NCBI GenBank assembly: GCA_025966005.1
Contig: JAOPVV010000056.1
Location: 1-39,693 of the forward strand
DNA: 39,693 nt
DNA from: Frankiales bacterium
GTDB taxonomy: Bacteria > Actinomycetota > Actinomycetes > Mycobacteriales > SCTD01
Reading direction: 5' to 3'
A model generated the notes under the pieces. That model ran no database searches and was not told the DNA's origin. It saw nothing but the letters and a program-made list of their open reading frames with translations. Of the stretch, positions 1-39,693 are shown one piece after another (position 1 is the stretch's first letter; each line of letters starts with the position of its first letter). The translations under genes were made by a program, and so were the position numbers.

Positions 1-108
1 GCACGGCCGTGTCCAGCTCGTGGCCGGGGCGCAGGCCGGGGACCACCACGTCGCGCAGCGTGGCCGCGACGGAGCGCCAGAGCACCTCGTCAGGGACGAC
101 GGCGCCGG

Positions 109-1116
109 TCACGCGCGGACCCGCAGCGAGGCCGCGACCTCCGCCTCGAGGGCGAGGTCGAAGCCCGCACCCCACAGGGGGTCGGCGATGGTGCTGTCGA
201 CGTCGGCCAGCGGTGACGCGCAGAACCACTCGTACGTCTCGCGGTGGCCCGTCGTGAAGTCGCGGGCCGGCGGCAGGTCGACCAGCCGGCGGGCCTTGTC
301 GGTGCTCAGAACCCCGTGGTGCTTGGCCGCGAACAGGTGGCCGTACACCGACGCGCCGCGGGGTGCACCCGCACCGTCCGGGACGTGGACCACGTCCGCC
401 TCGACGCCGACGATCTCGGCGAGCGTCTGCACGTACTGCGCCGAGCTCACGCCCTCACCGGTGATGTTGAACGCCTCGCCGACTGCAGCCGGGTGCCGGC
501 CGAGTGCGAGCAGCCCGGCGCACAGGTCGTCGACGTGCCCGTAGGACGTGGTGACCAGGCCGCCGTGCGGGAGCAGCACCGGCAGGCCGCGACGCAGCCG
601 CGTGAACATGGCGGCCTCCATGTCGTAGATGTTGTTCTCGCGGCCGTAGATGGCCGCCGGCCGCGCCACCGTCGCCGGGAAGCCGCGCTCGCGAGCCGCC
701 CCGAGCAGGACGCGCTCGGCGGAGGCCTTGAACCCGCCGTAGGTCGTCGCCGGATCGTCGCGGTACGGCTGGTCCTCGTGCCACGGGAAGAAGCCGCTCG
801 GGGCGTACGCCATGATCGACGAGACGAAGACGTAGCGTCCGGTCCGGCCGTCGAGCAGGTCGACCAGCTGCTCGAAGGAGGAGCCCCCGGCCGCCATCAC
901 GAAGCCGGAGACGTCGTAGACCGCCTCCCACTGCGTGCCCCGCAGCACGGCGCTCACCGACGCGTCGATCTTGCGGTCGGCGACGAGCTGCTCCACCCCC
1001 GCGGGGGGCGGCGTGGAGCCTCGGTTCAGGAGCGTCACCTGTGCCCCCGCCGCGTGCAGGTGCTCGAGGAGGCGACCGCCGACGAAGCTGGTCCCACCCA
1101 GGACGAGGGTGCGCAT
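109..1116 (-). CDS. NAD-dependent epimerase/dehydratase family protein (extended SDR)
   Basis: This is the C-terminal 335 aa of ORF 109..2400, starting MRTLVLGGTSFVGGRL (GxxGxxG Rossmann motif) and carrying YGGFK (YxxxK). The ATG at 1114-1116 is in frame. The upstream part of the 763-aa ORF is antisense read-through of the neighbouring gene. Confidence 0.85.
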   Translation of the reverse strand: MRTLVLGGTSFVGGRLLEHLHAAGAQVTLLNRGSTPPPAGVEQLVADRKIDASVSAVLRGTQWEAVYDVSGFVMAAGGSSFEQLVDLLDGRTGRYVFVSSIMAYAPSGFFPWHEDQPYRDDPATTYGGFKASAERVLLGAARERGFPATVARPAAIYGRENNIYDMEAAMFTRLRRGLPVLLPHGGLVTTSYGHVDDLCAGLLALGRHPAAVGEAFNITGEGVSSAQYVQTLAEIVGVEADVVHVPDGAGAPRGASVYGHLFAAKHHGVLSTDKARRLVDLPPARDFTTGHRETYEWFCASPLADVDSTIADPLWGAGFDLALEAEVAASLRVRA

Positions 1117-1137
1117 GCCGGTCTCCGTCCGTCGCGG

Positions 1138-1160
1138 CTGTGGGACACAAATTCCCACAG
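1138..1160. promoter_or_regulatory. Perfect 8-bp inverted repeat CTGTGGGA-N7-TCCCACAG in a divergent promoter region (candidate operator)
   Basis: Read directly: ctgtggga cacaaat tcccacag. It has an AT-rich centre and lies in the 120-bp gap between divergent genes 109..1116(-) and 1237..2415(+). Confidence 0.4.
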
Positions 1161-1236
1161 TCGCGAACTCCCGGGCAAGGGTCCGTGGCTGCGGCAGGAC
1201 GTTGCTGCGCAGCCTCCCGGCTGCTGTAGTGACGGC

Positions 1237-2415
1237 ATGACGAGTGCGCCGATCCCTCCCACCGCAGGAGTTCCCACGGCCGGCCGTCTGACGCAGGCGG
1301 ACGAGTGGCCGAGGCACCAGGTGGCGCGCACCTTCGACACCGTCGCGAGCGACTCGCCGCACTGGAGCGACGGCTTCTACTTCACCGCCTCGGACGACGA
1401 GGGCACCGCGTCGCTCTACACGGCCGTCCGGCTGTACGCCAACAACGACGTCATGGACGGCTACGCCTGCGTCCGGCTCGACGGCCGGCAGCACAACCTG
1501 CGGTGGTCGCGACGGCTCCGGCCGGCCATCGACGACCTGCGGGTGGGGCCCCTCGAGGTGCAGATCCGCGAGCCGCTGGCGGTGCTGCGCACGACCTGCG
1601 CGCCGAACGACCACGGCATCTCCTACGACCTGACCTGGACCGGCCTGCACGAGCCCTACCTCGAGGGCTACGTCGAGCGGTACGCCGGCGGCCGGCTCAC
1701 CGCGCAGCGGTGCAACTACGACCAGTGCTGCGACGTGGCGGGCTGGATCGAGGTCGCCGGGCGGCGCCTCGAGGTCACCCCGGACCGCTGGGTGGGCGTG
1801 CGTGACCACTCGTGGGGGCTCGGTCGCACCGGCGGCCCGGTCTCGAGCGCGGCCGCGCCGCAGCCGGCCGGTGCGGGCCACAGCAGCTTCGCCGTCCGCC
1901 AGTGGGTGATGGTCCGCTTCGCCGACCGGGTGGTCTTCTGGCAGCTGCACCAGGACGCGGACGGCCGGTTCTCGATGTTCGAGAGCCGGGTGCTCCCCCG
2001 CGACGGCGGCGAGCCGTGGTCCTACGTCGCCCCCGGGTCGCTGGACCTCGAGCTCGTCCCCGGGCACCGCCGGCTGCGCCGGGGTGCCATCACCCTGCAG
2101 CGACCGGACGGCGGCAGCGACCGGTTCGCCTTCACCGTGGTCGGCGGCCCCGTCTACCTCCAGGGCGGCGGCTACTGGCAGGGGTTCGACGACGGCCTCG
2201 GCCGCGGGGTCTACCGCGGGGAGGACCACGGCGAGGGCGAGGTCTGGGACGTCTCCTCCCCCACCGAGGTGCGTGACCCGAAGGGACTGTTCCGCGCCCG
2301 TCCCGACGCCTACGCCGAGACGTTCGGCACCTTCCAGGACCTCGACGATCCCGACGGGCAGGGCACCGGTCACCTCGAGTGCGTGATCGCCGGGGCGCAC
2401 CCCGACCTGAGCTGA
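1237..2415 (+). CDS. Hypothetical protein (392 aa, conserved-looking, function unknown)
   Basis: The in-frame ATG at 1237 within ORF 244..2415 is the only start downstream of the divergent gene. Third-position GC is high throughout. The DHSWG motif is reminiscent of AttH/CrtC-like lipocalin-fold proteins, but I cannot confirm that. Confidence 0.65.
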   Translation: MTSAPIPPTAGVPTAGRLTQADEWPRHQVARTFDTVASDSPHWSDGFYFTASDDEGTASLYTAVRLYANNDVMDGYACVRLDGRQHNLRWSRRLRPAIDDLRVGPLEVQIREPLAVLRTTCAPNDHGISYDLTWTGLHEPYLEGYVERYAGGRLTAQRCNYDQCCDVAGWIEVAGRRLEVTPDRWVGVRDHSWGLGRTGGPVSSAAAPQPAGAGHSSFAVRQWVMVRFADRVVFWQLHQDADGRFSMFESRVLPRDGGEPWSYVAPGSLDLELVPGHRRLRRGAITLQRPDGGSDRFAFTVVGGPVYLQGGGYWQGFDDGLGRGVYRGEDHGEGEVWDVSSPTEVRDPKGLFRARPDAYAETFGTFQDLDDPDGQGTGHLECVIAGAHPDLS

Positions 2416-2422
2416 CGTCGGC

Positions 2423-3187
2423 TCAGGCCCGCGCCTCGCGCTCCAGGGCCGCGACCAGCGAGGTCATGAGCCGCTGCGGTTCGTCGAGGGCCTCCCGCGC
2501 CCGCGTCAGCAGCGCCCGTTCGACCATCTCGGCGAAGCGGTCGGGGAAGACGACGGCCTGCTCGGCCTCCCACGCCGCGAGGGAGCGCTCGGCGACCTGC
2601 TCCGGGGACGCCTTCGGGTAGGGCACGTCCTTCGCCATCTCGGTGTCGAGGAAACCGGCGTGCGACGTCGTCACCACGACCCCGTCGGCCGCCAGCTGCT
2701 CACGCAGCGCCATCGCGAGCATGCGCTGCGCCGCCTTGCTCGCGCCGTACACCGGGGAGCTGCGTGACACCACAAGACCGGCCAGCGAGTTGATGAACAG
2801 CACCGCGCCGCTGCGCGACCGCAGCGCCGGCGCGAGCGCCCGCACCAGCTCGAGCGGGCCGAACACGTTCACCTCGAACGTCTCCCGGCACAACGCCTCG
2901 TCGGTGTCGAGCACCCGCCCCGCGGGCGCGAGACCGGCGTTGCTGACCAGTGCGTCGACGTCCGCGCAGGCCTCGGCCACCGCCCGACGGTCGTCGGGCG
3001 ACGTGACGTCCAGGCGCACGGGGACCAGCCGCTCACCGAGCCGCTGCCGCACCGGTCCGAGCGTCGCCGGGTCCCGCGCACCGGCGTAGACCTTCACCGC
3101 ACCGCGGGCGAGCAGGGCCTCGGCGAGCGCCAGGCCGAGACCGCGGTTGGCACCCGTCACCAGGACCGTCCTGCCGGTGATCTGCAC
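2423..3187 (-). CDS. Short-chain dehydrogenase/reductase (SDR)
   Basis: A GTG at 3185-3187 is preceded by GGAGGAG. The product starts VQITGRTVLVTGANRGLGLA (TGxxxGxG) and carries SPVYGASKAA (YxxxK). Confidence 0.85.
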   Translation of the reverse strand: MQITGRTVLVTGANRGLGLALAEALLARGAVKVYAGARDPATLGPVRQRLGERLVPVRLDVTSPDDRRAVAEACADVDALVSNAGLAPAGRVLDTDEALCRETFEVNVFGPLELVRALAPALRSRSGAVLFINSLAGLVVSRSSPVYGASKAAQRMLAMALREQLAADGVVVTTSHAGFLDTEMAKDVPYPKASPEQVAERSLAAWEAEQAVVFPDRFAEMVERALLTRAREALDEPQRLMTSLVAALEREARA

Positions 3188-3263
3188 GTATTCACTCCTC
3201 CGTCTCGGACGCGGGAGCGGGCCCGGTGCGGACGGTTTGGAGCCCCGCCGCCGACCCCTGCCG

Positions 3264-3291
3264 TTGACGTACCGGGGGCCAGGCATAGCGT
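3264..3291 (+). promoter_or_regulatory. Sigma-70-like promoter candidate: TTGACG-N16-TAGCGT
   Basis: The hexamers were read directly at 3264-3269 and 3286-3291. The element points toward the small ORF at 3447. Confidence 0.3.
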
Positions 3292-3446
3292 GTGACCGGA
3301 GACACACTGCGCCGCGTCCCGGCGAGATCGGCACACCCGAGGAGGACCTCTCGGCACCTGACCGCGCGTCTCCCTGCTCCGGGGCCCGCCGCTGTCCTGC
3401 GACGCCCGCGCGGCGTCGTCCTACCGCGCACCACCCTGGGGCACCC

Positions 3447-3740
3447 GTGATCGCAAGCACCCGCGACAGCTGGACCATCGACCTGGACGGACCGGCGGCG
3501 GCGCCGCCCCGCGCCCGGCTGGTGGAACTTCCCGACGCGCCCGGCGAGGTCGTCTGCCGTGGCCTGGTCGTCCAGGACGACGCCATGATCGAGCTGGGCG
3601 TCGCCGACCCGGAGCACGGCGCGCACACCGTCTACGTGGTCGCCGTCGAGCACTGCACCCACCTCTCGCCGGCCCAGGCCCGCGCCGCTGCCGGTCACCT
3701 GCTGCGAGCCGCGGACGAGGCGGAGGCGCTCGACCGCTGA
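3447..3740 (+). CDS. Small hypothetical protein (97 aa)
   Basis: This is the only start (GTG 3447) in the ORF 3147..3740 frame downstream of the putative promoter. Third-position GC is strongly G/C-biased. There is no recognisable motif and the RBS is weak. Confidence 0.45.
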   Translation: MIASTRDSWTIDLDGPAAAPPRARLVELPDAPGEVVCRGLVVQDDAMIELGVADPEHGAHTVYVVAVEHCTHLSPAQARAAAGHLLRAADEAEALDR

Positions 3741-3781
3741 CCCCACCGGCAGCGGCGCGGCCGTCCCCCGCGCTCGGCTCC

Positions 3782-6523
3782 TCACGTGGCCAGCAGGGCC
3801 GCGCGTCCGGCCTCGAGCCGGGCGACGGGGACCCGGAAGGGGCTGCAGCTGACGTAGTGCAAGCCGGCGGCGTGGAAGAAGTGGACGCTCTCGGGGTCCC
3901 CGCCGTGCTCGCCGCAGACGCCGATCTTCAGGTCCGGCTTGGTGGCGCGTCCCTCATGCGTGGCGATCCGCACGAGCCTGCCGATGCCGTCGGGGTCGAT
4001 GGACTCGAAGGGGCTGACGCCGAACACCCCGAGCTCGAGGTAGCGGCTGAAGAACGAGGCCTCGACGTCGTCGCGGCTGAAGCCGTAGCCCATCTGCGTC
4101 AGGTCGTTCGTGCCGAACGAGAAGAAGTCGGCGCTCTCGGCGATCTGGCCCGCGGTGAGGGCCGCCCGCGGGATCTCGATCATGGTGCCGATCGGGACGT
4201 CGACCGGCTGACCGGTCTGCGCCGCGACCTCGTCGACGATGCGCCGACACTCCTCCCGGACGATCTCCAGCTCCTGGACGGCGGCGACCAGCGGGACCAT
4301 CACCTCGGGCCGGGGGTCCAGCCCCTCGCTGCGCAGCTGCCCGGCCGCCTCGGCCAGCGCCCGGACCTGCACCGCGAACAGCCCCGGGATGACGAGGCCG
4401 AGCCGCACGCCGCGCAGCCCGATCATCGGGTTGGACTCGTGCAGCCGCCGGACGGCGGCGAGCAGGTCGCGCCGCTTGCCGTCGACGAGCCGGCCGCTCG
4501 CCTCCGCGACGGCCACCTCCACCGAGAGCTCGACGAGGTCGGGCAGGAACTCGTGCAGCGGCGGGTCCAGCAGTCGGACCGTCACCGGCAGACCGTCCAT
4601 GGCCCGCAGGATGCCGGCGAAGTCCTCGCGCTGCAGCGGGAGCAGCGCGGCCAGCGCCGCCTCCTGGGCCTGCGGGCCGTCGGCGAGCACGAGGTCCTCG
4701 ACCAGCTGGCGTCGCTCCCCGAGGAACATGTGCTCGGTGCGGCACAGCCCGATGCCCTGCGCCCCGAACCGGCGTGCCCGCTCGGCGTCCTGCGGGGTGT
4801 CGGCGTTCGTCCGGACCCCCAGCCGGCGGGCCGTGTCGGCGTGGCCCATCAGCCGGTGCACCGCGGCGACGAGCTCGCCGCCGTCCGCCGGGTCCAGACT
4901 GCCCTCGAAGTACTCCACCACCGGCGACAGCGTCACCGGCACCTCACCGGCGTAAACGTCCCCGGTCGTGCCGTCGATCGACACGACGTCACCCTCGCGG
5001 AGCACCGTCCCGTCGGGGGTGGTGACCGTCTGGGCGGTCAGGTCGACGTCGAGCTCCTCCGCTCCGCACACGCAGGTCTTGCCCATCCCGCGCGCCACCA
5101 CCGCTGCGTGGGAGGTCTTGCCGCCACGGCTGGTGAGGACGCCCTGGGCGGCGATCATCCCGGACAGGTCGTCGGGGTTGGTCTCCCTGCGCACCAGCAC
5201 GACCGCCTCACCGCGGGCCGCCCAGGCCACCGCCGTGCCGCTGTCGAAGACCACCTTCCCCACTGCGGCACCGGGGCTCGCGCCCATCCCCGTGGTCAGC
5301 CTGGGGACGCCGGCGGTCTCGACGAAGCGGGGGAACATCAGCTGCATCAGCTGCGCCCCGCTGACCCGGCCCAGGGCCTCGTCCAGGGAGATCAGGCCCT
5401 CGTCGACCAGCTGGGTGGCGATCCGGAACGCCGCGCCGGCCGTCCGCTTGCCGACCCGGGTCTGCAAAATCCAGAGCTTGCCGCGCTCGATCGTGAACTC
5501 GATGTCGCACAGGTCCCGGTAGTGCCGCTCCAACGTCGTCATGATCGTCAGCAGCTCGTCATAGGAGCTCTTGTCGAGCCCCTCGAGGTCGGTCAGCGGC
5601 AGGGTGTTGCGGATCCCCGCGACGACGTCCTCCCCCTGGGCGTTGGACAGGTAGTCGCCGTACACGCCCGGGGCACCGCTGCCGGGGTCGCGGGTGAAGC
5701 AGACGCCGGTTCCCGAGTCCTCACCGAGGTTGCCGAACACCATCGAGCAGACGTTCACCGCGGTGCCCAGGTCCGCCGGGATGCGCTCCTGCCGGCGGTA
5801 GAGCCGGGCCCGGTCGCCGTTCCACGAGTCGAACACCGCCCGCACCGCCAGCTCGAGCTGCACCCTCGGGTCCTGCGGGAACGGCGCGCCCGTGCGGTCA
5901 GCGACGATGCGCAGGAACTCGGCCACCAGCGCCCGCAGGTCGTCCGCGTCCAGCTGGACGTCCGAGCGGACGCCCTTGGCCTGCTTCGCCGCCTCGAGGG
6001 CGTGCTCGAACGGGTCCCCCTCCACGCCGAGGACGGTCCTGCCGAACATCTGCAGCAGCCGGCGGTAGGAGTCCCAGGCGAACCGCTCGTTCCCGGACTG
6101 CCGCGCCAGACCCAGGACCGACGCGTCGTTCAGGCCGATGTTCAGGACCGTGTCCATCATCCCGGGCATCGAGAACCGCGCTCCCGAACGGACGCTCACG
6201 AGCAGCGGGTCGGCGGGGTCCCCGAGGCGCTTGCCCATCTGCTCCTGCAGCCGCGCGAGGTGCACGTCCACCTCCGCGGCCAGCGCCGAGGGGACGTCGC
6301 CGGTCTCCAGGTAGACCCGGCACGCCTCCGTCGTGATCACGAACCCGGGCGGCACCGGGAGGCCCAGCCGCGTCATCTCCGCCAGGTTCGCCCCCTTGCC
6401 TCCGAGCAGGTCCTTCATCTCCTGGCCACCCTCGGTGAAGCCGAACACGAGCTTCGCGACGGGTGGCTGGGCACCGGTCTCGTCGGCCGACACGTCCGGG
6501 CGGGTGGCTGCTGCGGTGGTCAT
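3782..6523 (-). CDS. ppdK: Pyruvate, phosphate dikinase
   Basis: The 913-aa ORF carries the ATP-grasp motifs GGKGANLAEM, SVRSGARFSMPGMMDT and ILQTRVGKRT. It has the phospho-His motif GGKTSHAAVVARGMG. The PEP/pyruvate barrel motifs GLCRTEHMF, RLLDPPLHEFLP, FSFGTNDLTQ and CGEHGGDP are all present. GAGGAG precedes the ATG. Confidence 0.95.
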   Translation of the reverse strand: MTTAAATRPDVSADETGAQPPVAKLVFGFTEGGQEMKDLLGGKGANLAEMTRLGLPVPPGFVITTEACRVYLETGDVPSALAAEVDVHLARLQEQMGKRLGDPADPLLVSVRSGARFSMPGMMDTVLNIGLNDASVLGLARQSGNERFAWDSYRRLLQMFGRTVLGVEGDPFEHALEAAKQAKGVRSDVQLDADDLRALVAEFLRIVADRTGAPFPQDPRVQLELAVRAVFDSWNGDRARLYRRQERIPADLGTAVNVCSMVFGNLGEDSGTGVCFTRDPGSGAPGVYGDYLSNAQGEDVVAGIRNTLPLTDLEGLDKSSYDELLTIMTTLERHYRDLCDIEFTIERGKLWILQTRVGKRTAGAAFRIATQLVDEGLISLDEALGRVSGAQLMQLMFPRFVETAGVPRLTTGMGASPGAAVGKVVFDSGTAVAWAARGEAVVLVRRETNPDDLSGMIAAQGVLTSRGGKTSHAAVVARGMGKTCVCGAEELDVDLTAQTVTTPDGTVLREGDVVSIDGTTGDVYAGEVPVTLSPVVEYFEGSLDPADGGELVAAVHRLMGHADTARRLGVRTNADTPQDAERARRFGAQGIGLCRTEHMFLGERRQLVEDLVLADGPQAQEAALAALLPLQREDFAGILRAMDGLPVTVRLLDPPLHEFLPDLVELSVEVAVAEASGRLVDGKRRDLLAAVRRLHESNPMIGLRGVRLGLVIPGLFAVQVRALAEAAGQLRSEGLDPRPEVMVPLVAAVQELEIVREECRRIVDEVAAQTGQPVDVPIGTMIEIPRAALTAGQIAESADFFSFGTNDLTQMGYGFSRDDVEASFFSRYLELGVFGVSPFESIDPDGIGRLVRIATHEGRATKPDLKIGVCGEHGGDPESVHFFHAAGLHYVSCSPFRVPVARLEAGRAALLAT

Positions 6524-6708
6524 GGCGCTCCTCGGTGGGTGGCGGCGCGGGGGGAGGGAGGGTCAGGTGAGCGGACGGACCGGGTGGCGGCCCCGGCGAC
6601 GCCGTCCACCGCCTGCGCTGCCTGGACGACGGCCCGCGGCCGGAGGACGGCGGGAGCAGGGGCCGGTGGCTGGAGCACGGGGCCTCCCGGGGCGGCAGGA
6701 GTTCTTAC

Positions 6709-6739
6709 TTGATGATGTCTACAGTATTGAGCCCATCGT
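6709..6739 (+). promoter_or_regulatory. Candidate promoter/operator P1: TTGATG-a-TGTCTACAGT ... CATCGT
   Basis: The layout matches the 19924..19953 element: a -35-like hexamer, one nucleotide, then the identical 10-mer TGTCTACAGT (6716-6725). The -10 assignment (CATCGT, 19-nt spacer) is weak. Confidence 0.3.
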
Positions 6740-6866
6740 GTCAGCCCCCCGCTCCGAGCGTCGGCGCGACGGTGGCCGTGGACGGCGGCACGCCACCACC
6801 GGCACTTACTTGACATGAAGTCGAGTTGCGAGCCGCATCGGAGGACCTGGGGGACACCCCAGTTTC

Positions 6867-6895
6867 TTGACGGACACTCCGCTTACGGAGACTAT
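6867..6895 (+). promoter_or_regulatory. Candidate promoter P2: TTGACG-N17-GACTAT upstream of the 6980 operon
   Basis: The -35 lies inside the 13-mer AGTTTCTTGACGG (6861-6873), which recurs exactly at 19918-19930. The -10 keeps the A2 and T6 positions. Confidence 0.35.
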
Positions 6896-6979
6896 GGCCC
6901 GAGTCACAGTGTGATCTCGCACGACACCCCACGACCTCTGCCCGCAGCCCGGGCGAGGGCGCCCACGAGGAGCAGCCAG

Positions 6980-7605
6980 ATGACGAACTCCGCCGGAGCC
7001 GCCGAGCTCGACGACGTCACCCGCGAGGCCCTGGTCGGGCTCGTGATCCGAGGGATGCACCGCGGCGCCCTGTCCCCCGAGCAGCAGGCCCTGGTCGACC
7101 AGGGCCTGGCGATGGCCAAGGGCCCGATGGTGATGCCGACGCCCGCCGGAACGGCGGCGGCCCAGGCGGTCACGCGGCTGGCCGCGGGCGGTGACGAGGA
7201 GAAGTCGCTGCGTCCGCTGTTCGAGAAGTTCCTCCCGGTCAACCACCAGCTCCGCGACCTCTGCACGGCGTGGCAGCTGCGGCCGGACGGCACGCCCAAC
7301 GACCACAGCGACGCGGCCTACGACGCCTCCGTCCGGGACCGCCTCGACGACATCGACGACGCCATCGGCCGGATCCTGCGCCGCATGTCGGAGGTCACCC
7401 CCCGGCTGTCGCACTACCGGGACCACCTGAGCGCGTCGCTGGAGAGGTTTGACGACGGGGACGCCGGCATGCTCACCAGCCCGCTCGCCGACAGCTACCA
7501 CACGGTGTGGATGTGGCTGCACCAGGAGCTGCTCCTGATGCTGGGCATCAGCCGGGCCGAGGACGAGAAGCTCGAGGCCGAACTCGTCGCCGGTCAGAAG
7601 GTCTG

Positions 7606-7606
<1 letters not shown>
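6980..7606 (+). CDS. Hypothetical helical protein (208 aa), translationally coupled to the PPDK paralogue
   Basis: ATG 6980 is preceded by GAGGAG (6966-6971). The stop TGA 7604-7606 shares its A with the ATG 7606 of the next gene (TGATG). There is no recognisable catalytic motif. Confidence 0.7.
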
Positions 7607-10127
<2,521 letters not shown>

Positions 10128-10131
<4 letters not shown>

Positions 10132-11249
10132 CCGCTGAGCTGATCGACCTGACCGCCGAGCGACAGGCGGAGGTCGAGAGCCTGCGCGCGACCGTCCGCG
10201 ACGTCTGCGACGACGCCGGTGGTCCGACGGCCGTGCGCCGGCTCGAGGCCGCCGGCGGCCGCTACGACACCAGGCTGTGGGACGTCCTGGGCGCCCAGAT
10301 CGGCCTGGCGGGCCTGGGCCTGCCCGAGTCGGCCGGCGGCATCGGCGGTCTCGCCGAGATGGCCGCGGTGGCCGAGGAGCTCGGACGAGCCCTGCTCCCG
10401 GTGCCCTTCCTGTCGTCCACCGTGCTGGCCGGCCAGGTGCTCGCGCACGCGGGGCCGGCGGCCCGCTCCGCGCTGGAGCGGGTGGCCGCCGGGGAGCTCG
10501 CGACCCTGGCGCTGGCCGACGCCGACGGCGTCTGGGACCCGTCGCAGGTCGAGGTCGCCGCCACGGTCGGCGCCGACGGCTGCACGGTCGACGGCGCGGT
10601 GCCGTTCGTGCTGGACGGTGCGGACGCCGCTCTCGTCGTCGTCGCCGCCCGCACCTGCGACGGAGTGGACCTGTTCCTCGTCGACGCGCACGACCCGCAG
10701 GTCGACGCGGTGGCCGTGGAGACCCTCGACCTGTCGCGCAGCCAGGCCCTCGTGACCTTCACCGACGCCCCGGCCACGCGGCTCACCACCGGCGGCTCCG
10801 CGGACGCGGCCGTCCGGCCCGCCCTGGACGTGGCCGCGGTCGCGCTGGCGGCCGAGCAGTTCGGCGGCACTCAGGCCTGCCTGGAGATGACCGTCGCCTA
10901 CGTCAAGGAGCGCCGGCAGTTCGGCCGGGCGATCGGCAGCTTCCAGGCGGTCAAGCACACCTGCGCGGACATGCTCGTCCTGGTCGAGGCGTGCCGCTCG
11001 GCGGTCGTGCGCGCCCTCGAGGTGGAGGGCGACCCCGAGGCGCTGGCGGAGGCGGCAGCGGTGGCGCAGAGCTGGTGCTCCGACGCCTACCGCACCGTGA
11101 CCGCCGAGACCGTCCAGCTGCACGGCGGCATCGGCTTCACGTGGGAGCACGACGCGCACCTGTACTTCCGCCGCGCTCGCGCCGACGCCGCGCTGCTCGG
11201 CAGCGCCAGGCACCACCGCGAGCGGCTCGCGACGCTGCTCGCCTGGTAG
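10128..11249 (+). CDS. Acyl-CoA dehydrogenase family protein
   Basis: The ATG at 10128 overlaps the upstream stop (ATGA). The 373-aa product carries RRQFGRAIGSFQAVKH and QLHGGIGFTWEHDAHLYFRRA, typical of actinobacterial FadE-type ACADs. Confidence 0.9.
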
Positions 11250-11263
11250 GGCTCGCCTGGTAG
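11237..11263 (+). repeat. Tandem direct repeat GCTCGCCTGGTAG x2 spanning the ACAD stop codon
   Basis: The 13-mer occurs at 11237-11249 (including the TAG stop) and again at 11251-11263. Confidence 0.8.
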
Positions 11264-11622
11264 CGCTCGGCGCAGGCGGTGCCGACGGGCGGAGCCTGCC
11301 GACGTCACGGTCGGCCGTGCCGCGGGTCGCACGAGTCGACCACCGTGCCGTCGACGCTCGGCGGGGCCACCACGTCCAGCCGTCGCCGAGACCGCTGAGA
11401 GATCCCCCCGGAATGGTCGCGCCTCCGACGCCGTGGTCACCCGGGTCGAGGCTGTCACCCACGGCGTCCTCGCACGGCAGGTAGGCGCCGGGACCGCCTC
11501 CGGCTGCGCGTGACAGGACCGTGCCGCCGTCCGGTGCCGGGGCAGCCGCCGTGGGCCTCTCCGACCGACCACGCAGGCGCCCGAGCAGGAGTCCCTCACG
11601 GGGGCGTCGTGGCCGCCGTCGG

Positions 11623-12858
11623 TCAGCCGCGGCCGAGCTGGGACCAGGGGACGTCCTTGTCCACGCGCGGCTCGGGCGGCAGGCCGAGCACCCGCTCGGC
11701 CATGACGTTGCGCTGGATCTGGTCGGTGCCGCCCGCGAGCCGGTAGCCGGGTGCGCCCAACAGGTGCTCCGTCCACGCGAACCAGCCCGGTTCGCCCGCG
11801 TCGGCGGTCACGCGGGACCCGAGCAGGTCGGCGGCGACGTCGCCGGTGCGCACGAGCAGGTCGGAGGCGAGCAGCTTGCCGATGGAGGCGCCAGGGCCCG
11901 GTGAGACGCCGGCGGCGGCGGCACGGGCCACGCGCTCGGCGGTGGCGGCCTTGAGCACGCTGCGGACGTAGAGGTCGGCCAGCGACTGGCGGACCACCGG
12001 GTCGCCCGTGCGCCCGAGCGACCGCGCGAGGCCGAGGACGTCGTCGAAGGTGCCGCCCTTGCGGCGGGTGCCCGAGCCGGACGAGGTCCGCTCGAACGAC
12101 AGCGTCGCCGTGGCGACCTTCCACCCCTGGCCCACCTCGCCGATGCGCAGGCCGTCGGGCACCCGGGCGCCGGACAGGAACACCTCGTTGAACGACGACC
12201 CGCCGCTCATCTGCCGGATCGGCCGGATGTCCAGGCCGGGGGTGTCCATCGCAATGAGGAACGCCGTGATGCCCTTGTGCTTGGGGGCGTCCGGGTCGGT
12301 GCGGGCCAGCAGCAGGCCGTACTCGGCGTGCCGGGCGCCCGAGCTCCACACCTTCTGCCCGTCGATCACCCACTCCTCGCCGTCCGGCACGGCCCGGCAG
12401 CCCAGGGCGGCCAGGTCCGAGCCGGCGCCCGGCTCGCTGAACAGCTGGCAGGCCAGCAGGTCGGTGCGCAGGAACGGCTGGGCATGGTCCGCGCGCTGCT
12501 GCGGCGTCCCGAACATGGCGACGGCGGGCCCGACCAGGCCGGTCGTCACGCTGATGAGCTCGCTCGACGGCGGGGCGGCGAAGGCCGCCTCCTCCTGCGC
12601 GAAGGCCATGGCGTACGACGCCGGGAGCCCGGCCCCGCCCTGCTCGACCGGCAGGGTGAGGGCTCCGTAGCCGGCGTCGTAGCGCGCCCGACGGTAGACG
12701 CGGACGGCGTCGAGCAGCCGCGTCTCCTCCTCGTCGCTGACGTTGCGGAAGACGGCCAGGTCGACCGGTCCGTCGTCCTGCCGGCCCGACTTCGGCGGCA
12801 GCGTCTCGGCGAGCCAGGCGCGCACCTGGCCGCGCCAGGTGTTGAGGTCGGGTGCCAC
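11623..12858 (-). CDS. Acyl-CoA dehydrogenase family protein
   Basis: The 411-aa ORF carries LFSEPGAGSDLAAL, WVIDGQKVWSSGA and a C-terminal GGTDQIQRNVMAERVLGLP. Confidence 0.9.
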   Translation of the reverse strand: MAPDLNTWRGQVRAWLAETLPPKSGRQDDGPVDLAVFRNVSDEEETRLLDAVRVYRRARYDAGYGALTLPVEQGGAGLPASYAMAFAQEEAAFAAPPSSELISVTTGLVGPAVAMFGTPQQRADHAQPFLRTDLLACQLFSEPGAGSDLAALGCRAVPDGEEWVIDGQKVWSSGARHAEYGLLLARTDPDAPKHKGITAFLIAMDTPGLDIRPIRQMSGGSSFNEVFLSGARVPDGLRIGEVGQGWKVATATLSFERTSSGSGTRRKGGTFDDVLGLARSLGRTGDPVVRQSLADLYVRSVLKAATAERVARAAAAGVSPGPGASIGKLLASDLLVRTGDVAADLLGSRVTADAGEPGWFAWTEHLLGAPGYRLAGGTDQIQRNVMAERVLGLPPEPRVDKDVPWSQLGRG

Positions 12859-12874
12859 GGTTGCCTCCGGGTGG

Positions 12875-14023
12875 TCAGACGGTGAGCACGGCGCAGGCGG
12901 ACAGGCCGGGCGCCCCGTACACGTGGGTGAAGCCGACCCGCGGGCCGCCGGGGACCTGCCGACCGGGGGCCCGGCCCTGCAGCTGCCGGACGACCTCGTG
13001 CACCTGGCGCAGTCCGGACGCGCCGACGGGCTCGCCGTTCGCCAGGCAGCCGCCGTCGGTGTTGACCGGCAGCGCGCCGTCGACGTCGGTCGCGCCCTCG
13101 GCGAGCAGCTGCTCCTGCTCGCCGTGCTTGCACAGGCCGGTCTCGGCGAGGTGGATCATCTCCGAGCCGCTGTCGGTATCCTGCAGCTGGGCCACCTGGA
13201 CGTCCGCCGGGGACAGGCCGGCCTCGGCGAAGGCAGCCGCGGCGGCGTCGACGCTCGGGCTGTTCCACGGGTCGTGGCTGAGCCACGGCGAGAACACCTC
13301 GAACGAGCCGAAGCGCCGGGTGCGCTGGGTGACGGCGGCGAGCCGCACCGGCGTGTCGCACAGGTCGCCGGCCCGGTCGCCACGGGCGAGCACGAGCGCG
13401 ACGGCGCCCTGGCTCGGCTGGCAGAACATGTACTGGGTCAGCGGCTCGTTGACCGGTGCCGCCGCCAGCACCTCCTCCTCCGTCAGCGGCGCCCGCCGCC
13501 AGGCCAGCGGGTGCGCCTCGCCGTTGCGGAACGCGCGTGCCGAGATGCGGGCGAGGGTGCGGTCGGAGATGCCGTGCTCGTGCTGGTAGCGACGCGTCTT
13601 CATCGCGAAGTACTGGGTGGTGACCATCATCCCGGTCGTGGCGTACCAGCTCCCGAGGCCGTAGGCCGCCGCGTCGGCCGCGAAGGCGCCGCGCTCGTGC
13701 TTGTCGAACCCGACGACGGCGACCAGGTCCGCCCGGCCGGCCTGCAGCGCGCTGACCGCCGTGGCCATCGCGACGCCACCGGTGGCGCAGCCGTTCTTGA
13801 CGGTGCTGAACGCGATCCCGGTGAGGCCGAGGCGGGACACGAGCGAGTCCGGCTTGCCGGAGACGTTGCTCCCGCCGACGGCGAAGTCGACGTCGGCCCA
13901 GCTGACGCCGGCGTCGTCGAGCGCGCCGCGCACCGCCTGCTCCGCCAGGTCGAGCCCGGTGCCGTCGTGGCGGCCGAAGGCGGTCATGCCGCCCCCGACG
14001 ACGTACACGTCCTCGGGCCTCAT
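12875..14023 (-). CDS. Thiolase-fold protein (SCP2/lipid-transfer type)
   Basis: The ATG at 14021-14023 overlaps the upstream stop (ATGA). The product starts MRPEDVYVVGGGMTAFGR, has a nucleophile-type Cys in KNGCATGG, and ends with NTDGGCLANGEPVGASG. Confidence 0.88.
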   Translation of the reverse strand: MRPEDVYVVGGGMTAFGRHDGTGLDLAEQAVRGALDDAGVSWADVDFAVGGSNVSGKPDSLVSRLGLTGIAFSTVKNGCATGGVAMATAVSALQAGRADLVAVVGFDKHERGAFAADAAAYGLGSWYATTGMMVTTQYFAMKTRRYQHEHGISDRTLARISARAFRNGEAHPLAWRRAPLTEEEVLAAAPVNEPLTQYMFCQPSQGAVALVLARGDRAGDLCDTPVRLAAVTQRTRRFGSFEVFSPWLSHDPWNSPSVDAAAAAFAEAGLSPADVQVAQLQDTDSGSEMIHLAETGLCKHGEQEQLLAEGATDVDGALPVNTDGGCLANGEPVGASGLRQVHEVVRQLQGRAPGRQVPGGPRVGFTHVYGAPGLSACAVLTV

Positions 14024-14436
14024 GCCGCCTCCTCGTCCAGCGTGAACGCGTACGTGACGACCTCGTCGCCGTCGGCCGTCCGCACCGGCTCGAGGGCCAG
14101 CCGCACCGGCGTGCCGATCTCCAGCAGCGCGCGGTCGACCAGCAGGTGGCCCTCCACGATCACCTCGCCCAGGTCGACGTAGCCGACGGGGAACGGCACG
14201 AAGCCGTCCACCGGCGGGACGTACGGCGGCTTGGGGCAGAAGCCCTGGACCGTCCAGCTCCAGACCGTCCCGCGGTCGGCCAGGGCGTGGGGCGCCATGG
14301 CGGCCCGGGAGCAGCGCGGGCAGGACTGCGCGGTCGGGAACACCACCGTGGCGCACTCCCCGCACCGGCTGCCGAGCAGCCGGGGCGGGTCGAGGGAGGC
14401 GAACAGCCCTGCGTCCACGGGGGTCACGTCGCTCAT
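14020..14436 (-). CDS. DUF35-type Zn-ribbon/OB-fold protein (thiolase partner)
   Basis: The 138-aa product has a four-Cys ribbon (CGECATVVFPTAQSCPRC) followed by an OB-like segment. It is coupled by ATGA to the thiolase gene. Confidence 0.82.
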   Translation of the reverse strand: MSDVTPVDAGLFASLDPPRLLGSRCGECATVVFPTAQSCPRCSRAAMAPHALADRGTVWSWTVQGFCPKPPYVPPVDGFVPFPVGYVDLGEVIVEGHLLVDRALLEIGTPVRLALEPVRTADGDEVVTYAFTLDEEAA

Positions 14437-14450
14437 GCGGGCTCCACGGG

Positions 14451-15878
14451 TCAGCCGGCGAGCAGCAGCAGGGGTCGGGCGAGCAGGCCGCTCACCGACT
14501 GGAGGAACTCCGCCGCAGGCGCGCCGTCCACGGCGCGGTGGTCGAAGGACAGGCTGAGCGTGAGCACCGAGGTGCGGTGCGGCACGTCGCCCTCCCACCG
14601 CACGCCGTCACGGACCCTGCCGACACCCAGGATGCCGGTGTTGCCGGGGTTGACGACGGGCGTGAAGAAGTCGACGCCGTAGGAGCCGAGCGAGGTGACC
14701 ACGAAGGTGGCGCCCTCCATCTGCGGCAGCGTCAGCGTGCCGTCGCGCGCCGCGCCGGCCAGCGCCCGCGTCTCCTCCGCGATGCTCACCAGCGTCCGCC
14801 GGTCGGCGTCCCGCACGACGGGCACGAGCAGTCCGTCGGGGACGGCCACGGCCACGCCGACGTGCACCTGCTCGAGCAGGTGGATGGCGCCGTCGCGGAC
14901 CGTCGCGTTGAGCATCGGGTGCTCGAGCAGCGCGTGCCCCGCGGCCCGGACGACGAAGTCGTTGATGCTCGGCACGCGCAGACCGGTGCCGGCCCACTCG
15001 ACCTTGAGCTGCTCCCGCAGCGCCAGCAGCGCACCGACCTCGGCCTCGAACCCGTGAGTCAGCTGTGCCATCTCCTGCAGGCTGGCGTGCATGTTGCGCG
15101 CGATCGCACCGCGCATGCCGGTGAGCGGGACGACCTGGCCGGCCCGCGGACCCGTCGAGGCAGCGGACGCGGGAGCAGGGGCGGCGGCGACGGGCGCGGC
15201 GGGGACGGCCGCAGCAGCGGCCTCCACGTCGGCCCTCCGGATGCGCCCGCTCAGGCCGGTGCCGCGCACGGTGGTGAGGTCGACCCCGGCCGCCGTGGCC
15301 TGCCGGCGCACCAGCGGCGACACGAACTGACCGGGCGACGGCGAGTCGACGGACGGCGCCGGCACCGGGGCGGCCGCCCCCCGGCGAGCGAGCTCCTCCT
15401 CGACGTCCTCCGACACGATGCGGCCACCGGGACCGGTACCCCGCAGGGCGGTCAGCTCGACGCCCGTCTCCCTGGCGACCCGCTTGGCGTTCGGCGACGC
15501 CAGCAGGCGTCCGTGGGGCGTGCCCGCGGCCGCGGGCGTCGCTGTCGGGGCCATGAGCTGGAGCTCGCCCACGTCGGAGGCGGCCGGAGCCTCGAGCAGT
15601 GCGACGGCGACCTGGTCGACGGGGCCCGCAGGCGCCTGCTCGTCACCGGACAGGAGCCAGGCGATGAGCGCCCCGGGGGGCAGGGTCGCGCCCTCGGCAG
15701 CGACCGGCTCGAACCGGCCGTCGCCCTCGGCCTCGACGTCGACGTCGACCTTGTCGGTCGCCAGCCGGAGCAGGATGTCCCCGCTCTTCACGACGTCGCC
15801 GGCCTGGGCGACCCACTCGAGGATCGTGCCCTCCTCCATCGTCAGCCCCAGCTTGGGGAGGAGGACCTCCTGCGCCAC
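14451..15878 (-). CDS. Dihydrolipoamide acyltransferase (E2) of a 2-oxoacid/acetoin dehydrogenase complex
   Basis: A GTG start. The product has a lipoyl domain with LATDKVDV, a subunit-binding segment (ASPNAKRVARETGVEL and SPLVRRQATAAGVDL), and the catalytic motif SFDHRAVDGA. Confidence 0.92.
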   Translation of the reverse strand: MAQEVLLPKLGLTMEEGTILEWVAQAGDVVKSGDILLRLATDKVDVDVEAEGDGRFEPVAAEGATLPPGALIAWLLSGDEQAPAGPVDQVAVALLEAPAASDVGELQLMAPTATPAAAGTPHGRLLASPNAKRVARETGVELTALRGTGPGGRIVSEDVEEELARRGAAAPVPAPSVDSPSPGQFVSPLVRRQATAAGVDLTTVRGTGLSGRIRRADVEAAAAAVPAAPVAAAPAPASAASTGPRAGQVVPLTGMRGAIARNMHASLQEMAQLTHGFEAEVGALLALREQLKVEWAGTGLRVPSINDFVVRAAGHALLEHPMLNATVRDGAIHLLEQVHVGVAVAVPDGLLVPVVRDADRRTLVSIAEETRALAGAARDGTLTLPQMEGATFVVTSLGSYGVDFFTPVVNPGNTGILGVGRVRDGVRWEGDVPHRTSVLTLSLSFDHRAVDGAPAAEFLQSVSGLLARPLLLLAG

Positions 15879-15881
15879 GGC

Positions 15882-16904
15882 TCAGCTCCGCTCGAGGATG
15901 CGGCGGCAGCCGGCGGCGATCGCTGCACGGTCGGGCACGTAGGCGTTCTCGAGCTTCGGGCTGAACGGCACCGGCGAGAACGGCGCGCCGATGCGCATGA
16001 CCGGCGCGTCCAGGTGGTCGAAGGCGATGTCGGTGATCTGCGCCGCGATCTCACCACCCAGGCCGCCGAAGGTGACGGCCTCGTGCACGACGACCACGCG
16101 GTTGGTCTTGCGGGCCGACGCGACGATGGCGTCGGTGTCCAGCGGCTGCACCGTGCGGGGGTCGATGACCTCCACGCTGATCCCCTCGCCGGCGAGCTGC
16201 TCGGCGGCCGCGGCAGCCTCGACCGCCATGCGCCCGAGCGCGACGACCGTGACGTCACTGCCCTCGCGCACCGTCGTGGCCTGGCCGAACGGGATCGCGT
16301 AGATCTCCTCCGGCACGTCGCCCTTGGCGCCGAGCAGCTTCTTGTTGAGCATCATGATCACGGGGTTGTCGTCGCGCACCGCGGTGACCATCAGCCCCTT
16401 GGCGTCGTACGCCGACGAGGGCATGGCCACCTTGAGCCCGGGGGTGTGGGCGAGCCACGCCTCGAGGCTCTGGCTGTGCTGCGCGCCCGCACCGAGGCCG
16501 GCACCGGAGGCGACCGTGATGACCAGCGGCACCCGGACGTCGCCGCCGAACATGAACTTCATCTTGGCCGCCTGATTGACCACCTGGTCGAGGCAGACGG
16601 CGAGGAAGTCCATGAACATGATGTCGACGACCGGACGCAGGCCGCGCGAGGCGGCACCCACGCCGAGTCCGACGATGGCGGCCTCGGAGATCGGGGTGTC
16701 GATCATGCGGCGCGGGCCGAACTCGGTGAGCAGACCGTCGTACATGTGGAACACACCGCCGTAGCCGGCGACGTCCTCGCCGATGACGAACACGTCCTCG
16801 TCCTCGCGCATGACCTGGTGCAGGGCCTCGTTGTAGGCCTTCACGTAGGTCAGCTGCCGGCCGGTCCTGGCCGGCGTCGCGCCCTTCTCCAGCGTCGCCG
16901 TCAT
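15882..16904 (-). CDS. E1 component beta subunit (transketolase-like)
   Basis: The 340-aa product carries LTYVKAYNEAL, VFVIGEDVAGYGGVF and IDTPISEAAIVG. It lies 3 nt after the E1 alpha stop. Confidence 0.92.
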   Translation of the reverse strand: MTATLEKGATPARTGRQLTYVKAYNEALHQVMREDEDVFVIGEDVAGYGGVFHMYDGLLTEFGPRRMIDTPISEAAIVGLGVGAASRGLRPVVDIMFMDFLAVCLDQVVNQAAKMKFMFGGDVRVPLVITVASGAGLGAGAQHSQSLEAWLAHTPGLKVAMPSSAYDAKGLMVTAVRDDNPVIMMLNKKLLGAKGDVPEEIYAIPFGQATTVREGSDVTVVALGRMAVEAAAAAEQLAGEGISVEVIDPRTVQPLDTDAIVASARKTNRVVVVHEAVTFGGLGGEIAAQITDIAFDHLDAPVMRIGAPFSPVPFSPKLENAYVPDRAAIAAGCRRILERS

Positions 16905-16907
16905 GGG

Positions 16908-17927
16908 TCAGGCCTCCGTGGTGTAGACGTTGAGCAGCACGTCGGCCGGGTCCGGCTCGGGGCTGGCCTTGGCGAAGGCGATGGCGTCCTCGGCGTCGGC
17001 GCGGGTCTGCGCCCAGACCTTCTCGAAGACGTCCTTGCCGAGCACTCCGTCGGCGACGGCGCGCGCCTCCAGCAGCTCGATCGCGTCGCGCTTCTTCCAG
17101 GCGTCGATCTCCTCCTGCGTCCGGTAGGGGATGCGCAGGCCCTTGACGCCCTGGTGGTCGTAGTAGCGGTAGGTCTTGGCCTCCACCATGCTCGGGCCGT
17201 CCCCGGCGCGAGCCCGCTCGACGGAGCGGGCGACGGCGAGCTTGACGGCGACGGCGTCCATGCCGTCGCACACCTCGCTCGGCATGCCGTAGGACGCCGC
17301 GCGGTCGGCGACGTCCTCGAGCAGCATGTGGCGCGCCTGGGGGGTGAACTCGGCGTAGCCGTTGTTCTCGCAGACGAACACGACGGGCAGCTTGAGCACG
17401 GCCGCCATGTTCGCGGCCTCGTGGAAGGTGCCGATGTTGCTCGCGCCGTCACCGAAGAAGGTCATCGCGATGCTGCCGTCGCCGCGGTACCAGCTCGCGA
17501 ACGCGGCGCCCACCGCGATCGGGAGCCCGGCACCGACGATGCCGTTCGCGCCGAGCATCCCGATCGACAGGTCGTTGATGTGCATGCTGCCGCCGCGACC
17601 CCGGCAGTAGCCGTCGAGCCGGCCGAACAGCTCGGCGAACATGGGCCGGAACTGCGCGCCCTTGGCGACCGCGTGCCCGTGCCCGCGGTGCGTCGAGGTG
17701 ATCTGGTCGGCGTCGGTCAGGGTCGCCATCGCCCCCGCGGCGACGGCCTCCTGCCCGACGTACAGGTGCAGGAAGCCGGGCAGCTCGCCGGCCTCCATGA
17801 GGGTGCCCGCCTCCGTCTCGAAGACCCGGATGCGCACCATGCGCCGGTGCAGGTCGAGCAGCTCGTCGGCGCCGAGCCCCTCGACCGTCGCCGCCTCGAG
17901 CGTGGGAGTTCCGCCAGCCTTCGCCAT
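16908..17927 (-). CDS. E1 component alpha subunit (thiamine-diphosphate dependent, AcoA/PdhA-like)
   Basis: The 339-aa product carries FLHLYVGQEAVAAG, a TPP motif region (GDGASNIGTFHEAANMA) and VFVCENNGYA. Confidence 0.92.
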   Translation of the reverse strand: MAKAGGTPTLEAATVEGLGADELLDLHRRMVRIRVFETEAGTLMEAGELPGFLHLYVGQEAVAAGAMATLTDADQITSTHRGHGHAVAKGAQFRPMFAELFGRLDGYCRGRGGSMHINDLSIGMLGANGIVGAGLPIAVGAAFASWYRGDGSIAMTFFGDGASNIGTFHEAANMAAVLKLPVVFVCENNGYAEFTPQARHMLLEDVADRAASYGMPSEVCDGMDAVAVKLAVARSVERARAGDGPSMVEAKTYRYYDHQGVKGLRIPYRTQEEIDAWKKRDAIELLEARAVADGVLGKDVFEKVWAQTRADAEDAIAFAKASPEPDPADVLLNVYTTEA

Positions 17928-18056
17928 GTGCCCGCCTGTTCTGCCTGTCCGCCGCCCGTCGGGCGGGGAGACTGCCGGTGCAGCCCGGCGGCGTGTGCCG
18001 GGTCACGGTCCTTTGTGGTGGGAGGCTACAGTAACCCGACAGCCTGCGACAGCCCT

Positions 18057-18076
18057 CTCCGGAACCCTTTCCGGAG
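18057..18076. promoter_or_regulatory. Perfect inverted repeat CTCCGGAA-N4-TTCCGGAG about 20 nt upstream of the ThuA-like gene
   Basis: Read directly at 18057-18064 and 18069-18076. Confidence 0.35.
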
Positions 18077-18095
18077 GCCGACGGACGGAGTTCCG

Positions 18096-18944
18096 GTGCC
18101 CCCCTCCTCCGATCCGGTGACGGCGCCACGGGTGCTGCTGCTGACCGGCGGCCACCGCGTCGATCACGACGCGCTCCTCGCCATGGTGGGGGCGCTGGCG
18201 GCCGAGCGCGGCTGGCGGTGGGCGCACGCGGTGCAGCCGACGGCGCTCGGCTGGCTGCAGCCCGGCACCCCCTGGGACGTGCTGCTGTGCCACGACCTCC
18301 CGGGACTGCACCTGCGGCGCGGCGAGCCGCCGGCACCGCGCGGACCCTCCGCCGAGGTCGCCGCGGCGATCACCGGACTGCTCGACCAGGGCGTCGGGCT
18401 GGTCGCGACGCACCACGCCCTCGCCGGCTGGCCCGGGTGGGACGGCTGGGCCGACGCCCTGGGCGGCCGGTTCCTCTACGCCCCCGGACCCCTGCACGGC
18501 GACCCCTGGCCCTCGTCCGGTACCCGGATCACGTCCTACACGGCGCGACCCGTCAGCCCGGAGCACCCGGTGTGCGCGGGGGTGGGTGAGCTGGCGCTCA
18601 CCGACGAGCTGTACTGCTGCCCGGTGTTCGAGGACCAGGTGGTGCCGCTGCTGCGCCACGACGCGGACGTCGACCCCTCGCGCTTCGTGTCGACGTACGA
18701 GCACGTGCTGCACGGCGAGGACGCCGCGCCGGACTGCACCGGGCACCCGCCCGCCAGCGACCTGGTCGCCTGGGCCACCTCGTCCGGGCCGAGCCCGGTC
18801 GTCTACGTGCAGCCCGGCGACAGCGCGGCGACCTTCACCGTCCCCGGCTACCGCCGGCTCGTCGGCAACGCCGTCGACTGGGTGGCCTCGGAGCCGGCCC
18901 GCACCTGGGCGCGGGCCAGAACGACGCGGCTCAGCGGCCGCTGA
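18096..18944 (+). CDS. ThuA-domain protein (class-I glutamine-amidotransferase-like fold)
   Basis: This is the C-terminal segment of the 14538..18944 ORF. GTG 18096 follows GGAG. An alternative start is GTG 18117. The product contains VLLLTGGHRVDHDA, ATHHALAGWPGW and a C-terminal RLVGNAVDWV, typical of ThuA-like proteins. Confidence 0.72.
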   Translation: MPPSSDPVTAPRVLLLTGGHRVDHDALLAMVGALAAERGWRWAHAVQPTALGWLQPGTPWDVLLCHDLPGLHLRRGEPPAPRGPSAEVAAAITGLLDQGVGLVATHHALAGWPGWDGWADALGGRFLYAPGPLHGDPWPSSGTRITSYTARPVSPEHPVCAGVGELALTDELYCCPVFEDQVVPLLRHDADVDPSRFVSTYEHVLHGEDAAPDCTGHPPASDLVAWATSSGPSPVVYVQPGDSAATFTVPGYRRLVGNAVDWVASEPARTWARARTTRLSGR

Positions 18945-19893
18945 GCCGCGCGACCACCGGGGCGAAGGCCTCGACCTCGCGGTCGCCGATCGTCACGTAG
19001 CTGAACCCGTACACCTCGCGCCGGCGCTCCAGCTCCTCGCAGACCGCGCCGACGGAGCCGACGAGCGCGTGCGGGAACGTGCGCAGCTCCTCGCCGGCCA
19101 TGCCGGTGCTGTCCACCAGCTGCTGCTCGGTCGTGGTCCCGCCCTCCAGCGCCAGGAAGTACGCGGCGAACTCCAGCTCCACGTCGTCGTACCGGTCACC
19201 GGCCCCCTCGCGGACCCACCCGAGCTTCTGGACCGTCTCGTCGTGACCCGAGGTGGCCACGCTGTCCGCGCCGATGACGCCGGAGCGGTTGTTGAAGTTG
19301 ATGCTGACGATGTCAGCCTGCGCGCCTGCCAGCCGCAGCACCCGGGGCGCGCCGCCGCCCACCATGATCGGAGGCGGGGCGTCGAGCAGGGGCAGCGGGG
19401 CCATGTCCCGCACCCGCACGTAGGTGCCGTCGGTGGCTGCGGGCCGACCGGCCAGGAAGTCCTTGACCATCTCGAGGAACTCGGCGAGGTGGGTCACCCG
19501 CTGTCCGGCGGAGGGGAACGCGATGCCCATCGCCTCGTACTCCGCCTCCAGCCAGCCGGCGCCGAGCCCGACCTCGGTGCGGCCACCCGAGAGCTCGGCC
19601 AGGGTGGCGATCTCCTTCGCCAGCACGTACGCGTGGTGGTACCCCACGCAGAACATCCGGCAGCCGATGCGCAGGGTCGACGTGACCTCGGCGGCGACCG
19701 CCATGGCGGGCACGGGCGCGAGGGTGACCGGACGGTGCTTCGTGGCGTCCGACACCGGACCGGGGCCCAGGTAGTGGTCGCAGGTGTGGAGGGCGGAGAA
19801 GCCCAGGCCCTCGACCTGCCGGGCCAGGTCGCGCCACGCCTTGCCGGACTCGGGACGGTAGGCCTGGACGGCGAACCGGAACGGCTTCTGCAC
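18931..19893 (-). CDS. Luciferase-like (LLM class, probably F420-dependent) oxidoreductase
   Basis: GTG 19893 follows GGGAG. The 320-aa product carries FRFAVQA, DHYLGPGP, GRTEVGLGAGWLEAEYEAMG and a C-terminal FSYVTI. Confidence 0.86.
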   Translation of the reverse strand: MQKPFRFAVQAYRPESGKAWRDLARQVEGLGFSALHTCDHYLGPGPVSDATKHRPVTLAPVPAMAVAAEVTSTLRIGCRMFCVGYHHAYVLAKEIATLAELSGGRTEVGLGAGWLEAEYEAMGIAFPSAGQRVTHLAEFLEMVKDFLAGRPAATDGTYVRVRDMAPLPLLDAPPPIMVGGGAPRVLRLAGAQADIVSINFNNRSGVIGADSVATSGHDETVQKLGWVREGAGDRYDDVELEFAAYFLALEGGTTTEQQLVDSTGMAGEELRTFPHALVGSVGAVCEELERRREVYGFSYVTIGDREVEAFAPVVARLSGR

Positions 19894-19923
19894 GGCGACT
19901 CCCGGAGCGCTCGATCAAGTTTC

Positions 19924-19953
19924 TTGACGGTGTCTACAGTCTCAGGGGACCAT
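19924..19953 (+). promoter_or_regulatory. Candidate promoter TTGACG-N18-GACCAT with the TGTCTACAGT box in the spacer
   Basis: The 13-mer AGTTTCTTGACGG (19918-19930) is identical to 6861-6873. The 10-mer TGTCTACAGT (19931-19940) is identical to 6716-6725. The element lies 30-60 nt upstream of the GTG at 19984. Confidence 0.4.
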
Positions 19954-19983
19954 AACCCATCTCACCGGCCCCGAGGAGCGCTC

Positions 19984-21525
19984 GTGCACCGTCTTGCAGG
20001 CATCGGCGCCCGGGCCGAGCAGAGCGGCGACGGCACCGCGCTGGTCGACGACACGTCGTCGCTCACCTGGTCCGAGGTGGCCCGGCAGGTCGACGCGCTG
20101 GCCGGGGCCATGCTCGCGGTGGCCGTCGGCCCTCAGGACCGGATCGCGGTCCTCGGCGAGAACCGTGGCCCGACCGTCCTCGCGCACGCGGCCGGCATCC
20201 TCGCCGGCGTCGGGACCGTGGCCGTGTCCCGGCAGCTGACGGCCCACGAGATGGCCGACCAGCTCCTCGACGCCGGCGTCGTCGCCGTCATCACCGGGCC
20301 GGCCGCCCTGACCGCTGCGACCGAGGCGGCGAAGCAGGCCGGTGTCGGCACCGTCGTCGTGCACGGCACGCTCGACCTGCCCGACGGTGCGGTCGCCTGG
20401 GACGCCTGGGTCGCCGGCGACCGCACGCTGCCGGCCGAGCTGGACCGTCCCGCCTGCCCGCTGCTCGTCTACACGTCCGGCACCACCGGCAAGGCCCGCG
20501 GCACGCCGGTCCGCTGGGCGCCGTCGACCGTGACCTCGGCGCGCGACTACGTCGAGGTGCTGGCCGGTCGCTCCGGGTTCCCCCCGGGCCCCCACCTGGT
20601 GGTCGGACCCCTGCAGCACAACGGGCCGCTCACGTCCGTGCGCCACCTGCTGTCGGGCGAGCCGGTCGTCGTGCTGGGCAGGTTCGACGCCGACCGCGTG
20701 CTCGCCCTCGTCCAGCAGCACCGCGTGACGTCCAGCGTCATGGTCCCGACCCACTTCTCCCGGCTGCTCGCCCTCCCGGACGAGATCCGCGCCCGCTACG
20801 AGGTGTCGAGCCTGGTCAACGTCGCGCACACCGGCTCGGCCTGTCCCGCCGACGTCAAGCGCGCCATGATCGACTGGTTCGGCCCGGTGCTCGTGGAGAG
20901 CTACGGCGGCAGCGAGATCGGCACCGTCTGCCGCATCACGAGCGAGGAGTGGCTGGTGCACCCGGGCTCGGTCGGACGGGTCGTGCCGCCGTTCGAGGCC
21001 GTCGTGCTCGACGAGGCCGGCGTCGAGCTGGCGCCCGGGGAGGTCGGCGTCCTCGGGTTCCGCACGCCCCCCGGCCGCGAGGTGAGCTTCCACCGCGACG
21101 AGGAGAAGACCCGCAGCGCCTACATCGCGCCCGGTGTCGCGACCCTGGGTGACGTCGGCTACGTCACGCCGGACGGCTTCCTCTACATCACCGACCGGAT
21201 CTCGGACATGGTCCTGTCCGGTGGCGTCAACCTCTACCCGGCGGAGAGCGAGAAGGTGCTCGTGGAGCACCCGTCCGTCGCGGAGGTCGCCGTGATCGGC
21301 GTGCCCGACCGAGACCTCGGCGAGGCGCTGCGCGCCCTCGTCGTCGCCTCCGGGGACCTGGACCTCGAGGAGCTCACGGTGTACTGCCGGGAGCGCCTGG
21401 CCGCCTACAAGTGCCCGAAGACCTACGAGCTGGTGGACGCGCTGCCGCGCAACGCCATGGGCAAGCTCGACAAGCGCGCGCTGCGCCGCCACTACTGGGA
21501 CGGCGACCGCACCATCGCGGGCTGA
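19984..21525 (+). CDS. AMP-dependent acyl-CoA synthetase/ligase
   Basis: GTG 19984 lies 5 nt after GAGGAG. The product carries the AMP-binding motif YTSGTTGKARG, then GDVGYVTPDGFLYITDR, and the terminal lysine motif PRNAMGKLDKRAL. Confidence 0.88.
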   Translation: MHRLAGIGARAEQSGDGTALVDDTSSLTWSEVARQVDALAGAMLAVAVGPQDRIAVLGENRGPTVLAHAAGILAGVGTVAVSRQLTAHEMADQLLDAGVVAVITGPAALTAATEAAKQAGVGTVVVHGTLDLPDGAVAWDAWVAGDRTLPAELDRPACPLLVYTSGTTGKARGTPVRWAPSTVTSARDYVEVLAGRSGFPPGPHLVVGPLQHNGPLTSVRHLLSGEPVVVLGRFDADRVLALVQQHRVTSSVMVPTHFSRLLALPDEIRARYEVSSLVNVAHTGSACPADVKRAMIDWFGPVLVESYGGSEIGTVCRITSEEWLVHPGSVGRVVPPFEAVVLDEAGVELAPGEVGVLGFRTPPGREVSFHRDEEKTRSAYIAPGVATLGDVGYVTPDGFLYITDRISDMVLSGGVNLYPAESEKVLVEHPSVAEVAVIGVPDRDLGEALRALVVASGDLDLEELTVYCRERLAAYKCPKTYELVDALPRNAMGKLDKRALRRHYWDGDRTIAG

Positions 21526-21553
21526 CCGCGACGACCCTCACCCGGAAGGCCCC

Positions 21554-22150
21554 ATGACCGAGCTCCTGCTCATCCGCCACGCCCTGCCCGTCTCCGGCGT
21601 CCAGACCCCGGGCCTGTCGGAGGTGGGGGTCGAGCAGGCCCGCCGCCTCGGCACCTGGCTCAAGGGCGAGGAGGTCGACGCGCTCGTCACCAGCCCGATG
21701 CGGCGGGCGGTGGAGACAGGGCAGATCATCGCGGAGCAGATGGGCCGCGGGATCGACGCCACCGTCGACGACCTGCGCGAGTGGGACACCGACCTCCCGC
21801 CGGCGGCGTACGTGGCGGTGGAGGAGATGGGTCCCATGGACCCGCGGGCCATCGCGATGGCCGAGGGCCGGTACGACGACTTCGTCCCGAACCTCGACCG
21901 CGACGCGTTCCGGGCCCGGGTCGCCCGCGCCCTCGACGAGGTCTTCGACCGGTGGCCCGTCACCAGGGTCGCGGCCGTCTGCCACGGCGGCATGCTCAAC
22001 GCCGCGATCGGTGGCGTCCTCGAGGTGCCGGCGCTGTTCTGGTGCAACCCGGGCTACACGTCGGTGTCCCGGCTGCGGCGGGTACCGGGCGGGCGCACGG
22101 TGGTGGTGTCGGTCAACGAGACCGCGCACCTGTTCGCGTCGAGGGACTGA
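21554..22150 (+). CDS. Histidine phosphatase (phosphoglycerate-mutase-like) family protein
   Basis: The product starts MTELLLIRHALP (RHG-type motif with the catalytic His) and has a distal CHGGML. The start lies 28 nt after the synthetase stop, with a GGAAGG RBS. Confidence 0.83.
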   Translation: MTELLLIRHALPVSGVQTPGLSEVGVEQARRLGTWLKGEEVDALVTSPMRRAVETGQIIAEQMGRGIDATVDDLREWDTDLPPAAYVAVEEMGPMDPRAIAMAEGRYDDFVPNLDRDAFRARVARALDEVFDRWPVTRVAAVCHGGMLNAAIGGVLEVPALFWCNPGYTSVSRLRRVPGGRTVVVSVNETAHLFASRD

Positions 22151-22163
22151 GGGCGGTCGCGCG

Positions 22164-22961
22164 TCAGGACGTGGCGACGGCGTCGAGGGCAGCCGCCGGG
22201 TCGCCGTGGAGCCCCCAGGCCAGGCACCGCTCCAGCACGGTGACGAACTCGGGGATCACCCAGCTGCCGCGGTCCTCGTGGCCGAGGTCCTCCACCCCGA
22301 GGTCCTGGACGTCGTAGCGCCCCCGGCAGTGCCCGAGCGTGAAGTAGCAGACCTCGCCCGCACCGGTGCGCTTGAGGTACAGCACCGGTCGCGGCTCGTC
22401 GTCGGTGGTGTCCCCCTCCACGAACCCCCGGGACGGGCCGCTGTAGGTGGTCTGCAGGACGACGTCGAGCGGAGGGTGCAGCTCGCTGACGTACAGCTCG
22501 TCCGTGACCTCGAACGGCGCGACGCCGACCACCATCGGGTGGTCGGGCTGCGCGACCTCGACGACGTACGGCGCGATCGGCGGGTGCCCGAGGAACTGGC
22601 TGCCGAGCACCGCGGCGACCGGCCCGAGGTCGCGGGGGGTCCGGAACTGGCGGGGCCCGTCCTGCGGCGGCGCGTCGATGGCCGAGTTCGTCCCGTGCAG
22701 CGCCAGCCAGCGGCCGCCGCGCTCGACGAACTCGACCAGGCGCCGCTGCTGCTCGGCGTCCGGACGCGTGTTGCACGTGTACGTCACCAGCAGGTCGGCG
22801 CGGTCGAGCGCGTCCCCGGTCGCGTAGTCCTCGAAGACCCGGGTGCGCACCCTCGGCTCGTCGCCGAGCAGGCTCAGCAGCCGCAGCCGGGCGTAGTCGA
22901 AGTCGTGCCACTGCCCGCCGCAGACGAGGACGACGTCGAGGCGCCCGGCAGGACCGGCCAC
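22164..22961 (-). CDS. ThuA-domain protein (second copy)
   Basis: A GTG start. The product contains VVLVCGGQWHDFDY, LALHGTN, GHPPIAPY and LERCLAWG. Confidence 0.78.
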   Translation of the reverse strand: MAGPAGRLDVVLVCGGQWHDFDYARLRLLSLLGDEPRVRTRVFEDYATGDALDRADLLVTYTCNTRPDAEQQRRLVEFVERGGRWLALHGTNSAIDAPPQDGPRQFRTPRDLGPVAAVLGSQFLGHPPIAPYVVEVAQPDHPMVVGVAPFEVTDELYVSELHPPLDVVLQTTYSGPSRGFVEGDTTDDEPRPVLYLKRTGAGEVCYFTLGHCRGRYDVQDLGVEDLGHEDRGSWVIPEFVTVLERCLAWGLHGDPAAALDAVATS

Positions 22962-22965
22962 GACG

Positions 22966-23730
22966 TCAGAACTGGACGCGCGTGACGATGCCGCCGTCCA
23001 CGACGAGGTTGACCCCGTTCGTGAAGCCGGCGCGCGGGCTGGCGAGGTAGGCGACGGCGGCGGCGACGTCCTCCGCGCGCCCGTAGCGACCCACCGGGAT
23101 CTTCGCGAGGACCTCGTCGTAGACCTCGCGCCGGCCCTCGCGGATCTTCTCCCAGTCGCCGCCGGGGAACTCGATCGGGCCGGGTGACACGGTGTTGACC
23201 CGGATGCCCTTCCTGGCCAGCGCGTGCGCCTGCGCCGACGCGTGGTGGATGACCGCGGCCTTGAGGGCCGAGTAGGCGTTCGGCGACGACGGGCGGACGG
23301 TGTCGAACGCGTTGGTCGTCCCGATCGAGACGATGGAGCCGCCGCCCTGCTGCTCCAGGTGGGGCACCGAGCTCTCGATCAGCCGCACCAGCGGGATGAG
23401 GTCGCCGTCCAGGCTCTTCTGCCACTGCTCCGGCGACTTGTCGGCCCCGGCCGACACGTTCGACACGACGATGTCGAGCCCGCCGAGCTCCTGGGCGCTG
23501 CGGTCGACGAACGCCACGAGCGCCTCGTGGTCGGTCACGTCGACCGCCTGGGCGAAGACCTGTGCACCGCGCTCGCGCAGCTCGGCCGCCACCTTCTCGA
23601 GCGTCTCCTCCCCCCGCGCGCACAGGGCGAGCGCGCACCCCTCGTCGGCGAGCGCCTCGGCGATGGCGCGGCCGATGCCCCGGCTCGCGCCGGTGACGAG
23701 CGCCCGCTTGCCCTGCAGCTGGAGGTCCAT
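22966..23730 (-). CDS. SDR family oxidoreductase (FabG-like)
   Basis: The product contains LQGKRALVTGASRGIGRAIA, YSALKAA and VNGVNLVVDGG. The RBS is GGAGAGGA. Confidence 0.9.
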   Translation of the reverse strand: MDLQLQGKRALVTGASRGIGRAIAEALADEGCALALCARGEETLEKVAAELRERGAQVFAQAVDVTDHEALVAFVDRSAQELGGLDIVVSNVSAGADKSPEQWQKSLDGDLIPLVRLIESSVPHLEQQGGGSIVSIGTTNAFDTVRPSSPNAYSALKAAVIHHASAQAHALARKGIRVNTVSPGPIEFPGGDWEKIREGRREVYDEVLAKIPVGRYGRAEDVAAAVAYLASPRAGFTNGVNLVVDGGIVTRVQF

Positions 23731-23851
23731 GCCTGTCCTCTCCGTCGGCCGCGAGGGCCGGGTTGAGTTTCTGTAGTTGACGCAGAGTATGAGGGTCGGG
23801 GTGCGGGACGTCGACCGTGGCCCGGGGCCGGCGCGGAGGACGACGCCCCGC

Positions 23852-24895
23852 TCACTCGGCGACGGTCGGGTCCAGCCGCACCAGCATCTTCCCGACGTTG
23901 CTGCCGGTCAGCATGCCGAGGAAGCCGTCGACCGCACCCTCGATGCCGTCGACGACGGTTTGCTTCGAGACCAGCTCGCCACTGCGCAGCCAGGCGCCGG
24001 TGCGGGCCTCGAACTCGGGCCGCAGGTCCTCGTGGTCGCGCACGATGAACCCCCGCAGGGTCAGCCGCTTGAGCACGGCCAGGATGAGGTGGTCGATGCT
24101 CGGCCGCGGACCGGTGGCGTCGAACTGCGAGATCATGCCGCAGAGCGCGACCCGGCCCTCGGGGCGCAGCGCGTCGAGGGCCGCGACCAGGTGGTCACCT
24201 CCGACGTTGTCGAAGTACACGTCGATGCCGTCGGGAGCCACCCGGGCCAGGCCCTCCCGGACCGGCTCGGAGCGGTAGTCGACCGCGCCGTCCAGGCCGA
24301 GCTCGTCGAGGAGCAGTGACGCCTTGGCCCCCCCGCCGGCGCTGCCGACGACCAGGGAGGCGCCGAGCAGCCGGGCGAACTGCGCGGCGGCGCTGCCGAC
24401 CGCGCCGGCGGCCGCCGAGACGAACACGGCGTCACCCGGCCGGAGCTCGGCGGTGCGCACGAGCCCGACGTACGCCGTGAAGCCGGTCTGACCGAGCACA
24501 CCGAGCCACTGCGAGAGCGGTGCCCGGGCCTCGTCCACCAGGCTGACCGCGGCCGCGTCGACCACGGCGAGCTCGCGCCAGCCGAGGCGGTGCCGCACGC
24601 ACACGCCGACCGGGAACGCCGGGTCCGCGCTCTGCACGACGCGTCCCACGGCGGAGCCGTCCAGCGGCTGGCCCACCTGGAAGTTGGTCGTGTAGTGCTT
24701 CTCGGTCTCCTCGAGCCGGCCCCGCATCGAGGGGTCGACGCTCATGAAGGCGTTGCGGACGAGCAGCTGCCCGTCCGCCAGCTCGGGGACGAGGACCTCG
24801 TCGATCGAGAAGTCGTCGGGCTGCGGCTGGCCCCCGGGCCGCCGCGCGAGGGTCACAACGCGGGTGGTGGCCGTCCGGGCCACCCGGGCGCTCAC
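23852..24895 (-). CDS. NADP-dependent medium-chain oxidoreductase (alkenal/enone reductase-like)
   Basis: This is the C-terminal 347 aa of ORF 23852..25588. The product contains DFSIDEVLVPELADGQLLVRNAFMSVDP and VSAAAGAVGSAAAQ (AxxGxxG). The GTG 24895 start is a best guess. Confidence 0.82.
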   Translation of the reverse strand: MSARVARTATTRVVTLARRPGGQPQPDDFSIDEVLVPELADGQLLVRNAFMSVDPSMRGRLEETEKHYTTNFQVGQPLDGSAVGRVVQSADPAFPVGVCVRHRLGWRELAVVDAAAVSLVDEARAPLSQWLGVLGQTGFTAYVGLVRTAELRPGDAVFVSAAAGAVGSAAAQFARLLGASLVVGSAGGGAKASLLLDELGLDGAVDYRSEPVREGLARVAPDGIDVYFDNVGGDHLVAALDALRPEGRVALCGMISQFDATGPRPSIDHLILAVLKRLTLRGFIVRDHEDLRPEFEARTGAWLRSGELVSKQTVVDGIEGAVDGFLGMLTGSNVGKMLVRLDPTVAE

Positions 24896-25111
24896 CTCGC
24901 AGCCCCGCTCGCCGCCGGCCCGAGGGCCCCTGACCGGTTCACGCCTGTCGACATGCGTCCCCCTGGTAACTGAAGTGTCTGCAGAGTAACTCTCGCTCGG
25001 CGAGGCGCAAGGGCGACCTCGCGGCCGGGCTCTCGCCCACTCGCCTGTGACATGGTTCACTGTAGTCCAACCCAAGTAACTGCGCTCTTCGGCGAGCACC
25101 CAGGAGGACAG

Positions 25112-25888
25112 ATGCAGCTTCAGGACAAGGTGGCCGTCATCACCGGCGGCACGGCGGGACTCGGCCGCGGCATCGCGCAGGCCTTCCTCGCGGAAGGCGC
25201 CAAGGTGGTCCTCAACGGGCGGAACGCCGAGAAGGGCGAGAAGGTGATCGCCGAGCTCGGTGCCGCCGACCGGGCGGTGTTCCGCCAGGGCGACGTGATG
25301 GTGCAGGCCGACATCGAGAGCCTCGTCGACTACGCGGTCGAGCACTTCGGCCGCATCGACATCATGGTGAACAACGCAGGTGGCACCGGCGACGCGCAGC
25401 CCGTCGTCTCCATGACCGACGAGGAGTGGGACACCAACATGAAGTGGAACGTCTACTCGACGTTCTACGGCACCCGACGGGCTCTGAAGCACATGCTGCC
25501 GCAGAAGTCCGGGCGCGTGATCAACATGTCCTCCGTCGAGGGCAAGCACGGCAAGGCCGTCCTGTCCGGCTACGTCACCGCCAAGCACGCCATCAACGGC
25601 TTCACCAAGTGCGCGGCCAAGGAGGTCGGCACGGAGGGCATCACCGTCAACGCGCTGTGCCCGGGCCTGGTCATCACCGACATCGTGCGCGAGAACGGGC
25701 CTCGCACGGCCGCGTCGATGGGCCTGTCCTTCGAGGAGATGGTCGACCTGTTCGCGCAGGAGTCGGCCATCAAGCGGCCGAACACCGTCGAGGAGGTCGC
25801 CGCCATGGCGGTGCTCCTCGCCTCGGACGTGGGCGCGGGCATCACCGGGGCGCTGCTGTCGATCGACGGTGGCACCGCGGCGTACTAG
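25112..25888 (+). CDS. SDR family oxidoreductase
   Basis: ATG 25112 follows AGGAGGA. The product contains DKVAVITGGTAGLGRGIA, YVTAKHAINGFTK and LLSIDGG. Confidence 0.9.
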   Translation: MQLQDKVAVITGGTAGLGRGIAQAFLAEGAKVVLNGRNAEKGEKVIAELGAADRAVFRQGDVMVQADIESLVDYAVEHFGRIDIMVNNAGGTGDAQPVVSMTDEEWDTNMKWNVYSTFYGTRRALKHMLPQKSGRVINMSSVEGKHGKAVLSGYVTAKHAINGFTKCAAKEVGTEGITVNALCPGLVITDIVRENGPRTAASMGLSFEEMVDLFAQESAIKRPNTVEEVAAMAVLLASDVGAGITGALLSIDGGTAAY

Positions 25889-25913
25889 GCCGGACGCACG
25901 GACGGCTCTCGTG

Positions 25914-26558
25914 TCAGTCCAGCGCGACGATCCGCTGCGAGACGTCCTCGAGGGCGGCGCGAAGCGCCTTGGGCGAGCGGCGGCTGAGCGGCCCGCCCTC
26001 GAGCCGCATCGGGTGGATCGCGATGAGCAGGCTGATCAGGGTGCGCACCGACAGCCGGGCGGCCGCGTGCGCCGCGGCGGCAGTGCGGTGACGACGCTCG
26101 CCCGCCGGTGCCTGGCGGGCGTAGACGAACGCCCGCTCGATGTGCTGCTCCTCGAACTCGCGCCTCAGCAGCCGCGCCTGCTCGGTCGTCCCCGGCAGGT
26201 GGCTGTAGAGGATGCGCGCGTGGTCGGGACGCAGCTCGATCCACTCCCACACGGCCTCGATGATGCGGCCGAGCGCACCCGCCTGCTCGCCCTCGGGTCG
26301 GGCCCTCTCGACGACCTCGTCCACCTCGGCGATGACCGTCTGCAGGGCGACGTTGAACAGCTCGTCCTTGCCGGCGAAGTGGTAGTAGACGGCGGTGGGG
26401 ACGACCCCTGCCTCGTCCGCGACGTCCTGGATGCTCGTCTCGGCGTACCCGTTGCGCGACAGGACCTTGATGGCGGCGTCGATGATCTCGTTGCGCCGCG
26501 AGGGGCGGTGGGCCGGCAGCTTGGCCGGCACCTCCGTCAGATCCGTCCGATCGAGCAT
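25914..26558 (-). CDS. TetR family transcriptional regulator
   Basis: The N-terminal HTH is RRNEIIDAAIKVLSRNGYAETSIQDVADEAGVVPTAVYYHFAGKDELF. Confidence 0.9.
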   Translation of the reverse strand: MLDRTDLTEVPAKLPAHRPSRRNEIIDAAIKVLSRNGYAETSIQDVADEAGVVPTAVYYHFAGKDELFNVALQTVIAEVDEVVERARPEGEQAGALGRIIEAVWEWIELRPDHARILYSHLPGTTEQARLLRREFEEQHIERAFVYARQAPAGERRHRTAAAAHAAARLSVRTLISLLIAIHPMRLEGGPLSRRSPKALRAALEDVSQRIVALD

Positions 26559-26623
26559 GCGTTCCCCTCGCCCCGTCGTCGAGCCCCGGTCACTGCAAGC
26601 CCCGCGGCGACTACTCTCTTCCT

Positions 26624-27226
26624 GTGACGACGCCCAGGAAACGACCGGCGCACCGGCCCTCTCGGCGCGGTGCGGTCGTCGAGTCCGCGATGAGGCTGTT
26701 CGCGTCGCCGTCCTCCGATGCCGTGACGGTAGCCGAGATCGCGCAGGCCGCAGGGATGACGTCCGCAGCGGTCTATTACCACTTCGCCTCCAAGGACGAC
26801 ATCCTGCTGGAGGGCCTGCGCGGCTTCGGTGACGGCCTGGTCACCGAGACGCGGCGGCTGCAGCAGGAGCTCGCCGACGACCGCGCGTCGACCGGCGAGC
26901 TCCCCGTGCGCCTCATCGCCTGGCTCGACGCCCGCCGCGACGACGCCACGGTCTGGTTCGTCACCTCCGCCGGGGTGAGCCTGGTCGTCGAGCAGCTGCG
27001 GCGCGAGCTGCGCGGCGAGCTGATGACGATCCTGACCCGCGGGGCCAAGGCGGCCCGGCCCGGCGTCTCGATCGCGGAGGCCTCCGTCATCGCCGCCGGA
27101 CTGCTCTCGCTGATCGAGACGGCGGCGGCGTCCTGGCTCACCGAGGACGAGTCCGTGGTCGGCCTGGGGCGCCGGAAGTTCCTCGACGAGACGTCGCTGC
27201 TCGCGGCGCGCATCGTCGGCGTCTGA
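26624..27226 (+). CDS. TetR family transcriptional regulator
   Basis: A GTG start. The HTH is RRGAVVESAMRLFASPSSDAVTVAEIAQAAGMTSAAVYYHFASKDDIL. It is divergent from the first TetR gene across 65 bp. Confidence 0.87.
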   Translation: MTTPRKRPAHRPSRRGAVVESAMRLFASPSSDAVTVAEIAQAAGMTSAAVYYHFASKDDILLEGLRGFGDGLVTETRRLQQELADDRASTGELPVRLIAWLDARRDDATVWFVTSAGVSLVVEQLRRELRGELMTILTRGAKAARPGVSIAEASVIAAGLLSLIETAAASWLTEDESVVGLGRRKFLDETSLLAARIVGV

Positions 27227-27235
27227 CGTCTGGCC

Positions 27236-27263
27236 ACTGTAACTCTAGCTGATTTACAGTTAC
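27236..27263 (+). promoter_or_regulatory. Inverted repeat ACTGTAA-N11-TTACAGT. Its right arm contains a TACAGT -10 hexamer 6 nt before the ATG at 27267, implying a leaderless mRNA.
   Basis: Read directly. TACAGT is at 27255-27260 and the ATG is at 27267. No Shine-Dalgarno sequence is possible in the 6-nt gap. Confidence 0.45.
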
Positions 27264-27266
27264 CGG

Positions 27267-28040
27267 ATGGACGGACCGCAGCGCCCGGGTCGCCTCGCAG
27301 TCGTCTCCGGGGGCGGCACCGGGATCGGGCTCGCGGTCGCCGCCGGCCTGCTGGAGGACGGGCTCGACGTGGTGCTGCTCGGGCGGCGGACCGACGTGCT
27401 GGAGCGAGCCGCCCAGCAGCTCCGGGAGGACGCCGACGGTCCGAGCGTCACGCCGGTGCGCTGTGACGCCGCTGATCCTGCGGACGTCCGGCAGTGCGCG
27501 GACGCGCTCGCGGCGCGCCACCGGGCCGTGGACGTCGTCGTCGCCAACGCCGGGGCCCCGGCGTCGCGCGTGGACCGCGGGGCGCCGCTGGACGAGGTGG
27601 CGGCGTCCTGGCTCGACGCCTACCGCGCCAACGTGCTGTCGGCAGTGCTGCTCACGACGGCTCTCGAGCCGCTGCTGGCGCGACCGGGCGGCAGGGTGGT
27701 GCTCGTCGGCTCGAGGGCGGCGACCAGCGGCGGGTCGACACCCGCCTACGTCGCCGCCAAGGCCGCCCTCCACGGCTGGGTGCTGTCGCTGGCCGCCCGG
27801 CTGGGCCCCGACGGGGTCACCGCGAACGTCGTCGCCCCGGGGTACACCGCCGACACCGAGCTCATCGCCGGCCGCATGCCGCCCGACCGCCACGCGGCCC
27901 TGCTGACCGGCATCGCCGCGGGCCGGCCGGCCTCCCCGGACGAGGTCGCCGCGGTCGTCCGGTTCCTCGCCGGCAGCTCGGCGTCGTACGTCAACGGGCA
28001 GGTGGTGGGCGTCGACGGCGGCGTCCTGCCGGCCGGCTGA
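27267..28040 (+). CDS. SDR family oxidoreductase
   Basis: The product contains LAVVSGGGTGIGLAVA, YVAAKAAL and YVNGQVVGVDGG. Confidence 0.85.
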   Translation: MDGPQRPGRLAVVSGGGTGIGLAVAAGLLEDGLDVVLLGRRTDVLERAAQQLREDADGPSVTPVRCDAADPADVRQCADALAARHRAVDVVVANAGAPASRVDRGAPLDEVAASWLDAYRANVLSAVLLTTALEPLLARPGGRVVLVGSRAATSGGSTPAYVAAKAALHGWVLSLAARLGPDGVTANVVAPGYTADTELIAGRMPPDRHAALLTGIAAGRPASPDEVAAVVRFLAGSSASYVNGQVVGVDGGVLPAG

Positions 28041-28061
28041 GCCGGGCCCGCGCCCACCGGC

Positions 28062-28517
28062 TCATGCCGAGGCGACGCGCGCCGCCGCCACGGCCAGCAT
28101 CCCCTCGTCCCCCTCCCGCCACGTGACCGTGAGGGTCACGCCGGCGATCACCCGCTCGCCGTCGTCACCCCGGCGCACCCGGTGCTCGTAGCTGCCCCCG
28201 AGCGTGTAGCGCGCGCCGTCGAGGAAGTGGTCGGCCCGCATGCTCGTGCGCACGACCACCTCGCCCGCGTCCCGCTGCAGCCAGGCGTTGGCCAGCAGGT
28301 GCTGGGTCGCGTCCAGGCCGGGGAAGAGCCTGCGGCCCCGCTCCACCCACGCGTCGGCCGTCGTGCGGCCGACCGACCCCGGCCGGTAGGAGGGGTAGTC
28401 GACGTCGACGTCGTCGGCGAACACCGAGCGGTAGAGGGCCCAGTCCCGGCCGTCGATGCCGTGGGCGAAGCGGGCCAGCAGGTCGAGGACCTGCGCCCGG
28501 TCCTGCGGGTCCGTCAC
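28062..28517 (-). CDS. NTF2/SnoaL-like (SnoaL_4-type) protein
   Basis: GTG 28515-28517 overlaps the upstream stop (GTGA). The product contains VLDLLARFAHGIDGRDW and LDATQHLLAN. It is paralogous to the 38281 gene. Confidence 0.75.
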   Translation of the reverse strand: MTDPQDRAQVLDLLARFAHGIDGRDWALYRSVFADDVDVDYPSYRPGSVGRTTADAWVERGRRLFPGLDATQHLLANAWLQRDAGEVVVRTSMRADHFLDGARYTLGGSYEHRVRRGDDGERVIAGVTLTVTWREGDEGMLAVAAARVASA

Positions 28518-30256
28518 CCCGTCAGGGCCGGGACCGCCGCGACGGTGACCGTGCCCGCGGTGCCGTCCACCGTCAGGAGCATGCCGTCGGTGAGGACGGC
28601 CGTGGCGCCGGTGACGGACAGGACGCAGGGCAGGCCCACCTCCCGGGAGACGACCACCGCATGGCTGTTGAGCGCGCCCATGTCGACGACGACAGCACCC
28701 GCGACGAGGAACAGCGGGGTCCACGCCGCGTCGGTGAGCGGTGCGACCAGGACGTCCCCGGGCTCGAGGGCGACGGCGTCCGCGAGGTCCTTGATGACGC
28801 GCGCCGGGCCCGTGTAGCTGCCGGCGCTGCCACCGACACCCGTGAGGACCGTCCCCTCGGCCGCCGCGGCCTCGCGGTCGCGCGCGCGCCGCTTCCACTG
28901 CGTCAGCGGGGGGAGGTCCGCGGCGATGATGAACGGCGGCTCGACCTCGAACAGCGACCGGTAGCCGGCGAGCCGCTCGACGATGACGTCGGTGAAGGCG
29001 GCCGGGTCGGCGACGTACCGGTCGAGCTCGTCGGCCAGCAGCATCATGACGTCCTCGGGCTCGCTGAGCCGGCCCGCCTCGACACCCCGGCGGCCCAGCT
29101 CGCGCAGCGCCAGCCGCACCTCGTTGACGACGACGACGGCGTTGGCCTTGGTCTGCTCGCGCAGCGGGATGGTGTCCTTCGCCGAGCGCAGGCCCAGCTC
29201 GAGGGTCGCGAGCTTCGCCTCGTCCCCGCCGATCGCCTGCTGCAGCTCCTCGGCGGCGGCCCTGCGCCGCGCCGTCAGGCGCTCGGCACGCGACGTGGGC
29301 GAGCCGTCGTCGGCGCTGTGCCGCAGCGTGTCCACGTGGGCCAGCGCCTGGACCGGGTCGGCGTCCCACGACCGGGCGCGGACGTCCCACTCGTTCGGGC
29401 CGCGCATGCCGTACTCGGACAGGAAGCCGTCGAAGGCCCAGCGCAAGTGCGCCAGGTCGCCGCCCTCCGCGCCGGGCAGGGCTGCGGCCACCGCCGCGGC
29501 GCCCTGGTCGAACAGCGCGCTCAGCTCCTCCGACCCGTTGACGGTGCGCGACAGGTCCCACAGCCCGGACGACGGCGAGGCCGACTCCACGTCACCGAGG
29601 CCGGAGATGAGGTCGAGGAGTAGCTCGGGGCGACCGGCGTCGGCGCACAGCTGCGCCACCATCGCCTGCCCGACCGTGGAGGCGAGGGAGGAGTAGTCGT
29701 GGCGTGCGAAGGCGTTGTCCAGCTCCCCGAGGAACGAGCGTGCGTGCGCCACCAGCTGGGCCTCGGTCAGCGCCGACAGGTCGGGCCGGTCGCGACGGAG
29801 CGCCCGGACCCGCAGGGCGTCCTCGTCGATCTCCTGGAACTCCGTGCGCTGCAGGACGTCGCCGATGGTGGCGGCCGACCGCTCGCTGCACGCCGGGTCC
29901 AGGTCGTCCGGGTGCGGCTCGTACGGCGGGGCGTCGGGGTGCGACCCGAGCAGCGCGGCGTCGAACTGCTCCACAGTCATGCCCATCCGCAGGCCCATGA
30001 GGCGCATGTGCGACAGGTTCAGGTAGAAGTAGCCGCCGAAGAGCCCCGCGACCGGCGGCGGGTCGTCGGGCAGCTCCCCCTCGGCGTAGACGCCGAACTC
30101 GACGAAGCCGCGCAGCCACCCCTTGAGCAGCCCCTGCTCGAAGACCAGCGACCAGCCGAGCGGGCTGCACGGGTCGGGCAGCACCTCACCGGCGTTCGCG
30201 CGGGTGTAGTACGGCAGCCGGTCCCAGCGCTGCGAGTCGGTGATCCATCGGTCCAC
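28514..30256 (-). CDS. PEP-utilising-enzyme mobile (swivel phospho-His) domain protein, RPH/PEP-synthase-like, lacking an ATP-grasp domain
   Basis: The 580-aa product has a C-terminal swivel domain (GPARVIKDL..GDVLVAPLTDAAWTPLF..AVVVDMGALNSHAVVVSREVGLPCV). The N-terminal roughly 450 aa is helical, begins RANAGEVLPDPCSPLGWS, and has no GGKGxNL-type motif. Confidence 0.85.
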   Translation of the reverse strand: MDRWITDSQRWDRLPYYTRANAGEVLPDPCSPLGWSLVFEQGLLKGWLRGFVEFGVYAEGELPDDPPPVAGLFGGYFYLNLSHMRLMGLRMGMTVEQFDAALLGSHPDAPPYEPHPDDLDPACSERSAATIGDVLQRTEFQEIDEDALRVRALRRDRPDLSALTEAQLVAHARSFLGELDNAFARHDYSSLASTVGQAMVAQLCADAGRPELLLDLISGLGDVESASPSSGLWDLSRTVNGSEELSALFDQGAAAVAAALPGAEGGDLAHLRWAFDGFLSEYGMRGPNEWDVRARSWDADPVQALAHVDTLRHSADDGSPTSRAERLTARRRAAAEELQQAIGGDEAKLATLELGLRSAKDTIPLREQTKANAVVVVNEVRLALRELGRRGVEAGRLSEPEDVMMLLADELDRYVADPAAFTDVIVERLAGYRSLFEVEPPFIIAADLPPLTQWKRRARDREAAAAEGTVLTGVGGSAGSYTGPARVIKDLADAVALEPGDVLVAPLTDAAWTPLFLVAGAVVVDMGALNSHAVVVSREVGLPCVLSVTGATAVLTDGMLLTVDGTAGTVTVAAVPALTG

Positions 30257-30304
30257 AGGTCGTTCCTCTCGTGCCGTGCAGGCGGGATCCGGGAAGGAGG
30301 GGGC

Positions 30305-31171
30305 TCACCAGGGCGACGTGCCGCCGTCGACGTTGATGAGCGCCCCGGTCACACCACCGCCGTGCTCGCTGGCGAGCCAGACCGCCGCGGCGGCGACCTC
30401 CTCGACCGTGTTGAGGCGCTTGATCATCGACTCGTCGGCGTAGCCCTGCAGGAACGCCTCGTAGGTGCTCCCCATGGCCTTGGCGGCCGCGGGGCCCGCG
30501 GCCTTCATGAGGTCGGTCTCGACCGCGCCGGGGCAGATGGCGTTGCAGGTGATGCCCTGCTGCGCGTACTCGAAGGCGACGGCCTTCGTGAGGCCGTTGA
30601 TCGCGTGCTTGTTGGTGATGTAGTGGCTGACGGCCGGCTTGTTGGCCATCTTGCCCTCGACCGAGGAGATGTTGATGACGCGGCCCCAGCCGCCCTCGGT
30701 CATGTAGCGCAGCGCGCGGCGCGTCCCCCAGAAGTAGCTGTTCAGGTTCCAGTCGAGGGCCTTCTGCCAGGCCTCGTCGGAGAGGTCGCCCACCAGCGCC
30801 CAGCCGTCGGTCCCACCGACGTTGTTCACGATGATGTCGAGCCGGCCGTAGCGCTCGTACGTGAAGTCGACCAGGGCCTCGACCTGGTCCTGCTTGAGGG
30901 CGTCGCAGACCAGGAAGTCGGCGCGCTCGCCCGCGCCCATCTCCGCGAGCGCCTCCTTGCCCTTGTCCTCGGAGCGGCCGCTGACGACCACCGAGGCCCC
31001 TTCGTCGAGGAACGCCTCCGCGATGCCACGGCCGATGCTGCGCGTGCTTGCCGTGATGACCGCGACCCGACCCTCGAGCTTGGGGGGCCGGGCCCGGACC
31101 CGGGTGGCGAGCGCGTCGCCGGCGACGCCGCTCGAGATCTCGTCGACGTCCGTGGTACCGCCTCCGCTCAT
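30305..31171 (-). CDS. SDR family oxidoreductase
   Basis: ATG 31169-31171 follows GAGGAGGG. The product contains GRVAVITASTRSIGRGIA and YITNKHAINGLTK. It is paralogous to the 25112 gene. Confidence 0.88.
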   Translation of the reverse strand: MSGGGTTDVDEISSGVAGDALATRVRARPPKLEGRVAVITASTRSIGRGIAEAFLDEGASVVVSGRSEDKGKEALAEMGAGERADFLVCDALKQDQVEALVDFTYERYGRLDIIVNNVGGTDGWALVGDLSDEAWQKALDWNLNSYFWGTRRALRYMTEGGWGRVINISSVEGKMANKPAVSHYITNKHAINGLTKAVAFEYAQQGITCNAICPGAVETDLMKAAGPAAAKAMGSTYEAFLQGYADESMIKRLNTVEEVAAAAVWLASEHGGGVTGALINVDGGTSPW

Positions 31172-31229
31172 CAGGTGCCCTCCTCTGTCGCTCGCCCCTG
31201 GCCGGTGTGACCCGCGCCATTGCTCTCGG

Positions 31230-31258
31230 ATCCTTATCGAAACAGCAGGACGAGTCAA
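31230..31258 (-). promoter_or_regulatory. Candidate internal promoter TTGACT-N17-AAGGAT ahead of the SDR gene
   Basis: Read on the minus strand. The -35 hexamer lies inside the 16-mer GTCAAGTAAGTGCCGG (31254-31269, plus strand) and overlaps the P450 stop codon. Confidence 0.35.
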
Positions 31259-32436
31259 GTAAGTGCCGGCGGGCTGGACGCCCGGCCGTGCACGGCGACC
31301 GGCAGGTGGGCGATGCCGCGCAGGACGAAGCAGCAAAGACGCGGCCTCCGTCCGGGCCAGGACGTCGCCCACGCAGGGGTGGATGCCCTGTCCGAAGGCC
31401 AGGTGCTGGCGCTGGTCCGGCCGTCCGGGCCGGAACTCGTCCGGGTCCGCGAAGACCGTCGCGTCGCGGTTCGCCGAGCCGAAGGCCAGGAAGACGACCG
31501 CGCCCTCGGGCAGGTCGACCCGGGCGAGCGTGGTCGGGCGGGTGACCCCCGGAACATCCCCTGGGCCGGGCTCGCCAGCCGGAGGCCCTCCTCGACCACG
31601 GCCGCGACCCGGGACGGGTCGTCGCGCAGCCGCGCCCACTCGTCGGGCCGCTCACTGAGCCGCAGCACGAGGTCGGTCACCAGCGTGGTCGTCGTCTCGT
31701 TCCCGGCGACGACCAGCTCGCGCACCAGCCACACCAGCTCGACGTCGGTGAGCGCCCCCTCCTCCGGGTGCGGCGCCACCAGGCTGCTCAGCAGGTCGTC
31801 GGCCGGCTGCTCCCGTCGGCGACCGAGCTCCTCCACGATCCGCTGCTGGTAGTCCAGGTCGTCCCGCGCGACCTGCAGCCACCGCTCGGGGGGCATCGCC
31901 GAGGCGCCGAGCGAGGCGGTGGCCGCGTCGGACCAGCGCGCGACGTCGTCGCGCCAGGAGTCGGGCAGCCCGAGGATGCGCGAGATCGTCCAGATCGGGA
32001 GCGGCCGCGCCAGCGAGGCGACGGCGTCGACGGTCCCGTGCTGCGGCAGTGCCGCGGCCAGCTCGCCCGCCGCTGCCACGACCTGCGGCTCCATCCAGCG
32101 CAGGGACCGCGCCGTGAAGGCCCGGGCGACGAGCTTGCGGTACCGCGTGTGGGCCGGGGGGTCGTTGAGACCGAGGGCCGGCAGGTAGGGCAGGCCCTCG
32201 GCGCGGATCGCCGCCACCTCGTCGGCGACCTCGGGCGGCGGAGCGGTCCGGCGACCCGTGTGCACGGCGTTGGAGTACGTCTCCGGGTCCCGCAGGACCT
32301 CGCGGACCAGGGCCATCGTCGTGACCATCCAGAACCCGTGGTCGGCGACCTGGGCGACCGGCGCGGACGCCCGCAGCGCGGCGTAGACCGGGTGGGGGTC
32401 CTGCTGGAACGCGACGGCGTACGGGTCGACGGGCAC
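31255..32436 (-). pseudogene. Cytochrome P450, apparently disrupted: the heme-Cys loop is encoded out of frame and the C-terminus is shortened
   Basis: The frame starting at 32436 gives P450 hallmarks (AGNETTT I-helix, EEGLR ExxR) up to ..SPAQGMFRG. The continuation VTRPTTLARVDLPEGAVVFLAFGSANRD...FGQGIHPCVGDVLARTE is found only in the other frame (ORF 30305..31639). The switch occurs at a C5/G5 run at 31545-31549. The tail VLRGIAHLPVAV is back in the first frame. Confidence 0.6.
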
Positions 32437-32447
32437 CGTGCCCGTGC

Positions 32448-33641
32448 TCAGCCGAGCTGCTCCGCGATGGCGCGGTGGAAGTGCTGCACGCCCGGCTCGT
32501 TGCGGCCGAACACGAACTCCTGCTCGGCCATCGCGGCGAGACCTCGCTGGATCGCGAAGCCCGCCCCGTAGTCCTCGTCGAGCACGACGTCGTGGAACCA
32601 GTCGCGGGTGTGGTCGGCGGCCTTGCGCTCCTGGTCGTCAGCCGGCTCGTGCCGCAGCAGGATGTGCTGCTCGGTGCGAGAGCTGTCCCAGGTGCTGCCC
32701 GGGAGCACGAACGACACCGCGACCTGCTCGCGCCACCCGCCGGCGATCGCCAACCCGGGGAACAGCCAGTAGATGGCTCCGACGCAGGTCGTCGGGTCCC
32801 GCTCCTCCTCCGGTGCCTCGGCGGCCTCCGCGATGGCCCGCAGCGCGAAGGCGTTGCGCTGGTGCGGGCCCCAGCTGTCGAAGGCGGCCATGTTGGACAG
32901 GTTGGTCCGGAAGACGGTCGTGCGGTGCAGCGAGGCGAAGTGGTAGCCCTCCAGGTAGCCGTCGACGACGACCTTCCAGTTCGGGCCCTCGAGGATGCGG
33001 GTGGAGTGGTGGTAGCAGCTCGCCAGGTCGAGCGCGCCGAGCAACTCGAGCAGCTCGGGTCCGAGCCAGGTGTCGAGGTCGAGCTCCGCCGTGCGGTCCA
33101 GCGACACGAACACGATCCCGGCCCGTTCGTCGACCGGCAGCGTCAGCAGGCCCATCGCGCCCTTGTCCACCGGGCCGAACGTCTCCTCGCCGTAGACACC
33201 GGTGAGGCAGCCGGCCAGGTCGTACGACCAGGCGTGGTAGGGGCACGTGAAGCGGCGGGTGGTGCCCGTGCCCTCCGGCACGAGCTCCCCTCCGCGGTGC
33301 CGGCAGGCGTTCACGACGGCGCGCAGCGAGCCGTCGCGCTGGCGCGTGATGATGACCGGCATGCCGACGGCGTCGACGGCCTTGTAGCTGCCGGCGGCCG
33401 GGAGCTCGCACGACAGCGCCAGGGGCAGCGGGACCGTGCGGTGCACCGCCTGCAGCTCCCGCTCCCACAGCTGCGGGTCCTGGTAGTTGGCGACCGGTTC
33501 GCGCCACTGCTCCGGCACCATGTCCGTCGAGGTCGCCCGGTAGTGGTCGACCAGGCGCGCCATGACGTCGTAGGCGTCCTTGCGCACCACGTCGCTCGAG
33601 AAGCGGACGCCCGAGGCGTAGCGAGGGGTGGTGGCGGTCAT
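32448..33641 (-). CDS. Rieske [2Fe-2S] non-heme-iron oxygenase, alpha subunit (no beta subunit nearby)
   Basis: The Rieske motif is CRHRGGELV...CPYHAWSY. The mononuclear iron motif is DGYLEGYHFASLH. Confidence 0.9.
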   Translation of the reverse strand: MTATTPRYASGVRFSSDVVRKDAYDVMARLVDHYRATSTDMVPEQWREPVANYQDPQLWERELQAVHRTVPLPLALSCELPAAGSYKAVDAVGMPVIITRQRDGSLRAVVNACRHRGGELVPEGTGTTRRFTCPYHAWSYDLAGCLTGVYGEETFGPVDKGAMGLLTLPVDERAGIVFVSLDRTAELDLDTWLGPELLELLGALDLASCYHHSTRILEGPNWKVVVDGYLEGYHFASLHRTTVFRTNLSNMAAFDSWGPHQRNAFALRAIAEAAEAPEEERDPTTCVGAIYWLFPGLAIAGGWREQVAVSFVLPGSTWDSSRTEQHILLRHEPADDQERKAADHTRDWFHDVVLDEDYGAGFAIQRGLAAMAEQEFVFGRNEPGVQHFHRAIAEQLG

Positions 33642-33653
33642 GCGGTCCTCCGG

Positions 33654-33989
33654 TCAGGCGGGGGTGGGGGCCGATCCCATGGGCCGGGAGACGGCGACGG
33701 TCGAGTGGGTCATCGACCGGCCGGTGCGGGTGAGCGGGGCGATCGCCTCGCGCAGCCGAGCGACGTGCGGCAGGGTCAGGTGCGCGGTCAGCGACGCGTC
33801 GCTGTCCCAGTGCTCGAAGACGCGGACGCGGCCTGGCAGGTCCGGGTCCGGCGCGAACGAGTAGTCGAGGCACCCGGGCTCCTGGCGCGTCGCGGCGACG
33901 ACCTGCGAGAAGTGGCGCAACGCCTGCTCGCGGTCCTCCGGCGTGAAGTCCATCCAGCCGAAAATGACCACCTCCGCGTCGTCGCTCAT
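33654..33989 (-). CDS. Antibiotic-biosynthesis-monooxygenase (ABM)/dimeric alpha-beta-barrel family protein
   Basis: ATG 33987-33989 overlaps the upstream stop (ATGA). The 111-aa product contains VVIFGWMDFTPEDREQAL..EPGCLDYSF..VFEHWDSDASLTAH. Confidence 0.68.
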   Translation of the reverse strand: MSDDAEVVIFGWMDFTPEDREQALRHFSQVVAATRQEPGCLDYSFAPDPDLPGRVRVFEHWDSDASLTAHLTLPHVARLREAIAPLTRTGRSMTHSTVAVSRPMGSAPTPA

Positions 33990-35116
33990 GCGTCGAGCAT
34001 CTGCTGCACGACCGAGTGGAAGTGCGTGATCTTGCACTCGTGGTCGTTGAAGCGGTTAGTGGTGTAGGCGGACGACCTGCGGGCCGCGCTGACCTCGTTG
34101 TAGATCTCGACGTCCTCGGAGACGACGACCTTCAGCCGCTCCCAGTGCCTGGTGACCGCGTCGAGGTACTCGACGTCGCCCTGCGGGTCGTACTGCAGCT
34201 CCCACGTCTCGAAGCGGGTGCGGTCGACCGCGAGCGGTACCGCCCGGAAGAGCTGGATGTGGCTCGGGTTGTTGTTGAACACCGACGTCGGGAACACCGT
34301 GTAGTGGCAGATCGCCAGGCTCTGGTGGTCGCGGGTCTCCTTCAGCTTGGGCAGCACCCCCTTGTACGGCACGACCATCATCCCGTGGGGCCCGAACCAC
34401 GCGAACGTGCTCTCGCGGCCGTCCTTGGCGTCCTGCGCCGACACCTTGTGCAGGGCGGGCGCGTGGTAGTTCTCGTTGAAGCCGTCGATGACGACCTTCC
34501 AGTTGACCTCGAGCTCCCAGGTCAGCTTGTCGATGAGGAGCATGTCCTGCATGCGGTAGACCCCGAGGTCCTGCACCAGGTCCTCGCCCAGGAACTCCAG
34601 GAGGGGCGGGGCGACGCCGGGACCGGCGAGGACGGCCCAGACCCAGCCGCCCCACTCGTCGCACTCCACCGGGGGCGAGGCCAGACCGTCGACCTGCGCC
34701 GCGCAGAAGTCCTCGCGGTCCGGGACGCCGATGACGTTGCCCTCGTGGTCGTAGGTCCAGTTGTGCCAGCGGCACGCGAAGCGCCGAGCGCCCTTGCCGG
34801 ACTCCTTGACGATGCGCGCGCCGCGGTGCATGCAGACGTTGTGGAAGCCGGCCACACCGCCGTCGCGACGGCGGGTGACGACGATGGTCTCGCCGTGCCC
34901 CTCCCACACCACGTGGTCGCCGGGCGCCTCGATCTCCGACGAGCGGCAGATGATCTGCCAGCTGCGGTTGAGGACCTTCGTGCGCTCGAGCTCGAAGCGC
35001 TCGGGGTCCAGGTAGACCGACACGTCGAGGTCGGAGGGCTCCGCGCCCTCGGGCAGCAGCGGCACGCCCTCACCGTGCCGGAGAGGTGCGTCTCCTCGGG
35101 TCGGGACGAAGACCAC
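33986..35116 (-). CDS. Rieske [2Fe-2S] non-heme-iron oxygenase, alpha subunit
   Basis: The Rieske motif is CMHRGARIV...CRWHNWTY. The iron motif is DGFNENYHAPALH. I prefer GTG 35116 (5 nt after AGGAGG) over the TTG at 35185, which lies inside the putative promoter. Confidence 0.86.
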   Translation of the reverse strand: MVFVPTRGDAPLRHGEGVPLLPEGAEPSDLDVSVYLDPERFELERTKVLNRSWQIICRSSEIEAPGDHVVWEGHGETIVVTRRRDGGVAGFHNVCMHRGARIVKESGKGARRFACRWHNWTYDHEGNVIGVPDREDFCAAQVDGLASPPVECDEWGGWVWAVLAGPGVAPPLLEFLGEDLVQDLGVYRMQDMLLIDKLTWELEVNWKVVIDGFNENYHAPALHKVSAQDAKDGRESTFAWFGPHGMMVVPYKGVLPKLKETRDHQSLAICHYTVFPTSVFNNNPSHIQLFRAVPLAVDRTRFETWELQYDPQGDVEYLDAVTRHWERLKVVVSEDVEIYNEVSAARRSSAYTTNRFNDHECKITHFHSVVQQMLDA

Positions 35117-35173
35117 GGGACCTCCTGGGAGCGCGTCGGGAGCGGCAGGTCGAGCGACGTGACGTTGCGCGCG

Positions 35174-35202
35174 AGCGTCGCTCAATGCGGAGACGGAGTC
35201 AA
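35174..35202 (-). promoter_or_regulatory. Candidate internal promoter TTGACT-N17-GACGCT
   Basis: Read on the minus strand. ACTTGACTC is shared with the 31230..31258 element and directly abuts the TAA stop of the upstream gene. Confidence 0.33.
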
Positions 35203-35203
35203 G

Positions 35204-36226
35204 TTACTGCGGCTGCGGTGACTCCTCCTCCAGCAGCCGGCGCACGATCGAGTGGGCCTTGACCGAGGCGATGTCGGCGGCGGCGTTGACCGGACGGGGG
35301 GCGCCGTCACGGTCGAGGGTCGCCTGGATCGCCTCGAGCAGCGGCTGGTCCTCGAGCATCGTGCGCTCGTGGACGCGCCGCAGGCTCTCCGAGGCGAGGG
35401 CGTCGTCGGTGGCGTAGTCCCGCGCGACCTGCCAGAGCACCCGCGTGGTCGACCCGTCGACCGGTGTGAAGGCCCGTACGAAGACCGTCCGGTAGCTGCG
35501 CTCGGGGCCCACGATCTCCATGTGGTCGACGTGCAGCGCCGGCGAGACGAACACGCCCGACTCCCGCTGGACGCACAGCACGTCCGGCGGCAGGCCGGTC
35601 GCCGCGCTCTGCCAGGCGGTCAGCGGTCCGGCGGGGAAGTCGCGTGCGTACGAGACCGACGTCTCCGAGACCTCCACCTTCAGCGGCGGCTCGGCCTCGA
35701 GGTAGCCGCGGTGCGCGGTGTCCGGGTGGACGAACGCGAAGTGCGTCCGGTCCAGGGCGTTCTCGTGCAGGAGCAGGTAGCCGCTCGCCACCGTCAGCTC
35801 GCCGCCGAGCGAGGACCAGGCCGGGTCCTCCAGCCACGGCATCCGCGGCACGGCCGACCCGGCCGACCGCCGCGGGTTGCCCAGCCACACCCACACGTAC
35901 GTCCCTGCCTCGCGCACCGGGTAGCTCGCGACGCGCGCGCCGAACGGCACGTTGTCCTGCGACGGCACGTCGACGCAGGCACCCGTCGCGTCGTAGGCGA
36001 AGCCGTGGTAGCGGCAGACGACCCGGTCCGCGACCAGGCTGCCCATCGACAGCGGTAGCGCGCGGTGCGCGCAGCGGTCCTCGAGCGCGACGACGGTGCC
36101 GGCGCCGTCGCGGTAGAGCAGGACCTGCCGACCCAGCAGCCTGCGGCTGGTGAGCTCGCTCCCGACGTCCGCGGCCGACGCCGCGACGTACCAGCAGTCG
36201 AGCGGGTAGTCGCGGGCCGCGCTCAC
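35204..36226 (-). CDS. Rieske oxygenase, VanA/phthalate-family (class IA) oxygenase component
   Basis: A GTG start overlaps the reductase stop (GTGA). The product contains CWYVAASAADV, the Rieske motif CAHRALPLS...CRYHGFAY, and the iron motif NALDRTHFAFVH. Confidence 0.88.
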   Translation of the reverse strand: MSAARDYPLDCWYVAASAADVGSELTSRRLLGRQVLLYRDGAGTVVALEDRCAHRALPLSMGSLVADRVVCRYHGFAYDATGACVDVPSQDNVPFGARVASYPVREAGTYVWVWLGNPRRSAGSAVPRMPWLEDPAWSSLGGELTVASGYLLLHENALDRTHFAFVHPDTAHRGYLEAEPPLKVEVSETSVSYARDFPAGPLTAWQSAATGLPPDVLCVQRESGVFVSPALHVDHMEIVGPERSYRTVFVRAFTPVDGSTTRVLWQVARDYATDDALASESLRRVHERTMLEDQPLLEAIQATLDRDGAPRPVNAAADIASVKAHSIVRRLLEEESPQPQ

Positions 36227-37203
36227 AGGTCCAGCACCAGACGGGGGCCGTTCGCACGGGACACGCAGATCATCATGAAGTCACCAGCCGCCTTCTCGTC
36301 CTCGCTGAGCAACGAGTCCCGGTGGTCCGGCTCGCCCTCGACCACCGCCGTCTCGCAGGTCCCGCAGACGCCCTCGAGGCAGGACGACAGCGCCGGGACC
36401 CCTGCGTCCTGCACGACCTCGAGGATCGACCGGTCCTCGGGCACGGTGACCGTGATGCCGGACCGCTGGCAGATGACCTCGAACGACGTGGACACCGCCG
36501 CGGAGTCCACCGGCTTGGCGGAGAACCGCTCGACGTGCAGGCTCCCGGCGGGCCAGGCGGCGCACCGCCCCTCCACCGCCTGCAGCAGCCCCTCCGGTCC
36601 GCAGGTGTACACCAGCGCGTCCGGCTGCGGGCGACCGAGGATCCCGTCGAGGTCGAGCATCCCCCGCTCGTCCTCCGGCCAGACGACGACGCGGTCGCCG
36701 TACGCGGCGAGCTCGTCGAGGAAGCCCATCGACGCACGGGTGCGGCCGCCGTAGGACAGCGTCCACTGCGCGCCGGCGGCGTCGGCCTCCGCGATCATCG
36801 GGAGCAGCGGCGTGATTCCGATGCCCCCCGCCACGAAGACGTAGGTCGGCGCGCCGACCAGGGGGAAGTTGTTGCGCGGCCCGCGCACGGACAGCCGGCT
36901 CCGGGGCGCCAGGGCCTCGTGGACGTGCCTGGACCCGCCGCGGCTGGCGGGGTCGAGCAGCACGCCGATCCGCCAGGAGGAGCGGTCGGACGGCGAGCCG
37001 CACAGCGAGTACTGCCGGGTCAGCTCCGGGGTCAGCAGCAGGTCGACGTGCGCCCCGGGGGTCCAGGCCGGCAGCTCGCCGCCGTCGGGGGCGGCGAGGA
37101 GCAGGCTGATGACGCCGTCCGCCACGTCGGTGCGCGAGACCACCTCGAGCTCGCTGACGTGCTCGGTGTAGACGGTGGTGATCGCCGTGGAGGACGCCGT
37201 CAT
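36223..37203 (-). CDS. PDR/VanB-family oxidoreductase (FMN/NAD-binding reductase with a C-terminal plant-type [2Fe-2S] ferredoxin)
   Basis: ATG 37201-37203 overlaps the upstream stop (ATGA). The product contains RQYSL, VAGGIGITPLL and the C-terminal cluster motif CLEGVCGTCET. Confidence 0.9.
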   Translation of the reverse strand: MTASSTAITTVYTEHVSELEVVSRTDVADGVISLLLAAPDGGELPAWTPGAHVDLLLTPELTRQYSLCGSPSDRSSWRIGVLLDPASRGGSRHVHEALAPRSRLSVRGPRNNFPLVGAPTYVFVAGGIGITPLLPMIAEADAAGAQWTLSYGGRTRASMGFLDELAAYGDRVVVWPEDERGMLDLDGILGRPQPDALVYTCGPEGLLQAVEGRCAAWPAGSLHVERFSAKPVDSAAVSTSFEVICQRSGITVTVPEDRSILEVVQDAGVPALSSCLEGVCGTCETAVVEGEPDHRDSLLSEDEKAAGDFMMICVSRANGPRLVLDL

Positions 37204-37988
37204 CGCTTGTCCAGCCCGCACTCCTCGGACACGCGGTAGCAGCGGGCGACGCCCCACCACGGGTCCTGGACGACCGCCCGCACCGCCGGCCGCGCCAGCC
37301 ACTGCTCAGCCCAGTCGGCGTGGTCGGCGTAGACCTCGACGAAGGCCTGGGCCGCGGTGGAGGGCAGCAGCCGGCGCAGCGGGCGCTGCCCGGGCTCGTC
37401 GACCGGCTCGGTCTCGGCCTCGCCCAGGACGCGGTCGACGAGCACCTGGCGGAGCCCGAAGGCGCCCTCCGCCTGCTCGGCCAGGACCTCGATCTGCTGG
37501 TCGAGGTGCCTGTCGCCCTCGTCCGGTGTCGTCGCCGGCCGCCGCTCGAGCTCGACGACGTGCTTCGACAGCCCGGTCTGCCCGCTCAGCCGGTCGAGCA
37601 GCACCTGCTCGCGCACCCGGAAGGACCGCAGGTCCCTCAGGCAGCTGCGGTGGTCCTGCACGATCCGCTCGTGGAGCTCCTCCGGCAGGTCCAGGGACCG
37701 GCCGGGCAGGAACCGCATCGCGATGTAGCGGTAGGCCCGCGGTCGCTGCCTCCACCCGCCTCCGAGGTCGAGCTCGGCCGTGGCGCGGGCGGTGTGGTAG
37801 CTGACGACCTGGTCCATCTCGCGCAGGAAGCGGCGCGCGAACGGGGCGTGGACCTCCCGGTAGTGCCGGTCCGACTCCTCCGTCGGCAGCGCCGCGAGCG
37901 GCGCGAAGGTCGAGAGGGTCTTGTCGTAGGGCGGCGCCTGACCGGTCAAGGTGCGTCCTCTCGTGGCGGGCTCGAGGGGACGTGCCAC
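37200..37988 (-). CDS. Hypothetical protein, possibly a tandem EthD-like/dimeric alpha-beta-barrel protein
   Basis: The 262-aa ORF has a GTG start with AAGGA upstream. The segment DRHYREVHAPFARRFL resembles the EthD-family signature. A second half of similar length is only loosely similar. Confidence 0.55.
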   Translation of the reverse strand: MARPLEPATRGRTLTGQAPPYDKTLSTFAPLAALPTEESDRHYREVHAPFARRFLREMDQVVSYHTARATAELDLGGGWRQRPRAYRYIAMRFLPGRSLDLPEELHERIVQDHRSCLRDLRSFRVREQVLLDRLSGQTGLSKHVVELERRPATTPDEGDRHLDQQIEVLAEQAEGAFGLRQVLVDRVLGEAETEPVDEPGQRPLRRLLPSTAAQAFVEVYADHADWAEQWLARPAVRAVVQDPWWGVARCYRVSEECGLDKR

Positions 37989-38091
37989 CCGTCCTTACTC
38001 GACTTCTACAACAGTAAGTCGGGCCAGTCTGGCCGCTGGCGTCCGGCTGCGTCAAGCCGGTCCCACGACGTCCCGCCGTGGCCCGGAGCCG

Positions 38092-38121
38092 TTGACCAGC
38101 CCGAAGGGCCGCGCGTACGTT
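38092..38121 (+). promoter_or_regulatory. Candidate promoter TTGACC-N18-TACGTT
   Basis: The hexamers were read directly. The element points toward the 38281 operon, implying a roughly 150-nt leader. Confidence 0.33.
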
Positions 38122-38280
38122 TCCGGTCGGCTCCCGGCGACGTGTCGCGCAGTCCGGACGGACGGAACCGCCTCGTGCCCCGAGGAGGCGTCGTCGCGGC
38201 GCGGCCCGGCCCCGGGAGCAGCCGGCCGTCGGCCACCACCCGCCGCGAGCCGCGGGGCCGCCTGATCCCGAGGAGTGCGC

Positions 38281-38748
38281 GTGACAGACCGAGTGCAGGA
38301 GCTCACCGACCGGCTCGACATCGCCGAGGTGCTGGCGCGCTACTGCGACGCCCTGGACCAGCGGCGCTGGGACCTGCTCCAGACCGTCTTCACGGCCGAC
38401 GCCTCGGCCGACTACGGCTCCGTCGGGTTGCCGACCGGCGTCGAGGAGATCGCGACCGCGATCCGGAGGACCATCGCGGACCTGGACGCCACGCAGCACC
38501 TCGTGGGCAACATCCAGGTCCAGGTCCAGGGGGACACGGCCACCGCGCAGTGCTACCTGATCAGCCAGCACGTCCGCGCCGGGCAGCCGGGCGGCGAGGA
38601 GTACCTGCTCGGCGGCCGCTACGTCGACGAGCTGGTGCGGACACCGGACGGCTGGCGCATCACCTTCCGCCGGCTGCACCGGATGTGGGCGGCCGGGAAC
38701 CGCGACGTCGTGCGGCGCGCCGACCAGAGCGCCGGCGGTGCCCGGTGA
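38281..38748 (+). CDS. NTF2/SnoaL-like (SnoaL_4-type) protein
   Basis: GTG 38281 lies 5 nt after GAGGAG. The ORF track starts two codons earlier, at 38275. The product contains IAEVLARYCDALDQRRW and LDATQHLVGN. Confidence 0.75.
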   Translation: MTDRVQELTDRLDIAEVLARYCDALDQRRWDLLQTVFTADASADYGSVGLPTGVEEIATAIRRTIADLDATQHLVGNIQVQVQGDTATAQCYLISQHVRAGQPGGEEYLLGGRYVDELVRTPDGWRITFRRLHRMWAAGNRDVVRRADQSAGGAR

Positions 38749-38756
38749 CCGGCCGG

Positions 38757-39602
38757 ATGGCGGGCAAGGCGGCGGTCGTCACCGGTGGGGCGAGCGGACT
38801 CGGGGAGGCGACGGCCCGGCTCATGGCGGCCGAGGGGGCGCAGGTGCTGCTCGCCGACATCCAGGACGAGCGGGGGGCGGCCGTGGCCGCCGCCATCGGC
38901 GGCGAGGCCGTCTACCAGCACTGCGACGTGACGTCCGAGGACGAGGTCGCGGCGCTGGTCGACGGGGCGGTCGCGGCCTTCGGCCGGCTCGACGTCATGG
39001 TCAACAACGCCGGGATCATCGGCGCCCACGGAGCCATCGACGAGGTCGACCTGGCCGAGTACGAGTTCACGATGTCGGTGCTGCTGCGCTCCGTGCTGCT
39101 CGGGTGCAAGCACGCCGCCCGCGTCATGAAGCCCCAGCACAGCGGGGCCATCGTCAACACCACCAGCGTCGCCGGCGTGCAGGGCGGCCTCGGTCCGCAC
39201 GTGTACGCCGCGGCGAAGTCCGGTGTCATCGGGCTGACCCGCAACGTGGCTGCCGAGCTGGGCGCCTGGTCGATCCGGGTCAACGCGATCGCACCCGGCA
39301 AGATGGTGACCCCGATGAACGCCGCGGCCCTGGTCGGCGACCCGGACGCCCTCGAGGAGACCTACGCGGCCTTCGCCGACCGCACTGCGCTGCGCGGCCG
39401 GATCGGCGTGGCCGACGACATCGCGCAGGCCGCGCTGTGGCTGGCCAGCGACGAGGCCGGCTTCGTCAGCGGTCACACCCTCGTCGTCGACGGCGGTCTC
39501 ACCACGGGCAGCCGCGAGGCCGTGGCGCCCGGTGAGCACGGCCGGTGGGCCGCTCGTCGTGACCTGGCGCGCGAGGGCGGTCGGTCCGGGCTCCCCACCT
39601 GA
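38757..39602 (+). CDS. SDR family oxidoreductase
   Basis: The product starts MAGKAAVVTGGASGLGEA and contains YAAAKSGV and VSGHTLVVDGG. An alternative GTG start at 38745 overlaps the upstream stop (GTGA). Confidence 0.87.
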   Translation: MAGKAAVVTGGASGLGEATARLMAAEGAQVLLADIQDERGAAVAAAIGGEAVYQHCDVTSEDEVAALVDGAVAAFGRLDVMVNNAGIIGAHGAIDEVDLAEYEFTMSVLLRSVLLGCKHAARVMKPQHSGAIVNTTSVAGVQGGLGPHVYAAAKSGVIGLTRNVAAELGAWSIRVNAIAPGKMVTPMNAAALVGDPDALEETYAAFADRTALRGRIGVADDIAQAALWLASDEAGFVSGHTLVVDGGLTTGSREAVAPGEHGRWAARRDLAREGGRSGLPT

Positions 39603-39641
39603 CGGCGCTCGCCGCCGGCCGGGTCACCTCAGGGCACGGCG

Positions 39642-39664
39642 CCGGCAGCGGAGACCGCTGCCGG
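39642..39664 (+). terminator. GC-rich hairpin (10-bp stem, 3-nt loop) 40 nt after the SDR stop. It is a possible terminator but has no U-tract.
   Basis: CCGGCAGCGG aga CCGCTGCCGG, read directly. Confidence 0.4.
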
Positions 39665-39693
39665 GACCGTGGACCTAGTGTCCCGCGTCTGAA

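Follow-up and report, generated by a model that had tools for sequence, protein, structure and literature searches.

The gene at positions 28514-30256 (minus strand) of the DNA analysed here, a contig of 39.7 kb referred to below as the window, probably encodes the H-type component of a split small-molecule dikinase related to rifampicin phosphotransferase (RPH), in which the catalytic residue His532 would be loaded in trans by a PPDK-like donor, most likely a short PPDK. This last term denotes proteins of ~460-580 aa with an ATP-grasp domain and their own swivel His but no PEP domain (NCBIfam PRK05878). We infer the phosphotransfer itself, its donor in the source organism and its acceptor as follows. 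The helical N-terminal domain would bind a hydrophobic, oxygenated acceptor, probably an alcohol or enol made by the Rieske and P450 oxygenases encoded nearby together with the upstream SDR. His532 on the swivel domain would carry the phosphoryl group into the acceptor pocket, where R366, E367 and K370 would hold it in place for transfer onto the oxygen of the acceptor. The protein is presumed to be unable to load its own His532, and a separate PPDK-like donor would do this in trans, most likely a short PPDK encoded outside the 39.7-kb contig or, alternatively, an ATP-site-degenerate PPDK paralogue that lies 18 kb off in the window and would act with an accessory protein. Supply of the phosphoryl group in trans, as proposed in the initial annotation of this DNA, remains the best reading. 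The features of the target are:

28514-30256, minus strand: target gene, candidate H-type component of a split RPH-like small-molecule dikinase (ORF, Pfam, AF2 model, Foldseek)
28892-30256, minus strand: helical acceptor-binding domain (~residues 1-455), the RIF-BD equivalent, which holds Pfam Rph_4th (profile, Foldseek, alignment to P0148)
28532-28861, minus strand: PEP-utilizers swivel (mobile) domain (~residues 466-575) with catalytic His532 (PF00391)
29147-29161, minus strand: codons of R366, E367 and K370, equivalent to RPH-Lm Arg666, Glu667 and Lys670 (alignment to 5fbs)
28661-28663, minus strand: codon of His532 (checked)

The open reading frame and its translation give a product of 580 aa with a GTG start, preceded 7-8 nt on the 5' side by the ribosome-binding site GAGAGGAA. 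The stop-to-stop frame ends at 30304, only 16 codons further upstream, being closed by the TGA of the SDR gene. At least 120 homologues among the matches listed are 557-595 aa long at 63-89% identity, and nearly all of the best 150 in the representative library (to ~32% identity) measure ~575-590 aa and align from residues 1-10. The family amounts to 1,017 clusters in the representative library at E below 1e-30, with members also found on low-GC contigs (0.43 GC), a betaproteobacterial plasmid, and a haloarchaeal plasmid. At least two close relatives were returned by a scan of the genome collection with the target protein alone; a metagenome scan, for which a swivel-domain pattern alone was used, gave 80 loci, ~60 of which were generic PEP synthases or full-length RPH-like proteins and served as positive controls for the PPDK_N profile. 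The target is thus an intact protein and not an artefact, with a conserved two-domain architecture. That the gene is what truncation or a frameshift left of a full-length RPH-like gene, or a product of misassembly, might be entertained given that the neighbouring P450 gene has at least one frameshift and the contig is therefore not free of disruptions, but the idea can safely be set aside because the two-domain architecture is conserved in hundreds of homologues of equal length and N-terminus, the catalytic residues have been kept, the predicted structure is of high confidence along the whole length, a good ribosome-binding site precedes the start, and a search for a longer upstream frame or a frameshift restoring an ATP-grasp domain found the frame shut by the SDR stop 16 codons up and nothing resembling ATP-grasp upstream in any frame.

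The domain check proposed in the initial annotation returned PF00391 (PEP-utilizers) at residues 498-568 with an E-value of 7.8e-19 as the only Pfam match; PF01326 (PPDK_N, ATP-grasp) gave none, and neither was there a PEP-utilizers_C TIM barrel, the swivel domain being the only part of the target that matches PEP synthase and PPDK. The precomputed database annotation adds PF27448 (Rph_4th) to PF00391. His532 sits in the motif MGALNSHAVVVSRE (also given as GALNSHAVVVSRE). The AF2 model (pLDDT 93.8, pTM 0.93) has only one full-length match in the PDB by Foldseek, namely RPH-Lm (5fbt/5fbu), with a query-normalised TM of 0.72 over ~600 columns (E 2.6e-22 and 601 columns for 5fbt), and positions 160-576 of the family profile align to residues 452-866 of RPH-Lm (5fbs) with an E-value of 9e-63. 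Together with the Pfam match, the structural comparison bears out the RPH-like substrate-binding domain and C-terminal swivel His that had been read from the letters alone. The absence of an ATP-grasp N-terminus was likewise borne out by the full-length relative P0148, to each of whose two modules the target is 31% identical over its whole length. Residues 346-372 of P0148, right after its PPDK_N domain (residues 18-323), are the counterpart of residues 10-36 of the target, and the target start is therefore placed at the point where ATP-grasp ends in full-length relatives.

Among 52 diverse members of the family (31-80% identity), R366 is present in all 52, E367 in 51, and His532 in 50, while K370 is found in 45 and replaced by Arg in the other seven. 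In RPH-Lm, the equivalent Arg666, Glu667, and Lys670 bring the phospho-His into place for phosphotransfer to the acceptor, and mutagenesis of RPH demonstrated the Arg-Glu pair (RPH-Lm 666/667) to be essential for the second phosphotransfer (PMC4844700). With the residues for phosphotransfer conserved, the suggestion that the protein takes part in small-molecule phosphotransfer retains its plausibility. The RIF-BD-like domain, swivel His and Arg-Glu pair are all present, and the target is a member of the RPH-like superfamily; the names rifampicin phosphotransferase and pyruvate, water dikinase carried by these proteins are backed by the domain evidence in neither case.

Like the target, RPH (Listeria RPH-Lm; 5FBS, 5FBT, 5FBU, 5HV1) has a swivel His domain at the C-terminal side of its helical acceptor-binding domain, and at ~19% sequence identity the two agree in the Arg-Glu(-Lys) residues for phosphotransfer and in the catalytic His. 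RPH, however, carries an N-terminal ATP-grasp domain of ~314 residues on the same chain, exactly after which the target starts, and serves antibiotic resistance, whereas the target lies in an oxygenase and beta-oxidation cluster. With 135.9 bits against a cut-off of 999 for the rph equivalog NF041857, the target is not a canonical single-chain RPH. The characterised two-component homologues of RPH are PpsAB (phenylphosphate synthase), CreHI, and HpeHI, which occur in catabolic contexts and, as split phenolic dikinases, depend on the swivel His for catalysis, the His mutant of HpeH being inactive (PMC12167813). The novelty that the initial annotation implied for a swivel-His protein without ATP-grasp does not hold, these systems being already split in this manner (PMC12167813). 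In PpsAB, CreHI, HpeHI, and AcvAB, acceptor-binding and swivel domains reside on one protein (PpsA, CreH, HpeH) and ATP binding on another, the same split as in the target. The partner in PpsAB, CreHI, and HpeHI is an adjacent ATP-grasp-only protein of ~40 kDa; none adjoins the target in the sampled neighbourhoods. PpsA, CreH, and HpeH are ~45% pairwise identical among themselves. The NCBIfam PRK08296 models (~600 aa), which presumably represent PpsA-like proteins, match the target in its swivel domain only. As regards membership of an already characterised split family, the architecture is known in outline, but the target's subfamily is uncharacterised, distinct from PpsAB, CreHI, and HpeHI, and its form of the split has not been described. 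Literature searches pairing a PEP-utilizing enzyme with a luciferase-like monooxygenase, or a swiveling domain with Rieske proteins, returned nothing on this subfamily.

The wider superfamily shares less with the target. PEP synthase, PPDK, and PTS Enzyme I have the swivel phospho-His domain in common with it over ~100 residues only, and the target lacks both their PEP/pyruvate TIM barrel and a nucleotide-binding domain. Its best partial matches in NCBIfam are RedH and PigC (E 1e-42 and 5e-38, residues 217-572), in which phospho-His chemistry activates an oxygen. These cover the C-terminal two-thirds only, at 146 bits against a cut-off of 1350 for RedH and 130.5 against 1300 for PigC, and the target is no RedH/PigC ligase; RedH and PigC are full-length proteins with ATP-grasp, and the target has no pyrrole-biosynthesis context.

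A custom PPDK_N profile, applied to the ORFs of the window in all six frames, matched only the PPDK-type genes at 3782-6562 and 7453-10131, in agreement with the earlier statement that the window holds no stand-alone PPDK_N/ATP-grasp gene. Neither a short PPDK nor an ATP-grasp-only gene lies within these 39.7 kb, at which the source contig ends, nor was a short-PPDK or ATP-grasp-only (~40 kDa) gene present in 21 neighbourhoods of the family comprising 255 kb of flanks. A neighbouring ATP-grasp gene was likewise absent from L092 and L093, which brings the total to 23 neighbourhoods covered by lookup or scan. With no donor gene in the sampled neighbourhoods, linkage is the exception for the target's subfamily.

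Where linkage does occur, it is to short PPDKs. In locus L096, the fusion protein P0180 joins an H module of the subfamily (37% identity over the full length) to a short PPDK whose score against NF004531 is 472 bits, the cut-off being 456. In L030 and L033, a short-PPDK gene (511 and 572 bits) lies immediately upstream of an H-type gene, its stop overlapping the H-type start in L033; both H-type genes are distant relatives of the target. On plasmid pA of Rhodococcus pyridinivorans (L098), a 42%-identical H-type gene stands 7 kb from a short PPDK of 495 aa, and on three Rhodococcus plasmids the distance is 24-35 kb. Seven of the nine plasmids with target relatives are among the 11 best matches to this 495-aa short PPDK in 72,556 plasmids, and four more plasmids have a short PPDK at 0.6-3.4 kb from a “PEP-utilizing enzyme”. 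Those plasmid H-types that have a short PPDK closest by (L101-L104) share only 27-33% identity with the target. Its PF27448 and PF00391 architecture recurs in L096, L098, and L099. The genomic coupling of these relatives points to the short PPDK as the donor class, unlike the ATP-grasp-only partners of the known split systems.

The family's phosphoryl supply may tentatively be generalised as a His-to-His phosphorelay, in which H-type proteins would be charged by a PPDK-derived donor, either a short PPDK with ATP or, in the case of the window, an ATP-blind PPDK paralogue with PEP. Such a relay would be PTS-like with a hydrophobic small molecule instead of a sugar as the end acceptor, and would explain the Rv1127c/Rv2047c pair of M. 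tuberculosis and the unexplained phosphorylation step in the biosynthesis of mycoketide. PRK05878 is taken here to be the Rv1127c type, and PRK05865 presumably the Rv2047c type. The PRK05865 match spans residues 366-573 in the target and the entire H-type protein in L030; the H module of this family resembles the L030 type more closely than it does the subfamily of the target. Rv2047c has been described as having an epimerase/reductase domain and a swivel “PEP-utilizing” domain (PMC7058343, PMC2443190); its SDR is fused, whereas that of the target is a separate gene directly upstream in the same frame. The genes rv1127c (ppdK) and rv2047c, which are unlinked, have a common conditional-essentiality (TnSeq) pattern with pks12 (PMC7058343). 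Rv2047c has been proposed to reduce and phosphorylate the mycoketide chain, and mutants of Rv2047c and Rv1127c are poisoned by mycobactin; the function of the pair is likewise putative.

The window itself offers a second candidate donor among the following genes:

3782-6562, minus strand: canonical pyruvate, phosphate dikinase (TIGR01828, 1266 bits, above the cut-off of 843)
6815-7606, plus strand: accessory protein (~200-260 aa), 1-nt overlap with the start of the PPDK paralogue
7606-10131, plus strand: PPDK paralogue of the “putative PEP-binding protein” type, candidate donor (TIGR01828, motifs)

The canonical PPDK, divergent from the accessory/paralogue pair, is probably a housekeeping enzyme. 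The paralogue, which scores 668 bits against TIGR01828, under the cut-off of 843, could with its accessory protein pass phosphate from PEP to its own swivel His, as in PTS Enzyme I, and onwards to the target, making of the system a small-molecule kinase fed by PEP instead of ATP. This account is rather unlikely, though it has several points in its favour. The ATP-grasp signature is replaced (LGGKGANL by LGIHGDQM, VRSGA by LVASA) while the swivel His and the PEP/pyruvate domain motifs are kept, and the family, named “putative PEP-binding protein”, has only PF00391 and PF02896 and no PPDK_N in precomputed Pfam. The coupled accessory protein, whose family has no Pfam or NCBIfam match (some homologues have sub-threshold winged-helix Pfam matches only), shares 36-44% identity with the proteins encoded beside short PPDKs in L101 and L103-L105, and 57% with its L097 counterpart; at least 13 plasmids have an accessory-type gene beside a PPDK-like one. 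The L097 homologue of the paralogue, 61% identical to it, lies 2.9 kb from an H-type paralogue accompanied by Rieske and EthD genes, the pair being placed, as in the window, inside an ACAD/thiolase/E2 block, and paralogue and target share a contig in two cases, namely the window and the 118.8-kb contig of a 72%-identity relative. The linkage in L097, the accessory homology and the motifs thus lend indirect support to the earlier proposal of the PPDK paralogue as a possible donor. Against it, the paralogue is 18 kb off, no homologue of it was seen within 10 kb of a target homologue in the sampled neighbourhoods, and its family is very widespread in Streptomyces and Rhodococcus; it adjoins a canonical PPDK of which it may be a regulatory or metabolic paralogue, and loss of ATP binding is deduced from motifs only.

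Returning to the target and its predicted acceptor, the surrounding genes are:

21554-22150, plus strand: histidine phosphatase (His_Phos_1), recurrent in clusters of close target relatives
28062-28517, minus strand: SnoaL_4/NTF2-like gene downstream of the target (SnoaL_4, E 3.5e-17)
30305-31171, minus strand: SDR gene directly upstream of the target (Pfam)
31255-37302, minus strand: upstream same-strand oxygenase genes (Pfam; synteny with L001, L004, L005)
Within this string, minus strand: P450, disrupted by a frameshift
32448-33641, minus strand: Rieske alpha (Pfam)
33654-34037, minus strand: ABM protein (Pfam)
33986-35185, minus strand: second Rieske alpha (Pfam)
35204-36226, minus strand: VanA/KshA-type Rieske protein (Pfam)
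36223-37302, minus strand: Fer2 reductase (Pfam)

The GTGA overlap of the target stop with the SnoaL gene start, noted at the outset, is present. The link to an NTF2-like protein drawn from it is real in the window but variable in relatives: a SnoaL_4 gene follows the target homologue directly or one gene later in L001, L004, L005, and L012, and the immediate neighbour is otherwise often a luciferase-like monooxygenase or a nitroreductase. The SDR, which shares the target's reading frame with its own TGA and 16 codons in between, has counterparts directly upstream of target homologues in L001-L009 and L012, and SDR-H fusions exist in P0158 and the PRK05865 family. The window SDR was considered as a specific orthologue of the P0158 SDR domain and rejected, the identity of 31% being at the generic SDR level. 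Histidine phosphatases recur in L001-L003, L006, L009, and L012, and one stands near short PPDK or H-type genes on the Rhodococcus ZPP plasmid. APH or EcKL kinases together with histidine or tyrosine-type phosphatases recur in the clusters of close relatives; an APH kinase as a constant partner was discounted, being absent from the window and from distant members.

Compatible with any donor is a proposal about the chemical outcome, in which phosphorylation would be a transient activation as in RedH/PigC, the phosphorylated oxygen becoming a leaving group for elimination, cyclisation, or condensation by the NTF2-like, luciferase-like, or nitroreductase neighbours. Among the NCBIfam models, RedH and PigC give the target its best partial matches. 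Its translational coupling is to a protein with the SnoaL_4 fold, which also serves dehydratases and cyclases, and the phosphatases of the clusters are not immediately adjacent to it. The phosphate of the Hpe pathway, moreover, drives a later carboxylation, and L107 has a biotin carboxylase. The proposal is nonetheless unlikely: the scores lie far under the RedH/PigC cut-offs (146 versus 1350 bits), and relatives vary in whether an NTF2 gene is the neighbour. An analogy of the NTF2-like protein to the 25-phosphosteroid lyase of Sterolibacterium was dropped, as the paper gives nothing on the lyase's family.

A partner-free role was also weighed, whereby the target would act as a transphosphorylase or phosphomutase whose His532 takes phosphate from one phosphorylated small molecule, possibly a phosphoester made by APH/EcKL-type kinases of related clusters, and gives it to another hydroxyl. 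HpeH alone moves phosphate between aryl phosphates and phenols, although this exchange is very slow, in the range of nmol per min per mg (PMC12167813). The APH-like kinase of Sterolibacterium makes a high-energy steroid phosphoester (PMC8449060). APH/EcKL kinases and phosphatases recur in the clusters of close relatives, and most neighbourhoods are without a donor in cis. Such a role is nevertheless improbable, given that the window has no APH gene and that the fusions and the linkage to ATP-grasp proteins favour an ATP-dependent partner.

It was only in 2025 that a subfamily of split RPH-like dikinases was recognised, and then solely for phenolic substrates and with an adjacent ATP-grasp subunit; the target belongs to a much larger, uncharacterised branch of them. 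Should the trans-loaded dikinase model be correct, hydrophobic oxygenated intermediates would commonly be phosphorylated in the actinobacterial catabolism of lipids, terpenoids, or steroid-like compounds, a step so far overlooked. A function would then be at hand for the orphan short PPDK genes and for those actinomycete genes named “putative PEP-binding protein”, as would a testable model for Rv2047c and Rv1127c. Genes of this branch are clustered with Rieske, P450, flavin/F420, and beta-oxidation genes, and in L107 PEP-utilizing genes, a PPDK, and the biotin carboxylase occur together.

The target gene and its immediate neighbours are as follows:

28514-30256, minus strand: target ORF, 580 aa
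28062-28517, downstream of the target: SnoaL_4/NTF2 gene, beginning inside the GTGA overlap
5' of the target, same strand: genes for an SDR, a P450, two Rieske alpha subunits, an ABM protein, and a VanA/KshA-type Rieske protein with a reductase

The target opens with a GTG codon, GAGAGGAA lying just 5' of it in a window of 71-76% GC. A longer frame restoring an ATP-grasp domain, the artefact considered in the initial annotation, was not found, the stop-to-stop frame adding only 16 codons upstream before it is closed by the TGA of the SDR gene. The Pfam search of the target returned the PEP-utilizers swivel domain (residues 498-568) and no second domain beyond it; precomputed database annotation assigns PF27448 (Rph_4th) and PF00391. 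Both families are common to all of the best 120 homologues (557-595 aa, 63-89% identity), and the nearest relatives, at 80-81% protein identity, belong to Geodermatophilaceae (Geodermatophilus, Trujillonella, and Blastococcus). A scan of 1.84 billion cluster representatives yielded 24,469 matches at E < 1e-3 and 1,017 at E < 1e-30, with nearly all of the best 150 being about 575-590 aa long and aligned from their own first ten residues. Judged from these sequences, the two-domain architecture of the family is old and stable. A custom PPDK_N profile, built from five ATP-grasp domains, picked up every full-length PEP synthase or RPH-like gene (RPH, rifampin phosphotransferase) in control loci, and across the window it matched the two PPDK-type genes only and no other ATP-grasp. 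The factual parts of the initial annotation concerning the ORF, its Pfam domains, the GTGA overlap, and the absence of a PPDK_N partner from the window therefore hold.

The NCBIfam matches of the target were partial and below threshold, covering the C-terminal two-thirds of the RedH, PigC, RPH, and PRK06241 "PEP synthase" models. Sequence searching of the PDB aligned target residues 264-571 with residues 563-864 of the Listeria enzyme (RPH-Lm) from the single sequence, and positions 160-576 of the family profile with RPH 452-866 (E 9e-63). The AlphaFold2 model, for which 52 diverse family members were supplied, was confident (pLDDT 93.8, pTM 0.93), and RPH-Lm was its sole full-length Foldseek match in the PDB (query-normalised TM 0.72, ~600 aligned columns, 19% identity). 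The second phosphotransfer of RPH-Lm, in which phospho-His825 passes its phosphate to rifampin, cannot proceed without Arg666-Glu667, and Lys670 lies in the hydrogen-bond network of this pair (PMC4844700). Their alignment counterparts in the target are R366 (kept in 52/52 family members), E367 (51/52), and K370 (Lys in 45 and Arg in 7 of the 52); His532 is kept in 50/52. Since the N-terminal motif PYYTRANAGEVLPDPCSPLGW aligns with residues 346-366 of P0148, a 1,490-aa relative whose PPDK_N domain ends at residue 323, the target begins where the ATP-grasp ends in full-length relatives. Sequence and predicted structure together show that the target joins an acceptor-binding domain to a phospho-His carrier domain and retains the residues for phosphotransfer. 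It lacks the means to load its histidine from a nucleotide, and as a member of the RPH-like dikinase superfamily it does not represent a new enzyme type.

The two-component split has already been characterised by Dexter et al. in 2025 (PMC12167813). HpeI is an ATP-grasp protein of ~40 kDa with a crystal structure homologous to the RPH ATP-grasp, and the RIF-binding and swivel domains of RPH are the equivalent of HpeH, whose His581 mutant was dead and which alone slowly swapped phosphate between aryl phosphates and phenols (PMC12167813). CreHI and PpsAB (phenylphosphate synthase) are homologous to HpeHI, both genes being side by side in every system (PMC12167813). The initial idea that a swivel-His protein is supplied with phosphate in trans is thus sound as a mechanism but not new in principle. 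Whereas the ATP-grasp partner gene is adjacent in those three systems, the donor is not adjacent in the target subfamily, which is very large, uncharacterised, and new in this respect. No ATP-grasp gene was present in any of 23 independent neighbourhoods of H-type members (acceptor-binding plus phospho-His swivel domain) that are 37-87% identical to the target and were obtained via lookup or scan, not via the plasmid search. These are L001-L006, L009, L011-L023, and L025, whose flanks total 255 kb, together with L092 and L093.

Also new here is the donor class to which fusions and linkage point, namely the short PPDK, a PPDK_N ATP-grasp with its own swivel histidine and no PEP/pyruvate domain (NCBIfam NF004531/PRK05878), together with a possible PEP-dependent version of the system in the window. 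To our knowledge, the short PPDK has not been described before as a partner of H-type proteins, and several independent observations make it the likely donor class. In P0180 (locus L096), an H module 37% identical to the target over its full length is fused to a short-PPDK segment scoring 472 bits on NF004531 (cut-off 456), the PPDK match stopping at 524/865. The domain order of P0148, P0234, and P0253 (ATP-grasp, acceptor domain, swivel, acceptor domain, swivel) means that one nucleotide-binding domain serves as the fusion partner of two H modules. In L030 and L033, whose H-type genes are 28-29% identical to the target, the gene directly 5' passes NF004531 (511 and 572 bits, respectively) despite truncation at the contig end; its stop codon and the H-type start codon overlap in L033. 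On plasmid pA of Rhodococcus pyridinivorans, an H-type protein with 42% identity to the target is encoded near a 495-aa "pyruvate, phosphate dikinase", and their cluster further includes genes for an APH-type phosphotransferase, an F420-dependent LLM, a P450, and dehydrogenases. Relatives of the target were found on 9 of 72,556 plasmids, and 7 of these 9 were among the 11 best matches (at least 45% identity) to the pA short PPDK, at the following distances.

Distance from the H-type gene to the short PPDK gene on plasmids
Mycobacterium branderi pJCM12687: 0.6 kb
Rhodococcus sp. LW-XY12 pLW3: 3.4 kb
Rhodococcus pyridinivorans pA: 7 kb
Three Rhodococcus megaplasmids: 24-35 kb
Rhodococcus opacus VOC-14: 745 kb

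Diaphorobacter and M. avium plasmids, found via the short PPDK, encode a "PEP-utilizing enzyme" at 0.65 and 2.2 kb from it, the pair often being accompanied by Rieske and APH genes. No full H-type gene was present within the fetched short-PPDK flanks of the Novosphingobium resinovorum and Rhodococcus oxybenzonivorans plasmids; the latter has other split PEP-utilizing genes. On this plasmid (pRB98 544566-570065, L107), three "PEP-utilizing enzyme" genes encode 125, 542, and 183 aa, and a gene of the accessory type described below overlaps that of a 579-aa PPDK, followed by biotin carboxyl carrier, biotin carboxylase, and carboxyltransferase genes and then by thiolase, tyrosine-type phosphatase, and APH genes, a set resembling the phosphorylate-then-carboxylate logic of the Hpe pathway.

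The PPDK_N profile revealed no short PPDK in the window, where the following genes are found instead:

3782-6562, divergent from the accessory/paralogue pair: canonical PPDK (TIGR01828, 1,266 bits)
6815-7606, plus strand: accessory ORF, 263 aa, its stop overlapping the paralogue start by one base
7606-10131, plus strand: PPDK paralogue (TIGR01828, 668 bits, below the cut-off of 843)

Homologues of the paralogue, a family widespread in actinobacteria (Streptomyces, Rhodococcus, Frankia, Modestobacter, and Geodermatophilus), are annotated as "putative PEP-binding protein", with precomputed PF00391 and PF02896 and no PPDK_N. Aligned with maize PPDK, the paralogue has LGIHGDQM for LGGKGANL and LLRLVASA for LLVSVRSGA, and it keeps the swivel GGLASH motif, with its histidine, and the PEP-domain motifs; the nucleotide-site signatures are intact in the short PPDKs and in the canonical PPDK of the window. 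The accessory ORF received no family assignment from Pfam or NCBIfam and is 36-44% identical to a ~200-aa gene adjoining the short PPDK in L101, L103, L104, and L105, and a gene of this accessory type is next to a PPDK-like gene on at least 13 of the 17 plasmids. Its homologues are located at:

L097: 9349-9987
L101: 7584-8186
L103: 5339-5959
L104: 7589-8194
L105: 7333-7941

In L097, the accessory/paralogue pair (57% and 61% identity, respectively) lies 2.9 kb from an H-type paralogue of 618 aa (39% identical to the target) flanked by Rieske alpha and EthD genes. This H-type/Rieske/EthD insert (13924-17914) separates two ACAD genes that are neighbours in the window (10170-11249 and 11623-12858), within the same ACAD, thiolase, OB-fold, E2, and E1 series as in window 10170-17927; the 118.8-kb contig of L097 probably also carries the target orthologue P0059. 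On the Rhodococcus ZPP plasmid, a cluster with two H-type genes, histidine phosphatases, E1 alpha/beta, AMP-ligase, LLM, P450, NTF2, and ACAD genes has an accessory gene and short PPDK 25-35 kb from the H-type genes, a spacing similar to that in the window (18 kb). Given these motifs, the accessory homology, L097, and the ZPP spacing, the paralogue, already named as a possible donor in the initial annotation, is now a live candidate on grounds of context; were its ATP site truly dead, the donor would be PEP-driven in the manner of Enzyme I. The accessory protein, whose gene nearly always adjoins and often overlaps that of a short PPDK or PPDK paralogue, could act as a subunit or as a regulator. 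Conservation lies in its C-terminal ~120 aa, some homologues give a weak, sub-threshold winged-helix signal at the N-terminus, and the PGAP label is sometimes "MarR family".

Starting from the observed architecture, fold, catalytic residues, lack of a cis ATP-grasp, and coupling of relatives to PPDK-derived donors, a reaction can be proposed in which the donor would first be phosphorylated on its own swivel histidine, by ATP for a short PPDK or by PEP for the paralogue. The donor would then charge His532 of the target, or its ATP-grasp might act directly on His532, after which the swivel domain would dock on the helical domain, with the phosphate held by R366, E367, and K370 and attacked by an oxygen of the bound acceptor. 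Gene context suggests that the acceptor is a bulky hydrophobic intermediate bearing a hydroxyl or enol, in view of the SDR gene directly upstream (in frame with the target, and in some relatives part of a fusion with the H module), the nearby oxygenases, and the genes of side-chain beta-oxidation type (Thiolase_C_1, OB_ChsH2_C-like, ACADs, and CoA ligase). Window 10170-17927 encodes two ACADs, an SCP-x-type thiolase (Thiolase_C_1), an OB-fold ChsH2_C-like protein, and 2-oxoacid dehydrogenase E2, E1-beta, and E1-alpha, with LLM, CoA ligase, and ThuA genes beside it; this content, typical of steroid/terpenoid side-chain catabolism, hints at the acceptor class. The phosphate ester may be a trapped intermediate that is later removed by the histidine phosphatase of the cluster, or it could serve the coupled NTF2-like protein as a leaving group.

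The SDR and the target share a reading frame (window 30254-30310, minus strand), the gap comprising the SDR TGA and 16 codons. SDR-H fusions do exist, in P0158 (849 aa, on two contigs) and in the PRK05865 family; the shared frame may nonetheless be a one-in-three coincidence. The close clade (at least 60% identity) recurrently shows the order Rieske, Rieske, SDR, target, with an APH/EcKL-type kinase, SnoaL_4 genes, and a histidine phosphatase, often with a second phosphatase; the window has the histidine phosphatase and no APH gene. L001-L003, L006, L009, and L012 have three genes together, divergent from the Rieske-Rieske-SDR-target operon (for example L002 4396-6660), which encode a histidine phosphatase, an APH-family kinase, and a protein of 133-152 aa with no Pfam match, and Y_phosphatase3 and AP_endonuc_2 genes recur nearby. 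In the wider family, P450 and ABM genes also occur and a luciferase-like monooxygenase or nitroreductase directly adjoins the H-type gene: the monooxygenase touches it in L011, L013, L014, L016, and L025 and is divergent, one small gene away, in L018 and L019, whilst a 216-aa nitroreductase touches it in L092 and L093. As the members at these loci are only 38-46% identical to the target, the tie to a flavin- or F420-dependent redox enzyme is suggested to be functional and older than that to NTF2.

The genes at issue in M. tuberculosis are rv1127c, rv2047c, and rv2048c. We take PRK05878 to be the Rv1127c family, presumably without a PEP domain, and PRK05865 to be the Rv2047c family. The short-PPDK/H-type pairs, both adjacent and fused, suggest that ppdK and rv2047c form one kinase system. 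The finding on the target is solid and yields leads open to testing, including for these two genes. A TnSeq study reported that rv1127c (ppdK), rv2047c, and pks12 are needed under the same conditions, with coinciding patterns (PMC7058343, Table 1).

TnSeq calls under six conditions (PMC7058343, Table 1)
rv1127c (ppdK): NE ES GD NE NE ES
rv2047c: NE ES ES NE NE GD
pks12: NE GD GD NE NE GD

The rv2047c product was described there as an epimerase domain with a PEP-utilizing domain, and no connection was drawn between ppdK and rv2047c (PMC7058343). According to an earlier proposal, Rv2047c reduces the mycoketide chain and phosphorylates it (PMC2443190).

Two H-type paralogues per cluster are common (L002 10001-13666; L003 10001-11737 and 15583-17307; L099 9681-11414 and 19980-21719), and P0211 and P0238 are tandem H-H fusions without an ATP-grasp. 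With HpeH reported as a dimer, hetero-oligomers of H-type proteins are conceivable.

The P450 gene that lies between the Rieske and SDR genes is disrupted (window 31255-32436 and 30305-31651, minus strand). Homologue residues 1-296 align in one frame (32436-31549) and residues 298-357, with the heme motif FGQGIHPCVG, in another (31546-31367) that continues stop-free into the SDR gene, so that it is either a pseudogene or an assembly error; L001, L004, and L005 have no P450 at the corresponding position. Long ORFs occupy both strands at 244-2415 (plus) and 109-2463 (minus), without a Pfam match for the long ORF. The C-terminal ~400 residues of the 244-2415 ORF have homologues among hypothetical proteins whose genes lie beside H-type or APH genes (L026, L099, L100, L107, L006, and L008). 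Its first ~300 residues match L001, L004, and L005 DNA, on the opposite strand, at or near an epimerase gene upstream of the APH gene, so that the call may combine two genes into one ORF or be antisense in part.
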